Positions 1 to 64,000 are shown, counted from the stretch's first letter. The stretch is DNA of 64,000 nt from an uncultured delta proteobacterium (GCA_963699755.1 CAVOVB010000001.1:448001-512000); one strand, 5' to 3'. Notes: a model not told the origin generated them from the sequence alone. A program made the numbers and translations.

Positions 1-995
1 GCCTCGAACGAAAGGAGCTTCAACAAATTGTGGAAAGACTCGTGGATACTCTGGGGTTTTCCGAACACCAATACATCGCCGTGCGTCACAGCGACACCGA
101 CCACGAGCACATCCACGTCGCGATTAACAAGATCCATCCCGAGACCTTTCGGATTCACTCCCCCTCCTGGGACCACCAGAAGCTATTCACCGGGGCCCAA
201 GCCCTCGAGCGGGAGCTGGGCCTGACACCCATGCGGTCGAGGACGCGCGAGAGCGAGAGGGTCCCGCAACGAGCCGCGGACTGCGAAGCGCACCATGGAA
301 CCGACAGCTTCGCGCGCTGGGCCCGGGAAAAGCTCCGACCTGCTCTTCGTGCAACTGAACTACCAAGCTGGGATGACCTGCATGGCGTCTGCGGCCGTTT
401 TGGCGTCGTGATTCGGCCTCACGGCAACGGACTTGTATGTGAGGATGTGGATCGAGGTGTCCGTGTGAAAGCCTCTTTCGTCGCTCGCGAGCTCAGCAAG
501 AATCGGCTCTGCCAACGGCTGGGACCTTTTCAACCGGCGTTGGAGCGCCAGTTAGAAGCGGCACTCCAGGCGCCCCTTCGGTACTCGCCCATGCCAACCA
601 GGGCACCCCAGAGCTTGTGGAAGGAGTACGAACAGAGCCTCGACCAAGCGCGTAAGCAGCGCCAAGAGGCATGGGCCGGCTACCGAGACTCTGCCTCTCG
701 CGAGCGTCAACAACTGGGGCAGAAGTACCGCCTCCAACGAAGGGTCATCAATGCCCTACCCGTCTCAGTTCGCGATCGAAGCCAGCTGCTGCGACAACTC
801 GCGCTTCGACAAGCCATCGAAAGCCGGACCCTCGAGCGAAAGCTTGCGATCCAACGGAAGGCGATTCGAAAGACCTGGCATCCCGGCACCTGGCGGCACT
901 GCATAGCGAGGCGCGCCGCCGAGCGCGACGCCCGCGCGATGCGGCTTCTGAGGCGACTGGAACGGGGCCGCTCCAACGAAGGAAGGGAGTTGTGA
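1..995 (+). CDS. Relaxase, MOB-P/TraI-like (5' part outside window)
   Basis: HUH motif HSDTDHEHIHVAINKIHP followed by a TraI-like middle region; frame is open from the window start. Confidence 0.85.
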   Translation, partial: LERKELQQIVERLVDTLGFSEHQYIAVRHSDTDHEHIHVAINKIHPETFRIHSPSWDHQKLFTGAQALERELGLTPMRSRTRESERVPQRAADCEAHHGTDSFARWAREKLRPALRATELPSWDDLHGVCGRFGVVIRPHGNGLVCEDVDRGVRVKASFVARELSKNRLCQRLGPFQPALERQLEAALQAPLRYSPMPTRAPQSLWKEYEQSLDQARKQRQEAWAGYRDSASRERQQLGQKYRLQRRVINALPVSVRDRSQLLRQLALRQAIESRTLERKLAIQRKAIRKTWHPGTWRHCIARRAAERDARAMRLLRRLERGRSNEGREL

Positions 996-1104
996 GATTC
1001 AGTAGAGCAACGCGCCCGACGGCGACTCAGGCTCTGTCTCGAGCTCGGTTTTCGCCTGCTCCCGCCGGCAACATGAGGTCTTCGAGAAAGAACGCCGCAA
1101 GGTC

Positions 1105-1404
1105 ATGCCTTCCGGAGAGCCCAGCCTTCTTGTAGACCGCCCGGGCCTGCTGGCGAGCGCGATCGTTCTTGCATTGATGCTCCTACCCCTCGTGCTCCCT
1201 CAAGGCCCTTTGCGCGCCGCGGTGGCGGTGGGCGCCTGCCTCGGCACGTTGCTGGTCTTCGGGCTGGGGTACGGAACAGGAGAAGCCGGTGGTCGACTAG
1301 TCTATGAGCACGGAGCGGCGCAGGCCTATGTCGCGCCTGGAGGTGTGTTGCCCGGAGACCGCATCCCTTCGGATGAAAATGCGGACGACGACAGTGATGA
1401 CTGA
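1105..1404 (+). CDS. Small membrane protein
   Basis: Two hydrophobic segments and an acidic tail. Confidence 0.4.
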   Translation: MPSGEPSLLVDRPGLLASAIVLALMLLPLVLPQGPLRAAVAVGACLGTLLVFGLGYGTGEAGGRLVYEHGAAQAYVAPGGVLPGDRIPSDENADDDSDD

Positions 1405-1507
1405 CGAACACAACGAACGACATCGTACGGAACGGACCACGCCGAAATGATGATTCGAAGGCTTGGCGACCAGCGGTGTCGCAGCGATCGGCTATGATGC
1501 GCGGGCA

Positions 1508-2173
1508 ATGTTCAAGAGAACCAAAGGCCCTCAGGCGAGGCGACCTCAGCGGTTGCTCGAGCGGCTGCGCGATGAACGGAGCAGGCGAGTCGTATTTGTC
1601 GCGCATTGCATACTGAATGAGAACACTCGCTACCTAGGCGGCGCTTTTCGACCGGGCGTTGTCGAGGAGGTGCTGGAGACCTACGTCCGTCAAGGCATCG
1701 GGATCTACCAGATGCCGTGCCCAGAACAGCGGGCCTGGGGTGGGGTTCTGAAACGCTGGATGCTCCTCTTCTATGGCTCTGAGGGGACCGCTATACACAG
1801 GCTACGAGGCCTGATCGTGCCACTCTTCTTGGCCTACACTCGAGCGTTCTATCGGCGGCTCGCGGCCCGTATTGCTCGAGACATCCAGGACTACGCTCGC
1901 TCGGGCTTTGAGGTGGTTGGCATCGTTGGGATCGGAGGTTCGCCTTCATGCGGGGTCGACCGTACGTTGGATTTGAAACGTTCGCTCCCTGTTCTCGCGT
2001 CTACGCCGATCGGTCAACTTCAGCGCGAGACATTCAACGAACGTGCCATCGTGCGGTGCCTTGCCGAGGGGCAAGGACTTTTCATCGAAGCCCTCGAGCG
2101 CGAGCTCGATCGTCGCGGCTTGCACGTTCCTTTTCTCGAACACGATCTCATCGGGGAGATGCACGGCAAGTGA
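1508..2173 (+). CDS. DUF523 / 2-thiouracil desulfurase (TudS)-related Fe-S protein
   Basis: Motifs HCILNEN, QMPCPE, GSPSCG. Confidence 0.75.
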   Translation: MFKRTKGPQARRPQRLLERLRDERSRRVVFVAHCILNENTRYLGGAFRPGVVEEVLETYVRQGIGIYQMPCPEQRAWGGVLKRWMLLFYGSEGTAIHRLRGLIVPLFLAYTRAFYRRLAARIARDIQDYARSGFEVVGIVGIGGSPSCGVDRTLDLKRSLPVLASTPIGQLQRETFNERAIVRCLAEGQGLFIEALERELDRRGLHVPFLEHDLIGEMHGK

Positions 2174-2631
2174 CGCGACGGTTCGACATCTCCACGCGTT
2201 TGGCAGCTACTCCGGCTGACGTGTGGGCACGGTGTACCTCAGTGCAAGGTGTCGCGCGCGAGCTCAGTCCTTGGTTTCGCATGACCTTTCCGCGTGGAAT
2301 CGAAGACTTAACGCCACCGAACGTCGAACTGGGGAAGCGCTTGTTTCGCAGTTGGATGCTCTTATTTGGAGTGCTGCCGGTTGACTTCGACGATGTCACG
2401 TTCGTCGAACTAGAGCCGGGCCACCGGTTCGTGGAACGTTCAACCATGGCAAGCCAGCGCGTTTGGTTTCACGAGCGCATCGTTGAACCATGTGACGGAG
2501 ATACACTGATCACCGACAGGCTCGAATGGGAGGGCCGCCTCCCAGGCGCTGAGCTTGTCTTCGCCGCCGTCGTACCACGGCTATTCGGATGGCGACATCG
2601 ACAGCTGAAGCGGAACTTCGGCGAGGCATGA
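2170..2631 (+). CDS. SRPBCC/START-like protein
   Basis: GTGA overlap with upstream stop; PADVW...FVERS...WFHERIVEP pattern. Confidence 0.7.
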   Translation: MTRRFDISTRLAATPADVWARCTSVQGVARELSPWFRMTFPRGIEDLTPPNVELGKRLFRSWMLLFGVLPVDFDDVTFVELEPGHRFVERSTMASQRVWFHERIVEPCDGDTLITDRLEWEGRLPGAELVFAAVVPRLFGWRHRQLKRNFGEA

Positions 2632-2691
2632 GCGACTTCAGATGGTTTGCAATTTGCGCACCCTTCGTGGGCTCGCCGCCCGCGCATCTTG

Positions 2692-3282
2692 TTACGTCTT
2701 GCGCGCAACGAAGAACCCGAAGTGGCCCTCGTCATGCGACGCCTCGACGTGTAGCCCTGCTGCTTCGAGTGCGCGGGCGAGTCGCGCGTGATCAAATCGG
2801 TCTTCCCTGGGGTGGTCCAGTAGGGCGCGCGCCAGCGGATGCTTGAGGAACTTCTCGTAGATTTCGTCAGCGTAGAAGCGCCCCCCAGGCTTGAGGACGC
2901 GATGGACCTCACCAAGCGCTGCTCTCCAGTCCGGAATGTGATGAATGATGCCGAAATCGAAGACAGCGTCGTAGGTGCCATCTTCAGCCCGGATGTCTGT
3001 TGCGTCGCCTATCCACAGTGAAACCCGGTCGCCAAAGCGCTCGAGACGGGCTTGTGCGCGGCGAACCATATCCGGGTCGAGATCGAACGCATCCACAGTG
3101 TCCGCGCCGAATTGCTCGAGGATGATCTCCACACCGACGCCCCGCCCGCATCCGATTTCGAGCGCCCGACCCCCAGTCGTGGCGCCGCCCAGTTCGCGGA
3201 GGCGCTTTGCCTCGTAGTAGCGCTGCGCTGCCTCACGCAGGGGGTTGTTCATCAAGAGCTTTTCGACTTTGTTGAGTAGCAT
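2692..3282 (-). CDS. Class I SAM-dependent methyltransferase
   Basis: ALEIGCGRG, YDAVFDFGIIHH, RVLKPGG; TGATG coupling to the upstream gene. Confidence 0.9.
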   Translation of the reverse strand: MLLNKVEKLLMNNPLREAAQRYYEAKRLRELGGATTGGRALEIGCGRGVGVEIILEQFGADTVDAFDLDPDMVRRAQARLERFGDRVSLWIGDATDIRAEDGTYDAVFDFGIIHHIPDWRAALGEVHRVLKPGGRFYADEIYEKFLKHPLARALLDHPREDRFDHARLARALEAAGLHVEASHDEGHFGFFVARKT

Positions 3283-4457
3283 CAGTCGACTTTCTTTTGA
3301 GCTGAGAGCGGCGGCTCGGATTGATCGCGCGGTGGGGCGGAGCTTCCTCGAGGCGAGGATCCCCCACGCCTGAGCAGGCTCCCCGTCATGAAGACCGAAA
3401 TGAAGATCAAAGCGAATGGCACCCAGGTGCCCAGCGCACTCGAGAACATCGCGAAGCTCCGCTGGATCAACCAAGCGACGATCAGGGCGTCGAGCGCGAC
3501 TACGATCGCCGTGAAGGTGCCGGCGACGAAGATGGGACGGCGACCGCCGCTGCGCAGGAACAGATGCGCGGTGACGGCGGCGAAGATGATCGGCGCGCCG
3601 ACCGCGTGCGCGACGATTGCACTGGGTTCTGACACCGTCGCGAGCAGCGCGCCCATCAACGCCCCGCAGGCTGCCCAGCCGACGACGCCGTGCGCGATCA
3701 AAGCGGCGAGCGATGCGCGCGGGATTCCGATGTCGGATGCACCTGGTCGCCGAAAGCGAAAGTCGCAGCACTCCCCGCCCTCAGCAAGCGTCGTCGTGCG
3801 GATGAGCTCGATGCCGACCAGCTCCGTGTGCGGCCAGTCGAGCTCACACAGGACGGGCGCGAGCTCCTCGGCACCTTCGGCGCGCAGGAACTTGATGATC
3901 CCGCACTCGACGAAGTCGATGCCGAAGTCGAAGCACCCGGGCTCGCCCGGGACGAAGCGGGAGACGTAGTCATCCGGGTTCGGGCGGTCCTGAGAGGCAA
4001 TGGCGAGCCGGCGCACCTTCTTCTGATTCGCCGGGCCCATCCGAATTCGTCCGTAGAGGCCTCTCAGCACGCGCGGATAGCGGGACCAGTAGGTTCTGAA
4101 GATCTCGCAAAAAAGCTCCGGTGCTTCGTCGAGCGTCAGCCCGCGCGGCACGAGCACTCGCCACAGGGCGAGCCAGAATGCCGATCCGTACAGGCTGAAC
4201 GAGCGATGGTTCGCCGAGCCGCCGATCCACGGCAAGCGATCGATGACCGCTTCGTACTCTGCGCGAGTTTCGGCGATCGCCACATCGAGGCCCTCCTCGC
4301 CGAATCGGTCCACCAGCAAGACCCGCAGTGTCGTCACACCGCGATCGAATTGTCGCAATAGGCGGCCGCGCAGACGCGGGTCTCGATCCACGGCCCTCTC
4401 GCTTGGACGATGGGGGGGGTTGAGATTCGTCGTAGCCAGCTGCTCCATCTCATCCAT
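3282..4457 (-). CDS. L-2-amino-thiazoline-4-carboxylate hydrolase-family protein with C-terminal multi-TM domain
   Basis: ECGI...LCELD...RTTTLAEGGECCDFRF motif, followed by about four hydrophobic helices. Confidence 0.75.
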   Translation of the reverse strand: MDEMEQLATTNLNPPHRPSERAVDRDPRLRGRLLRQFDRGVTTLRVLLVDRFGEEGLDVAIAETRAEYEAVIDRLPWIGGSANHRSFSLYGSAFWLALWRVLVPRGLTLDEAPELFCEIFRTYWSRYPRVLRGLYGRIRMGPANQKKVRRLAIASQDRPNPDDYVSRFVPGEPGCFDFGIDFVECGIIKFLRAEGAEELAPVLCELDWPHTELVGIELIRTTTLAEGGECCDFRFRRPGASDIGIPRASLAALIAHGVVGWAACGALMGALLATVSEPSAIVAHAVGAPIIFAAVTAHLFLRSGGRRPIFVAGTFTAIVVALDALIVAWLIQRSFAMFSSALGTWVPFALIFISVFMTGSLLRRGGSSPRGSSAPPRDQSEPPLSAQKKVD

Positions 4458-4463
4458 CCAACA

Positions 4464-5183
4464 TTAGAAGCCTGAAGCGGTGATGCGTCCGTTGCCGGTT
4501 TGCAGGGTGATCGCTCCGTTGCCTTCTCCCAACACACCCATGGCGGTCTTGCTGGTCCTCACCAAGTTCTGTAGCTCGAGGTTGGAAATCTCGATGCTCC
4601 CGTTGCCGACTGCGGCAGAAAAGTCAGCCGACGTATTCACAGGTATGAAGAGATCGGTGTTGCCGTTCGCAATGGTGATTTCGACGGAGCCGCCAGGAGG
4701 GAGAGTTGCCCTGGCCGTGACATTACCGTTGCTGAGTTGCACGGACACGCTGCCATCGGTGTTGGTCGCGTCGATGTTGCCATTGGCGCTCGTGACCAGC
4801 ACTGCCAGATTCCTGGGGAGACTGATTTCGTAGTTGACGACGAAGTTACGGCGTTGGTTGTCTTGTGGCTGGATCGTCCGCACGACGATTTCCTCCGCGA
4901 ATTCCTCTACGTCGACCTGAACCTCCGGGAGCCCCTGCTGTGCTTCATCGAGGGTCTCGGCCTGCACCTCGCGTGTTCCAGCGACCGTGATCACATCGGC
5001 TCCGGCCACTCCCGCGATCGAGATGGTGCCGTTGATGGCCTCGAGCACGAGACGTGTTTGGTTCGCGACCCCCTGTTCGAAAGAGAATTCTTCCGAGACA
5101 ACCTTCCGATCGGAGCGGAAGACGTCGCCACAAGCCGCCAGCCCAACGGCGATCAGTAAGATGGAGGTTGCGGTCCGGTGCAT
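4464..5183 (-). CDS. DUF4097-type beta-strand-repeat lipoprotein
   Basis: Lipobox LAAC; repeated NGxI units. Confidence 0.75.
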   Translation of the reverse strand: MHRTATSILLIAVGLAACGDVFRSDRKVVSEEFSFEQGVANQTRLVLEAINGTISIAGVAGADVITVAGTREVQAETLDEAQQGLPEVQVDVEEFAEEIVVRTIQPQDNQRRNFVVNYEISLPRNLAVLVTSANGNIDATNTDGSVSVQLSNGNVTARATLPPGGSVEITIANGNTDLFIPVNTSADFSAAVGNGSIEISNLELQNLVRTSKTAMGVLGEGNGAITLQTGNGRITASGF

Positions 5184-5391
5184 GGTTCGCCTCCGAACGC
5201 CCTTGTGTGCAGTCGAGCGCTGACAACAGGAAGCATGCGCCCAACTTGTTTCGCTTTTCAAGGGGATTGTCGGAAGCGCAATCAGAGCCCCAGCGGGCCG
5301 GTAAACATCTCCAGTCTGCGTTCGACAACTAGTGCGGCCGAGTCGTCGAGGCGCACTTCCATCGCTAGTCAGACCTCGGTAAGCTCGCCTC

Positions 5392-5760
5392 ATGGCTCTG
5401 ACCGGATCGCTATCGAGCAATGCGGTGGTCGCGACTCGTCACGGCGGGCCGGGGGTCTTGGAGGTGCGCGCGGTCGAGGTCGCTGCGCCTGAGCCGGGTG
5501 AAGTTCGTGTGCGGGTGGAAGCTGCGGGGATCAGCTACGCCGATCTGCTGATGTGCCAGGGGCTGCATCCAGAAGCTCGCACGGCGCCACCCGGACTGGT
5601 ATCGCAATGACCTCGCCGCCCTGTTCGCGATGCTGGCCGACGGCCATATCAATCCCCGCATCGCCGCAGTGTGGAAGCTCGACGAAGTGCCCACAGCCAT
5701 CGAGGCCCTAGCCGGCGGCGGGGCCTTGCCAGGCAAACAGGTCATCGCGGTCGCGGCGAG
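5392..5760 (+). pseudogene. MDR (zinc-binding dehydrogenase / quinone reductase) remnant with large internal deletion
   Basis: N-terminus GGPGVLEV...GEVRVRVEAAGISYAD joined out of frame at ~5585 to C-terminus HPDWYRNDLAALFAMLADGHINP...GKQVI. Confidence 0.75.
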
Positions 5761-6046
5761 CTCAGAGCGATGGAGATCCGATCGGATTCTACCGCGGAGT
5801 CATTCGCGACTCTCCATTGGACACTCTGATGAGCTGAATGCCAAAGGGAACCAGGGCGATAGCGAGCATCACGGAAGCAACCAGACCGAAGAGGTCGATG
5901 TCGATGGCAGCGGACACCCCCAAGAGCATCATCGCGACGATGAGTAACATCAGTGCGTGCCCAAGATGCATGAGCCGGTTGCCGTGGAACTCACCAACCA
6001 TGAGTGGATCGCCTCTATCACCCTTCTCGCCATTGGGGACCTCCCA

Positions 6047-7090
6047 TCACAATACTAGCCACAACGAGGCCGCCAAGACCGCCAACACACCGAGCGCGAT
6101 CCATAGAGCGTTCCAGTTGACTGGTATCTCCGCGCTCCCGTCGGGAACGGGCTCTGTGCCTGGGTCGAGGTACTGGTAGAGCCGATCCATGTCCGGAGTG
6201 GAGATCGACGCAGTTTCGGCGAGTCCGCGGAGCTCATCGGCGATGGTCTTCATCTCATTCCGTGCTCCGAGCGCGTGACCGATCTTGATGCTTGTAGTGT
6301 CGCTCTCGACCATTCGCCGCATGAGGGCGAGGAGCAGCGGCTCGGGAAGCCACTGGAAGACCTTGTGGCTCTTCGGTGTGATGGGAATGCCGTGCGCGCT
6401 CAGGACTCTGTATCCCTCGCGAATCGCTCGGAGCATGAGCACCAGCGCGTCGCGCGTGCGCGCGAGCCGACCGGCGTCCACTCCTGCCATGTACAGGGCG
6501 TTGGCCGTGGGGCTGATCTCGGCGACGTGGGTCTTTAGCCACGCATCCATGTTCGAGCAGATCGAGGCAGGGAATCCAGCCGCTCCGAGGGCGTTCGCAA
6601 TCGCGTCGAGCCGTGGGGACTTGGTGCCGTCCAGCTCGCCGATCGTCGTGGGCTGTTCCCTGGCCGGGACGATCAGATAGCGGATGCTGTGATCACCGGC
6701 CACCGCTGCGGCACCGGGGAACCCGAGAAGCACTCGCTCGCGGCCGAGGACCTCTACCATCTCACTAGGGCCGGCGGCGTTGTTGCCGAAAAACATGACG
6801 CTAGGCGTCTGCCGGTTTTCGGCCAGTATTGGCAACACTTCCGAAACGTGGTCCTTGGGCAGGACGACCAGAACGAGGTCATAGGCGTCATCGGTGTCGA
6901 GCCGACCGACGGCTGGGACGCGAACCGTGGTCTCTTTGCCCGTAATGGCGTTTTCGAGCTGGATCCCATGCTCGCGGATGTCGTCCAAGCGCTTCTGCCT
7001 CGCCAGGATGGAAACGTCCTGTTCAGATTCTTTGAGCAGACCTGCATAGAGACTGCCGATGTTACCCGCTCCGTAAACTAGGATTCTCAT
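6047..7090 (-). CDS. Ketopantoate reductase-family protein
   Basis: MRILVYGAGNIG Rossmann start, TTIGELDG, WLKTH. Confidence 0.85.
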   Translation of the reverse strand: MRILVYGAGNIGSLYAGLLKESEQDVSILARQKRLDDIREHGIQLENAITGKETTVRVPAVGRLDTDDAYDLVLVVLPKDHVSEVLPILAENRQTPSVMFFGNNAAGPSEMVEVLGRERVLLGFPGAAAVAGDHSIRYLIVPAREQPTTIGELDGTKSPRLDAIANALGAAGFPASICSNMDAWLKTHVAEISPTANALYMAGVDAGRLARTRDALVLMLRAIREGYRVLSAHGIPITPKSHKVFQWLPEPLLLALMRRMVESDTTSIKIGHALGARNEMKTIADELRGLAETASISTPDMDRLYQYLDPGTEPVPDGSAEIPVNWNALWIALGVLAVLAASLWLVL

Positions 7091-7263
7091 CTGTTTCCCT
7101 TGGCGGCCTACTCGGCGTGGCCATCGTGAGCCTTGCCGTCTTGCCGTCCGTCCGCCACCACTAGACTGTGCGCCAGTAAGAGAGGAGTGACCATTGTGCA
7201 GATCATCTGGGGAATCATGGGATTGATCCTGATTGCTGCTGCCGTGGTGGCCCGGCCGACGTC

Positions 7264-7971
7264 ATGATCACCAAAGCACCACCACTCGTCTATGCAAGAG
7301 TCGGGGGGGCTGCGTACCTCGTGATCACCATCGTCGCGGTGCTCTACGGGGGTCTTGTCGAATCCAAGCTCATCGTTTCGGGAAACGACGCGGCAACAGC
7401 CCACAACATCCTGGCCCACGAATCGCTGTTTCGCATCGGCATCGTCTTGGTCCTGATCATCTACGCGAGTGTCGTGGTGGCGTCCTGGGCGCTCTATGTG
7501 ATCCTCAGAACGGTCCACAAGAACCTTGCCTTGCTCGCGCTGCTTCTCAGGTCGGCAGAGGCGATCGTCGGTGCCGCTACTGTGCTCATCAGCTTCGCCG
7601 TCCTGTACGTTCTCGAGGGCAGCGGCTCTCCGAGCGCCCTTGAACCGGAACAATTGCAAGCTTTGGCTGGTCGGCTCATCGACGTGCGTACCGCCGGGCT
7701 AGATATCGTCTTGGTCTTCATCGGCCTCGGAGCGACCGTCTTTTGTGTTCTGCTCTTCAGGTCGAGGTGCATCCCCCAACCATTGGCTGCTTGGGGGATA
7801 TTCACGTACGTGTCGATGCTCGGTCTTGCTTTGGTGAGCATCCTCTTTCCCAACCATCCGTTGATGCTCGCAAACGTTCTCTACGGAGTGGGCGCGTTGT
7901 TTGAGCTCGTCCTAGGCCTTTGGCTCTTGTTCAAAGGGGTAGACCTCCAGCAATGGGATAAGCATGCATGA
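7264..7971 (+). CDS. DUF4386 membrane protein
   Basis: DAATAHNILAHESLFR...LWLLFKG pattern. Confidence 0.8.
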   Translation: MITKAPPLVYARVGGAAYLVITIVAVLYGGLVESKLIVSGNDAATAHNILAHESLFRIGIVLVLIIYASVVVASWALYVILRTVHKNLALLALLLRSAEAIVGAATVLISFAVLYVLEGSGSPSALEPEQLQALAGRLIDVRTAGLDIVLVFIGLGATVFCVLLFRSRCIPQPLAAWGIFTYVSMLGLALVSILFPNHPLMLANVLYGVGALFELVLGLWLLFKGVDLQQWDKHA

Positions 7972-8654
7972 GCACGAACGTTGCGAAGCCCGCCAAGGTG
8001 GCCATCATCGGCGCCAGCGGAACCTACGGCAGAGGGATCCTCGCCCGGGCCGAGGAGCTCGGCGTCGAGGCGGTGGTGGTCACGCGGTCTCCACACAAAT
8101 TCAAGGAAGTGAAGCCGACGACTACAGTGGTCGAGGCGCAGCTCGACGACGAGAAGAAGTTGAAGGAGGCGTTCGCCGGCTGCGATGGCGTCATCTCGGC
8201 TCTCGGCGACGACCGAAAGAAGCGTCCGAAGACCCACAGCCTCCCGCACGTCTGGAACGCCATGAAGGCTGCCGGCGTGACCAAGTACATCGGCATGGGC
8301 TCCGGAGCGATGATGATGCCGGACGAGAAGCGTGGGCGTTTCCAGCGCACCGTGCACCCCGTGCTGAGCGTTCTGAAGCTCTTTGGCGTCGACTTTCTCG
8401 AACAAAACGAGTGGGAGCGCGACAGTCTGCTCATGGGCAACAACGGCGCGGATGGCATCACCTGGGTGCTCACCAGACCGGTGAGGCCGACCAAGACGCC
8501 CTTCGTTGGAGCTCACGTGCACAAGGATGAGCGGGGCCCGATGGATTGCTCGATCTACGACCACGGCGACTTCTGCTTGTACTGCGTGGCATCGAGCGAG
8601 TGGGACAAGCTTGCCCCGCATGTCAGCTCCGGGCCGCAGCCCGAGAAGCAGTAA
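7968..8654 (+). CDS. NAD(P)H-binding protein (atypical SDR, flavin reductase-like)
   Basis: IIGASGTYG, CDGVISALG, WVLTRP. Confidence 0.8.
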   Translation: MSTNVAKPAKVAIIGASGTYGRGILARAEELGVEAVVVTRSPHKFKEVKPTTTVVEAQLDDEKKLKEAFAGCDGVISALGDDRKKRPKTHSLPHVWNAMKAAGVTKYIGMGSGAMMMPDEKRGRFQRTVHPVLSVLKLFGVDFLEQNEWERDSLLMGNNGADGITWVLTRPVRPTKTPFVGAHVHKDERGPMDCSIYDHGDFCLYCVASSEWDKLAPHVSSGPQPEKQ

Positions 8655-8676
8655 GACCTGTGAGCGGGGACGTGGT

Positions 8677-9413
8677 TCACCGCGCTGCGGCGGCGCGCTC
8701 GTGCCACCGCTGTTCGTCTACCCCTTTGAAGAGAAGCCACAGGAAGAACGGTATCTCCCCGGCCCAGGCCGCCACCCAATGATGGCGGAATACACGTCTG
8801 CGTAGCGCGGCAGAAGAATGTTCCCCATGCTCTCTATCAAATACCTCAACGCCGCGAGCGCCATCAACGCACCGAGCACTTTGGGAACGAAGCCCGAGGT
8901 GCAAATCAAGTAGCCCAGCACAAAGCAGTGCAGCGCAAAGAACGCCTCCCAGATCAAGATCACCCGTCCCTGCGCATCGACGAACAGCAGAGCGAGCGCG
9001 TCCAACTGCGCTTGTTCGAACGCCGCCAAGTAGCCCGCGCCGCTCAGAACCAGCAGGACAGCAAAGCTGGTGAGCAAATTGACTCCCTGGATCACGGCCA
9101 TCGTCAACCTGGCGTACGCCGCGATCAGAGAGAGCGTTCTGTTGACCGGTTCGAACAATCGATAAAGAACCACGACCAACACAATCTCAGCTAGGAACAG
9201 CACCGCATCGCTGACCATCCCCAGCCGGAACAACCACTCCGAAGCCCGGATGTTGTCGGCGGTGGCCGCGGCGTCTCCAGGCACGACCAGCGCGGAGGGA
9301 ACATACATCATCCCTAAGCCAGCGCACGCGAGTATCACCAGGACCAGAATCCCTGCCGTTCTCGCGTAAGAGAGCGGCAACATCGCAGCGGCGCGGCTTG
9401 CCATGGTGATCAC
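8677..9413 (-). pseudogene. DUF4386 membrane protein with frameshift near C-terminus
   Basis: DAAATADNIRASEWLFR; the natural C-terminus GEIPFFLWLLFKGVD lies in another frame after a 1-nt loss in a G run at 8775-8777. Confidence 0.75.
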
Positions 9414-9934
9414 TTCGTGTCGGCTTGCATCCGGAGCTGCTCCGCCAATTGGAGCACTGGGTCAATGTTGGACTTCTTCACGTAGTCGAATCCCTCCAAC
9501 TCTTCTCGCCGCGCCTCGGGATCGGGATTCACCAATGCACCCATCTTCAGAATCAGCCGGATCCACCAGCTGACCTCCGCATGGTTCAGCCTGCCGCGCA
9601 GCGCAACATGCTTCATTTGCGCAAGCAGTGTCTCAGGAAGACTGGCCGCAATCCAGCCATCGAGTCTTGGCCCGGCCGACGCACCGGAAACGGTGAACAG
9701 GATTGTCGGCTTGTTTTCGATGCTAGCCCTATGGGCTTTGACCCATTTGCGGATAGTCAGCCGGTACACGATCACCGAGCTTCCCAGGATCAACAACTCG
9801 TATTTCGATGGGTCGGCGTTGGCCTCTTTAACGTCGAAGACGGGCAAACCGGTCGCTTCGCCGATCCAATTGGCGTACTGAGCGGTGCTACCGTACTGCC
9901 CCGAGAAGAAGATTGCTCCGTTCATGTTCAACAC
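9410..9934 (-). CDS. Flavodoxin-domain protein (HemG-like)
   Basis: SGQYGSTAQYANWI, ILGSSV, LRGRL. Confidence 0.8.
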   Translation of the reverse strand: MLNMNGAIFFSGQYGSTAQYANWIGEATGLPVFDVKEANADPSKYELLILGSSVIVYRLTIRKWVKAHRASIENKPTILFTVSGASAGPRLDGWIAASLPETLLAQMKHVALRGRLNHAEVSWWIRLILKMGALVNPDPEARREELEGFDYVKKSNIDPVLQLAEQLRMQADTK

Positions 9935-10040
9935 TGCCTCCTTGATCCGCGTCTAGCACAGGGAGCAGCGCGCGGACGGATGGGAGTCCCAGTTGGCTAA
10001 TGGGGTGGCCCAGGAAGACGCACCGGGATACGGATAGCTC

Positions 10041-10937
10041 GTGGCCCCCAGGCAAACCATTCTCATCGCCGGAGCGACCGGATCCGTTGGCGGTGCTGCC
10101 GCTCTCGCGCTTTCGAAAGGCGGCGCACGAGTCGTGCTGCTCGGGCGCAGTGCTCGAAAGCTGAACGCAAAGGCGGACTCGATGCGCGAAGCGCTATCCG
10201 ACATCGGCATCGACAACCCCAGCGGAGACATAGCCACACTGACAGTCGACTTCTCCGATTTGGAGTCCGTGAGAGCGGCAGCCGAAGAAGCTTTGTGCCG
10301 CTTTCCGGCGATCGATGGGCTGGTACTGTCGGTTGGCGCCCTCGTCCAGAATGGTCCTCACGTGCTCCCCAGTGGACACGAGGTGATGTTCGCCACGAAT
10401 GTCATGGGGCCGTTCCTCTTCACGCAGCTGCTGGTGGAGAGATTGCAGCAATCAGATGGCCTGGTTCTCCACGTGATCGCGCCGTTCTGCGAAAAAGTCG
10501 ACTGGGACGACCTCGAGAGCATCGATCATCACAGGTCGATGACCGCATTCAACAGGACCAAGACCTGCAACCGTGTAATTGCAGGAGAGTTGGCTCGTCG
10601 GTATACGGGAAAGATCTCCTCAGTCGCGTTCGATCCTACCTTCGTCATCGATAAGTCAGACCCTGACTTGAAGAAGAGATGGCCGACTGGGTTAACAGGC
10701 CTGGCGTGGCGAATCATGGCCGCGCTCCGTGCGAAATCCCCCGCTGTAGCAGGTGAGCCGATTGCGAAACTGATGCTCTCGCAGCGAGATCGAAGGTCGA
10801 TCAATGGAGCGCTGTTTGTTCTTGATCAACGGGCAAACGAGGCAGACATGGCGATGAACGATGAAGTGCTGGGAGCACGGCTGTGGGAGAGACTAGAGGT
10901 GCTCACGGAAGCGCCAAGCGGTCGACCGTCCGTCTAG
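10041..10937 (+). CDS. SDR-family oxidoreductase
   Basis: AGATGSVG, FATNVMGPFLFTQLL; the YxxxK motif appears as FNRTK. Confidence 0.8.
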   Translation: MAPRQTILIAGATGSVGGAAALALSKGGARVVLLGRSARKLNAKADSMREALSDIGIDNPSGDIATLTVDFSDLESVRAAAEEALCRFPAIDGLVLSVGALVQNGPHVLPSGHEVMFATNVMGPFLFTQLLVERLQQSDGLVLHVIAPFCEKVDWDDLESIDHHRSMTAFNRTKTCNRVIAGELARRYTGKISSVAFDPTFVIDKSDPDLKKRWPTGLTGLAWRIMAALRAKSPAVAGEPIAKLMLSQRDRRSINGALFVLDQRANEADMAMNDEVLGARLWERLEVLTEAPSGRPSV

Positions 10938-11135
10938 ATTTGGCGCGCTCATCGGTCGGTGGCCGTGTGCGCTTCGGCGATTTCGCGGGTGAGGTTCAGG
11001 ACGCCGTTGACCACGATCTGTGCGCCGGGCCCGACGCCGAGCGTCCAGTACCGCCTGAACCATTTGCGTGCGTCCTCGAACGACCTTCGGAGCCTAGGAA
11101 GAACAAACGCCCTTTCCGCTTCGCGCGCCGCAAGT

Positions 11136-11197
11136 CGACATAACAAGTTGATACCGCGAAATTCGGCGCTCATCGTCCTCCCGATGGGCCAAGAGAG
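11136..11197. repeat. Diverged ~62-bp direct repeat, copy A
   Basis: cgacataa..taccgcgaaattcggcgctcatc..cccgatgggccaagagag, matching 11880-11940. Confidence 0.8.
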
Positions 11198-11309
11198 GCA
11201 CCGGCGGCAAGGGTTCTGAGCGTGTGAGCTCTGCACCTCTTTGATCACTCGTGGTCCGAAGAAATGGGGCAGGTCACCCGGCGCTCCGAAGCGCGACCTT
11301 TGTCTCCTA

Positions 11310-11771
11310 CTATTCGCGCCAGACTCGATAGAAATGGACGTTCTGCCTTCGGTTCACGACGTGACAGCGTGTCAACCCATCGTCGCTCAGCGAAAGAGCA
11401 GCGTCCAGATTGGCAGTGTCGCGCAAGACCTTCTTGTCAGCGGGGAACACTGCCTTGAAAAACCCAATGGGAGCATTTTCAATCGGGCTCGGAGCGAACA
11501 CAAAGCGCGTCTTCGTCTGAACGGGGTTCTTGGTTTCGAACCGCATCCAGGCGTCGTAGTGCTCGAGCCACATCGAACCGGCCCCTGCCAACCCCGACAC
11601 CTCGGATGATGACGTCTCGAACTCGTAATCGAAAAGAGATTCTGCAGAGACCTCAAAACCTCGACCGAAGACATAGCCAAAGATCCGAGTTCTGTTCATG
11701 TAGAGCAGAGAAATCGCAATCACGACAGCGAAAGAAATCGCTCCGATCTTCTTCTTGTCTCGACTGATCAT
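11310..11771 (-). CDS. Hypothetical protein with N-terminal TM, bracketed by the two repeats
   Basis: Open frame with a hydrophobic N-terminal helix and lower GC than the flanks. Confidence 0.55.
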   Translation of the reverse strand: MISRDKKKIGAISFAVVIAISLLYMNRTRIFGYVFGRGFEVSAESLFDYEFETSSSEVSGLAGAGSMWLEHYDAWMRFETKNPVQTKTRFVFAPSPIENAPIGFFKAVFPADKKVLRDTANLDAALSLSDDGLTRCHVVNRRQNVHFYRVWRE

Positions 11772-11879
11772 TGCTTGATGTCTCAAAGGTTCAGGCAAGC
11801 AACCGAACCCGCGATAGCGCGGCTGCTGTCAGCTCATAGCATAGCAACTACAGAAGCCCTCTCCGCACGCGTCACCACG

Positions 11880-11940
11880 CGACATAAGATCTAGTACCGC
11901 GCAATTCGGCGCTCATCTTGAGCCCGGTGGGCCAAGAGAG
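11880..11940. repeat. Diverged ~61-bp direct repeat, copy B
   Basis: cgacataa..taccgcgcaattcggcgctcatc..cccggtgggccaagagag. Confidence 0.8.
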
Positions 11941-12418
11941 CCTCGCTACCCTGTCGCCCCGCTGCGAAGCGTCGTGCTTCTTCGAACTCCTGGAGCCGAT
12001 CGCCTCCAATGATCTCGAGCACCTGTGCCATCGACGTCACGGGCGTCTCGGGCCGAGGCGCCGAGGGAATACCGCAGGCCTTGCACAAGAGTCGAAAGCA
12101 CTACCCAAGCCGTTCGTTTCATGGCGCGGAGGCTCGCACAACCTCCGCACCAACCCTACCCAGCTGGCTCGCGTTCGTGGCGATCGCCTCGATCGAGCCG
12201 TTCGAGCGCCGACGACACGAACGAACGCGCGGTGCCGATCGGGGAACATGCCACCGGATTGGGCGGCGCCTTTGCTCGGCTGTCTCTCGGTCAACGATTT
12301 CTATCCCAGTGGCGGGAAGCGACGAGCAAGCCCAGCGTCCTCGGCCCATGGCGGCTCACCCTGACACCCAAGGAAGCTCTTGCAGAGCTGCGGCCGGAAA
12401 TGTGACGCTGTGCGCTAG

Positions 12419-14363
12419 ATGATGATCAAGATACGCCTCGAGTGGGCCCTCCTTGCGCCGATCCTCGGGACCCTCGCGAGCGGCTTCGCGTCACCCTGCC
12501 CTGCAACTGCACAAGACGCCCGAAGCCCCGACGCCGGCACTGCCGCTGATGCTGGCGCCGCCGCTGTCCCCGTTGCCGCGGAGTCCGTCGAAGACGCTTC
12601 CGACGCAGAGCGAATCGTGCGGATACGTCGTGGCATCCAAGCTCGACAAAGAGAAGCTTCGCGGTCTTGATATCGAGCACCGCTCGCGTGTGAGGTGGTT
12701 CGAAGACCTCGCCGAGGGAATGACCGAGGTCGCGTCGCAGCTCAACGAGAACAAGGAGGCCCTCGAGCGCCTTGGGGAGAAGGCTGACCCGGAGGAGACC
12801 AAGGAGCTCAAGTTACGAATCGTGGAGCTCCAAGAGGACTATGACCTCTACAACCGACAGACCGATCTCGCACTCACAGCGGAAAAGAGGACCAAAGATC
12901 AAATCAAGGCGCTGACCGCCAAGATCGAGACGGATGAGCGTTCGCTCGCCGAGCTGACCGGGGACGCCCCGATTGCCCCGCGCGCGCGAGCCGTCGAACC
13001 TGCGCCCGTCCCCGCTGCCAAGGCGGCCCGAGATGCGCCAACCCCACCCAAAGAGGGTTCATCGGCCGTGACCGCGGCTCAGCTGCGAGCCCAAAAGGTT
13101 GTCGCGGACAAGGAGCAGGAGCTCGAGCGGGCCCGGTCCGAAGTCGAGCTTTATGTCGAGCGACGGCGGGCGCTCGAAACCCAGCTCAAGCTCGAGGAGG
13201 GTCTTGCCAAGACCGAGACGGATGAGATCGAAAACCTCGAGCGCGCCGTCGAGATTTGGCAAGAGCGTCTCGACCTAGCAACCGAAGAGGGCGACGAGGA
13301 ACGCGCAGCGCGGAGTGCCCGGGCAATCGATGGTCTCGCCGACATCATCGGGGAGGCGAAGAAGGCAACGGCGGTTCGCGCCGAGTATCGAGCATCCCTT
13401 CAGAAACGACTCGAGCTCGTCGGTGAGGAGCAACTTCGCGTCAACTCCGTGGCAGACCAGAAGCGCAAAGAGCTCGAAAGCGCCCTGCGGAGCCTCCTGT
13501 GGCTCGAAAGCCCCGTCCACCGCCAAAACATCGCGCATTGGGCGACGCACCGAGGGCCACGAGTTCTGCTCGTCATCGCGATAATCGCGTTCTTGCTCGT
13601 GCTCCTGCAGGTGAGCGCACGTGGCATCGCGCGGACATTCGTTCGACGCCGACGTGGAGGCCGCTCGGAAGGGACGGGGCGGGCCGATACCCTCGCCATC
13701 AGCTTTCGAAGCGCGGCGCGCGTCCTGATCCTGCTGATCGGCGTGATACTGATCCTCCAGGAAGCGGGATTGGACATTCGGACGGTGCTTGGTGGCGCGG
13801 CGATCTTCGGCGTGGCTGTCGCCTTCGGGGCGCAGGACCTGATGCGGGATTACCTCTCGGGGTTTTTGATTCTTCTCGAAGACCAGTATCAACTCGGGGA
13901 CTTGGTGACGATCGAGGGCATCACCGGGACCGTCGAGTCGGTGAACATGCGCGTGACCGTGCTTCGCGACCTCGAAGGGCCGGTTCATTTCATTCCGAAT
14001 GGCAATATCAAGAGCGTGACTAATCGAACGTATGGCTGGGCGCGCCCGGTGTTCGAGATCCCCGTGCGATTCGACGAAGACGTGGACCGCGTGATGGAGA
14101 CTCTCCTCGAAGTCGCGAACGGGCTGATGACCGACCCAAACTGGAAACCCTTCGTCAGAGGTGAGCCTGAGATGTTGGGCGTCGACAAGCTCACCGATCA
14201 CGGGATCATCATCAAGTTCATGGTGAAGACCGTGCCCGATCAGCTCTTCGCGGTCCGCCGCGAGATGCTGCGGAGGATCAGTAAGCGGCTCAACGAGCTA
14301 GGCATTCAAATCGCCGTGCCACACCGGTTCATCCAGCGAGAAATCAGCGATAAAAAGCCCTAA
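12419..14363 (+). pseudogene. MscS mechanosensitive channel with long coiled-coil N-region; frameshift at ~12636 separates the signal peptide
   Basis: GVAVAFGAQDL..D..SG...EDQYQLGD, IPNG motifs; signal-peptide ORF 12419-12670 shifts frame at ggcatccaagctcgac. Confidence 0.8.
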
Positions 14364-14429
14364 CCCCCGTTCCATCCGAGCAAAGTTCGACATGGGCCGG
14401 GACGAAGGGGCTGAGAGGATCCATCAGCG

Positions 14430-14999
14430 TCAACGGGAGATGGGCATCATTCCATCCGGTACCAAGCTCACCGAATGCGGCGAGCACAGCGAGTCGATGT
14501 AGACGAGGGGGTGGAAAGCGATCTCGTACGCGAGAGAGCAACTACCTTGTACGATCAGTGTTCCCGTCATCTCAGTGGCGGAGAGGACTCGCACTACGTT
14601 CCCCTCCGCTTGGATGCTGACCTCGCCGGCGAGGTCAGCTCGAGATCCACAGACGAACCCGAGATCCAACGGCAGCCCCCAACCACCCCGCAAGTGCAGT
14701 TGATCGCCGCAAAGCCGTCCCTCGATCCGGTACTGGTCGTCGACGATGATCGTCACGTCGTTGGCGTTCTGCTTGAACGACCAATGGGAACCGCAGGGTT
14801 CGAATGGAACCCCTGGTGTCACGTCGCAGCCTGGACTGCGGATCGTGACGAGGCCGCGGTCGGACCAGAACGTTCCATCCAGATTCGCCAGCGGCGCTTC
14901 GTCGCAGTCTGGAAGTGTTCCAGTTCCTGGGAGAAAACCAGGCTCGTCGCTGCAGCTCCCGAGTGCGATCAAGCTGTAAATGCAGAAGATCCAGCGCAT
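14430..14999 (-). CDS. Cys-rich hypothetical lipoprotein
   Basis: Lipobox LGSC after a hydrophobic leader. Confidence 0.6.
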   Translation of the reverse strand: MRWIFCIYSLIALGSCSDEPGFLPGTGTLPDCDEAPLANLDGTFWSDRGLVTIRSPGCDVTPGVPFEPCGSHWSFKQNANDVTIIVDDQYRIEGRLCGDQLHLRGGWGLPLDLGFVCGSRADLAGEVSIQAEGNVVRVLSATEMTGTLIVQGSCSLAYEIAFHPLVYIDSLCSPHSVSLVPDGMMPISR

Positions 15000-15101
15000 G
15001 AGGAGAGCCTAACACGCGGGGCTATCTCTTTCGTTATGGATGGTCGGTTGGTAGCGACGGGCGAATAAGCCGGAGGCGTTGAGCGCAGCACGCGGGGCTT
15101 G

Positions 15102-15118
15102 AGACATCTGCGATGTCT
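15102..15118. promoter_or_regulatory. Palindromic operator-like site upstream of xis-int
   Basis: AGACATC-TGC-GATGTCT immediately followed by TACAAT. Confidence 0.35.
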
Positions 15119-15210
15119 TACAATCCCACTTCTTGTCGCTCGATGGCGTGCTCGTTTTTCAGCATTTTCTGCTCGCGCAACGTTTCGGCGGGCAAAACCG
15201 ACAACCATGT

Positions 15211-15624
15211 ATGGGGGACACGCCCGACTCATATCAACCGCACGCGAACGCTCGTGATCAAGAAGCCCAAAGAAGACCGGCTCTCGATTCGCCCCTGCTG
15301 ACAAGACACGAGGCAGCAGGGTATTGTCGCGTGGGGCTACGGACGTTTGATCGACGCGTGTCGCCGCATGTGCGGGCGCTCTCCATTGGCGCCCGCATCT
15401 TGTTTGACCGAAGGGATATCGATACATGGCTCGAAACTCAGAAGGATGGGCGCTCAGTCGAGATCGGCGCACCGGTGCCTACACGGTCCGCTTCACGCAT
15501 CGGGGCCGACGCCAACACCGATCCACGGGCGCTCGAGATCTTGCGGGAGCTAAGGTCGAGGCGGCGCGAATCTACGCCGAGACTGTTTTCGGTCGCCGGC
15601 TGCAAAACCGACAACGAGAACTGA
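15211..15624 (+). CDS. Excisionase-like HTH protein overlapping the integrase start
   Basis: LLTRHEAAGYCRVGLRTF...IGARILFDRRDIDTWL; start codon uncertain. Confidence 0.7.
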   Translation: MGDTPDSYQPHANARDQEAQRRPALDSPLLTRHEAAGYCRVGLRTFDRRVSPHVRALSIGARILFDRRDIDTWLETQKDGRSVEIGAPVPTRSASRIGADANTDPRALEILRELRSRRRESTPRLFSVAGCKTDNEN

Positions 15625-16634
15625 AAGCGCTCGATGTCTTGTTCGCCGAGTGGCTCGGTTAGATCGAGTCCGAGATCGCGCCCGAGACCTGGAAGACCTT
15701 TCGCGGCTACTGAGTGAACCACTTTTTACCCTTCTTCGAGTCGGCCGAGCGGCTGACCGTGAGCTCGGTCGAGGACTACAGCTGCATGCGCTTGCTGCAC
15801 GTCACGCGACCCACCGTGGCCAAGGAGCTCTCGGCGCTCCGAAACTTTCTGGGCTGGGCGGAGCGACGGGGCGAGATCGACGAAGCCCCCGTCGTTCGAA
15901 ACCCGCCCAGACGTTCAACCGGAACCGCCTTCGACGGAGGGAAACGGGACAAAGTCCGCGTGGCGCTCACCAGCGAGCAAGCCGAAGCAATTATCGACTT
16001 TCTCCCAGATCGAACCCCGGTGGCCGGCCACCCCATCAAGGCCCTGTTCACGGTCATCTGGGATACGAGCCTCCGCATCGGAACCATGTGGCGCCTCGAG
16101 GTCCCGAAGCACTACAAGCGCGGAGACGACGTGCTTCGGATCTCACAGGACATCGACAAATCGAGATACGCCCGGTCGCTCCCGCTGACCCCCCGCGCCC
16201 GCCGCGTGCTCGATGCGATCTGCGAGGACGAGGGCCTCATCTTCCACCACTTCGAGTACCGGCGGATTCTGGCCCAAGCCGCGCGCAAAGTGCTCGGCAC
16301 CGAGCACGAAGCAGTACACTTGAGCGCCCACGACTTCCGCCACGCCGCCCTCACGCACATGGCCGCCGTCGGCAGCGACCTCACCGCCATCGGCCACATC
16401 GCCGGCCACAAGAACGCAACCACCACCGCCCTCTACGTGCACAACTCGGAAGCTGCTGCACGCCGCGCAGTCGCTCGTCGAGCCGGAATTCTGGACACCA
16501 AAGTGGACACCGACGCCGGCCAAGCGGCCGAAAAGCGTCCAGTGGTACGACCTAAGTTTTCGGAATCATGGGTGGGCCATCCTGGACTCGAACCAGGAGC
16601 CAATGGATTAAGAATCCACTGCTCTACCACTTGA
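15426..16634 (+). pseudogene. Tyrosine integrase with two in-frame stops
   Basis: One frame from the arm-binding N-terminus (YTVRFTHRGRRQHRSTG) through TAG 15660 and TGA 15711 to the catalytic SLR, HDFRH, AGH and Y motifs. Confidence 0.85.
16492..16511 (+). promoter_or_regulatory. Putative integrase arm-type sites
   Basis: Tandem TGGACACC x2 about 60 bp from the tRNA-Lys 3' end. Confidence 0.5.
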
Positions 16635-16645
16635 GCTAATGGCCC
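16573..16645 (-). tRNA. tRNA-Lys(CTT)
   Basis: GGGCCATTAGCTCAAGTGGTAGAGCA..CTT..GGTTCGAGTCC..TGGCCCA; CCA not encoded. Confidence 0.95.
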
Positions 16646-16665
16646 GATTTGCCGCGTTCCCGCGG

Positions 16666-16739
<74 letters not shown>

Positions 16740-16775
16740 TCTTTTCTGGGGATCTTTTCGCTTGAGGCCGGCTTT

Positions 16776-16836
16776 CCCCCTTCGCTCGCTCCCTGCGACG
16801 TACTCGAGTACGCCTCAGTCGTTCGCTACGGGGGGG
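16776..16836. repeat. REP-like palindromic element in the tRNA spacer
   Basis: Perfect core cgtactcgagtacg with C-run and G-run flanks. Confidence 0.45.
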
Positions 16837-16900
16837 CGCTCGCCCTCAAACGAAAATCTCTCCCACCAAAGATTGTTACGCAAGTCTGTCAAAGAGTTAG

Positions 16901-16976
16901 TGGGGTGAGTGACGGGAATTGAACCCGCGACACCCGGAGCCACAATCCAGTGCTCTACCACTGAGCTACACCCACC
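16901..16976 (-). tRNA. tRNA-His(GTG)
   Basis: G-1 present, GTG anticodon, encoded CCA. Confidence 0.95.
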
Positions 16977-17017
16977 AAAGGGGGCGGAGTCTAGCCTCAC
17001 TTCGCGGGTAGGCAAGG

Positions 17018-17542
17018 CTAGACACAACGGCCTTTTTCGTAATGCCTTCGGGCCCATTCCGCCATGGCAATGCCGGCGGCGACGCTGATGGGGTAGCTGT
17101 GATTGATACCGAACATCGGGATGCCGACGACTTGCTTGGCAGCCTCCAAAATCCCGGGCGAGCAGCCGTCGTCCTCGTTGCCGAAGACCAGGACGGCGTT
17201 CTCGGGGAGCTCGGCTTCCCAGAGGCCCACTTGGGCTTCGTCCTTTTCGAAGGCGACCAGCGGCCAGCCTTCCTTCTCCACCGCATCGAGGAAGATTCTC
17301 TCGCTCGGGAGCTCGACGATGTTTTCGTAGCGCTGCATGCCCATGGCCGCGCGCTCGTACCAGGGTTCGGTCCCAATCAAGATGATTTCCTTCACTAGGA
17401 ACGAATGTGCGGTGCGGACGATGGAGCCGATGTTGAAGGGGTTCTTGGCGCGGTCGATGGCGATGCGGAAGGGATGCCGAATGCGGTTGAGCTCGCTTCG
17501 GATTTCACCCCGGGGCATCTCAAACGAGGGGACGCGCGCCAT
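17018..17542 (-). CDS. TrmH/SpoU RNA methyltransferase
   Basis: NPFNIGSIVRT, VFGNEDDG, IPMFG..S..ISVAAGI. Confidence 0.9.
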   Translation of the reverse strand: MARVPSFEMPRGEIRSELNRIRHPFRIAIDRAKNPFNIGSIVRTAHSFLVKEIILIGTEPWYERAAMGMQRYENIVELPSERIFLDAVEKEGWPLVAFEKDEAQVGLWEAELPENAVLVFGNEDDGCSPGILEAAKQVVGIPMFGINHSYPISVAAGIAMAEWARRHYEKGRCV

Positions 17543-18091
17543 TTACTTCCACTTGATGGAACAGCCCATCGAAGGGACGTGCTCGAAGTCGACCGCGCGG
17601 CCTTCCAAGGCAGCGTCGAGGACGGCGCGGAGGTCGCGGCGGGTGACCTGTTCAGGCTGCTGCCAGTTGTCGTCGATGCGCCCGTTGTAAACGAGCTTGC
17701 GGTCGCGGTCGAAGACGAAGATGTCGGGGGTGCAGGCTGCGTCGTAGGCGCGCGCGACGCTCTGCGATTCGTCGTGGAGGTAGGGGAAGGTGAAGCCCTT
17801 GTCGGCGGCCCGCTTCTTCATGTTGTCGAAGGAGTCGGCAGGGTAGTTGTCGGCGTCGTTGGGGTTGATGGCGACGAGCTGCACTCCTTTGTTGCCGTAG
17901 TCTGCTTGGATTTCGAGGAGGCGGTCTTCGCTGGCGATGGCATACGGGCAGTGGTTGCAGGTGAAGACCACGACCAGGAGCTCGGCGTCGGCAAAAGAGT
18001 CGAGCGACCAGCGCTTGCCGTCCACGCCGGGCAGCGAAAAAGGCGGAGCGGGGGTGCCGACCGCCATCCCTTTGGAGTGCATCAGAGCCAT
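17543..18091 (-). CDS. Thioredoxin-family (AhpC/TSA-like) protein
   Basis: FTCNHCPY, GRIDD, GCSIKWK. Confidence 0.9.
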   Translation of the reverse strand: MALMHSKGMAVGTPAPPFSLPGVDGKRWSLDSFADAELLVVVFTCNHCPYAIASEDRLLEIQADYGNKGVQLVAINPNDADNYPADSFDNMKKRAADKGFTFPYLHDESQSVARAYDAACTPDIFVFDRDRKLVYNGRIDDNWQQPEQVTRRDLRAVLDAALEGRAVDFEHVPSMGCSIKWK

Positions 18092-18161
18092 GGCTACCCT
18101 GTAGTGCCGGCGGCGGGCCAATGCCAGCGGACGCGGCGAGCGTGTTAGGTTAACGACGACG

Positions 18162-19472
18162 ATGCCCGAAGGGGACACAGCGCATGACCCGTTGCTCGGA
18201 GCCACGCTCGGTGGGCTCTACCAGGTGCAGCGCCTGATTGGGGTCGGCGGCATGGGCCGAGTCTACGAAGCGACCCATCGAAACCTCGGCAAGGCGTATG
18301 CGGTGAAGGTCTTGCCAGAGGGGCGTGCGGACAAGCCCGATGCCGTCGAGCGCTTCCTGCGGGAGGCGAAGTCGGCGACCAAAATCGACCACGAGCACAT
18401 CGTCAAAGTGGTCAACTGCGACAGCGACGAGGAACACCGGCTCTTCATCGTCATGGAGCTCCTCGACGGAGAGAACCTGGCCGAGCGGCTCGAGCGGGGC
18501 GCCCTGCCCGTCGAGGAGGCGGTGGAAATCGCCCGGCAAACTGGAGAGGCCCTGCAGGCCGCCCATGACGCGGGCATCGTGCACCGGGACCTGAAGCCCG
18601 AGAACATCTTTCTCACGCAGAAGCAGGGCCGAGATTTCGTGAAGGTGCTCGACTTCGGCATCTCGAAAATCAAGACGCCGGAGCACGGCGACCCGAAGCT
18701 CACGGCGACGGACCAAATCATCGGGACACCGCTCTACATCTCGCCGGAGCTCGCGCGGGGCGTATCGGTGGTCGACCACCGGACCGACGTATACGCGCTC
18801 GGTGTCATCCTCTACGAGATGCTCACCGGCTCGCCGCCGTTCATCGGGCAGAATCATTTCCAGCTCCTCTACAAGCACGGGAACGAAGCGCCGGACCCAC
18901 CGTCGCATCGAAGCAAGAAGGCGAACATTCCGCCGCACGTCGAAGCCGCCGTGCTCCGTGCCATGGAAAAAGACCCGGCGGACCGCTTCGGCACGATGAG
19001 CGAGTTTTGTGATGCGCTGCGCGGGCCAACGGTGCCTCGCCGGGCATGGACTATCGGGATGCCCTTGCTCGCCGCGGCGCTCGTCGCTGCCGTGGCCTTC
19101 CTCTTGTGGCCGACGCCTTCCCCTGTGCAGGTCGCCGAACCGCTGGCACCTAGATCGCCGGCATCGCCCGCTGTGACAGAAAAGTCAGCCAGCCCCGCAG
19201 AAACTTCTCCAATCGAGCCGCCTGCCGAGGCGGTGAGCCTTGCCCTCGATTCGCGGCCTCGGGGCGCTTTTGTCTGGGTAAATGGTACCAAGAGGGGCCG
19301 GACCCCGCTCGAGGTCGAGCTCGACCGAGGGCTCCGGACGACGGTACGGTTTTCGCTTCACGGTTATCGCAGCGAGGAGCGCGAGCTGGTCCCCGACCAG
19401 GACGATGCGCTCCTGGTGCGCTTGAAAAAGAAAACCCGACCCAAGCCCTCACCGATTAAGACAGACTTCTAG
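18162..19472 (+). CDS. Membrane Ser/Thr protein kinase with C-terminal PEGA domain
   Basis: GVGGMGRVY, HRDLKPEN, DFG, TM helix, DSRPRGAFVWVNG..G.TP. Confidence 0.95.
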   Translation: MPEGDTAHDPLLGATLGGLYQVQRLIGVGGMGRVYEATHRNLGKAYAVKVLPEGRADKPDAVERFLREAKSATKIDHEHIVKVVNCDSDEEHRLFIVMELLDGENLAERLERGALPVEEAVEIARQTGEALQAAHDAGIVHRDLKPENIFLTQKQGRDFVKVLDFGISKIKTPEHGDPKLTATDQIIGTPLYISPELARGVSVVDHRTDVYALGVILYEMLTGSPPFIGQNHFQLLYKHGNEAPDPPSHRSKKANIPPHVEAAVLRAMEKDPADRFGTMSEFCDALRGPTVPRRAWTIGMPLLAAALVAAVAFLLWPTPSPVQVAEPLAPRSPASPAVTEKSASPAETSPIEPPAEAVSLALDSRPRGAFVWVNGTKRGRTPLEVELDRGLRTTVRFSLHGYRSEERELVPDQDDALLVRLKKKTRPKPSPIKTDF

Positions 19473-19475
19473 CCA

Positions 19476-20495
19476 GTGTTTGCCCGATTCCCGCTCGCGC
19501 TCCTCGCCCTGCTCTGCTTGGCGAGCCCCTCCTTCGCGGCTGCGCAGAGCAGCACCGAAAACGCCGAGGCGCGCGTCTACTTCGAGGAAGGAAACCGGCT
19601 CTTCGAGCAAGCGAATCGGTCCTGGGGCCCGCAGCGAACCGGGCTGCTTCAACGCTCGCTCGAAGCGTACGTAGACAGCCTGCAAATCGTACGGAGCCGC
19701 AACGCGCTCTTCAATGCGGCCATCGTCCTCGGCGAGCTCGGGCGCAACGCCGAAGCGTTCAACTACTTCAGCGAGTACCTGCTGATTGAAGGCTTGTCCG
19801 AGGCCGACCGACGGAACGCAACCGAGCGCCGTGACGCGCTTCGAGCTGACGTGGCGGTGCTTCGGGCGACGACCGAGCCTCCCGGGGCATTGCTCTGGGT
19901 CGACCGCAAAGACCTGGCGCCTCGTGGTGAGACACCGATCGAGCTCGCTTTGCCCGCTGGCGAGCACCGGGCCTTCGTCGAGAAGGAAGGGTACGAGCCG
20001 GTCGAGCGGGTGCAGACGATGGTGCGTGGGGAAACCGCCATGATGGAGCTGGTGCTCGTGCCGATTGTCGTCGAGCCTGTCGTGCCGGAACCGGAGCCAA
20101 TGCCCGAGCTCGCGCCGGAGACAACCCGTCCGCGGCTTCGCAACGCGGCCATTGGAACGGCGGCGAGCACCTTGGCGACCGCCGGCGTGGCGATCGGGCT
20201 CTCGGTCCACGCGCGGACGCTGCGAGACGACTACATCCAGGCCGCCGCGCAGTACCAGATGAGCCGCGAGCCGGCCGACTACCAGCGGGCCCAGGACCTC
20301 GCCGACCAGACCGAGCGCTTCAACCTGGCTGCGGACGTGCTCTGGGGAACGACCATCGCCCTCGGTATCAGCGCAATTGTGCTCTATGGAGTGCACCGAA
20401 AGAAGCAGAAGCGGGAGGCACCCGAGGTTGCGATTTCGATGTCGCGGCAGGGAGGCTTCGCATCGATTCGGATGCCGTTTGGAGCGGTCCAATGA
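19476..20495 (+). CDS. Exported TPR + PEGA domain protein
   Basis: Signal peptide, EARVYFEEG TPR-like helices, TEPPGA...GETP PEGA motif, C-terminal hydrophobic segments. Confidence 0.8.
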   Translation: MFARFPLALLALLCLASPSFAAAQSSTENAEARVYFEEGNRLFEQANRSWGPQRTGLLQRSLEAYVDSLQIVRSRNALFNAAIVLGELGRNAEAFNYFSEYLLIEGLSEADRRNATERRDALRADVAVLRATTEPPGALLWVDRKDLAPRGETPIELALPAGEHRAFVEKEGYEPVERVQTMVRGETAMMELVLVPIVVEPVVPEPEPMPELAPETTRPRLRNAAIGTAASTLATAGVAIGLSVHARTLRDDYIQAAAQYQMSREPADYQRAQDLADQTERFNLAADVLWGTTIALGISAIVLYGVHRKKQKREAPEVAISMSRQGGFASIRMPFGAVQ

Positions 20496-22480
20496 GTCGC
20501 GTGCTCCTAGCGCTGCTCGCCTCTTCTTTGCTGCTCGCGGTCGGATGCTCCTGGCTCAACGCGCCCGAGCGAAACCTCACGCCTCCGGACGGCGGCGTCG
20601 ACGGCGGCGGCATCGAGCTCTTTTGTGACGACGAGCTCGACGACGACAACGACATGGCGTTCGACTGCGACGACAGCGACTGCGCACAAGAACCGGCCTG
20701 TTGCGAGCTTCGGCGCACCAGCCTGCGCGATGACTGGACCGGCGCCGACTTGAGCGACGATTGGATTTTCGCACCGAGCGGCGGTGGCCCCTGGGGCCCG
20801 CTTCGACCTTCACTCGAGGGCACGACGTTTGTTGGAGGCTTTCTTCCGGACGACTCCCCGCGCGCGCTCGTGAGCAGAGACTGCGTCTCGCTTGCGCTCG
20901 GCGGTTGGCTGAGCACGACGCTGCGAACGAGCGACGCGACGGGCTGCGGGCCGAGCACCGAATGTGAACGCTACGCCGGCGTGGTGCTCACGGTCGCCGA
21001 TGATTCGGCGTTTGGCGGAAAGCTTCAAGACGAGCTTGCCGTCACGCTTCATGCGGGCGGCCTCGTTGTGGTGACCCAAGCCGATGTCGAAGTGGCGCGC
21101 GCAACGGTGGGCGTCGACCAGAACATCGCCGTCGAAGTCGAGCTCCGACCGAGGCTCGATGACGCGAACCTGCCCATCATGGAAGCCCAGGTGACGGTAG
21201 ACGGAGAGCTGCTGCTCGAGGGGTTCACCGTTACTACGATTGCCGACTTGCTCGCCGAGGGCGACTGCGCCGAAATCCCAGGGCTCCGGGTGGCGGCACA
21301 GGGCCGGGGCGATGGTGTGTACGTCGGTCCTCTCGAGACCGCCAAGCAGGACTGTGCCAATCCGAGCCAGTTCGATGAACAAAGTGCAACCTTGAGCGCG
21401 GCGAACCTCGGACTTAACCCTTCCTGGGTGTCGGCCTACGTGGGTTCGCCGGCGTTGGCCAGCTCACGAAGCTCGATTTCGGACGTCCAGTGGGACTTGA
21501 TGATGGAAGGGAGCAACGACCCGCCCGAGCTCGAGTCGACGACGCACATTGGCTACGCCATCGGCCACGCACGGGTCGCCACCGACGAGGCCGGCGACTG
21601 GCCGCTCGCCGGTTGGACGTCGAGCGATTCACCCAAGGTGGGTGACGACCCGCCGTCTTGTTTGGACGGCACCTGCTCCGACAAGCGAAGCGTTCGCGAG
21701 CCGCATCTTCTCGCTGAGCTCAATGTCGACGGGGAGCTTCGCGACCTGGTCTTGTCTTTTGCGCGCGAGCTGGTGAGCGACCCGAGCGAGCGCGACTTGT
21801 TTGGGATTCAAATCGTGCGCCCGGTCAGCAGCCCGGTCACTCCGCTGGCCCTTCCCGGCACGCCGACGCTTTCGCCCGCCGAGATTCCCGAATGCGTGAG
21901 CTTGCGGGATCCATCGCTAATTCCAGTGGATCCGGAGGCGCAGCAGGGGTACTGGCTGCTGTTCACCTGCGTCGAAGGGCCAGGAGCGGCAAGAGAGATT
22001 CACGCGGTTCGGATTTCGCGCGCACTCGAAGTCGTGCGCGAAGGCGGCGCACCGATGCGGCGACGGGTCCTGGTGGCGGGTGAGCTCGGGCCGTTTGCAG
22101 CAGCCGGGATTCGTTCGCCCGAGCCGCTGATTTCGTTCAAGGGGGACGGCGTCCGCTTGCGCATCTGGTTCTTGGCGCAGAGCACACCTGGCCAATGGGG
22201 GGTGGCGCTTGCCGAGGCCCGAAGCCACGACACCTCAGCGCTCGAGTTCGAGCTCCCGGAGCCCTTGCCCTTCTTGGTGAACCCGATCGTGAGCAGCACG
22301 TCGAGCTTAGTCCTCAGCGGCTGCCTTGGGGAGGATTGCGCCATCACTGGAATCGCCGTGGCGCCCCGTGCGGACGATCCGAGCAGGCTCCGATTCGTGT
22401 TGGCACGGCGCTTGTATCTACCGGGTGGGGGTCGCGCCGACCAATTAATCCCTTTGGAGCAAACTTGGAGCATGCCTTGA
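20492..22480 (+). CDS. Cys-rich lipoprotein with probable lectin-like and beta-propeller domains
   Basis: Lipobox AVGC, CDDELDDDNDMAFDCDDSDC motif, propeller-like REPH/RDPS/RSPE blade starts. Confidence 0.6.
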   Translation: MSRVLLALLASSLLLAVGCSWLNAPERNLTPPDGGVDGGGIELFCDDELDDDNDMAFDCDDSDCAQEPACCELRRTSLRDDWTGADLSDDWIFAPSGGGPWGPLRPSLEGTTFVGGFLPDDSPRALVSRDCVSLALGGWLSTTLRTSDATGCGPSTECERYAGVVLTVADDSAFGGKLQDELAVTLHAGGLVVVTQADVEVARATVGVDQNIAVEVELRPRLDDANLPIMEAQVTVDGELLLEGFTVTTIADLLAEGDCAEIPGLRVAAQGRGDGVYVGPLETAKQDCANPSQFDEQSATLSAANLGLNPSWVSAYVGSPALASSRSSISDVQWDLMMEGSNDPPELESTTHIGYAIGHARVATDEAGDWPLAGWTSSDSPKVGDDPPSCLDGTCSDKRSVREPHLLAELNVDGELRDLVLSFARELVSDPSERDLFGIQIVRPVSSPVTPLALPGTPTLSPAEIPECVSLRDPSLIPVDPEAQQGYWLLFTCVEGPGAAREIHAVRISRALEVVREGGAPMRRRVLVAGELGPFAAAGIRSPEPLISFKGDGVRLRIWFLAQSTPGQWGVALAEARSHDTSALEFELPEPLPFLVNPIVSSTSSLVLSGCLGEDCAITGIAVAPRADDPSRLRFVLARRLYLPGGGRADQLIPLEQTWSMP

Positions 22481-24375
22481 ACCGAAATCGACGAGCCCAG
22501 CGCTTGAATTGGCTGGCCATGATCGCCGTCGTGGCGGCGATGTCGCTCGGTTGCGGCGATGCGAGCAGCGACGGCGCGGCGTCTCTGGACCATGGTCCCA
22601 ACGTTGGAGGCGCAGGCTCGGCGGGCGACTCCGGGCTCGGCGGCCAGGGCGGCGCGCAAGGCGCCAACGCCCCCGATGGCTTCTTCGACAATCCGGTCGA
22701 CCTACTCTTTGCCGATGCGCAGCGGAACCCAGGCGACTTCCTTGGGCCGAGCACCGACGCGACCGAAGGCGCACGAAGCTACAACGAGGCGGCGCTCGCC
22801 TGTTACGCAGCTACCAACGCGTGTGGGGCCGCGGAGTGCGGGGCCTTTGCTTCCTGCTGCGTGAACACCGGCACTTGCTGCATGCCGCTTGTCGAGGAAG
22901 CACCGTTGCCGGCAGCGCTCGACTTCCGAGCGTGCAATGGGCAGGACCTAGTCGACTGCGCGGAAACCAGCCTGGCCAACGCGGTGACTTTTGGCGAGCT
23001 CGAGCCGCTGCTCAACGCGCGAGGCCTGGTGCCGAACGGGACGGCGGAAGCCGAAGGTGGCGTGCTCATCGGCGAGCCGGTGAATCTCGCCTCGCAACGC
23101 GTCGAGCTCGACGTGCAGTTCTCCTTGCCGGTCGGTTGCGGCGGCACCTGCCTCGAGAGCGCCGGCGTGGCGTTCACGGCGACCGAGCCCGGCTCCTTGG
23201 TCGACGCGGAGGTCGGCTTGCTGTTGAGCGGATCCCGAGAGGTCGTGAACGTCATGATTGGCAACGAGGTGGCCGACTCCTTCTTCGCGGCCCCCGGGAG
23301 CACGAAGTGGCGCATGGTCCTGTCGTCGGGCGGCTCGGCGCAGGTGTTCCGCGACGGAGAGCTTCGAGGCCGATACGGGTTTGATGCGGCCGCCCTCAGC
23401 CAGGCGCGACTCGTGGCCTTTGGGCGAAATCTGAGCGAGCCGAGCCAAAGCGCCGCGATTGCTGCGATTCAGGTTCAGCTGGCGCAGTGCGACAACCCGC
23501 GCTCCTGGATGGAGCGGCAGCCGGTTTTCGTTTCCATCGGCGTGAACGACTTCCCTCGGCATGCGTTCGGCTCTGGGCCTTCGGTGTTGGACCTTCAGCA
23601 GAGCAGGCAGGTCGCATACGAGCTCGACGGTGAGATCTACGTCGGCGAACAACGGACGCCTGCCGAGATTTTCGTCGAGGTGCCGGCACCGGCGCTCTCG
23701 CCGACCGAGCCCTACGAGGCGATGGGCCTCGGGGACCCGGAGCTGGTCTTCGATGGGAGCAATGTCTTCCTTTTCTACACGGCGCGCGATGGGAGCGGCG
23801 CGGGAAGCATCGGCGTCGCGGCGTCGGATGAAAGCCTCACGCAGTTCAGCAAAGCCGGCGCGCCAGTCCTGGTTGCCACCGGCGATGTCGTCTCGTACGA
23901 CGCACCGACGGTCGTGTTCCGTGACGGGCTCTGGCTGCTCATCGTTCGGGCAAGCCTTTCGAGTGGCGTGACCGAGCTTCGGGCGTTCTACACGAGCAGC
24001 CTCGAGACGGGCTGGGCGCGCGTGGTCAACGGTGCCCTCGAGCAACTCACTCGCGTGCAGAGCGCCACATCGGCAATCACGGAACCGAGCTTGGTGATTC
24101 ACAACAGCGCCTACCAGCTCTACTACGCGCGCCGCAGCGGCACCCGTTGGTCGGTGGAGCTCCTGGTTTCCGACGAGCTCCTGCTCTGGCGGTCGATGGG
24201 TGACGTGCTCGGCCGGAGCGACCAAGCGTTCGATAGCCTGGGCGCACGGAGCCCGGACGTGATCTCGGGGCCGGACCGAATCGACATCATCTACTCCGGG
24301 CAGGACGGGGTAGCGTTCCAGCTCGGTACGGCCTTTCGGACTGCCCCTTCGGACACGGCACCGAGCGTCTTTTGA
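22477..24375 (+). CDS. Cys-rich lipoprotein with C-terminal glycoside-hydrolase-like beta-propeller
   Basis: Lipobox SLGC; GDPELV..LFYT, DAPTV, EPSLV..YQLYY, SPDV repeats. Confidence 0.65.
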   Translation: MNRNRRAQRLNWLAMIAVVAAMSLGCGDASSDGAASLDHGPNVGGAGSAGDSGLGGQGGAQGANAPDGFFDNPVDLLFADAQRNPGDFLGPSTDATEGARSYNEAALACYAATNACGAAECGAFASCCVNTGTCCMPLVEEAPLPAALDFRACNGQDLVDCAETSLANAVTFGELEPLLNARGLVPNGTAEAEGGVLIGEPVNLASQRVELDVQFSLPVGCGGTCLESAGVAFTATEPGSLVDAEVGLLLSGSREVVNVMIGNEVADSFFAAPGSTKWRMVLSSGGSAQVFRDGELRGRYGFDAAALSQARLVAFGRNLSEPSQSAAIAAIQVQLAQCDNPRSWMERQPVFVSIGVNDFPRHAFGSGPSVLDLQQSRQVAYELDGEIYVGEQRTPAEIFVEVPAPALSPTEPYEAMGLGDPELVFDGSNVFLFYTARDGSGAGSIGVAASDESLTQFSKAGAPVLVATGDVVSYDAPTVVFRDGLWLLIVRASLSSGVTELRAFYTSSLETGWARVVNGALEQLTRVQSATSAITEPSLVIHNSAYQLYYARRSGTRWSVELLVSDELLLWRSMGDVLGRSDQAFDSLGARSPDVISGPDRIDIIYSGQDGVAFQLGTAFRTAPSDTAPSVF

Positions 24376-24406
24376 CAGCGCGGCGCTGGGCGCCGATGGT
24401 GAAGGG

Positions 24407-24859
24407 ATGGCTTCTTTCGAGACGGAGCCCCCCCCGGCGCAACCGAGCGGCAAAGCCCGGCGGCGGAGGAGCATGTTCATCGGGGCGTTTGTCTTGCTGC
24501 AGTTCTTGGTGCCGCTGACCTATCTGGCGCGCGAGGACGCCACCGACGAGCGGTTCACCTGGCGAAGGCTCGGCGAGGTGGTGGCGCCTGCGTGCGAGAC
24601 CCGCGCATCGCTCGAGCGGATGGATGGCGAGCGGGAGGCGATTTCGCTCGAGACGCAAATCCACCGCGACTGGCTCGTGTACATAGCGCAGGGACGGCGG
24701 GCCGTGGTCGAGGCTTTGCTGCAAAAGCAATGCGAGGCGGACGGGGTCTTGTCGGTCGAGCTCGTCAACCGCTGCACCGACGAGCGTGGCGTACGGGCGT
24801 ACACACTTCGCTGCGGCGGCGAGCGGGCCCACGAAACCGTGAGGACGGCAGCGCGATGA
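24407..24859 (+). CDS. Membrane-anchored protein coupled to the HTTM gene
   Basis: TM helix then DERFTWR; ATGA overlap with the next gene. Confidence 0.6.
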   Translation: MASFETEPPPAQPSGKARRRRSMFIGAFVLLQFLVPLTYLAREDATDERFTWRRLGEVVAPACETRASLERMDGEREAISLETQIHRDWLVYIAQGRRAVVEALLQKQCEADGVLSVELVNRCTDERGVRAYTLRCGGERAHETVRTAAR

Positions 24860-25989
24860 AACCGCTCGAACGGTACTGGTTTGGAGAGGTGGCGCTCGCG
24901 CGGCCATACTTGCTGCTCCGCTTCGTGCTCGTGCTCCTCGCCTTCGACACCTGGCTCAACATGATGCCGCGGGGAGCACGCTACGGGGTCGGCGCGTTCA
25001 ACGTGGCGCACTTCCCCTGGTTCGATGGCTTTGTCCCGAGCTCAGGCTTCTATCTCGGTGTCCTGGCGTTCACCGGGGTGCTCGCGCTGAGCCAAGCGCT
25101 TTACCGACCCCACCGGATCGCGATCGCGCTCATCGCCGTCGGCTACACCCTCGGCTGGTCGTGCAGTCTTCTCGACTCGGTCCCCTATCACTACCTCCTT
25201 TCGCTCTATCTGCTTTGCTTCGTGTTCTTTCCAATGCTGAGCGCGCGCGCGGCTTTTTCTCGGTCCGACCGGGCGCCGCGGGGGAGCGTTGCGGCCTACG
25301 TCCTGTTCTGCGTCACCACGGCCATCGTCTATTTCTACGTCGCGGCCTGGGCTGCGGCGCGTGGCGAGTCGTACTGGCTGCCCATGGCCTGCTGCGTCGG
25401 ATACCTGATGGTGAGCATGCAAGACCGCGTCGAGCTTCCCGCCGTCCGGATGCTTACGCCGATGCTGGTGGCCGCGCCGCTGTTCTTTCACTTGTCAACA
25501 CCAGAGCCCAGATGGCTCCCGCTGTACATGACCGGCATCGCGCTCCTCATGTTTTCGCCGGTGCAATGGGTTCACGCCTTCGGCCGCGCCCTCACCCAGC
25601 CGGCGCGCGGCCTCATCGATGAACGCGAGCCAGACCAAGGCGGCCTCGACGAGCGCGCCTCGCAGGTCTTCTACCTCTCCTTGTTCGGATTGGTCTTCGC
25701 CCCGATGCTGAGTACGTTCGTAGACCTGCCGGGTGTGAAAACCGGCTGCAGCTTGACCGCCATCGCCATGCTCGTCGTGATGGGGCGGCAGCTCTACTTC
25801 ACGCCGCGCTGGCGTCCGCTCTGGCGCGTAGCCAGCCTTTTCGCCGGTTGCCTTGCGCTCTTGGTCACCATGAGCGCCAGCAATGCCCGTTTCGACTACT
25901 ACCGTGAAGGCGCGCTCGACGCGGACCGGCGTGGGGACCAAGACGCTGCGACGGTGTTCCGCGAGAAGGCCGAGCGTTACGCCCCATAG
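24856..25989 (+). CDS. HTTM-domain (vitamin K-dependent carboxylase-like) multi-TM protein, divergent
   Basis: YWFG..ALAR, FNVAHF, YHYLLSL, IVYFY pattern. Confidence 0.6.
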   Translation: MKPLERYWFGEVALARPYLLLRFVLVLLAFDTWLNMMPRGARYGVGAFNVAHFPWFDGFVPSSGFYLGVLAFTGVLALSQALYRPHRIAIALIAVGYTLGWSCSLLDSVPYHYLLSLYLLCFVFFPMLSARAAFSRSDRAPRGSVAAYVLFCVTTAIVYFYVAAWAAARGESYWLPMACCVGYLMVSMQDRVELPAVRMLTPMLVAAPLFFHLSTPEPRWLPLYMTGIALLMFSPVQWVHAFGRALTQPARGLIDEREPDQGGLDERASQVFYLSLFGLVFAPMLSTFVDLPGVKTGCSLTAIAMLVVMGRQLYFTPRWRPLWRVASLFAGCLALLVTMSASNARFDYYREGALDADRRGDQDAATVFREKAERYAP

Positions 25990-26055
25990 GTCGGTTCCCG
26001 GGGGTTCCGCTCAAGAACGCGCCAATCGCGGCGCCGGCTGCTAGTCTGCGCCTGG

Positions 26056-27825
<1,770 letters not shown>

Positions 27826-27831
27826 GCTGCC

Positions 27832-29007
27832 GTGCCCCGTTTCCCGAACATCTCCAAACACGCCCACTCGGTTTCGGCCCGGGTCTACGGCAACCTCGCG
27901 GAGCGTGCGCGCGCGAAGAACGTCGAAGTCTACCCGCTCCACGTCGGGGACACCTACCGCGACCCGGTGCTTGCCGCGCAGGCCGAGCGGCAGTTGAGCC
28001 GGGAGCACCCGGGCCTCCATCAGTACGCGGCGGTACATGGCGAGCCGAGCGCCATCGAAGCCTTCATCGATTACGTTCAGGACCGGCACGGGGAAAGGCT
28101 CGACGGGGAGCTGGTGCAAGTGATGTCGGGCGCGACGGCGGGCCTGAGCATCGTGTGTCAGGTCTTGCTCGAGCCGGGCGACGAGGTCTTGCTTCCCTCC
28201 CCGTTTTGGCCGCTCAGCCGAGGCATCATCGCGACCAAGGGGGCGGTCCCCGTGCAAGTTCCCTTCTATACAAGGCTCGACGAGCCCGACTTCGACCCCG
28301 AGGCAGCGCTCGAACGCGCCGTGACCAAACGCACCGTCGCGCTCTACATCAATACGCCGAACAACCCGAGCGGCCACATCCTGTCCGAGCCAACCGTCGC
28401 GGCGATCCTCCGCGTCGCCAAGCGGCATGACCTCTGGCTCTTCTGCGACGAAGCCTATGAAGAAATCTACTTCGACCGTGAGCCGCCCGAGGCGATCTGG
28501 AAGCGTCGAGAAATCCGCGACCGGGCGATTGCCTTTCACACGCTCTCAAAGACCTATGGCTTTGCGGGCGCACGCATCGGCTTCACGCACGGGCCGGACA
28601 GCGTGATGGGCGCAGTCCGCGGAATGCAAACCTTCCACAGCTATTGTGCGCCCCGTCCCATGCAGCTCGGCGCGGTTGGAGCCCTCCGTCAGGGGACCGC
28701 CTGGGTGGAACAAAGCCGCGTCCTCTACCGTGATGCTGGATATCAAGCGGCCGACGCGCTCGGCGTGTCTCGACCGGAAGGCGGCACGTTCCTGTTCATC
28801 GATGTGACCCCACTTCTAGAACCGGGCGCCGAAGACTCTGGCGCCTTTCTCGAGCGTTGCGCCGATGAGGGCGTGCTGCTGACGCCGGGTCGCTCATGCG
28901 GCGACGACTACGCGCGCTGGGTCCGCCTCTGCTTCACCTCGGTGCCCCCGGCTCGACTCGAGGCTGCCTTGGAGAAACTGGTTCCTTTGTTTCGAACACC
29001 GTCTTAG
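27832..29007 (+). CDS. PLP-dependent aminotransferase class I/II
   Basis: NTPNNPSG, DEAY, SKTYGFAGARIG. Confidence 0.9.
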   Translation: MPRFPNISKHAHSVSARVYGNLAERARAKNVEVYPLHVGDTYRDPVLAAQAERQLSREHPGLHQYAAVHGEPSAIEAFIDYVQDRHGERLDGELVQVMSGATAGLSIVCQVLLEPGDEVLLPSPFWPLSRGIIATKGAVPVQVPFYTRLDEPDFDPEAALERAVTKRTVALYINTPNNPSGHILSEPTVAAILRVAKRHDLWLFCDEAYEEIYFDREPPEAIWKRREIRDRAIAFHTLSKTYGFAGARIGFTHGPDSVMGAVRGMQTFHSYCAPRPMQLGAVGALRQGTAWVEQSRVLYRDAGYQAADALGVSRPEGGTFLFIDVTPLLEPGAEDSGAFLERCADEGVLLTPGRSCGDDYARWVRLCFTSVPPARLEAALEKLVPLFRTPS

Positions 29008-29383
29008 CAAACCAGGCGTCGATGGACACCGAGCCTGGGCCCGTGAAGATGAGGCACGCGTAGACCGCCGCATAGAGCAGTGGAAGCTCTCTCATCGCCC
29101 AGGGGTCTTCGAAGTGCTGCACGAAGGCCGCCACCATCATCGCGATGAAAAGCGACGCGGCAGCGAGGCGGCCGAACAAGCCCAACAGCAGCAGGACCGA
29201 ACAGCCAACCTCCGCAAAGACGATGAGCATCGCGCTCATCTCGGTGCCCACGTTCAGCGGGTCGGGGAAGCTCTGAACGAGCGTATCGTAGTCGAGCGCC
29301 TTCGGGACACCGTGGCTCAGCATCAGCAAGGACACGGAGATTCGAAGCAGAAAGACACCGTTTTCGGCGAGCTTTTGTCGCAT
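28934..29383 (-). CDS. DoxX family protein
   Basis: LLR..., HG..K, FPDP, GPGSVSID. Confidence 0.85.
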   Translation of the reverse strand: MRQKLAENGVFLLRISVSLLMLSHGVPKALDYDTLVQSFPDPLNVGTEMSAMLIVFAEVGCSVLLLLGLFGRLAAASLFIAMMVAAFVQHFEDPWAMRELPLLYAAVYACLIFTGPGSVSIDAWFAKTVFETKEPVSPRQPRVEPGAPR

Positions 29384-29474
29384 GTTGGGGATCATACAGT
29401 GGGGCCGCTCCGCTCGCATGGCGAATCCGGCACTGCCTTGTGAACGTCGCCGCGAACCTCGTTACACTGAGACA

Positions 29475-30644
29475 ATGGGGGTGTGTCCGAGCTGTGTGTC
29501 GATGCCACTCTCGGGTTACGAGGCGAGCCCGGGCCTGGAGGTCGAGCTCTGCGCAGAGTGTCGCGGGCTCTTCTTGGACCGACACGAAATCCGTGAGCTC
29601 GTCGGCCGTGGGTCGCTCGGCCGCGCCACCGAGGTCGTCCCAGTTTCGCTCGACGAGGACGTCGGAATGCAGTGCCCAAAGTGCGTCGACCCGGCGATGC
29701 AACCCCTGAGCATCAAGGGCGCGCCCGAAGCCGTCGCCTGGCAGTGCCGCGCGTGTGGAGGGATGTGGCTCCCGGACGGTGCGTTCTTCGAGCTCGCGCG
29801 CGCGCTTCGAGCTTCGCTGCCGGCAGTCCCACCAATTGTCGCGCCCATGGTAAGCCGCGCGCCCTCGCTCCCGACGGGACCGCGCCTCACACACAGCCGA
29901 AGCGATTTCGACCGAGGGCTCGAGAATCTCTTGGCGGTGCCGGTCGCGCTCCTGCTGAGCTTCTGGATTTGTTCGAGCAACCTTGGGCGCCTTCTCTCGT
30001 TCATGGTGAGCATGCCCTTTCACGAGCTCGGCCACGCCGCCGGCTCATGGCTGAGCAGCCGCATCGCCATCCCGCTTCCGTTCTTCACGTTTTGGTACGA
30101 CGAGCAATCGGTGTTGATGGGCCTGGTCGTTGCAAGCGTGCTCGGCTGGTTCTTGTTCCACACCTACCGCGAGAAGAACCGGTTCATGTTCGGTACCACG
30201 CTGGGAATCACGCTTGCTTGGGCCGTCATCACCTTCCTCGTCTCCCCGCGCACCACCTTGATGTGGCAGATTCTATCTGGCGCGCTGGGCGAGATCGTCT
30301 TGGGCGCGTTCATCCTCATTGCCTTCCACTTCCCAGGGCCCGATCGCCTGCGCTGGGACTTCTGGCGCTGGGTCGCACTCATCCCGGCCGCGCTTTGCTT
30401 CACCCATGCGCTGAGGCTCTGGCGAAGCGCGACCGGCGACACCTCCGAAATTCCCTGGGGCTCGGCCATTGGCAGCGAAAGCGACGGCGACATGAACCGC
30501 CTCGTCCGCCATTTTGGCTGGAACGCGAATGAGCTCGCGGCCTTCTACCTGAACGTCACCTACTTGGGCGTTGCGGTCCTGGTCGCCGCATACGCTTTCG
30601 CTGTGTATCGATTGATTCGCAAAAAACGGGAGCTAGGCGCGTAG
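29475..30644 (+). CDS. Double zinc-ribbon (zf-TFIIB-like) fused to a membrane HExxH (M50-like) peptidase
   Basis: [31 protein letters not shown] near the C-terminus. Confidence 0.7.
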
Positions 30645-30986
30645 GCCCCACTTGGCCTTGTTCTCGGCGACCTGCTCGGGTGTGGGTTGGTCGGTGCCCT
30701 CGTTGACCGGAACCTCGAAGTCGTCCTGCGCCTCGACCATCTTGGCGTTGAGCGCAGTATCCTCTTCGAAGATTTCTGGAACCGACGCGTCTTCGTAAAT
30801 CGCTTCCCAAGGGCACTCCGGCTCGCACGCGCCACAGTCGATGCACTCTTCGGGCTGGATGTACAGCTGGTTCGGAAACGCCTCGCGATCGTCACCCTTG
30901 TACTCGTAGATGCACTCGACGGGACAGACATCGACGCAGGATTTGTCGACGCAGTCGCGGCAAAGACGTGTAATGACCCAGGTCAT
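30633..30986 (-). CDS. Ferredoxin, dicluster
   Basis: [22 protein letters not shown]. Confidence 0.95.
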
Positions 30987-31061
30987 CGGACTCCCTTTCC
31001 CAAGAACTGGCTGAACGCTAGCAGGGGCGCCCGGCCGGGTCAAAGATGGCCGGCAGCGCGC

Positions 31062-31577
31062 TCATCGCTTGGTCTTGGAGCTTTTCTTCTTTGGCACAGC
31101 GGCTGTCTTCTTCTTCGGCGCCTCACTCGGGTGGCAGCCGGCGCAACTGAAGTCCGCGACGCCGAGGAGCTTGCCCATGGCAGGCGTGACCACCTCTCGC
31201 ATGAACTTCACCTCCTCGGGGAAGGTCGACAGCATGCCCCGGTGCCCGGGTGTGCCCTCGGGCGGAACGATGTACATCGAGGGCGCGGGCATCTTGAAAT
31301 CGATTTCCCGCATTTCTTCACCATGGCAATCGACACAGTCGAAGTCGCCGAACTCCTCGGGATCGTGCGCTGCGAAAAGCTCCTGCATGATGGGGTTCAC
31401 CTTGCCGATCATGTAGAACTCTTTGTCGGCGACGCTCATCTCTTCCCAGAGCGAGTCGGGGGGGGTGAGGCCCATCGCCTCCATGGCGCTGAGCTTGCCG
31501 GTCGAGCCGGAGCTCGTGGACCTCGAGCCACCGCAGGCCATCGATAGCAACACCAGCGCCAGGCCAACTGTTTTCAT
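31062..31577 (-). CDS. Diheme c-type cytochrome lipoprotein
   Basis: Lipobox SMAC; CVDCH and CAGCH. Confidence 0.8.
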   Translation of the reverse strand: MKTVGLALVLLSMACGGSRSTSSGSTGKLSAMEAMGLTPPDSLWEEMSVADKEFYMIGKVNPIMQELFAAHDPEEFGDFDCVDCHGEEMREIDFKMPAPSMYIVPPEGTPGHRGMLSTFPEEVKFMREVVTPAMGKLLGVADFSCAGCHPSEAPKKKTAAVPKKKSSKTKR

Positions 31578-31607
31578 GCTTCCCGTCATCGCTTCGCATG
31601 GTAATTC

Positions 31608-32390
31608 ATGGGTGGCGTGTTCGCACAGTTTCAACGGAAGATGGTCTTCCCGGGGCCGGATGGGGTGAGCGTCTCGTTGCTGGAGGAGGTGGCCGGCAAG
31701 GTTGGGGCGACGGAGCTGAGCATCCGGACCGAAGACGGCGAAACCCTTTACGGCTGGCACCGGGCCGCGGTCTGGTCTGGGCCGCGGCGCGTGGTGCTGT
31801 ATTTCCACGGCAACGCCTCGTCGCTCCTCGCACAAATCGAGTTGCAGAACCTGCTGCTGAGCGAGGGCTGGGACTTCGTCGGCGTTCACTACCGCGGCTA
31901 CCCGGGAAGCAGCGGTGTCCCGAGCGAGGAGGGCGTACACAAAGATGCAATGGCGGTCTGGCGCTGGGTCACGAGCGAGCTCGGCACCGACCCGAGCCGC
32001 GTTGCGATTCACGGACGGAGCCTGGGCGGTGGCGTGGCCGTGCAGCTCGCTGCGAAGGTGAACCCGGGCGCGCTCGTGATGGAGTCGACCTTCACCTCGC
32101 TTGTCGACCTCGCCAAGGAGCACTATCCTTGGCTTCCAACCCGGAGCCTGCTCCGTCATCGCTTCATGACGCGCGACTTCGCCGGGAAGCTGTCATGTGC
32201 CGTCCTGGTCGCGCATGGCCGCGCGGATTCCACGGTCGATGTGCATCACGGCAAGGAGCTCGCGATGCTTTTTCGAGCGGACGAGTACATCGAAGTCCCT
32301 CGCATGGACCACAACGACGTGCTCTTCGTAGGCACCATTGCGGCACGTTACCTTCAATTCCTCGAAGGCGCGGTGCCCGGCGCTCAGTAG
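31608..32390 (+). CDS. Alpha/beta hydrolase
   Basis: YFHGNA, GRSLGG, HG..D, HND. Confidence 0.9.
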   Translation: MGGVFAQFQRKMVFPGPDGVSVSLLEEVAGKVGATELSIRTEDGETLYGWHRAAVWSGPRRVVLYFHGNASSLLAQIELQNLLLSEGWDFVGVHYRGYPGSSGVPSEEGVHKDAMAVWRWVTSELGTDPSRVAIHGRSLGGGVAVQLAAKVNPGALVMESTFTSLVDLAKEHYPWLPTRSLLRHRFMTRDFAGKLSCAVLVAHGRADSTVDVHHGKELAMLFRADEYIEVPRMDHNDVLFVGTIAARYLQFLEGAVPGAQ

Positions 32391-32463
32391 CAGAGCTGAC
32401 CCAGCGGCCGTATTCGGTGATGGGCACGCGCTCCCGGCCATCATCGGCTATGGTACCACCCAG

Positions 32464-33030
32464 ATGCGAATCGCCTCCACTGCCGTCCTCGTTGTTCTCT
32501 GCGTTTCTCTCGCGCTCGGTTGCCAACGCGGCAAGGAACAAGCCGTGTTCATCCAGCCGAATATGGTCCAAACGCGAAGCGATGCAGCCCCGGCCGATCC
32601 CTTCGGCTCGGCGAGCGACGCGTACGCAGCCTTGCGCGACGCCACGGACGCTGCGCTCGCGCTGCACTGGAGCGGAGCGCTCGAAGACTTCGCGCCATGG
32701 CTCGAAGCGCAAACCGTCGCGGTCGAACGGGCGCTCGCCTTGCTCAAGGCGCTTCGGCTGGGGCCGCTCGACGTGTACGCGGTCGCCAACGGACGGATCG
32801 CCATGGTGTACGACGGGATCGCGACCTCGCTGACCCAAGCTTCGAAAGAGGCCGAGCGGGCCGGTTTCGATGCCGACTGGAAGGACCAAGAAGAGCGCGT
32901 CTGGGAGCAGGCCAATGCATTCTGGGCCCGCTGTTCTCGCGGCTGCAGCGCGAGCGGAACCCACCTGGACGCCTGGGAATTGCGATGCCGCGCGGGACTG
33001 GCCAATAGCCAAGTAAAATCGACCCCTTAG
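32464..33030 (+). CDS. Helical hypothetical lipoprotein
   Basis: Lipobox ALGC; resembles 37638-38306. Confidence 0.65.
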   Translation: MRIASTAVLVVLCVSLALGCQRGKEQAVFIQPNMVQTRSDAAPADPFGSASDAYAALRDATDAALALHWSGALEDFAPWLEAQTVAVERALALLKALRLGPLDVYAVANGRIAMVYDGIATSLTQASKEAERAGFDADWKDQEERVWEQANAFWARCSRGCSASGTHLDAWELRCRAGLANSQVKSTP

Positions 33031-33084
33031 CCCAAAATCAAATCGCCTCGACAGCCCAAGTGAAACATGTTCTATTTCTTCCCT

Positions 33085-35010
33085 ATGGCGAAAAGGAAGA
33101 AAACACTGGCCCCGAAACCGGCTGATCCACCGCTCGTGCTCACCAGGAGCGAGCGCGAACGCTGGGACGATGAGGCCGACGTCGTCGTCGTCGGCTTTGG
33201 TGGTGCGGGGGCCTGCGCGGCACTCGAGGCGAACGCCGAAGGCGCCCGGGTGCTCGTCCTCGACCGCTTCCACGGAGGCGGCGCAACTGCGATTAGCGGC
33301 GGCGTGTTCTATGCCGGCGGCGGGACGCACATCCAAGAGGAAGCGGGCGTCACGGACGATGCCGACGAGATGTTTCGCTACCTTTCGCTCGAGGTGAAGG
33401 GCGTGGTGTCCGCAGAGACACTCCGCGACTTCTGCGACAAGAGCGTCGCCAACCTAGGCTGGCTCGAAGGGCACGGCGTGCCGTTCGAAGCCTCGCTCTG
33501 TCCACATAAGACGAGCTACCCGACCGATGACTACTATCTCTACTACTCGGGCAACGAGGGGTTCTCCCCTTACAAAGACGCGGCCAAGCCCGCACCACGC
33601 GGTCATCGCGCCAAGGGTGCCGGACTCCCGGGCGAAAGCTTCTACGAGCCGCTCCGCCAGTCGGCGCATCGCACAGGCATCAGGGTCGAGTACGAAACCC
33701 GGGTGACGCGGCTCATCGTCGACGGCAGGAACCAGGTCCTCGGTGTCGAGTACCGGCAAATCGAAAAGGGCCTCTGGAGCCAGCTCTACCGGAGGCTGCA
33801 CCAGGCGGGCATTGCCATCGTGAAATACCACCCGAAGACGGCGGCGAGCCTTCGCGAGCGCTGTTACAAAATCGAAGCCGAGCACTCCGTCGTCAGGCGG
33901 GCCCGCGCGGTCAAGGGCGTCGTCTTGGCTGCCGGTGGCTTCATCTACAACCGGCAGATGGTGAAGGAAATCGCCCCGAAATACCGCGCTGGAATGCCTC
34001 TTGGGACCAGCTCCGACAATGGCAGCGGCATCCTGCTCGGCAAGAGCGTCGGCGGGAAGACCGATCTGATGGAGCGGATCTCGGCCTGGCGCTTCATCAA
34101 CCCGCCCGAGGCCTTCGCCAAGGGCATGATCATCAACCAGCGCGGCGAGCGCTACATCAACGAGTTCATGTACGGCGCGGCGGTGGGCGAAGCGATGGTC
34201 GAACGGAACGACGGCGTCGCGCTGCTCATCATCGATGGCGAGCTCAAGAAACTCGCACGGAAGCAGTGCAAGCCAGGCAAGGCCCAATGGTTCCAGCGCG
34301 CGCCGGCGCTGCTGAACTTGTGGTTCAACAGCAAAGAGGCCAAATCGGTCGAAGAGCTCGCGAAGATCACGAAGGTTCCGGTCGAGACGCTTCGTCGGAC
34401 GCTCGACGAATACAACGACGCGGCGGACGGCAAGGTCGCGGACCGTTTCGGCAAAGACCCCGAGAAGATCCACGCCATGCGCAAGGGGCCTTACTTCGTC
34501 ATCGATGCCGGCATCAAGAGCAAGCGCTTCCCCTGCCCGACCCTGACCCTCGGTGGGCTCGTCGTCGACGAGCAAACCGGTCAGGTGAAGAGTGAAAACG
34601 GCGGCGTGATCCCCGGCTTGTACGCTGCCGGACGGAACGCGGTGGGCGTGTGCTCGCGACAGTACGTGAGCGGTCTGTCGATTGCAGACTGCGTATACTC
34701 GGGCCGACGCGCCGGGGGCGCGGCCGCGCGTGGCGAGGTGTACGCGGCCACCAAGAGCCCGGCAACTACCTCGGAATCGTCGCCCATCGAGGCCAAGGCG
34801 GCAGCAGACAATCCGCTCGAGGCTCTGCCGGTGCTCTGTGAGCGTCAGGTCTTCGATCCATCGCCGGAAGCCCATCAAACGCCGGCCCGGCACGCAAGAA
34901 AACATGGCCGCTACCCCCGTGAGGCGCTCAACCGGTCGATTCGCCGCCCCGGCAGCACCACGCGCTCGCCTGGATCGCCGCGCGGTCGTCTTTTGAAGCG
35001 CGCGCCCTGA
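33085..35010 (+). CDS. FAD-binding protein, 3-ketosteroid dehydrogenase-like
   Basis: VVGFGGAG, GGATAISGG, YYSGNE, TLGGL, GLYAAGR. Confidence 0.85.
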   Translation: MAKRKKTLAPKPADPPLVLTRSERERWDDEADVVVVGFGGAGACAALEANAEGARVLVLDRFHGGGATAISGGVFYAGGGTHIQEEAGVTDDADEMFRYLSLEVKGVVSAETLRDFCDKSVANLGWLEGHGVPFEASLCPHKTSYPTDDYYLYYSGNEGFSPYKDAAKPAPRGHRAKGAGLPGESFYEPLRQSAHRTGIRVEYETRVTRLIVDGRNQVLGVEYRQIEKGLWSQLYRRLHQAGIAIVKYHPKTAASLRERCYKIEAEHSVVRRARAVKGVVLAAGGFIYNRQMVKEIAPKYRAGMPLGTSSDNGSGILLGKSVGGKTDLMERISAWRFINPPEAFAKGMIINQRGERYINEFMYGAAVGEAMVERNDGVALLIIDGELKKLARKQCKPGKAQWFQRAPALLNLWFNSKEAKSVEELAKITKVPVETLRRTLDEYNDAADGKVADRFGKDPEKIHAMRKGPYFVIDAGIKSKRFPCPTLTLGGLVVDEQTGQVKSENGGVIPGLYAAGRNAVGVCSRQYVSGLSIADCVYSGRRAGGAAARGEVYAATKSPATTSESSPIEAKAAADNPLEALPVLCERQVFDPSPEAHQTPARHARKHGRYPREALNRSIRRPGSTTRSPGSPRGRLLKRAP

Positions 35011-35095
35011 GCCGCGACGGTGGGAAGGCCGGCGCTAGGTGCGGGCTCGCCTGGCTTGACGGCGACGCAGGCTGGCACAAAGGTGGCGAACTGCG

Positions 35096-35695
35096 ATGAC
35101 GGACAAGCTGAGCGACGAAGAAGCCAGGGAATGCGTTCGAAAGCTCCTCGCCTACATCGGCGATGACCCAGATCGCGAAGGTTTGCTGGACACCCCGAAG
35201 CGGGTGCTCGGCGCGCTCGAGGAGCAGTTTCGCGGTTACCACGAAGACCCAGTGGAACACCTCTCACGGACGTTCACCGAGGTCGAAGGCTACGACGAGC
35301 TCGTGTTGGTGAGCGACATCGAGATCTACAGCCACTGCGAGCATCACGTCGTGCCCTTCGTCGGCAAGGCACACGTGGCCTACATCCCGAACGGCAGGGT
35401 CGTTGGCCTGTCGAAGATCGCCCGTGTCGTCGACACCTTCGCGAAGCGCTTGCAAGTTCAAGAAAAGCTCACCGCGCAGATCGCCAACGCAATGGACGAG
35501 ACCCTCTCCCCCCAGGGCACAGCCGTCATCCTTCAATGCCAGCATTTCTGCATGTGTTACCGCGGCGTCCGCAAACCCGGCTCCTGGACGACCACCAGCC
35601 GCCTGACCGGCTGTTTCCTCAAGGACGAAGCCGCACGCATGGAGCTCCTGACCCTCGTCGGCATGCATCGATCGATCGGCGGCGCGGGCGCCTAG
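35096..35695 (+). CDS. folE: GTP cyclohydrolase I
   Basis: REGLLDTPKRV, SHCEHH, GLSK, RLQVQE, HFCM..RG. Confidence 0.95.
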   Translation: MTDKLSDEEARECVRKLLAYIGDDPDREGLLDTPKRVLGALEEQFRGYHEDPVEHLSRTFTEVEGYDELVLVSDIEIYSHCEHHVVPFVGKAHVAYIPNGRVVGLSKIARVVDTFAKRLQVQEKLTAQIANAMDETLSPQGTAVILQCQHFCMCYRGVRKPGSWTTTSRLTGCFLKDEAARMELLTLVGMHRSIGGAGA

Positions 35696-35762
35696 CCTGC
35701 TATTTGCCGGCGACCTCATCGGTGCTCTCGATCTCCAGGCCCGGCCGGCGTAAGCTAGCTTC

Positions 35763-37406
35763 ATGCATGAGCAGCACTACGACTGGGTGATCATCGGTTC
35801 GGGCTTCGGCGGAAGCGTCTCCGCGTATCGCCTGACACAGAAGGGGTACAGGGTCCTCGTCCTCGAGAAGGGGCGGCGCTTCGAGGACGAAGACTTCCCG
35901 AAGAACAACTGGGATCTGAAGCGCTGGATGTGGAACCCTTCGCTCGGCCTGAAGGGAATCTTCCAAATGTCTTTCATGAAGCACATGACCGTGCTTCACG
36001 GCGTGGGCGTCGGCGGCGGTTCGCTGGTGTATGCCAACACCTTGCCTACGCCGAAGTCGGCGTTCTTTCAGTCGGGGTCCTGGAGCAGTCTCGCCGACTG
36101 GGAATCTGAGCTCGCGCCGCACTACGCGACGGCCAAACGGATGCTCGGGGCTCAGCCGAATCCGGTCGTCACCAAGGGCGACCAAGTCGTGCGGGAGATT
36201 GCGCAGGACATCGGCCGCGAAGAGCACTTTCACCCGACGGAAGTCGCGGTGTACTTCGGGGAGCCCAACAAAAAGGTGCCCGACCCGTTTTTCGACGGCG
36301 AGGGGCCCGACCGCGTAGGCTGCAACTTCTGCGGCGCTTGCATGACCGGCTGCCGAATCGGGGCGAAGAACACGCTGGTCAAGAACTACCTGTACCTGGC
36401 CGAGAAGAACGGCGCCGAGGTGCTCCCCGAAACCCAGGTGACCGCCATTCGGCCGAACGAGGGCGGCGGCTACCGCGTCGAGACCCGGCCCACCTTTGGC
36501 AAGGGCGAGGGCCGCACCTTCACGGCCGACCGAGTCATCCTCTCGGGCGGCGTGATGGGCACGATGCCGCTCCTGCTGCAGATGAAGGAAGACCCGGACG
36601 GACTTCCCATGCTCTCCGACCGCGTCGGTGATTTCGTTCGCTCGAACAACGAGGCGCTCATCGCGGTCGTCTCGCCCAAGAAGGGCACGAACTTTTCGAA
36701 GGGCGTGGCGATTACCTCGATTTTGCACACCGATGAGCACAGCCACTTGGAGCCGGTTCGCTATGGCGCAGGGTCCGGGTTTTTCCGAACCTTGCTGGCG
36801 CCGCACGCGCCGGGGCCGACCGTGCTCTCCCGGATTTGGGGCGGCATCGCGGCCTTCATACGCCAGCCCGTTCGCTGGCTGCGGGCGCTCTTCGTGAGCG
36901 ACCTGGCCAAACATTCGCAGGTGCTGCTCTACATGCGGACGCTCGAAGGCACCCTGCGCATGAAGCTAGGGCGGGAGTGGCGAACCGGGTACCGACGCGC
37001 GCTCGTCACCGAGGTGGACGACCCGAGCCAGGCGCCTTCGGCGTTCATGGAGGAGGCGACCGACCTCGCCGAGCGCTTTGCCGACAAGGTCGAGGGGGTG
37101 ACGACAACGCTCATGACGGAAACGCTCTTGGGCGTGCCGTCGACCGCGCACATTCTCGGCGGCGCCTGCATGGGCGACTCCGTGGAGACGGGCGTCATCA
37201 ACGACAAGCACGAGGTGTTCAACTACCCGGGGCTCTATGTCATCGATGGTTCCGCAATTTCGGCAAACCCGGGCGTGAACCCTTCGCTGACGATCACGAC
37301 GCTTGCGGAACGCGCGATGAGCCTCATCGAGGCGAAGCATCGACCGGCGTCGCTCGAACCGTCGAACGAGAACGTGCGTTCGTCTGAAAACGTCGCACAC
37401 GTGTAA
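35763..37406 (+). CDS. GMC oxidoreductase, cholesterol oxidase (ChoD)-like
   Basis: GSGFGGSV, GVGGGSLVYANT, C..CG.CMTGC..GAKNTL, TAHILGG, NPGVNPSLTI. Confidence 0.85.
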   Translation: MHEQHYDWVIIGSGFGGSVSAYRLTQKGYRVLVLEKGRRFEDEDFPKNNWDLKRWMWNPSLGLKGIFQMSFMKHMTVLHGVGVGGGSLVYANTLPTPKSAFFQSGSWSSLADWESELAPHYATAKRMLGAQPNPVVTKGDQVVREIAQDIGREEHFHPTEVAVYFGEPNKKVPDPFFDGEGPDRVGCNFCGACMTGCRIGAKNTLVKNYLYLAEKNGAEVLPETQVTAIRPNEGGGYRVETRPTFGKGEGRTFTADRVILSGGVMGTMPLLLQMKEDPDGLPMLSDRVGDFVRSNNEALIAVVSPKKGTNFSKGVAITSILHTDEHSHLEPVRYGAGSGFFRTLLAPHAPGPTVLSRIWGGIAAFIRQPVRWLRALFVSDLAKHSQVLLYMRTLEGTLRMKLGREWRTGYRRALVTEVDDPSQAPSAFMEEATDLAERFADKVEGVTTTLMTETLLGVPSTAHILGGACMGDSVETGVINDKHEVFNYPGLYVIDGSAISANPGVNPSLTITTLAERAMSLIEAKHRPASLEPSNENVRSSENVAHV

Positions 37407-37422
37407 GGGTCAGAACCGGCAG

Positions 37423-37492
37423 GCGGCAGCGCGAGCCCGAAGGGCGAAGCCCGGCGCGAAGCGCCGGCAAGGCAGAGCGAAGCGAATGCCGC
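37423..37492. repeat. REP-like multi-hairpin element with GAA loops
   Basis: gccc-gaa-gggc and ccggcgc-gaa-gcgccgg enclosed by gcggca/tgccgc. Confidence 0.55.
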
Positions 37493-37505
37493 TCCAGGGA
37501 GGATT

Positions 37506-37565
37506 ACGGGTGGGGTGGGCGGGCGCTGTAGCTAAACCTGACCAGGCAACCCGCCCAAGACCCGT
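37506..37565. terminator. Long GC hairpin between convergent genes
   Basis: acgggt..tgggcggg pairs with cccgccca..acccgt; no clear U tract. Confidence 0.35.
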
Positions 37566-37637
37566 CCCCTAACATCCGCGGCAGCACAAGCCGAGCGGCG
37601 ACTCCCCCCAACACCCGCAGCCACAAAGGCGCTGCCT

Positions 37638-38306
37638 CTATCGTCCCGTCACCAACTGCGTCAACGTCGCTTCCGGCTCCACCGGCTCTGGGGGTTCGAG
37701 CTTGAAGGTGTCGACGACTTCGCCGCCGCGTTCGTCGCAGTAGTAGGCCCACTCGCCCCACTGCGGATCGTCTAGCTTGAGGAAGAGCGCCACGCAGGCG
37801 TAATAGGCGCGCGCGGAGAGCTCTGCGAAGGGCGTCAGGTGTTCGGTGAGCGCATTGGTGTAGATCTCGAGCAGCTCTTTGTCCTCTGCGATGTTCTCGG
37901 GGACAGGAGCGCCGCGGATACTGCCCGCCATGTCCTCGTACATGTAGCCGAAGAGCGCCGTTCCGATGCCGCGCTCGAAGAGCGAATGGGTGCGGAGAGC
38001 CTGCGTGGCCGCAAGCGCACGGTCGGTCGCCGCTTGGCGTCGAAGGATCCAATCGCGAAACGCGCCTTCGGCCCAAGTTTGAATGACCTCTTCAGTAGCG
38101 CCGTCCGGGGGCTCAGGCGGACGAACCGCCACCGCTTCTTCGACCCGGCGCCAGAGCTCCTGCAAGTCGGCGCTGAGCTCTTCGCGCGGATAGACAGGCT
38201 GGGGAACCGGTATCGGGCCCACCACGCCTTCCTGCGAGCCATCCGGAGTCTGCCGCCCGGCGCAGCCCATTCCAAAGGCCAAGACGAATAGAAGCCAACG
38301 CCGCAT
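37638..38306 (-). CDS. Helical hypothetical lipoprotein
   Basis: Lipobox GMGC; C-terminal C...W...C pattern shared with 32464-33030. Confidence 0.65.
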   Translation of the reverse strand: MRRWLLFVLAFGMGCAGRQTPDGSQEGVVGPIPVPQPVYPREELSADLQELWRRVEEAVAVRPPEPPDGATEEVIQTWAEGAFRDWILRRQAATDRALAATQALRTHSLFERGIGTALFGYMYEDMAGSIRGAPVPENIAEDKELLEIYTNALTEHLTPFAELSARAYYACVALFLKLDDPQWGEWAYYCDERGGEVVDTFKLEPPEPVEPEATLTQLVTGR

Positions 38307-38396
38307 GCGGCGACGTTAACAGGCGGAGATCGGCCGCGCGAATTTTGGGCGGAATGCCGGTTGACTTCGTCGCCCAGTTCGCAGTTCCATCGGTAA

Positions 38397-39173
38397 ATGG
38401 CCCCGTCACTAGTCGAGCTGACCGACGCCGCCAGCGTCGACCGCGCCGCCCGAGCCCTCTTCGGCAGCCCTCTCGAGGCGAGGCCGGCGGTTTCGCAAAG
38501 CTTTGCCGCCTGGCGCAGCGCCGAAGGGGAGCCTCTGACCTCGATCCTCATCAACGAGCACAGTCCGAAGAGCGAACTCGATCTCCTTGCCCTCCACATC
38601 GCGCGGGCGCGGTCCGATGCGATCGTCATCACGGGAAAGATCCTTCGGGAGGAGCCCATGCTCAGCTTTGACCTCCGCGCCGATCCGCGCTGGGGCGACG
38701 CGTTGGTAGACTGGCGGGAACGCCGCTGGGCGCTCTTCGAACCGCCTTGGCTGCTCATCCTGACGGGCCGCGGCGAGCTCGACTTCGACCACCCGGTCTT
38801 TCACGGATGGGCGAGGCCGCTCATCTTCACGAACGACCGCGCCGCAGCTCGCAAGCTCGCGGCCGCCCCCGTCCCCGTCGTCGCGGACGAAGCGCCCGAC
38901 ATCCGGCGTGCGATCCAGCACCTTCAGGTCACTCGGGGCTGCGAGTGCGTGTCCATCGAGGCGGGCCCTTCGACGGTTCGTGCGCTCTACGAACGTCCCA
39001 TGGCCATCAAAGAGCTGCTGCTGTCGGTCTACCTCGAGCCGACACTCGACGAACGGGCACAGGGAGCTCCGCTCATTTCGCTTTCCGAAGTTCGCGCGCT
39101 GTTCCGCACCGAGACCTGCACCGTCCATCGCGAAGAGGGACAGCATTGGAGCTTTCACAGGCTCCGGCGCTAG
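38397..39173 (+). CDS. RibD C-terminal (DHFR-like) domain protein
   Basis: RARSDAIVITGKILREEP, SIEAGPS. Confidence 0.75.
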   Translation: MAPSLVELTDAASVDRAARALFGSPLEARPAVSQSFAAWRSAEGEPLTSILINEHSPKSELDLLALHIARARSDAIVITGKILREEPMLSFDLRADPRWGDALVDWRERRWALFEPPWLLILTGRGELDFDHPVFHGWARPLIFTNDRAAARKLAAAPVPVVADEAPDIRRAIQHLQVTRGCECVSIEAGPSTVRALYERPMAIKELLLSVYLEPTLDERAQGAPLISLSEVRALFRTETCTVHREEGQHWSFHRLRR

Positions 39174-39212
39174 CGGGGCACGCCTTCGCGCACTAGCCTT
39201 GGCGCCTTCACC

Positions 39213-39890
39213 ATGCCGAACCTCTTCCAGCGAATCCCCCGAAACGCCTTCCTTCTCATCGCACTGTTGGCGCTAGTCGTCATGAGCCCGGCGGTGACGA
39301 AGAGCGGCTCGGCCTGGCTCCTCGAGTTGTTTTTCGATGCGATCCTTTTAACCGGCGTCCACTCGGTGGGCCCGGGGAAGCACCGATGGCCGTTCGTGGT
39401 CTTGACCGTCTTCACGCTCGGCGTTCGCTGGACCGAGCGCCTCTCCGGCGTTGTCGCGCTCGACGTGGGCGCCTTGGCCGTCACCGTGATTTGGCTGGCG
39501 TACGCCGTCTGGATCATCATCGCCCACTTGTTCCAGCGTCGAGACGTGAGCGTGGACACGCTCCTCGGGGCCATGGTGGCCTACCTCTTGGTGGCAGTCG
39601 CATTCACCCTGATGTTCGAAATCATCGAGCTTCGGCACCCAGGTTCGTTTTCCGGGCTTTCGCCGTCCGCTGGCGACGATCGACGAGAGCTGAGCAGCTC
39701 GATGGTGTACTTCAGCCTAGTTTGCATCACGACGATGGGATTCGGCGACATCGCGCCGGTTTCCCATCTTGCCCGCCCGCTCGCCGTACTCGAAGGGGTG
39801 TTCGGCCAGCTCTACCTCGCGGTGATGATTGCCAGGCTGGTCGGCCTGCACATTGCCGGCGGCGACAAGCAGGAGCCTAGGCAACGGTAG
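39213..39890 (+). CDS. Potassium channel-family membrane protein
   Basis: YFS...TTMGFGDIAP filter, GQLYLA...ARLV. Confidence 0.85.
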   Translation: MPNLFQRIPRNAFLLIALLALVVMSPAVTKSGSAWLLELFFDAILLTGVHSVGPGKHRWPFVVLTVFTLGVRWTERLSGVVALDVGALAVTVIWLAYAVWIIIAHLFQRRDVSVDTLLGAMVAYLLVAVAFTLMFEIIELRHPGSFSGLSPSAGDDRRELSSSMVYFSLVCITTMGFGDIAPVSHLARPLAVLEGVFGQLYLAVMIARLVGLHIAGGDKQEPRQR

Positions 39891-39916
39891 CCGGGTTGCT
39901 TCGGCGAAGTCGCGTT

Positions 39917-42900
39917 TTACGCGGGCGCAGGCGTCGTAGTTCGGTCGTCGCCCTTCTTTGCCTTGAACAAGATCGCGTAGAACGTGGGCACGACGATCAT
40001 GGTGAGCACGGTCGCCACCAGCAGACCGCCGACGATGGTGACCGCCATGGCGACGTAAAATGCGTCGGTGAAGAGAGGGATCATGCCGAGCACCGTCGTC
40101 GCCGCGGCCATCGCGACCGGGCGCAAACGGCTCACCCCGCTGTCGAGCACGGCGTCATAGGTCGGCTTCCCCTGGCGGACCTGCAGGTCCATTTCGTCGA
40201 CGAGCACGATCGCGTTCTTGATGAGCATCCCCGACAGGCTGAGGAAGCCGAGCAGCGCCATGAAGCCAAAGGGCTGTCGGAAAAGCAGAAGGCCCCCCGT
40301 GACGCCGATCAGCGCAAGCGGCACCGTGAGCCAAATGGCCAAGGGCTGGCGAATCGCGTTGAACAAGCCGACCACGATCAAGACCATGATGCCGAAAAAC
40401 AGGGGGATGGGCGCGAAGAGCGCGGCCTGCGCATCCTGGGTGCTCTCGTACTCGCCGCCCCATTCGACGTGATAACCGGGGGGAAACGGCAGGGCCTCGA
40501 TCTTCGGCGCGAGTCGGCCCCAGAGAGCCGGCGCCGAATCGTGCGTCGGGTCGGTCACCACCGTGAGGGTGCGCTTGCGGTTCCGGCGTTCGACGACCCG
40601 ATCGCTGAACTTCGTTTCGAGGCCGGTCACGACGTTCGCCATGGGAACGTAGCGCTGCGAGACGGGGCTCCAGATCGGGATCTGCGTCAGGTTCGACACG
40701 TCGAGCCGGAGCGGGGCCGGCTGCCGAAACACAACGGGAATGACTTCATCGCGCTCGCGGTAGACACCCACGCGCCGCCCTTCGAAGGTCGATTGAATCG
40801 CCTGAGCAACGGTGCGGGTCGTGATCCCCTGGGCATCGGCCTGCTCTTCGGAGAGCCGCGGGTGAATCACCTTGACGCGCTCGAACCAGCGCCCCCGAGA
40901 GCCCTTGGCATCGCCATCGGCTTCCATGATGGCGAGCGTCTGCTGCTCGAGGTCCCGGAGCACGTCGACGTCCGGGCCCACGAGCCGGGCTTCGATCTTG
41001 CCTGGCTTGCTCGGCCCCAAGTCGAAGGTTCGACCGAACGAGATCGCATCCGGGGCAACGCTTTGAACGTAGTCTTCCGCCCGTTTGATGTCCTCTGCGA
41101 GCGTCTGGTAGTTCTCGATGTCGACCAAAAACTGGGCGAAGCCGCTGTGCTCTTTTTCGGGCGTGAAGGTCAATATGAAGCGCAGTGGACCTTGACCGAT
41201 CGATGAGGCCACGTGAGTCACCCCCTCGAGCTCAGCCAGCCCCTTCTCGATGATGTCTACTCTGCTTTCGGTCACGTCGATGTCCTGATCGACCGGCCAG
41301 AAGACATCCAGCCGGAACTTGGGCGTCGTCGAAGCCGGGAAGAACGACTTGTCGGTGAACTGGAAGCCATAGACCGAGAGCGCGAAGACACCGGCGACCA
41401 CGGCGACGGTGACCCAGCGAAACTGAATACAAAGCGCGAGGAACGTCCGGTACCGCCTGTAGAAGGCGCTCTCCTCTGCGCCCTTGCTGTCGCGCAGCTC
41501 CTTCTCGGTCGGAGGCTTGAGGAACCAGATACCCAAGATCGGCGTGATGGTCATGGCCGTCACCCAGCTAAGCGAAAGCGCGATCCCAATCACGATGAAC
41601 AAGGACTGGCAGAACTCACCGGTGCTGTCGGGGGACAAGCCGATCGCCGCAAAGGCGATGATGGCCACTGCGGTTGCACCGAGCAGCGGCATCGATGTTT
41701 GACCCGCGACCTCGCGGGCTGCCTCCTCGGCGTCCATGCCGTCTTTGATGCGCACCAGCATGCCATCGATGATGACGATGGCGTTATCGACGAGCATCCC
41801 GAGCGCGATGATCAGCGCGCCAAGCGAAATACGCTCGAGGGCCACGCCGGCCGGTCCCATGAAGATGAACGTAGCAGCGATGGTGAGGACCAAGACGAAG
41901 CCGATGATCAAGCCGCTCCGGAGCCCCATGAACAGCAAGAGGACGACGATCACGATCAAGACCGCCTCGACGAGATTGATCAGGAAGGCATCGATCGCCG
42001 TGGTGACCATGTCGGACTGCATGTAGATGACCTCGAGCTCCATCCCGAGGGGGAACCGGCCCTCGAGCTCTTGGAGGCGCTGCTTGATGCCCTCGCCCAT
42101 GCTGACGACGTTCCCGCCCGTCTCGGTCGACACGCCAATGCCGATGGCCTTGTGTCCGTCCATGTGCAGCTTGCTGCGGGCTGGGTCTTTGTACCCACGC
42201 TTGATGTTCGCGATGTCGCGAAGCCGCGTCTGCGACTTGTCCCCTTGGCTGATGAGAATGTCCCCGAGGTCCTGCGAGGAGTGGATCAGCGAGTCGGGTT
42301 GGATGTTCAGGTGCTCTGGGCCAGCCTGCACTTTGCCTGCGTCGACGACAATGCCCTCGGCGACGAGCTGATTGGCAATGACCTCCGGCGAAATCCCGAT
42401 CTGCGAAAGTCGCTCTCGGTCAAACTCGATGTAGATGACTTCGGGGACCACACCAAAGAGCTCGACCTTCGCGACGTCTTTGACGAGGACGAGCTCCTTA
42501 CGCAGCATTTTCGCTACGTCGTAGAGCTCGCGATAGCTGTACTCGTCTCCATGGAGCGCGAAAAACACGCCGTAGACGTCCGAATAGTCGTCGTTCACCA
42601 CGGAGGGCCCGGCGCCGGGCGGCAAGTTGGCCTGGGCATCGCCTACTTTGCGCCGAAGCTCGTCCCAGACCTGAGGCAGCTCTTTACTCTTGACGGTCGA
42701 ACGCATCTCCACGGTGATGGTCGACATGCCCGGGACGTTCCGTGACTCGATTCGCTTGATCTTGCCGAGCTTTTGAATCGCGAGCTCGAGCTCGTCGCTC
42801 ACCTCTTCCTCGACCTCGTACGGCGTTGCGCCGGGGTACGGCGTGATGACCAGCGCCTCCTTGATGGTGAACTCGGGGTCTTCGAGCCGCGGCAGGCTGT

Positions 42901-42988
42901 TGAACGACTTGAAGCCGGCATAGAGCGCACCGAAGGTCAGAACGATGATCAGGGTGCGGTTTCGAAGCGAGAAATCGGTGAGATTCAT
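39917..42988 (-). CDS. RND efflux permease (AcrB family)
   Basis: 1023 aa, LGMLVDNAIV, SRLRP. Confidence 0.95.
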   Translation of the reverse strand: MNLTDFSLRNRTLIIVLTFGALYAGFKSFNSLPRLEDPEFTIKEALVITPYPGATPYEVEEEVSDELELAIQKLGKIKRIESRNVPGMSTITVEMRSTVKSKELPQVWDELRRKVGDAQANLPPGAGPSVVNDDYSDVYGVFFALHGDEYSYRELYDVAKMLRKELVLVKDVAKVELFGVVPEVIYIEFDRERLSQIGISPEVIANQLVAEGIVVDAGKVQAGPEHLNIQPDSLIHSSQDLGDILISQGDKSQTRLRDIANIKRGYKDPARSKLHMDGHKAIGIGVSTETGGNVVSMGEGIKQRLQELEGRFPLGMELEVIYMQSDMVTTAIDAFLINLVEAVLIVIVVLLLFMGLRSGLIIGFVLVLTIAATFIFMGPAGVALERISLGALIIALGMLVDNAIVIIDGMLVRIKDGMDAEEAAREVAGQTSMPLLGATAVAIIAFAAIGLSPDSTGEFCQSLFIVIGIALSLSWVTAMTITPILGIWFLKPPTEKELRDSKGAEESAFYRRYRTFLALCIQFRWVTVAVVAGVFALSVYGFQFTDKSFFPASTTPKFRLDVFWPVDQDIDVTESRVDIIEKGLAELEGVTHVASSIGQGPLRFILTFTPEKEHSGFAQFLVDIENYQTLAEDIKRAEDYVQSVAPDAISFGRTFDLGPSKPGKIEARLVGPDVDVLRDLEQQTLAIMEADGDAKGSRGRWFERVKVIHPRLSEEQADAQGITTRTVAQAIQSTFEGRRVGVYRERDEVIPVVFRQPAPLRLDVSNLTQIPIWSPVSQRYVPMANVVTGLETKFSDRVVERRNRKRTLTVVTDPTHDSAPALWGRLAPKIEALPFPPGYHVEWGGEYESTQDAQAALFAPIPLFFGIMVLIVVGLFNAIRQPLAIWLTVPLALIGVTGGLLLFRQPFGFMALLGFLSLSGMLIKNAIVLVDEMDLQVRQGKPTYDAVLDSGVSRLRPVAMAAATTVLGMIPLFTDAFYVAMAVTIVGGLLVATVLTMIVVPTFYAILFKAKKGDDRTTTPAPA

Positions 42989-44094
42989 TTCCGAGTCTCG
43001 TCCGATTCCTCGAGCTCGGTGACGGCCATGCCTTCATCGAGCAAGTGTACGCCCGACATCGCGATGGCCTGGCCTCCTTCGAGGCCTTCTTTGACGACGA
43101 TGCGGCCCCCCGTGATCTCACCCACCTTGACCGGCAGCTTCGACACCGTCATCGATTCCTCGTCGACGAGCCAGACGTAAGGCTTCTCCTCGCTATCGGC
43201 GAGGACGGCTTCCACCGGCAGCAAGAAATCGTCGGCTGCCGTCGTCCGCAAGCCCGTTAGGATGAGCTTCGCGGTCATGCCGGCAAGAACACCGATGCCC
43301 TCCGGCTTCTTCATGCTGAACGTGGCGCGGAAGGTACGGGTGTTCGGATCGGCCGCGGTGGCCAGCTCAGTCAGCGTGACGGGGAACTGGCGCCCGGGCA
43401 GCGCGGAGAGCTCGACCACCGGTTTCGCGGTCGCATTGAACTCTTCGAGTGTGTTTTGACGTCGCCCTCCGGCGAGGTCCCGCTCCGGGACGTCGACGAC
43501 GACTTCCATCACCGACTCGTCTTGCAGAAGCAGCACGGGCTCACGGGCCGCGATATTCCGGAAGTCGCTCACGAGCTTTCGCGCGATCACGCCATCGAAA
43601 ATCGCTCGGAGCTTAGTGTCCTCGAGCGCCTTCTGCTGGATGCGAAGCTCTGCGCGGCTCACGTCGCGCGAGCGGGTGGCCACGTCCAGGTCGCGCTGCG
43701 TGCCGGAGCCGGAGGCGAACAGCTTGCTCTCGCGACGATACTCTGCATCGGCAAGCCGAAGACGCGCACGGGCGGCCTCGACCTGGGCCTGATAGTCGCG
43801 CGGATCGAGCCGCGAGAGGATTTGGCCCTTCTTGACGCGCTGCCCTTCTTCGACGTTCCAGTCGATGATGCGACCATCGACCTCGAACGCCAGCTCGACG
43901 ACTTTGACGGCCTTGATGCGACCCGGATAGTCGGGCCGGGTCGTCCCGAGCTGGCCGTCGAGCCTGTAAATTTTGATCGGCCTCGGCGGGGGCTCGGGTA
44001 CGACGGCCGCCTCTTCATTGCAGGAGAAGAGCATCGCAACCGCGAGCACGAAGGGCGCCGCGAGCAGGCCGCGGAAAAGCGTTCTTGGGGGCAT
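42985..44094 (-). CDS. RND periplasmic adaptor
   Basis: Lipobox LFSC, LAFEVDGRI...V.EGQ.V.KG, TRTF, GMTA. Confidence 0.9.
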   Translation of the reverse strand: MPPRTLFRGLLAAPFVLAVAMLFSCNEEAAVVPEPPPRPIKIYRLDGQLGTTRPDYPGRIKAVKVVELAFEVDGRIIDWNVEEGQRVKKGQILSRLDPRDYQAQVEAARARLRLADAEYRRESKLFASGSGTQRDLDVATRSRDVSRAELRIQQKALEDTKLRAIFDGVIARKLVSDFRNIAAREPVLLLQDESVMEVVVDVPERDLAGGRRQNTLEEFNATAKPVVELSALPGRQFPVTLTELATAADPNTRTFRATFSMKKPEGIGVLAGMTAKLILTGLRTTAADDFLLPVEAVLADSEEKPYVWLVDEESMTVSKLPVKVGEITGGRIVVKEGLEGGQAIAMSGVHLLDEGMAVTELEESDETRK

Positions 44095-44275
44095 GGAGGA
44101 TTCCGTCTGCAAGGCGAAACTCGGGGGCGTCCGTGGGACACGTGGCGACGCCGGAGCATAGGCAGGCCAACCCGCGTTGCCAAGGCAAAGTAGCACCGTG
44201 CAAGCACTCCCTGGCGGGGAATTCTCGCAAGACCGCCTAGGGAATCAGAGACTCGTAGACTATGCTGCGGCCCCT

Positions 44276-46648
44276 ATGCGGCTGCGTTGCCTGTCCCTCA
44301 TTGCCCTGCTCATGACGCCCATGCTCGCCGGCGCGCAATCTGAGAAGCCTCAGGTGAAAGTGACCGCGGTGTTCGACGGGCCCTCCCCGGTGTTCGACGC
44401 CGTCATTGAAGACTTGTCGCGCGAAATTAGAACGCAGCTCTCCGATCGCTTCGACGTCGTTCTAGTGCCGCTGAGCTTTGAGGGTGACTGGACGGCCGAC
44501 GGGGTCGAGCGTCAGCTCGATGAGGCCTACTCGGATCCCGAAATCACCGCCGTCTTCGGCTTCGGACACCTTACAGTCCTCGCCGTTGCCGCACGCAAAG
44601 ACCTTCCCAAGCCAACGATTCTCCCCTTCGTCATCGAAGCGCAGCAACAAGGGCTGCCTCGCAGAGGGGACGTCAGTGGAAGACGAAACCTCTGCTACAT
44701 CAGCGAAGAGCTCGACATTCGCGACGAGGCTGCCCGGCTCAAAGAAGTCGCTGGCTCCAAACGGATCGTCCTTCTCGCAGAGGAGTCGCAGCGCGCGATG
44801 CTTTCCTCGATGACGGGTGCCCAGACGGTCACCGTCGCGATCGCAGAGCCGACGGTGGAGGCCTTGCTGGCGGCGATTCCAAGGACGACTGATGGCCTGA
44901 TCCTCGCCGCGATGCGGCAGGTGAGCCTGGAAGATCGCAGTCGGCTGCTCGATCAGATCACCAAGCGCCGTATTCCGAACATCGCGGTAAGTCCTCGTTG
45001 GCTCGACCAGGGCGCGATGATGTCGATCCGGTCACCAAACAACGACGAGCGAAGGGCTCAACGAGCAGCGCTCAACCTCGACCTGATTCTCGAGGGCCGG
45101 CCTGCATCACAGATTCACGTCGATTTCGAGGAACGCGAGGACTTGCAGATCAACGTGCAAGCCGCGCGGGCCGTCGGCGTCCGTCCGACCTTCGAGGTTC
45201 TGCTCGAGGCGGACTTGGTGAACGAAGAAGAGGCCGCCGCGGAGAACCGCCTGCAGATGAGTCGCGCCATGAAGGAAGCGGTCGACAAGAACTTGGATCT
45301 GCTGGTCTCCTCGAAGTTCGTCGAGGCGGGCGAGGAGGGCGTGAAAGTCGATCGAGGTCCTTTGCTTCCCCAGGGCCAGCTGGAAGTTGGCATCGTCAAC
45401 AGGGACCCTGATCGGATCATCGCGGGAGGCCAGCTGGCGCAATGGCAGGCGTCCACCTTCGCGCGCGCGAGTCAAAGCCTTTACTCGGAGCGAGCCTGGA
45501 CCCGCTTCAAGGCGCGCAAGCTTGCGCAAGAAGGACGCGAGTACGGCTACTTCACCGACGTGCTCGACATCATGCTCAGCTCGGGCGTGGCCTATGTGGG
45601 CGTGCTCCGTGCCGAGGCGCAGGAGCGCATCCAGCGCAAGAACATTCAACTCACTCGCGAGTACCTCGAGCTGGCTCGCCTTCGGCTCGAAGTCGGGGTC
45701 GCCAATGCGAGCGAGCTCTACCGTTGGCAGGTGACGCTTGCCGACAACCAGGCTTCGGTCGTCGATGCGCGGGCGCTGGTGAGTCAGAGCAAAATCGAGC
45801 TCAACCGCGTGCTCAACCGTCCCTCGGAGCGACCCGTTGCGCCCATCGACCTGCCGGTCGACGAGTCGGGCCGCACGCAGGCGCCCGAAGATCCGATCGG
45901 CAAGTACATGAACGACCCCTGGTCCTTCGAAAAGCTCAGGGACTTCATGGTTCGCGAAGGGCTTCGCAACTCGCCTGAGGCCCGTCAGGTCGAGGCGCAG
46001 AGAGCCGCGGAACGTCGCATCAACGAAGGCCGGACGCGGGAGCTCTGGTTGCCGGAGTTTTTCGTAGAGGGCGGTGTCCAGCACGATTTCTGGCGGGAGG
46101 GTGAGGGCGCGGTCACGCCACCGAACCTCGAAGCGCTCGGCATTCCGCAGCCCGACAAGTTTGGATGGGACGTCGGGCTCTTTTTGGCCATTCCGCTGTC
46201 TCGCGGCGGCTCGGGCGTCGCGGACATGCGACGGAGCGCGATCTTGGTCGAACGACTGACTGCCGAGCTCGAGCGCGTCGCGCAAAACATCGACACGGGC
46301 GTGCGCACCGAGCTCCACAGCGCGGCGGCGGCGCTGGCCACGGTGGAGCTCACGCGAAAAGCCGCCGTCGCGGCGGCCAACAACCTGGTGCTCGTCACCG
46401 ACCTCTATCGCCGGGGCAAAGTCGACATCATCACGCTAGTCGACGCGCAGACTCAGAGCCTCGTCGCCGACCTCGGCGCGGCGAACGCTGTGTATGACTA
46501 CGTGATCGCTTTGCTCTTCGTCAATCGCGAAACCAGCCACTTCCGAAACCTCGACACGCCCGAAGCGCAGCAAGACTTCGCACGCCGCCTCAACGAGTTC
46601 GTCTTGACGTCTGAAACGGGGTACGCGAACGCAGCTCCAGCCCCATAG
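44276..46648 (+). CDS. TolC-family outer-membrane factor with N-terminal ABC substrate-binding-like domain
   Basis: ILEGRPASQIHV..LQINVQAARAVG followed by TolC helices (AVDKNLDL, LPQ, Y..G...I.TLVDAQ). Confidence 0.8.
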   Translation: MRLRCLSLIALLMTPMLAGAQSEKPQVKVTAVFDGPSPVFDAVIEDLSREIRTQLSDRFDVVLVPLSFEGDWTADGVERQLDEAYSDPEITAVFGFGHLTVLAVAARKDLPKPTILPFVIEAQQQGLPRRGDVSGRRNLCYISEELDIRDEAARLKEVAGSKRIVLLAEESQRAMLSSMTGAQTVTVAIAEPTVEALLAAIPRTTDGLILAAMRQVSLEDRSRLLDQITKRRIPNIAVSPRWLDQGAMMSIRSPNNDERRAQRAALNLDLILEGRPASQIHVDFEEREDLQINVQAARAVGVRPTFEVLLEADLVNEEEAAAENRLQMSRAMKEAVDKNLDLLVSSKFVEAGEEGVKVDRGPLLPQGQLEVGIVNRDPDRIIAGGQLAQWQASTFARASQSLYSERAWTRFKARKLAQEGREYGYFTDVLDIMLSSGVAYVGVLRAEAQERIQRKNIQLTREYLELARLRLEVGVANASELYRWQVTLADNQASVVDARALVSQSKIELNRVLNRPSERPVAPIDLPVDESGRTQAPEDPIGKYMNDPWSFEKLRDFMVREGLRNSPEARQVEAQRAAERRINEGRTRELWLPEFFVEGGVQHDFWREGEGAVTPPNLEALGIPQPDKFGWDVGLFLAIPLSRGGSGVADMRRSAILVERLTAELERVAQNIDTGVRTELHSAAAALATVELTRKAAVAAANNLVLVTDLYRRGKVDIITLVDAQTQSLVADLGAANAVYDYVIALLFVNRETSHFRNLDTPEAQQDFARRLNEFVLTSETGYANAAPAP

Positions 46649-46695
46649 ACGCCGTCTGTTTGGCGTTCTGAACGCTCCCGCCTATCTTCGGCCCC

Positions 46696-48930
46696 GTGTC
46701 ATCTGCAAAAGAGCGTGGGCCGCGCCGACATCTGGACCTCGTCCAGGCAACGGGCGTGGGTTTAGGCGCCATCGTTGGCGGTGGCATTCTCGTTTTGGCG
46801 GGCGCAGCCTTTCGCGAAACAGGCGCGAGCACCATCCTCGCGTTCGCCTTGAACGGCGCCCTCGCAATCATGACCGCCCTGAGCTTCGCCGAGATGGCGT
46901 CGATGTTCCCGGAATCGGGCGGCGCGTACACCTTCGCCAAGAAAGTGCTCACGGTCCGCTCCGCCTTTGGCGTCGGCTGGGTCCTCTGGTTCGCGTACAT
47001 CGTCGCCGGGGTCCTATACGCGCTCGGCTTTGCCGAATACGCGGTCTTGGCCGCGAGTGAGCTCTCCGTCGCCCTTACCGGCTCAGACCCGGCCTGGCTC
47101 CACAGCCGCGCGACGCTCAGTATCCTCGCCGTCCTGGCTACGGGCTCCTACAGCCTCATGCTCCTTCGCAAGACCGAAGGCGGCGGCCAGGTCGAAACCA
47201 TCGGCAAGCTCGTCGTCTTCGGCATCCTCATGCTCGCCGGCGCATGGGCCCTCGGAAGCTCCCCAGGCGGGACCGTCGAGCGCGGCCTCAGCCCCTTTTT
47301 TGAAAACGGAGCTACCGGACTCCTGACGGCCATGGGCTTTACCTTCATCGCGCTTCAAGGCTTCGATCTGATCGCCACCGTCGGGGGTGAAGTCAAAGAG
47401 CCGGAGCGCAACATTCCGCGCGCCATGCTCAGCTCCCTCGGCATCGCCCTTTGCGTGTACATCCCCCTGCTCTTCTTGGTCTCTACCGTCGGGGTGGCGC
47501 CCGGCAGCAGCATCTCCGGGATGAGCGCCGAGAACCCGGCCACGGTCATGGCCGACGCCGCCTACAACTTCGCAGGCGCCATCGGTTACTGGCTCGTGAT
47601 CGTAGCTGCGATTCTGTCCACCCTGTCGGCGCTCTCTGCCAACGTGCTCGCCGCGAGCCGAATCTCGCTTCGCATGGCCGGCGACCGAACTCTCCCGCGC
47701 GTCCTTCAGCAACGTCATCCAAGCCGGGGCACCCCCGTCATGGCGATCTACGCCACCGCTCTCGCCATGGCCTTCATCCTCCTGATGGTCCCGAACGTCA
47801 GCGCGGCGGGCGCGGCGGCCAGCCTCATCTTCCTGATCTCGTTTGCGCTCGTGCACTGGACCAGCCTGCTCGCGCGCCAACGCAGCCGCACCAAGGCGCC
47901 GTTTCAAACACCTTGGTTCCCTGCGATCCCCGTGATCGGAGGTCTGGCCTGTGCCACCCTCGCGATCTACCAGGCGGTCGCCGTCCCCGGCGCCGGCGGC
48001 ATCGTCGCAGTCTGGCTCGGCCTCGGCGTAATTCTCTACTACGCCTTGTTCGCCAACCGTGCCCAAGCCATGGACGCGTTCGCCGAAGCACTCGACCCGC
48101 GCCTCGGCGTCCTCCGGGGCCTGAGCCCGCTCGTGCTCGTACCTGTAGCCAACCCTGGCACCGCCCAACGCCTGGTCCGCCTCGCCAACGCGCTCGCCAT
48201 CCCAGTCGTCGGCCGCGTCCTCCTTCTCACCGTCGTGCGCCGTCCGAGCGACTTCGCAGCGGCCCAAGCCGAAACCGAGAAAGCACTCGCGGACGCGCAA
48301 ACCGTCGTCGGCCAAGCCATGAGCGCTTCCCTGGCGGCGGGCCACGCCCCCGAGGCGCTCATGACCATCGCGATCAACCCTTGGAACGAAATCGTCCGCG
48401 TCGCCCGAGCGCGCTCCTGCGAAAGCCTCCTCGTCGGCTTCTCCTCCCTCGAACACCCCGAGAACGTCCAACACATCGAGAACCTGCTCAACAGAGTCGA
48501 ATGCGACGTCGTCGTCCTTCGGGCTCCGGAAGCCTGGTCCCTGAGCGACGAAACGAGAATCATCGTACCAGTGGGCGGCAGAGGCGGCCACGATGCCCTC
48601 CGCGCCAGGCTCCTCGGTAGCCTGGGCCGCGCCGGCTTCACCAACGTCCGTTTCATCCAAGTCACCGACCAACGCCTCACCGCCTCCGCGAAGGCGCAGC
48701 TAGAGCGCGCGCTCCGAATCTTCGCCGAAGAAGAAACCTACGGCACCCCCGACGCCAAGCTCATCGAATCCGACGACACCCTGGAAGCCCTAGTCAACGA
48801 GGCCGGCCCCCACGACCTCATCATCCTCGGCCTCCAGCACGAACGGTCCAAACGCCTCTTCGGCAAACTAGCACTTCAAGTGGCCAGAAGAACCGAAGCG
48901 GCCACCCTCATGATCAGCCGCCGAACCTAG
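46696..48930 (+). CDS. APC amino-acid permease with C-terminal USP-like domains
   Basis: GAIVGGG, SFAEM..FPESGGAY, EVKEPERNIP, VLVPVANP, IVPVGG. Confidence 0.9.
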   Translation: MSSAKERGPRRHLDLVQATGVGLGAIVGGGILVLAGAAFRETGASTILAFALNGALAIMTALSFAEMASMFPESGGAYTFAKKVLTVRSAFGVGWVLWFAYIVAGVLYALGFAEYAVLAASELSVALTGSDPAWLHSRATLSILAVLATGSYSLMLLRKTEGGGQVETIGKLVVFGILMLAGAWALGSSPGGTVERGLSPFFENGATGLLTAMGFTFIALQGFDLIATVGGEVKEPERNIPRAMLSSLGIALCVYIPLLFLVSTVGVAPGSSISGMSAENPATVMADAAYNFAGAIGYWLVIVAAILSTLSALSANVLAASRISLRMAGDRTLPRVLQQRHPSRGTPVMAIYATALAMAFILLMVPNVSAAGAAASLIFLISFALVHWTSLLARQRSRTKAPFQTPWFPAIPVIGGLACATLAIYQAVAVPGAGGIVAVWLGLGVILYYALFANRAQAMDAFAEALDPRLGVLRGLSPLVLVPVANPGTAQRLVRLANALAIPVVGRVLLLTVVRRPSDFAAAQAETEKALADAQTVVGQAMSASLAAGHAPEALMTIAINPWNEIVRVARARSCESLLVGFSSLEHPENVQHIENLLNRVECDVVVLRAPEAWSLSDETRIIVPVGGRGGHDALRARLLGSLGRAGFTNVRFIQVTDQRLTASAKAQLERALRIFAEEETYGTPDAKLIESDDTLEALVNEAGPHDLIILGLQHERSKRLFGKLALQVARRTEAATLMISRRT

Positions 48931-48934
48931 AAAC

Positions 48935-49011
48935 TGGCGCGCCTGGAGGGACTCGAACCCCCGACCATCGGCTTAGAAGGCCACCGCTCTATCCAGCTGA
49001 GCTACAGGCGC
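48935..49011 (-). tRNA. tRNA-Arg(TCT), intact copy at the left att site
   Basis: GCGCCTGTAGCTCAGCTGGATAGAGC..TCT..GGTTCGAGTCC..GCGCGCCA. Confidence 0.95.
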
Positions 49012-49013
49012 GT
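48971..49013. repeat. att direct repeat, left (5' half of tRNA-Arg)
   Basis: gcttagaaggccaccgctctatccagctgagctacaggcgcgt, identical to 62751-62793. Confidence 0.95.
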
Positions 49014-49060
49014 AGGTTTTTCTGCGGTTTCATGGGCCCCCGTGGGACCCGTTTTCAGAC

Positions 49061-49078
49061 TGTAACGTATTTGTCTCA
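49061..49078 (+). promoter_or_regulatory. Putative integrase arm sites, left
   Basis: TGTAACG-N4-TGTCTCA matches TGTCACG-N4-TGTCTCG at 62638-62655. Confidence 0.5.
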
Positions 49079-49222
49079 GTCCCGAATTTTTCGCGGCGGT
49101 GCATCGGTGCGCCGCTTGCTCTGTTTAAACGTCGACGGCGGCCACCCTGCTACCGGTGTCCGCCGCCATTCATCGCCTGTTCCGGCCCCTTACCGTGACG
49201 GCGACCCCGAAAGGCCACCGAC

Positions 49223-50434
49223 ATGGTGCCTGCTTCATACATCGCGACACGATCGAGCGCAAGTCCTGAACCCGTAACGACCGAGTATGGTCAAGGCGTC
49301 CTCGACGGCATCGAGGAGGACATCCGCAACATCGACAAGAGCGAGGGAGACCACTACTCCCGACTCTTCGGCCGCATCGCGAAGCTTTGCAAGCACTGCA
49401 ACGGGGGCAGCATTGCGTGGCACGACGCGGAAGCGATGTTGTATGCGGTCGTCGAGGAGACTCGGCTCCGAACCCGGCACGAGCTCAAGAACGACATCCG
49501 AAGCGCCATGCGTCGCGTGGGTGACGAGGCGCTCCACCCGCCCGGAGAGAGCCGCGCCGCAGACAATGCCCCGCGCCTAGCACCGGAGCCTCCCGAGACG
49601 CCCTGGGCGGACCCGGTGGGCGTTCAGGCGCTTTGGGAAAGCACGGTCCCGATTGCGTTCGACGACGATGCTTATGCGTGGTCCACGCTGCGCGGGTTTG
49701 ACCATCGCGAAGCAGAGTTTCAGCGGCTGGCGCGGTTCATTCCTCGCCTCACTTCCGACGATCTGACGCCGGAGCAGGTCGAGGCCGTCAAGCGCGTGCT
49801 TCCCTCAGGGACCAAGCTCTGGGGCGAGTGGGGGCCGCCGCTTCGACTTGGTTATCGTGTCGCGCTCCCGACGTATGATGCCGACGGTGTCCTGCGGTCG
49901 CTTCGACTGCGGCTCGTCAACATCAAGCGCGGCACCGACGGCATTGCGAAGCTCCGCGAGCTCAAGTCGGGTGACAAGAAGTCGCTGAGCCTCCGTGGTC
50001 GCGCCAAGGGCGCCATCCTTGCCAACGCCGGAGCGCTCGAGCTCTTGCGGGGTAACCGACCTCGTGGGGAGTTCGTGGTCATCGTCGCCGAGGGCGAGAT
50101 GGATTTCCTGGTCCTCTCACTCGAGCCAGACGAGATCACGCGCTGCGTGTTCGGGCTTCCGGGCGAGGGCGCGTGGTCGTTCGACATTGCGAAAAAGATT
50201 CCGGGCGACGCCCGCGTTCTCATTGCGACCCATTCCGACAGCGCCGGCGAGGGATATGCGAAAGCGGTCCGAGCCACGCTCCCAGGACAAGGCCGGCTCG
50301 AACGCTGGCGACCGTGGTCGGTGGGCATGGAGGCGCTGAAGCAAGACCTCACGCCATACGCGGACGGTCGAAAACTCAAACATGACGTGGCGGACGTCCA
50401 CGGTCTTCGCGGGGGTGCGAGCAGTGGTTTCTGA
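49223..50434 (+). CDS. Toprim-domain primase with helical N-terminal domain
   Basis: ALW...RG, LPTYDADG..RSLR.R, IVAEGEMDF, THSDSAGEGY. Confidence 0.7.
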   Translation: MVPASYIATRSSASPEPVTTEYGQGVLDGIEEDIRNIDKSEGDHYSRLFGRIAKLCKHCNGGSIAWHDAEAMLYAVVEETRLRTRHELKNDIRSAMRRVGDEALHPPGESRAADNAPRLAPEPPETPWADPVGVQALWESTVPIAFDDDAYAWSTLRGFDHREAEFQRLARFIPRLTSDDLTPEQVEAVKRVLPSGTKLWGEWGPPLRLGYRVALPTYDADGVLRSLRLRLVNIKRGTDGIAKLRELKSGDKKSLSLRGRAKGAILANAGALELLRGNRPRGEFVVIVAEGEMDFLVLSLEPDEITRCVFGLPGEGAWSFDIAKKIPGDARVLIATHSDSAGEGYAKAVRATLPGQGRLERWRPWSVGMEALKQDLTPYADGRKLKHDVADVHGLRGGASSGF

Positions 50435-52013
50435 AGAACAGACAAGGCGCGCCGCCGAAGCGCGCAAGCGATTTGAAGAGGACCGGACGCCTGAGAACGA
50501 GCAGGCGTTTCGGGAGGCGGTCGAGGAGCTTCAAGGCAAGGCGCCACGCGTAGTCGACAAGCCGCTCACCGACCTGACCGAGGAGGGCGTGGCCGACTAC
50601 TTCGTCACCATGTTCGAGAACGAGCTCCGGCACGTTCCGAAGTTCGGCTGGTTCCAATGGGCCGACTCGCACTGGAAGCAAGACGAGACCGGCGAGGTCT
50701 ACGGGCACTTTCGAGAGGCCACCGCTCGACTTCGAAGACAGTGGGAGGCGATGCCGAAGAAGACCGACGAGCAGAAGGCCATGGCTAGGTCATTCGGCCA
50801 GTTCGTCTCTCGAATGCGATCTGCTCGGTCACACGACGCAGTGCTCAAGATTGCGTCTCGCGACCCGAGGCTCGTGATTCGTCCCGGTGACCTCGACCAG
50901 CAACCGACGCTACTTCCGTGCCTCAATGGGACGGTCGACCTCACGACCGGCGAGTTCCGCGAAGCAAGGCGCGAGGACTTGCTCAGCCGCGTGGTTCCCG
51001 TCGACTACGACCCGATGGCATCGGCCCCGGTTTTCGAGAAGTTCCTGCGACGCATCCAGCCCGAGCGGGAAATGCGCGACTTTCTCCAGCGTCTTCTCGG
51101 CTATGGTCTCTTCGGCTTCGTCCGAGAGCACGTGTTCCCCATCTTCTACGGCGACGGCGCCAACGGGAAGAGCGTGCTCGCGCAGGTCGTCCAGCACGTC
51201 GTCGGAGAGTACGCGCAGACGGTGCCGCGAACCTTGGTCGTCGAGACCCGAAACGAGCAACACAAGACCCAGATTGCGCGGCTTCATCGCACTCGAATGG
51301 GATTCATCCACGAGACCGAGCGAGACGCGAGGCTCAACGTCGAGGCCGTCAAGATGCTGACCGGAGGCGACGTGCTGACCGGCCACTTCATGCGAAAGGA
51401 CTTCTTCGACTTTGTGCCGAGTCACGCGCTCTATCTGCTCAGCAACTGGAAGCCCCAGGTCGACGCGGCGATGCGAGCGGTATGGCGACGCCTGTTGCTC
51501 GTGCCGTTCGATGTCGAGATTCCCATCGAGGAGCAAGACCTCTCGCTCGCCGACAGGATTATCAAAGAGGAGTCGGCGGGCGTCCTGCGTTGGCTCGTGG
51601 AAGGCGCCGCGTGGTGGTGGGTTTTCTCGCAGGTGCGTGACGGGAGCTCAGGGCTGCTTCCGCCGAAGCGCGTGATCGACGAGACGAAGGATTACCAGCT
51701 CCAAGAGGACATCGTCGGCCGGTTCATCGACGAGTGTTGCGACTTAGGCAATGGCCGAAAGGTTCAGGCCGGGAAGCTCTACACCGCATACAAGAGCTAC
51801 TGCCAGCGCGAGGGCATCGAGAAGCCCGCGACGAGCAACAAGTTTGCCGACGCCGTCCAGCGAGTGAAGGGTGCAGACGGTCGCCGCATCGGCAAGAGCG
51901 AGAAGGACTCAGTCGACGGGCGAAAGTATTACGACGGGGTCGGCCTCCACGCCTCAGCCGAGCGAGACCCTCGAGAGGTGCCCGACGACGACCCGGAGAA
52001 CTGGTCCTTCTAG
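50424..52013 (+). CDS. P4/D5-family SF3 helicase (phage/plasmid primase C-terminal type)
   Basis: NGTVDL.TGE, Walker A GDGANGKS, KMLTGGD, SNWKP, AVWRRL..VPF, C-terminal winged helix. Confidence 0.9.
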   Translation: MVSEEQTRRAAEARKRFEEDRTPENEQAFREAVEELQGKAPRVVDKPLTDLTEEGVADYFVTMFENELRHVPKFGWFQWADSHWKQDETGEVYGHFREATARLRRQWEAMPKKTDEQKAMARSFGQFVSRMRSARSHDAVLKIASRDPRLVIRPGDLDQQPTLLPCLNGTVDLTTGEFREARREDLLSRVVPVDYDPMASAPVFEKFLRRIQPEREMRDFLQRLLGYGLFGFVREHVFPIFYGDGANGKSVLAQVVQHVVGEYAQTVPRTLVVETRNEQHKTQIARLHRTRMGFIHETERDARLNVEAVKMLTGGDVLTGHFMRKDFFDFVPSHALYLLSNWKPQVDAAMRAVWRRLLLVPFDVEIPIEEQDLSLADRIIKEESAGVLRWLVEGAAWWWVFSQVRDGSSGLLPPKRVIDETKDYQLQEDIVGRFIDECCDLGNGRKVQAGKLYTAYKSYCQREGIEKPATSNKFADAVQRVKGADGRRIGKSEKDSVDGRKYYDGVGLHASAERDPREVPDDDPENWSF

Positions 52014-52129
52014 AGTTCCGCGCACCCGCCGCGCCCGCACGTCCCGAACCGTTTGTCACAAAACGGGGGTTGACAGAGTCCCTGTTTCAGGTGTGTCCTG
52101 GACATCCCCCGAGAGGAAGGAGTATCGCT

Positions 52130-53245
52130 ATGCGAGCTTTTGGCGCGGCGAGGACGGTCCCGTTGTTTCTTGCGGTTGTTGCTGCACTGACGATCGGTTG
52201 CAGCAGCGACGGCGGAGGCGGCAATGGTGACGGTGGCAGCGGTGGTACGGCTGGTTCTGGAGGTACGGCTGGCTCTGGTGGGAGTGCTGGAACCGGCGGA
52301 ACGGCGGGAACCGGCGGCACTGGAGGCACCGGTGCCACCGGAGGGACCGGTGGCACCGTATCCGGATGGATTTCACAAGATAGCGGCTTCGGGCACGATC
52401 TCCGGGCCGTGTCGTTCACCGATGCAAACACGGGGACGGCCGTGGGTGAATGGAATCTGATTTATCGGACGACCGATGGAGGCACGACGTGGACCACGCA
52501 GCCTAACCCAGCCCCCAATGTTGGCTTCCTCACTGGCGTGTCGTTTACCGATGCAAACACGGGGACGGCTGTGGGTTGGGATGGGCTCATTTTGCGGACG
52601 ACCGATGGGGGCACGACGTGGACCGAGCAAGATAGCGCCACCTTGGACTCGCTCTATGGTGTGTCGTTCACCGATGCGAACAACGGGACGGCCGTCGGTG
52701 CGAACGGGACCGTAGCATTGAGGACGACGGATGGGGGGGCCACGTGGACCATACAAAATCGCGGCGTGGGCGGGTGGGGCGTATCGTTCACTGATGCGAA
52801 CACAGGGACCGCCGTGGGCGTTGCCATTTGGCGGACGACCGACGGGGGGGCGACGTGGACCATGCAAGCCAGCCTCGCCCCCATGGTCGCCACCGGCGTC
52901 TTTCAAATCCCCGACATCCTCTATGGAGTGTCGTTCACCGATGCGAATAACGGAACGGCCGTCGGTGCGAGCGGGACCATAGTGCGGACGACCGATGGCG
53001 GGGCGACATGGACCGAGCAAGGTAGCGGGACCACGAACGACCTCAATGGCGTGTCGTTCACTGATCCGAACACAGGGACCGCCGTGGGCGACAGTGGGAC
53101 GATAGTGCGGACGACCGATGGCGGGGCGACGTGGACCGTGCAAAGCAGTGGCACCACCAACGACCTCTATGGCGTATCCTTCACTGATGCGACCACGGGG
53201 ACGGTAGTGGGCGACTTCGGGACCATCTTGCGGACGACTGACTGA
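52130..53245 (+). CDS. YCF48/BNR-repeat beta-propeller lipoprotein (cargo)
   Basis: Lipobox TIGC, Gly-rich linker, seven VSFTDxxxGTxVG...RTTD repeats. Confidence 0.85.
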   Translation: MRAFGAARTVPLFLAVVAALTIGCSSDGGGGNGDGGSGGTAGSGGTAGSGGSAGTGGTAGTGGTGGTGATGGTGGTVSGWISQDSGFGHDLRAVSFTDANTGTAVGEWNLIYRTTDGGTTWTTQPNPAPNVGFLTGVSFTDANTGTAVGWDGLILRTTDGGTTWTEQDSATLDSLYGVSFTDANNGTAVGANGTVALRTTDGGATWTIQNRGVGGWGVSFTDANTGTAVGVAIWRTTDGGATWTMQASLAPMVATGVFQIPDILYGVSFTDANNGTAVGASGTIVRTTDGGATWTEQGSGTTNDLNGVSFTDPNTGTAVGDSGTIVRTTDGGATWTVQSSGTTNDLYGVSFTDATTGTVVGDFGTILRTTD

Positions 53246-53287
53246 CTGCACCATGTGCGACGTCGGCGCGTTTGAGGCGCAGCCGTA

Positions 53288-53550
53288 GGAGACCAGGGCC
53301 TCCAAGGTGTCCGGAGGGTCTCCGGTGAGGTAACTTGCTGGAATAACTTGCTTTTGTACTTGCCACCCAAAGCGCCACCGGAGACTACGGAGACGTTGCG
53401 GGGTTGTAAACTCTACATGGTTTTCTCTCTCGTGCGTGAGTGCTAACTGAGCAAAGGTATCCGTAGTCTCCGGTCAGAACAGAAACTGCTGCGTTTTGCG
53501 CCCTAAAAGTACCGGATACCTTGCCTCCAGGGGTCTCCGTAGGTCTCCGG
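53288..53550. repeat. Iteron-like putative replication origin
   Basis: Multiple CGGA(G/T)AC units in both orientations; 15-bp inverted repeat 53377-53391/53460-53474 around a lower-GC spacer. Confidence 0.65.
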
Positions 53551-54025
53551 GAATTGACCATACATATCCATTACCGCTGTAGAGGTCGCACTAGGAGTGC
53601 ACGGGTAGGTAACACCAACCGTTTTCCACGCCTGGCACCTCTCGCGCTTGGGTAAGGAGGGAGCGACAGTGACCGGCAAGTGGCTCTATAGGCCAACCGT
53701 CACCGTCTCGACGGCGCTGTGATTGCGGATACTTAGCGCTCAGCTTCCGGCATCTTCCCGCCGACTGTCACGCCAGTGTCCCCTCGAGAGCAAAAGTGGC
53801 CATACACGACCCCCACGGTGCCATAGGTAACCCCTGCTCGGAGCGGCCGGCCGAGCCCTCTGCGGTCCGCAAAATTCTCAGTCCTAGATTTCGACTTGGA
53901 ACAATTGCACAGAATTTTGCAGCGCGTAGGCCCAAAGTAAGCTGCATATTCCCAGGGAGTGCTATACTCGAGCCATCGGTGTGGTGGTCACCTCCCCACG
54001 CCCGGGCCCTGGGTCGGTCCGTCAT

Positions 54026-54346
54026 TCAGCCGACCTGGGGCGCCTTTCTATTCGCGCAGTAGCAACTCCGGCAGCGCTGAGACCGGCCCTGGACGATGTC
54101 GTTCAAGTAGCGGGCGTAGACGTTGCCGCAGCTGACGCAGAAGACCTCGATGGTGGTCAGCTTGTCCCAGGCGTTCTTGCGGTAGGGCTCGGAGACGACC
54201 TCCCAGCCCGTGACCCGGCCGTACTTGTCGACGATGCGTTCACCGAAGCGGATGGTTCGCCAGTTGCGAGCTCGGCGCTGATGCTTGCTCGGTGTGCGCT
54301 CTACGCCCTTCCAGAGCCACCGTACGGCCATGCTCGAGCCTACCAT
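54026..54346 (-). CDS. Small zinc-ribbon phage-type protein
   Basis: CVSCGN...G.S.RCRSC. Confidence 0.5.
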   Translation of the reverse strand: MVGSSMAVRWLWKGVERTPSKHQRRARNWRTIRFGERIVDKYGRVTGWEVVSEPYRKNAWDKLTTIEVFCVSCGNVYARYLNDIVQGRSQRCRSCYCANRKAPQVG

Positions 54347-54550
54347 GGCTCCGGCATCATCTCAGCCTTGAAATAGCCTCAAATGGCGCTGTACGGGCTT
54401 GCAGTCCCTGTTATAGTAGCGGCAGGCTGGTTTTGATATCCCTGGCCGAGCTCGAGCCGCTTTGGTTTCATGGGGCGGCTCGAGCGACTGATGACCCCGA
54501 GCAGTGCTTCTCGCTTGTCGCTGCTCGTGGGCCATCGCTAACCCCGACCG

Positions 54551-54811
54551 ATGTGCAGTCACTTCTCGGCTTTCTGGCATCAGACTGAGCTCACGCGGAA
54601 AGAGCAGGAGAACAACCACGGCTCGATTAGCGGGCACTCCAAGGGGCTGAGTGTCATCGGTTCGCCGGGTCCAAAGTTCGTGCGGCTCGAGCGCTATTGG
54701 AAACGCGAACCGAAGGACGCAGGGCCGTGTCCGCATTGCGGCGAACCCGATCGGTGGAAGTGCTGGTCCAAGACGAGGAGACTCGAGCTCTTCGGAATGG
54801 GTCGTCGATGA
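54551..54811 (+). CDS. Small hypothetical protein with CxxC
   Basis: CPHCG; ATGA overlap with a short hydrophobic ORF at 54808-54912. Confidence 0.35.
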   Translation: MCSHFSAFWHQTELTRKEQENNHGSISGHSKGLSVIGSPGPKFVRLERYWKREPKDAGPCPHCGEPDRWKCWSKTRRLELFGMGRR

Positions 54812-54929
54812 ACGACGGGGACGAGGCAGGTGACGCGCTCCGACTGCTGGCGGTCCTGTTGTGGTGGGCGGCTGCGATTGCGGCAGCGTTCGCGACTGCT
54901 CTGCTCTGGTGAGCTCGAGCGCTGAGCAT

Positions 54930-54982
54930 AAAAATGCCCTCGACGGCTCCCAGGAGAAGCAACCGTCGAGGGCTTTGCGTTT
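54930..54982. terminator. Probable bidirectional intrinsic terminator
   Basis: aaaaat-gccctcgacgg...ccgtcgagggc-tttgcgttt between convergent units. Confidence 0.6.
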
Positions 54983-55182
54983 CGACGCCGTTAGGATCGC
55001 ACAGCGGCGTGCTCAGTCAACCGTCGCGAATGGGGAGCGATGCGCCTACCCGGGGAAAGGAGGCTAACCCTGGCAGGCGGTCGCTCGTAACTGCTGAACG
55101 GAAAAGCGACAACGTGAGCGCACTTCCGGAAAAATTCGTCGCTCGAGGATGCGCTGTAAGGCCCGCAAATGTTTTCCAGGTC

Positions 55183-55413
55183 CTAGGCATCGTCCGAATT
55201 CCGAGGCGCTGAGAACTCGTCGGCCAAACCAATCGCAATCACCGAACCGACGACTTTCCAGCACACGCGACGGTCGCCGACCTCGAGCTCGCAGAGACGC
55301 TTGTCCCCGGACTCGAAGTCGGCGCGCTCCACCACGAGGCGAAACACATCCATCCGGTCGAGTGCGTCGAGCGCCTTGATACCGGGGGAGAGCCGCGCCT
55401 TGATGTCACTCAT
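55183..55413 (-). CDS. Hypothetical protein
   Basis: ATGA-coupled last gene of the leftward operon. Confidence 0.5.
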   Translation of the reverse strand: MSDIKARLSPGIKALDALDRMDVFRLVVERADFESGDKRLCELEVGDRRVCWKVVGSVIAIGLADEFSAPRNSDDA

Positions 55414-56453
55414 GGCTGCGCTCGCTGACGCTTCCACTCAAGGAACTCGGCCTGCTCGCGTTGCCATTCGCGGTAGAGGTCCCATCCGACGCGGTTTTCG
55501 TGCATGGACTGAAGCGCGGCGGTGCCGCTCTCGGCCGTGGCGCAGGAATAAAGGTGGTACGGGCCATCCGTTTCGAGTCGGGGGTCATCGAGCCAAACCA
55601 AGACGAGCGGCTCGTCTCGCCCGTATGCGTCCCTGTTGCGCACCTCGATCTGTTTCAGCGTGGCGACCCTGCCGTTGGCGTAAGAGCGTCCGTAGTCCGG
55701 CACAACGGCGCCGACGCGAAGTTCCGCAGCGCTGAACCTGTAGCTGATGTCGTTCGGCAGCCCGTGGACCAGTAACCCTTCCGCGATGACACTGTGTCCA
55801 CGCCAGTTGCCGAGCGGCATAGAGGCGATGCGGCGCTCCATGTCTGGGTCCATCGACGGCGGGTCGTTGAGACCCGTGCCCCACTGGGTGTAGACCGCAT
55901 CGAGGTTCGCTCGGCGGTATTGGTGGCAATCCTTCCTGCGCGGGTTCGGGTAGTGCTCGACTCTCGTCTGGTTCCAGTGGGCAATCGTGACCTCGATAGG
56001 CGGCTCGTCCTCGTACTGCCCCGGGAGCGGTCGCCAGTAGGCATAGAACCCGCCACACGGCTTTCTCGTTCCGAGCAACTCGGACTTGACCGCGTGTGCT
56101 TCGTAGACCGGGCTGTGCCGGATCTTGCGCCCCTTCACACGTTCGCCAATCTCGAGGAAGTGCGGGTGCTTCTGCGTGCCACCCGAGTCGATGTGGACAC
56201 CGCCCGTCTGCGTGCGCGGCTTCGCTCTTGGGTAGAAGCTGCTCGCCGCGACCACGTCACCCGGCTTGATTGGATCTTCATCCTCGGCAAGCCAGCCAAG
56301 CTCGCGACAGGCGCTCTCCCAGTTCCCGAACTCATCTCGGCCGACCTTGCCGAGAACCCGAGTTTCCCACTCGTCATCCGCATCGTGCTGTATCTTTTGA
56401 ACCACCTGCCCGGTCGGGTTCAGCACGCAGACGTAATGTCGTTGCATTACCAT
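55410..56453 (-). CDS. Hypothetical protein
   Basis: Long ORF in the tightly packed leftward operon. Confidence 0.6.
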   Translation of the reverse strand: MVMQRHYVCVLNPTGQVVQKIQHDADDEWETRVLGKVGRDEFGNWESACRELGWLAEDEDPIKPGDVVAASSFYPRAKPRTQTGGVHIDSGGTQKHPHFLEIGERVKGRKIRHSPVYEAHAVKSELLGTRKPCGGFYAYWRPLPGQYEDEPPIEVTIAHWNQTRVEHYPNPRRKDCHQYRRANLDAVYTQWGTGLNDPPSMDPDMERRIASMPLGNWRGHSVIAEGLLVHGLPNDISYRFSAAELRVGAVVPDYGRSYANGRVATLKQIEVRNRDAYGRDEPLVLVWLDDPRLETDGPYHLYSCATAESGTAALQSMHENRVGWDLYREWQREQAEFLEWKRQRAQP

Positions 56454-56455
56454 CT

Positions 56456-56671
56456 TCAAATACCTTTCCGGGCCGCCGGCGTGCGCACGTAGGTGGGGTC
56501 CCACTTGCCTACCACCAACGAACCTTCGTAGTCGCCGTCCTCGGTGCCAAACCAGACTTCATGCACGCCGTCTTGAATTGGGTCTATGTGGGTGACGACC
56601 ACTAGGCCGCCCTGTTCATGGAAGAAAACATCGTCTTCCTTCAACTCGTACAGCTTCTTTTCCATTTTCAC
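56456..56671 (-). CDS. Small beta-rich hypothetical protein
   Basis: AAGGAG ribosome-binding site; operon position. Confidence 0.55.
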   Translation of the reverse strand: MKMEKKLYELKEDDVFFHEQGGLVVVTHIDPIQDGVHEVWFGTEDGDYEGSLVVGKWDPTYVRTPAARKGI

Positions 56672-56733
56672 TCCTTTCCGAACCCGGCCGCCGCAGAGGC
56701 ACCATTGCCTCCACGACGGCGAGCTCTGTTACA

Positions 56734-57129
56734 TCAAAACGGAATGCTGTCCTCGTCGGCGAGAACGTGCGCTCCGGCCGGTGCCGGCTTCGGCGCCCGG
56801 CTCCGCACCCTAATGGCGCTCTTGAGCTCACTGCCCACTGCCACCTCGGCCTTGAAGAGCGCGACGCTTTGGCCCTTCCACGCCTCCGGCTCACCTGAGC
56901 CGATGAGCGCCTTGATGGTCCTCACGTTGGTCTTATTCAGAACCCAGCGGGTCGGGCCGCCCGGCACCAACGGCGCCGCCAACTTCACGACCGGCTTCTT
57001 CTGAGAAGTCCCGTCCCGTTGGTCGAGCATCTCGACGCCGACCGACTCGATGACTGCGACGACGTCGCCGGAGTCCGGCAAGTCGACCGAGCTGATGAAT
57101 TTTCGTTCGAATGTGCTTTCAATGTCCAT
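56734..57129 (-). CDS. Putative phage-type single-stranded DNA-binding protein
   Basis: Beta-rich body with LNKTN, Pro/Ala linker, acidic tail DEDSIPF. Confidence 0.6.
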   Translation of the reverse strand: MDIESTFERKFISSVDLPDSGDVVAVIESVGVEMLDQRDGTSQKKPVVKLAAPLVPGGPTRWVLNKTNVRTIKALIGSGEPEAWKGQSVALFKAEVAVGSELKSAIRVRSRAPKPAPAGAHVLADEDSIPF

Positions 57130-57160
57130 TTTCAGTTTCCCTGTCAGTTGAGTTTCAATT

Positions 57161-57376
57161 TCAGCCGGATGATTCCGGCAGAGTCTTGACGCGGCTCACG
57201 AGGTCGACCTCGACGCTCGAATCGAACGTGCGAGACCGGACCTCGCGGCCGTCTTCGTAAATGACCTCGACGTCTCCCGCGTCGGTGACGACGGCGTCCA
57301 TCGCCGCGCAGCACTCGACGAGCTCGTAATCGAAGACGAACCGGTCGCCGGTGCGGAGCCGGGCAATCATCATCAC
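57161..57376 (-). CDS. Small beta-rich hypothetical protein
   Basis: Overlap-coupled to the upstream gene. Confidence 0.5.
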   Translation of the reverse strand: MMMIARLRTGDRFVFDYELVECCAAMDAVVTDAGDVEVIYEDGREVRSRTFDSSVEVDLVSRVKTLPESSG

Positions 57377-58404
57377 TCGATCTCCTCTTGAAGCTGGTCG
57401 ATGAGTTCGCTCACGCGCTGCATCGGCTCTTCGATGTCGTCCTGGCGCTCTGCCCAGATGTCAGCGTCGATGTGCTCTGCGATGGCAGCTCGGATGATGT
57501 CGCGCAGAGCAATCTCATTGGTGGCAGTGAGCGCATTCAACTCCACCATGTCTGGTCCGTACCGGTCGATGTACTCTTGAATTTTGCTGTTCTGCCCCTT
57601 CTGCTGCGCGCTGAGGCTGCGTCCGGTGTGCATCTTGTCGTAAGCGCTTTCCATCGGGAGGTTGCGCTCCCTGGCTTGCTCCAGCGTGATGGCGACTCTG
57701 GTCACCGAGTCGACCTCGGCAACGTCGCGCACCCACCGGGCATCCATCCCAACGCCCTGCATGTCGTGGTCGCCCGCATAGAGGACGACGGGCTCCTGAC
57801 CCCCGTCACGCACCCGACGACACCAGTGCCCCACGTTCAGCTTCTGCCGGATGGACGCGTCACCCCCGGTGCAGAGAAAGTCGGTGCGCGTGCGGCCGCA
57901 GGCGTTTTCAACGATGCTGCGCAAGCCCAGCTTCTCGCAAAGGACGAGGGCTCGCACGGCCTGCCCTTCCCAGGGGTCCAGTCTCAGTTGCGGGATGCTG
58001 TGCGCCCAGTCGTCCACATCGTCGTGGAAGCTCCACCCCCGGATATCGTGGTCGCCGTCATCGTCGAGCAGGTCTGGGTCGAAGGCGTCGGGTCCACGGT
58101 CTCCAGCAAGCCACTTTTTCCGAGCTGTGATGAGAGTGTTTACAACCCATGTGCCCCAGAGCACCTGTTTCTTCGTGCCGTCCGGGTTCTCGGTTTTGTA
58201 GTCCGGCTCGATGAAGCTCCAGGGTTTGTCGCGGAGGTAGTAGTAGCAGTCGCGCACGCCGGGCGGCCCCAGAACGCGAGCTTCGCTGTAGTCTCTCACC
58301 CACTGGAGAAACTGCCGCCGCTCCTCGTCGGTGACTTGGATGACGAGTTTGCCTTTCTGGATAACCAGAATTTCGTCCTGCGGACGTGGCGTGACGGGGG
58401 TCAT
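57373..58404 (-). CDS. Topo VI subunit A / Spo11-like (Mini-A-type) protein
   Basis: VRDCYY winged-helix motif, LCEK, GGDAS, YAGDHDMQG (DxD), RVAITLEQ, VELNAL. Confidence 0.7.
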   Translation of the reverse strand: MTPVTPRPQDEILVIQKGKLVIQVTDEERRQFLQWVRDYSEARVLGPPGVRDCYYYLRDKPWSFIEPDYKTENPDGTKKQVLWGTWVVNTLITARKKWLAGDRGPDAFDPDLLDDDGDHDIRGWSFHDDVDDWAHSIPQLRLDPWEGQAVRALVLCEKLGLRSIVENACGRTRTDFLCTGGDASIRQKLNVGHWCRRVRDGGQEPVVLYAGDHDMQGVGMDARWVRDVAEVDSVTRVAITLEQARERNLPMESAYDKMHTGRSLSAQQKGQNSKIQEYIDRYGPDMVELNALTATNEIALRDIIRAAIAEHIDADIWAERQDDIEEPMQRVSELIDQLQEEIE

Positions 58405-58925
58405 GACAGCACCTCGCCTCGAATTCGTTCCCGGACTCGCGCCGTTGCGCCGGGGGCGAGTTTCCACATGGGCGGCACTGCGACCGGGCTCGGGTCGTAG
58501 AAAATGGCCGTGTCGCCCTCGGCCCACGAGAGCCCTCGGCACATCAGTCCCGGCGGCACAACGATGCCGCGCTGCGGTCGACTCATCTGTCCCGAGGAGC
58601 AGTCAATCGTCCAGCCCTTGCTGCGAACCACAAGATGACCGTGGAGCCCCGGCGACTGGTCCGGCATGTCGTGGCGAACAGCAACGGTCCACGCATCGTC
58701 CGGCATCGGGTCGACGGGCTCGGGGGACGTCTGCACCCACTCGCACCACGCACGATTCGCGGCGGTGCAATCCATGACCGCGAGCGAGGCTGGGATTCCG
58801 TGTTCGCGCAGCACCTCGAAGGCGTGGTAGCTGGCCGGAATGCAAACATCCTGTTGTGCGTATTCCTCGACCACGATTCCGGGAAGCCGCTCAACGATTC
58901 GGCTGTACAGCTCGCTGCGCCTCAT
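58401..58925 (-). CDS. Transglutaminase/papain-fold protein
   Basis: DVCIPAS...HGHLVV...TIDCS gives Cys-His-Asp order and spacing. Confidence 0.55.
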   Translation of the reverse strand: MRRSELYSRIVERLPGIVVEEYAQQDVCIPASYHAFEVLREHGIPASLAVMDCTAANRAWCEWVQTSPEPVDPMPDDAWTVAVRHDMPDQSPGLHGHLVVRSKGWTIDCSSGQMSRPQRGIVVPPGLMCRGLSWAEGDTAIFYDPSPVAVPPMWKLAPGATARVRERIRGEVLS

Positions 58926-59272
58926 GACAGCCGCCCCATCCACTCCGCCCATTCGGACATCCGGCTCGCGAGTATCTCCAGATGCAAGGCCATGAGTCCT
59001 CGCATCGAGCCCGGTCGCTGACCTTCTTCGTCCCACGGCAGAATCCGCTCGAAGAAATCCGCGAGCTGTCGTTCGTTCTCTTCCGTCTGATCGCGAACCA
59101 GCGTGCTCCACTTGTCGCAGAACTGTTCAATGCGCTCTGGCCGTGAGAGCCACGCCAAGCGAGCGGCGCACCGCGGGCAGTGTTCGTTGAACGGCATCTC
59201 CCATGCCCGGCGACGGCCCTCGACAGAGCAGCGCTCGCAGCCAGGCAGCTCCCTCGGATACCGGCGACTCAT
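58922..59272 (-). CDS. Hypothetical protein with two CxxC motifs
   Basis: CERC, CPRC; ATGA coupling on both sides. Confidence 0.55.
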   Translation of the reverse strand: MSRRYPRELPGCERCSVEGRRRAWEMPFNEHCPRCAARLAWLSRPERIEQFCDKWSTLVRDQTEENERQLADFFERILPWDEEGQRPGSMRGLMALHLEILASRMSEWAEWMGRLS

Positions 59273-59484
59273 GACGCCCGCCTCAGCTGAGCGCGGACCC
59301 ATCGGCCAGCGAACCGGAGCTCGAACTCGACCCATTCGCCGAGACCAGCGACCCGCCTGCGGGCCTCGAAGAACCTCTCGGCGTCCTCGCGATACCGGAA
59401 CGGCCGGACCGCCATCGTGCCGTGAATCGGATTGTGGACGACCACTCGCCACGGCGCCTCGCTCGCAACCCCTTGCTTTCTCAT
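59269..59484 (-). CDS. Hypothetical protein, first gene of the leftward operon
   Basis: AAGGAGG ribosome-binding site, ATGA coupling. Confidence 0.55.
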   Translation of the reverse strand: MRKQGVASEAPWRVVVHNPIHGTMAVRPFRYREDAERFFEARRRVAGLGEWVEFELRFAGRWVRAQLRRAS

Positions 59485-59635
59485 GCCTCCTTGCCTTTCT
59501 GCGCCCTGGCCCGGGGCCTCAGCGCAATCCCAGAATAGACCCATGTCCTCCTTTGTCAACCTAACGGGTGGACAAGTACGGCGGTGCGCGCTACGGTGTT
59601 GGCTATGGACGGCGAATTGCGCGACACTGGGGCCC

Positions 59636-60052
59636 ATGGCGGGGAAGAAGACCTCCATCTATCTGACCGACGAGGACTCGGCGCGGCTGGATGCGGTGCA
59701 CGAGGCGATGCGGACGGCTCCGAACCTCCGGCAGTTCGATCTGAAGTGGAGCGACACGCTTCGACTTCTCTTGCGCCAAGCGCTCCAAGTGGCCGAGCTC
59801 GAGTACCTGCACAAAATTCCCGAGGACGCCGACGCAGAGGAGTGGCTCGATGCGCTCAAGGAAGAGCATCGGAAGCAGTCCGCGATTTTGCGAGCCCTTG
59901 TCGACGAGGGCTGGGCGGAATCGAAGCTGACGACGGGTGGACGGCGCTGGCTTTCGAAGGACGGCCGGGTCTCATTGGAGCCGCAGCCGGAGGCGCTCCC
60001 AAAGAAGCGCCGCTCAACAAAGAAGGATCCGAAGAAGAACGACCGGGAGTGA
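59636..60052 (+). CDS. Ribbon-helix-helix regulator
   Basis: KTSIYLTDEDSARLD...WSDTLRLLLRQAL. Confidence 0.6.
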   Translation: MAGKKTSIYLTDEDSARLDAVHEAMRTAPNLRQFDLKWSDTLRLLLRQALQVAELEYLHKIPEDADAEEWLDALKEEHRKQSAILRALVDEGWAESKLTTGGRRWLSKDGRVSLEPQPEALPKKRRSTKKDPKKNDRE

Positions 60053-60080
60053 CGGCGTCGCTCCTTGATAGGAGCAACGT

Positions 60081-60314
60081 ATGAACGGACACGAAACGAA
60101 CCCCCAGGTCGCCTTCCGGGCACCGCGCACGCTGATCAGGCGGCTCGACCGTCTCAGCAAGGCGCTTCAGAAGAGCGAGGGAATTCCCGCAAGGCGAAGC
60201 GTCGTCATTCGACGTGCCGTGCTGGCAGGTCTGCCGCACCTCGAGGACGAAGCGCTCAGTCTGCTCACCGACGAGCTCGGCCGTCACCCCGACGTTGACG
60301 AGGTGTCGCCGTGA
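60081..60314 (+). CDS. Ribbon-helix-helix (CopG/Arc-like) regulator
   Basis: VAFRAPRTLIRRLD...RSVVIRRAV; AGGAG ribosome-binding site. Confidence 0.65.
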   Translation: MNGHETNPQVAFRAPRTLIRRLDRLSKALQKSEGIPARRSVVIRRAVLAGLPHLEDEALSLLTDELGRHPDVDEVSP

Positions 60315-60715
60315 TCAAGCTAACCAAGTGCGAGCCACGCACCACCCGAGACGGATTCGCGCCCACCAACCGCGAGGCGCCCAGCAACAAAACTTACGAA
60401 AGAAAAAGTATGACCATCGAACAACGGCGAGACGCCGACATCGTGCGCCAATGCGGGGAAACCACCGCCATCAAGAAACAGTACATGGACGCGCAAGAGC
60501 AACGCACGATCGACGCAGCAGTAGGAAAAGTCCGGGCTGCTATCAAGAGCCTGGAGGCGAGGATCGACGCCCTCGAAGCACGGCAGGCGAAAGCACGGCA
60601 GGACGCACGCCTCGGACCACTCAGGGCTTACTTCAGCCGACCCGTGAAAGCCTACGAGCTCGACGAAACAGCGAGCCTACTCCGCCGTTACCCCATTTTT
60701 GGAGATCGACCATGA
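60311..60715 (+). CDS. Hypothetical coiled-coil protein
   Basis: GTGA and ATGA coupling. Confidence 0.5.
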   Translation: MIKLTKCEPRTTRDGFAPTNREAPSNKTYERKSMTIEQRRDADIVRQCGETTAIKKQYMDAQEQRTIDAAVGKVRAAIKSLEARIDALEARQAKARQDARLGPLRAYFSRPVKAYELDETASLLRRYPIFGDRP

Positions 60716-61410
60716 GCCATTTGTATACACAGCCGCGAACGCCCGAAGAGGACATGGAGCTCCGGCTCCGTGATCTCGAGGAACACGACTACGCACTGCT
60801 TCGAGCGGCCAAAGCGGCGGGTGCCCGCGTCGTGACCCGGGCTGGCATGTACGTGATTCTCAACCCCGAGGTGATGGGTCTCGAAGCTCCCGCCCCGGAC
60901 GACGAGCAACCCACGTTCCGGCTGCCCCAGATCCATAGGCGCGACGTGTACCTTCCCCTGGAAGACCGAACGCTGACCGCGAGGGCCTTCACCGATCCAT
61001 GCCGCAAGACGCCGAAGAAAGCGATCGAGTTCATGGCCAAGTGCACGCGGACTCCGGTCCTGCCGAGATTCACCGCGGTGCGGACGAACGATCATCTCGC
61101 CGTTGGCGCGACCGAGCCCCTGGCACTCGACGCGCTGGGTGCAACTCCAGGCGACACGGTTCAAGCGCTGCTCATCGACTGCGACAGCGAGCGGCTCGCG
61201 ATGCAGATCGCCGAAGAGCAACGCGACGGCCTCCCGTGGTCAGGGGACCTCGAGATCGGTTCGACGGGCCGCTTGCCGTTCGGATGGCACGGACAGCGAT
61301 TGACCCCCGAAGAGATGAGCGCACGCGACCATCAGGTCCGGGTGGACCGCGCTGCCAAGCGGGCACGACGCGACAAAGTCATCCGTCAAATGCAGAGGGA
61401 GCCGCTGTGA
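60712..61410 (+). CDS. Hypothetical protein
   Basis: GGAG ribosome-binding site, coupled on both sides. Confidence 0.55.
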   Translation: MSHLYTQPRTPEEDMELRLRDLEEHDYALLRAAKAAGARVVTRAGMYVILNPEVMGLEAPAPDDEQPTFRLPQIHRRDVYLPLEDRTLTARAFTDPCRKTPKKAIEFMAKCTRTPVLPRFTAVRTNDHLAVGATEPLALDALGATPGDTVQALLIDCDSERLAMQIAEEQRDGLPWSGDLEIGSTGRLPFGWHGQRLTPEEMSARDHQVRVDRAAKRARRDKVIRQMQREPL

Positions 61411-61733
61411 CTGACGAGCGGCGATACGGAGGATGGAAGGACGTGGCCAACTACTTCGGCATCGGCCGAGAGTCCGCCTACGACCTGTGCAGGGCCCATT
61501 CCTGGGCGGAGAAGCACGCCGGTAAGTGGCTGGTGAATCTCGCTCGGATGCGCGAGTGGGGCGATTTTGGAAGGCATGGAGTGTGGCAAAACGAGTCTAC
61601 AAGCGGGGAAGTGTCTGGTGGGGCGACTTCCGTGCTCTCGGCGGGAAGCAAGAGTCGCTTGGCGTCACGAGCAAGGCGTCGGCCCTCGTCAGATACAATG
61701 AGCGCGAGCTGGCGCTCAGTGAACGCCGACTAG
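61407..61733 (+). CDS. Excisionase-like HTH protein overlapping the integrase start
   Basis: GWKDVANYFGIGRESAYDL...GKWLV. Confidence 0.65.
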   Translation: MTDERRYGGWKDVANYFGIGRESAYDLCRAHSWAEKHAGKWLVNLARMREWGDFGRHGVWQNESTSGEVSGGATSVLSAGSKSRLASRARRRPSSDTMSASWRSVNAD

Positions 61734-62701
61734 GACCGCTTCCCCTCGGGATGGTGCTGACGTTTGCGCTCGAGGCGAAGAAGCGTCGGGCCAAGGCCCA
61801 CGGTCGCGATGTCGAGAAGACACTCAGGACCGGCCGCCAGCATTGCGAAGTGCTCGAGCGTCACCTCGGAGACCTCGGTCTCGACTTCAACGACCCGCAC
61901 CTTTCGCTCGAGGGCGTGGGCGAGGACTTCCTCGACAAGCGCACCGCCGACGAGACCAACAAGGGAACGACGGTGACGCCGCACACGGCGCTCAAGAACC
62001 TCAAGACGCTGTCCCAGGGACTTCGTGAGGCGCGCAAGCGCAAGTGCTTCGAGGGCGAACCGAGCGAGGTCATCCCGGAGTTCCTGACCGATGGTGCCGT
62101 CTACACTCCATCGGACCGCTGGCTCACGGCGGACGAGTTCGACGCGATGTTCAGCAAAGCGCCCGAGCAGCGCCGCAAAGACTTCGTGTTGGGCGTCGAG
62201 ACGGGCGCAGACCACGGCGAGCTCGAGAAGGTGGACAAGGCTCTCCATGTCGACCTCTCGACCGTGCGAGGCCCCCAAGGTGCCATACGACTGCCGGCGA
62301 CCAAGACCGAAGAGCGCGACCGCTGGATTCCGTTGAGCGTCGCAGCGCGCAAGGCCGTCGACGAGTGTCTCGCCGAAGAGGGCGATTACCTCGTGACGCC
62401 GTGGGCCAACTTCAAGCGCGACATGGCGAACCCATGCAAGCGCGCCGGCGTCGTGCCCTTCATCTGGAAAGACATTCGCCGCACGTTCGCGAGCCGTTGC
62501 GCGCAAGCGGGCGTGCCCGAGTTCTGGACGGTGAAGCTCATGGGCCACCGCGACAGCAAGATGATTCGTCGCGTCTATGCGCGTCTTTCGCCGGGAACCT
62601 ACACCGAGGCCATCAAGCGACTCGAGACGATTCCGTATGTCACGCCAGTGTCTCGTGGCGACATCGTCGAGCTCAGCAACTACAGGGAAAACCCTGCATG
62701 A
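61583..62701 (+). CDS. Tyrosine integrase
   Basis: VYKRGSVWW arm-binding start, TKT..R.R.IPL, DIRRTFAS, LMGH, RVY; ends 50 bp from the att repeat. Confidence 0.9.
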   Translation: MAKRVYKRGSVWWGDFRALGGKQESLGVTSKASALVRYNERELALSERRLGPLPLGMVLTFALEAKKRRAKAHGRDVEKTLRTGRQHCEVLERHLGDLGLDFNDPHLSLEGVGEDFLDKRTADETNKGTTVTPHTALKNLKTLSQGLREARKRKCFEGEPSEVIPEFLTDGAVYTPSDRWLTADEFDAMFSKAPEQRRKDFVLGVETGADHGELEKVDKALHVDLSTVRGPQGAIRLPATKTEERDRWIPLSVAARKAVDECLAEEGDYLVTPWANFKRDMANPCKRAGVVPFIWKDIRRTFASRCAQAGVPEFWTVKLMGHRDSKMIRRVYARLSPGTYTEAIKRLETIPYVTPVSRGDIVELSNYRENPA

Positions 62702-62750
62702 CTCAGGAAGCCATGGTGCAGAAACCCCTTATTCAAAACGACGCTGTATT

Positions 62751-62793
62751 GCTTAGAAGGCCACCGCTCTATCCAGCTGAGCTACAGGCGCGT
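62751..62793. repeat. att direct repeat, right (displaced 5' half of tRNA-Arg)
   Basis: Identical to 48971-49013; no T-arm or 3' acceptor strand adjacent. Confidence 0.95.
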
Positions 62794-62898
62794 CTCGGCG
62801 CTGTTTAGCACGATAAGCATTGAGGTGTACGTCGACGGCCATCGGACAGCGGCATTCCCCCCAAACCGCGCCACACAAACCCTCGCGGTCGCAGGCCG

Positions 62899-63336
62899 CT
62901 AGGCGGCCGACCCAGCAAGTCCGAGCGCGACCCGTATATCTCGCAACACGCTCTTCTCGACTGACTTGATGCGTCCGTCCGCAGAGGCTGCGATCTCGGC
63001 GGCACCCATGACGAGCTCCGCGTGTTTCGCAACGCCCTTGGCGCGGGCCACACAGCTCAGCGCAAGGCGCGTTCCGTCTTCGGGATCGGAGAGCATGACT
63101 TCAGACAAGTCACCGAAGGCTTGGGAGAGCTCGTCGAAATCGATTCTGGGGAAGACATCGGCCTTGGAAGCCAAGGTCTCGAGAAAACGATCTGCCTCTG
63201 CTTTGGTGAGCTCGCCGTCCGAGGCGGCCACCAACACAAACGCACCGGCCACCGCTCGCAGCAGGCCCGGCGGAACATGATCGTCAAAACGCTGCCATGC
63301 TGCGAGCGCGTAGGCGACTGACTCTTCTGGGATCAT
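62899..63336 (-). CDS. TerB-like protein
   Basis: LVAASDGELTKAE...IAASADGRIKSVE..L..I..ALGL. Confidence 0.8.
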   Translation of the reverse strand: MIPEESVAYALAAWQRFDDHVPPGLLRAVAGAFVLVAASDGELTKAEADRFLETLASKADVFPRIDFDELSQAFGDLSEVMLSDPEDGTRLALSCVARAKGVAKHAELVMGAAEIAASADGRIKSVEKSVLRDIRVALGLAGSAA

Positions 63337-63489
63337 CAATGGCTCTCCAATGAAATCAAGCGTAGCCCGATGTCCGGCCTCGGCCAGCGCGGATTCGTCC
63401 CGTGAAGCCAATCTAGTGAAATCAAGGCGCTTCTTTGGCACAGCGAGCACCCAGCCACGGAACGCGCCTGGGGGTCGAGTCCTACCAGT

Positions 63490-64000
63490 TCACGCCATCA
63501 GGTTTCCAAGAATCAGATCCGCAGCCCGCTCCGCCACCGCAACCGTGGGGGCGTGCGTATTGCCTGAGGGCAGCAAGGGGAAAATCGACGCGTCCGCGAT
63601 CCGCAACCCCTCGATCCCGTGCACCCTGAGCTCGTTGTCGACCACGGCCGTCGGATCCTCTACCGAGCCCATCTTCGAGGAGCCAACCGGATGATAGACG
63701 CTCATCCCCTCGGTCCTCCAGAACTCCAAAATCTCTTCGTCGCTCTGCACCGAGTCGCCGGGCAATATTTCGTAAGTGGCGTGCGGCTTGAACGCCTCTG
63801 ACTGGTAGATCTTTCGCTGCAGCTTGAATCCCTCGATGGCTAGCTCACGGTCGTGATCGGTCGACAAGTAGTTGTGGATGATCTTCGGGAAGGCGGTTGG
63901 ATCGGTGCTGCGCGCATGCACGCTCCCACGTGAAGTCGGTCGAATGATGCAGACCGTCGAGTTCACCCCGGGATCGGGCGTCGCCACCATCTTGCCGTCG
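63490..64000 (-). CDS. GMC oxidoreductase (choline dehydrogenase-like), C-terminal part
   Basis: RPTSRGSV, YHPVGS.KMG, LRVHGIEGLRIADASIFP..SGNTHAP. Confidence 0.9.
   Translation of the reverse strand, partial: DGKMVATPDPGVNSTVCIIRPTSRGSVHARSTDPTAFPKIIHNYLSTDHDRELAIEGFKLQRKIYQSEAFKPHATYEILPGDSVQSDEEILEFWRTEGMSVYHPVGSSKMGSVEDPTAVVDNELRVHGIEGLRIADASIFPLLPSGNTHAPTVAVAERAADLILGNLMA

Follow-up and report, generated by a model that had tools for sequence, protein, structure and literature searches.

A 13.8-kb island in tRNA-Arg(TCT)

The window, the whole 64,000-nt stretch of DNA that was analysed, belongs to a genome (G000) of an uncultured delta proteobacterium, which we take to be a member of the Myxococcota; the records of its relatives say only Deltaproteobacteria. 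It contains a 13.8-kb island bounded, as a preliminary description of the locus had stated, by perfect 43-bp terminal repeats, with exact copies at 48971-49013 and 62751-62793 spaced by 13,780 bp. An intact tRNA-Arg(TCT) gene lies at the left end (48935..49011, minus strand); it is the sole copy that ARAGORN detects in G000, and tRNA was the sole match in the Rfam scan. The 43-bp core of the left att (48971..49013) corresponds to tRNA positions -2 to 41, that is, the 5' half through the anticodon loop, and the right att (62751..62793) is the displaced tRNA-Arg 5' half. Integration thus took place at the anticodon loop and duplicated the 5' half. The tRNA-Arg integration proposed earlier is borne out by empty sites in two relatives (G010 and G007), where the flanking genes lie ~200-230 bp apart around the tRNA.

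The 5' half and the upstream DNA of the intact gene are now island-derived. The left arm (49014..49222), which carries a weak terminator-like hairpin on the plus strand (49095-49116), takes the place of the host tRNA promoter. The conserved host promoter motif still precedes the right att (62794 onward, minus strand) and is kept in 9 of 14 relatives examined. Because the island entered the 5' half, the tRNA has been severed from this promoter. Islands with a 5' tDNA fragment are known but rare in the Islander account (159 of 3919; PMC4383910); in them, too, the att is centred on the anticodon and the gene is preceded by a displaced 5' fragment, and the modal size of tRNA islands given there is 13.6 kb. 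An integrase of G043, 36% identical to that of the island, instead has the ordinary 3' configuration, at tRNA-Glu. In G002 and G013, the DNA upstream of tRNA-Arg was considered as a possible relic arm and rejected, since neither a 5' fragment nor element genes were found.

The tyrosine integrase (372 aa; 61583..62701, plus strand; PF00589 9e-6, phrog_1 1e-24) exceeds the cut-off in a genome scan. Asp210 and Lys296 are invariant in 8/8 aligned sequences and occupy what we take, from the canonical motif as we know it, to be the places of the first Arg and the His. The protein is therefore best called a putative recombinase, two canonical catalytic residues being absent, and it belongs to a clade with a non-canonical active site. 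Its start is overlapped by an excisionase/AlpA-like HTH_17 ORF (61407..61733, plus strand; PF12728, E 8e-4, under cut-off). The preliminary description missed this match, and the profile is counted as AlpA by the PICMI model. Two small regulators are encoded upstream (59636..60314, plus strand). They look RHH-like by eye; the RHH labels given previously are backed by no HMM, with no RHH Pfam match. The first shares 40% identity over 50 aa with the regulator of a sister island; homologs of the second occur in G011 and G062. A weak PADLOC match of the first regulator to JetA (E 0.003) was rejected. The divergent control region contains a sigma-70-like promoter (59532..59559, minus strand; 10/12 consensus matches), which is weak alone because 2 sites were found against 1.3 expected.

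Replication genes, cargo and the leftward operon

Next to the left arm lie a 403-aa primase, likely of TOPRIM type (49223..50434, plus strand), and a 543-aa P4/D5-type SF3 helicase (50382..52013, plus strand). The preliminary description had listed a primase, an SF3 helicase and iterons. The helicase is firm (TIGR01613 with 262 bits against a cut-off of 108.7, D5_N also passed, and Pox_D5), as are the iterons; the primase is weakly supported, by coding-frame bias, Toprim_4 (E 0.05) and ESM Atlas TOPRIM-primase clusters (0.90-0.94, at low feature counts). The iteron block (53279..53556) consists of inverted GGA(G/T)AC repeats and is the predicted replication origin. Nine of the hexamers fall within 53281-53560, and none of 19,104 fixed 280-bp tiles of the genome holds eight or more, the 280-bp interval having been picked post hoc once the iterons had been seen. 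Between helicase and iterons is a slot, overlooked in the preliminary description, for a BNR/Ycf48-type beta-propeller that is likely a lipoprotein (52130..53245, plus strand; PSII_BNR 3e-27). The relative G044 holds a 91% homolog of the helicase and the iteron block at 82% over 279 nt, and has an unrelated 143-aa gene in the lipoprotein slot. The slot is therefore swappable, and helicase and iteron block stay linked while the intervening cargo changes. A repeat after the lipoprotein gene (53250-53289), at first suspected to be attC-like, turned out to be the end of the coding sequence of a host protein family that is common. Further right, a non-coding block (53893..54049, plus strand) conserved in G044 (75% over 157 nt) contains an extended -10-like box followed by a hairpin that folding predicts to be strong; it is a candidate small RNA with no Rfam match.

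Four features come next: the Cys-rich ORF o106 (54026..54346, minus strand), which has a weak match to an HNH-associated PHROG; o86, a CxxC zinc-ribbon protein (54551..54811, plus strand); o34, a short hydrophobic ORF with no family match (54808..54912, plus strand); and a non-coding motif of ~70 nt (55144..55214, plus strand), a candidate packaging, transfer or regulatory site. The leftward operon was correctly described as mostly coupled, with 4-bp overlaps at 5/8 junctions. Its first genes are o116, with two CxxC, and o71b (58922..59484, minus strand). The adjoining Cys-His-Asp protein (58401..58925, minus strand) has the residues noted earlier, Cys28, His97 and Asp108 being invariant in 4/4 sequences, and no family or structure match in profile and structure searches; we presume a papain/transglutaminase-like triad. 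The uncharacterised o71 (57161..57376, minus strand) and an SSB-like ORF (56734..57129, minus strand) lie downstream. The latter has an acidic C-terminal tail; its SSB label is putative and no HMM backs it, the sole profile match being phrog_21613 (6e-7), of unknown function. Its homologs are Vibrio phage proteins whose annotation reads hypothetical or coil-containing. The last genes are o76, o347 and o69 (55183..56665, minus strand), of which o347 is an orphan with one homolog at 77% and uninformative ESM Atlas scores of 0.76.

The remaining gene of the operon (57373..58404, minus strand) encodes a divergent, stand-alone Topo VI-A/Spo11-like protein, Mini-A. The earlier Spo11/TopoVI-A-like label agrees with the predicted fold (pLDDT 90.6), with the best Foldseek match (1d3y, E 5.6e-7) and with the catalytic residues: RxxYY with Y55, E157 and D212xD214xxG217. 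Among 86 sequences, R51/Y55 are nearly invariant and E157/D212/G217 invariant. The subfamily is small and divergent (7 representatives at E<=1e-30), and a BFVD fold search gave one unnamed match (E 8e-4). Mini-A is a described family of phages, proviruses and other mobile elements (PMC7671362), and the island protein shares with the members described there the 5Y-CAP and TOPRIM fold, the RxxYY tyrosine, the E and DxDxxG residues and the lack of a B subunit nearby; profile scans found no GHKL B subunit among the island ORFs. Its T2BI box, VELNAL, falls between the Mini-A consensus WELDAL, which is also that of the 86 sequences, and RVELNAM of Topo VIII, and unlike the proteins described in that source it is encoded by a capsid-less island. 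Mini-A also adjoins replication genes in further small islands of the order. The operon, with Mini-A, the SSB-like and the Cys-His-Asp proteins, is a phage-early-type accessory block between the 70-nt motif and the conserved regulator operon, and stands outside the family core described below.

A genus-restricted family without detected virion genes

In Pfam, PHROGs, NCBIfam and PADLOC scans, 21/21 ORFs were without a match to families of virion proteins, terminases, relaxases or T4SS components. The earlier statement that no capsid, terminase, tail, relaxase or T4SS gene is recognisable thus holds, bar o134, whose coiled coil weakly matches a head-protein PHROG (E 0.004). None of the 21 ORFs matches TerS, which the same profile library recovers in islands of G020 and G054, and none matches a capsid-morphogenesis gene or Psu, delta, Sid or epsilon in sequence profiles; both results speak against carriage by a helper phage. 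TerL, portal, capsid and head-tail connector/adaptor genes, as in cf-PICI, were likewise not detected among the island ORFs.

The best family marker is o232 (60712..61410, plus strand), with an invariant LP..WH motif and no match in Pfam, PHROG or PDB sequences. Directly before it lies o134 (60311..60715, plus strand), a coiled-coil-like ORF that, like o86, counts as a core gene of the family and has tblastn matches in G062, G051 and G023. o232 was found in 6/54 genus genomes and 0/33 other family genomes, and by profile in a class-wide draw in 5/19 genus genomes and 0/381 others; o86 was found in 5/54 other genus genomes and 0/33 other family genomes, G051 being added later. In total, islands with o232, usually with o86 and o134, are present in eight other genus genomes, and in the genomes searched the family is confined to a single genus of sediment bacteria. 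Three of the islands are bounded by an att site at each end (G011, 12.2 kb; G013, 5.8 kb; G023, 11.5 kb). Their replication genes differ: Prim-Pol and D5 in G011, Dam and DUF3987 in G064, a DNA polymerase with a clamp-like protein in the C7 island of G063, a Rep initiator in G023, and none detected in G013. Besides the set-up of the present island, the family thus has no fewer than four ways of replicating, and its cargo varies. It retains o232, usually together with o86, o134 and one small regulator, and exchanges its integrases and tRNA targets as well as replication genes and cargo. The scanned ORFs of o232 islands gave no virion PHROG, and those of the three att-bounded ones none for heads, packaging or tails. 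The earlier suggestion of an undescribed capsid-less integrative family is supported by these islands. A search of the literature, mostly outside subscription papers, found no report of such islands in this host group. IMG/VR gave no relatives for Mini-A, integrase (single and aligned), helicase, Cys-His-Asp alignment or 70-nt motif queries, and JGI metagenomes gave none for the integrase and Cys-His-Asp alignments; both collections may exclude close relatives.

The sister island, also in G000, has the same order as the island (att-primase-helicase-cargo-...-motif-regulator-...-xis-int) and contains a protease-capsid gene (6e-130). An island in G020, whose helicase is 38% identical, has TerS and capsid genes. 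o232 was not found in capsid-bearing islands, a further point against carriage by a helper. Homologs with virion modules had been named beforehand as the mark of a deleted prophage; such modules were not detected in the o232-bearing islands scanned, whereas the wider kin have them in part. A deleted or cryptic prophage, of which an early region (Mini-A, SSB-like and small coupled ORFs) survives along with the integrase and the replication genes, would fit the description of Mini-A from phages and proviruses (PMC7671362), the Vibrio phage homologs of the SSB-like protein, the phage-early look of the leftward operon, and the TerL or head protease genes in Mini-A islands of G132 and G230. We consider it quite improbable, since every ORF examined is intact, virion remnants are lacking, the core recurs in the three att-bounded relatives (5.8-12.2 kb) with no virion gene detected there, and replication modules are swapped, not decayed. 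The varied replication genes and cargo of o232 islands without a detected virion gene also argue against it, and the capsid and TerS genes in the wider kin support a satellite over a deleted prophage.

The ~70-nt motif is common to the island, the sister island (81%) and the G064 island, where the regulator-orf-o232-int operon follows it directly (E 2.6e-4 in a search of loci totalling 1.27 Mb; a reversed control had no match). It is not family-wide, because no copy was found near o232 in G011, G013, G023, G051, G062 or G063; nor were exact copies found in GTDB contigs, or copies at up to 3 mismatches in 87 family genomes. The motif could be an oriT mimic nicked in trans, with the RHH-like proteins as relaxosome accessories of a relaxase-less mobilisable island. 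In the sister and G064 islands it is directly upstream of the RHH-like gene, and an oriT directly upstream of mobC is the usual layout; G000 also has islands with MOBP relaxase and NikA, and Pfam, which picks up relaxases in other G000 islands, found neither a relaxase nor T4SS genes in this one. This explanation is highly improbable, given that the motif is absent from the G000 relaxase islands (it has only 2 matches in the genome), that the coupling protein PF02534 was not found in G000, and that an oriT would be of little use to a capsid-bearing island.

Relation to known satellites and a proposed life cycle

On the best reading, the island behaves in the manner of PICMI, VEIME or tycheposon elements and falls outside PICI, P4 and cf-PICI. 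Its gene set, previously called unusual, is less exotic than claimed: Mini-A is already described (PMC7671362), and the integrase, HTH_17 and primase core resembles the marker sets of PICMI and 'type C PICI'. Of the proposed likeness to P4 and PICI, size, integrase and a P4-alpha-type helicase domain stand, and TerS, capsid-morphogenesis and Psu/delta/Sid/epsilon genes were not detected. A PICI integrase (PF00589, phrog_1) and primase-replicase module (TIGR01613, 262 bits) are present, and the AlpA/MerR/Stl regulator may be represented by the HTH_17 match at the xis position (E 8e-4, under cut-off); in the SatelliteFinder account (PMC10085698) three markers correspond to the ambiguous 'type C' level. 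Unlike the PICI and P4-like elements of that account, the island has primase and helicase as separate ORFs and its replication genes sit across attP from the integrase.

PICMI, Vibrionaceae satellites, combine an integrase, an HTH_17/AlpA-type regulator and a primase, with no capsid-remodelling gene as far as PMC10803314 describes them. The PICMI model markers map to the helicase (DUF5906) and xis (PF12728), and co-located int, alpA and primase may be represented by PF12728 and PF19263 matches, all under the curated cut-off. PICMI integrates beside fis, whereas the island lies in tRNA-Arg, is twice the PICMI size and adds the divergent RHH-like control region, the Mini-A operon and the conserved o86, o134 and o232. 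PICMI and VEIME are described as packaged as concatemers in helper virions (PMC10803314, PMC9618062). Tycheposons (bioRxiv 10.1101/2020.12.28.424599) and VEIMEs (PMC9618062) share with it tRNA-targeting tyrosine integrases, interchangeable replication modules and the coexistence, in one host group, of cargo-carrying and capsid/TerS-carrying types, and the tycheposon combination of such an integrase, a replication module and cargo is present. The island differs from the elements in these two accounts in its host group, in its 5'-half integration and in core genes without a family match.

A phage-independent integrative replicon, of the cargo tycheposon or integrative-plasmid type, would excise, replicate and move by vesicles, transformation or cell contact, its conserved genes serving maintenance or regulation. 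Cargo tycheposons, whose replication modules are common with PICI-like ones, are a precedent, having been recovered from vesicles but not from the phage fraction (bioRxiv 10.1101/2020.12.28.424599). The freely swapped cargo fits such a replicon, as does the lack of a detected packaging gene in any o232 island; three Pfam models found no terminase in the whole of G000, so no resident helper is evident. We regard this explanation as unlikely: motif, regulator and layout are common with a capsid-bearing island, and no partition gene was detected among the island ORFs.

Our preferred reading, at a probability of roughly 0.52, is a tRNA-integrated element of a genus-restricted family that likely excises, is predicted to replicate as a circle from an origin of its own and would most likely spread in the capsids of a helper phage. 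It would be a self-replicating, helper-dependent hitchhiker, on the best reading, with a transfer vehicle that we infer. The divergent RHH-like regulators would keep the island quiet, and on induction Xis and Int would excise a 13,780-bp circle. In the circle, the primase-helicase genes would follow the integrase at a distance of 301 bp, both on one strand, which may couple replication to excision. Primase, helicase, SSB-like protein and Mini-A would support replication; o86, o134, o232 and the 70-nt motif would engage the helper, and host-type genes would be ferried via the lipoprotein slot. Since the sister island, which bears a capsid gene, shares the motif, it is a candidate packaging site. 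It is possible, if doubtful, that o134-o232, with the zinc-ribbon o86, form a module for helper hijacking or DNA transfer whose type is absent from Pfam, PHROGs and PDB; the module would define a satellite family in at least five replicons, is kept in the 5.8-kb member without detected replication genes, and would go with a packaging-site-like motif common with capsid-making satellites of the same host. The hitchhiker reading also has against it the lack of a detected terminase in G000, of the motif near o232 in the six relatives named, of two canonical integrase residues and of IMG/VR relatives. Moreover, no attP or empty-attB joint is among the matches listed for contigs of four runs, a form of data that loses rare forms, and in the same data island depth is about that of the flanks. 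Relatives 88-98% identical, including the integrase end and att core, occur in two other studies.

The island is a natural case in which expression of a single-copy tRNA is taken over via 5' integration, and it supplies a Mini-A protein that is not phage-borne. For most small integrase islands, no transfer mechanism is known. By setting three or four conserved genes and one cis motif against swapped replicons and cargo, this family narrows the transfer question to a few elements, which makes the hitchhiking step testable.

Integration at tRNA-Arg(TCT) and the integrase

The 13.8-kb island is bounded by an exact 43-bp direct repeat (ends 48971-62793), which is the 5' half of the minus-strand tRNA-Arg(TCT) from position -2 through the anticodon loop. 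This bears out the preliminary description of an integrated replicon with perfect terminal repeats at a tRNA-Arg gene. No second tRNA-Arg(TCT) was found among the 55 tRNAs predicted by ARAGORN. The anticipated empty site was present in the relatives G010 and G007, where the tRNA is immediately flanked by the two host genes. In both genomes, an ORF located here at 62899-63336, outside the island between the right att and an oxidoreductase gene, is absent at this position. A CGTGCTA motif was observed just 5' of the tRNA in 9 of 14 relatives' tRNA-Arg loci (a variant in 2/14, none in 3/14). In the island-bearing genome (G000) the motif stands before the 5' fragment that was displaced to the right end, and not before the intact tRNA, which indicates that the island entered in the 5' configuration. 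Judging from the sequence, the upstream region of tRNA-Arg(TCT) is now supplied by island DNA. This configuration accounts for 159 of 3919 islands in Islander (PMC4383910).

A second 5'-type island in G000, 21 kb long, is located at tRNA-Leu TAG (L085-L086, G000:C1:1567453-1588836). A 7-kb 3' island adjoins it back to back, and MOBP relaxase and NikA-like genes are present in each of the two. At locus L026 (G003:C28), a 55-nt 5' fragment of tRNA-Arg lies ~190 bp upstream of the intact tRNA and may be what a lost 5'-type island left behind. The first 16645 nt of the window form the right end of a 55.6-kb tRNA-Lys island (G000:C1:408923-464645), with an integrase at 15714-16634 and many IS remnants upstream.

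In G043, an integrase of 36% identity faces a tRNA-Glu 3' fragment that begins at the anticodon loop, and the integrase clade therefore likely uses the anticodon loop in either orientation. In the island's integrase (61583-62701), Asp210 and Lys296 occupy what we take to be the places of two canonical catalytic residues, the first Arg and the His. Each is invariant in 8/8 aligned sequences, which points to a changed active site and not to decay. A 36% homolog of G022 shares the Asp.

Gene content, iterons and the leftward operon

The 21 island ORFs were searched against four libraries. Firm assignments were obtained for a P4/D5 helicase, a tyrosine integrase, a BNR/Ycf48-type cargo protein and a Topo VI-A-like protein. 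The helicase half of the proposed primase and SF3 helicase pair stands, while the primase is tentative. No virion, terminase, relaxase or T4SS gene was detected among the 21 ORFs, in agreement with the preliminary description. The SSB-like and RHH-like labels are putative: they derive from sequence motifs and had no HMM match behind them. Homologs show that the Cys-His-Asp protein, already listed in the preliminary description, and o347 are genuine genes; neither was assigned by the four libraries.

The predicted fold of the Topo VI-A-like protein (57373-58404, minus strand; pLDDT 90.6) matched best to Topo VI A, followed by a C. glutamicum nuclease and Spo11. The protein retains RxxYY, E and DxDxxG, and an alignment of 86 sequences yielded a WELDAL consensus, where the protein itself reads VELNAL. 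Together these features place it, as a divergent member, in the Mini-A family (PMC7671362), in line with the preliminary Spo11/TopoVI-A-like label. Mini-A relatives were found in 8/400 genomes of the order. Seven of the eight neighbourhoods were searched; in five, an integrase-bearing island has a replication initiator, DnaC-like or D5 gene adjoining or near Mini-A. TerL accompanies one of these five and a head protease another; the remaining two neighbourhoods were uninformative. Mini-A in a small island is therefore not unique, and in this respect the gene set is less unusual than first thought. L126 (G132:C181) and L130 (G230:C157) are 15-16.5-kb tRNA-Leu islands that combine Mini-A and a replication initiator with a lone TerL or head protease.

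The iterons are supported by the relative G044, in which a 91%-identical helicase is followed by an unrelated 143-aa gene and the iteron block, which is 82% conserved over 279 nt. After it comes a second block, 75% conserved over 157 nt, with a promoter-like box and a hairpin. Helicase and iterons stay together while the intervening gene is swapped, the pattern expected if the iteron block acts as origin and the intervening position as a cargo slot. The leftward operon (Mini-A, SSB-like and Cys-His-Asp genes) was not seen on the G044 contig, from a genome that is 85% complete in 930 contigs. In the second block (53893-54049 and L121:1542-1697), the hairpin that accompanies the promoter-like box contains the anti-Shine-Dalgarno-like CACCTCCC; a weak further match occurs in the island of G023. 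The block at 53893-54049, overlapping the o106 3' end, is a candidate antisense RNA. At 53250-53289 and many other loci, cargo slots of the genus nearly always end in a CDVGAFEVQP-stop coding tail, in frame or as a remnant, which may be a recombination handle for cargo exchange.

The o232 family and its capsid-bearing kin

The core ORF o232 (60712-61410, plus strand) was detected in 6/54 other genus genomes and 0/33 other family genomes, and its profile matched 5/19 genus genomes and 0/381 others in a class-wide draw. In total, it occurs in eight genomes (G011, G013, G019, G023, G051, G062, G063 and G064). It had no Pfam, PHROG or PDB sequence match. The core ORF o86 (54551-54811, plus strand) was found in 5/54 other genus genomes and in G051. 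The third, o134 (60311-60715, plus strand), was found by tblastn in G062, G051 and G023, and similarly placed counterparts in G011 and G064 were matched by eye only. The ORFs o86 and o232 share one island in G011, G013, G051 and G062, and in G063 and G020, o86 is found on separate islands. Both att ends are present in G011 (12.2 kb, tRNA-Glu), G013 (5.8 kb, tRNA-Asp) and G023 (11.5 kb, tRNA-Val). The islands of G051 and G062 look like relics, the latter with a frameshifted o232. Members are not alike in their replication genes: Prim-Pol and D5, Dam and DUF3987, DNA polymerase with a clamp-like gene, a Rep initiator, or none detected. Two small capsid-less islands, G063:C7 (L155) and G063:C10 (L158), carry their own DNA polymerase (phrog_17) and a clamp-like or exonuclease VIII gene.

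G000 contains a 10.7-kb sister island at tRNA-Ser (L048, G000:C1:125695-136531) with an att repeat, the same gene order and a protease-capsid fusion gene. Over 50 aa, its regulator shares 40% identity with the first RHH-like ORF. A ~70-nt non-coding motif (55144-55214) is 81% identical between the two islands and has no further occurrence in the 5.35 Mb of the genome. When both copies were combined into a profile, a third was identified in G064, directly upstream of the regulator-orf-o232-integrase operon; its E value was 2.6e-4 in a search of 181 loci (1.27 Mb), and the reversed loci gave no match. Six other o232 islands had no detected copy, and the motif is therefore not universal. Since the leftward operon of the window sits between the motif and the regulators, it can be read as inserted into the backbone of the family.

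TerS and capsid genes are present on a G020 island whose helicase is 38% identical, and TerS on a G054 island. Locus L015 (G020:C1:5.8-15.4 kb), located at tRNA-Asp, is a PICI-like satellite that has TerS and protease-capsid genes and a helicase interrupted by stops. Taken together, the islands of the genus form a continuum of capsid-bearing, TerS-bearing and capsid-less types, as reported for tycheposons (bioRxiv 10.1101/2020.12.28.424599). We consider descent of the island from a prophage by deletion improbable: no head, packaging or tail PHROG matched the ORFs searched from o232-bearing islands, ORFs called by a codon-score caller that can miss genes and missed the window's primase.

Proposed spread of the island

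The integration site and its boundaries are established, as are the replication genes, the conservation of the iteron block, the exchange of cargo and the family core; on this basis the following course can be proposed. Regulation would proceed from the divergent region, with a 10/12 sigma-70 match at 59559-59532. Excision would yield a 13,780-bp circle with the primase 301 bp behind the integrase and a weak hairpin between them. The excised circle would replicate and be transferred in helper capsids via o86/o134/o232 and the 70-nt motif. We assign such phage hitchhiking a probability of roughly one half. Spread independent of phages is a less likely reading; in its favour, three terminase models had no match in G000 and were positive in control genomes, and against it, the 70-nt motif is shared with a capsid-bearing sister. 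Mimicry of an oriT appears unlikely. Relaxase islands exist in G000, yet no PF02534 coupling protein was found there; the single coupling-protein model was positive in control genomes. The G000 assembly, in 11 contigs, is scored at 100% completeness and 9% contamination.

In two assembled-contig runs of one study, the island matched at ~99-100%, with a depth of 2-5 inside and outside; these two runs may be its source. Two contig runs from other studies contained pieces at 88-98%, among them the integrase end together with 30 att-core nucleotides. In the contigs of the four runs, neither a circle junction nor an empty-site joint was seen, and contigs can drop rare forms.

Under the SatelliteFinder definitions (PMC10085698), the island carries no more than three of the five PICI components, which the authors regard as ambiguous, and no hallmark of P4 or cf-PICI. 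By analogy, it would work like the PICMI or VEIME elements (PMC10803314, PMC9618062); unlike PICMI, it is not integrated next to fis, and any packaging is putative. Records of relatives label the host Deltaproteobacteria, and Myxococcota is its probable placement. No description of an o232-bearing island family was found in the papers searched. The island is a real, genus-restricted variant of capsid-less integrative hitchhikers, probably undescribed, and what makes it interesting is less the Mini-A operon than its unexplained conserved core, its takeover of a tRNA from the 5' side and its unusual integrase.
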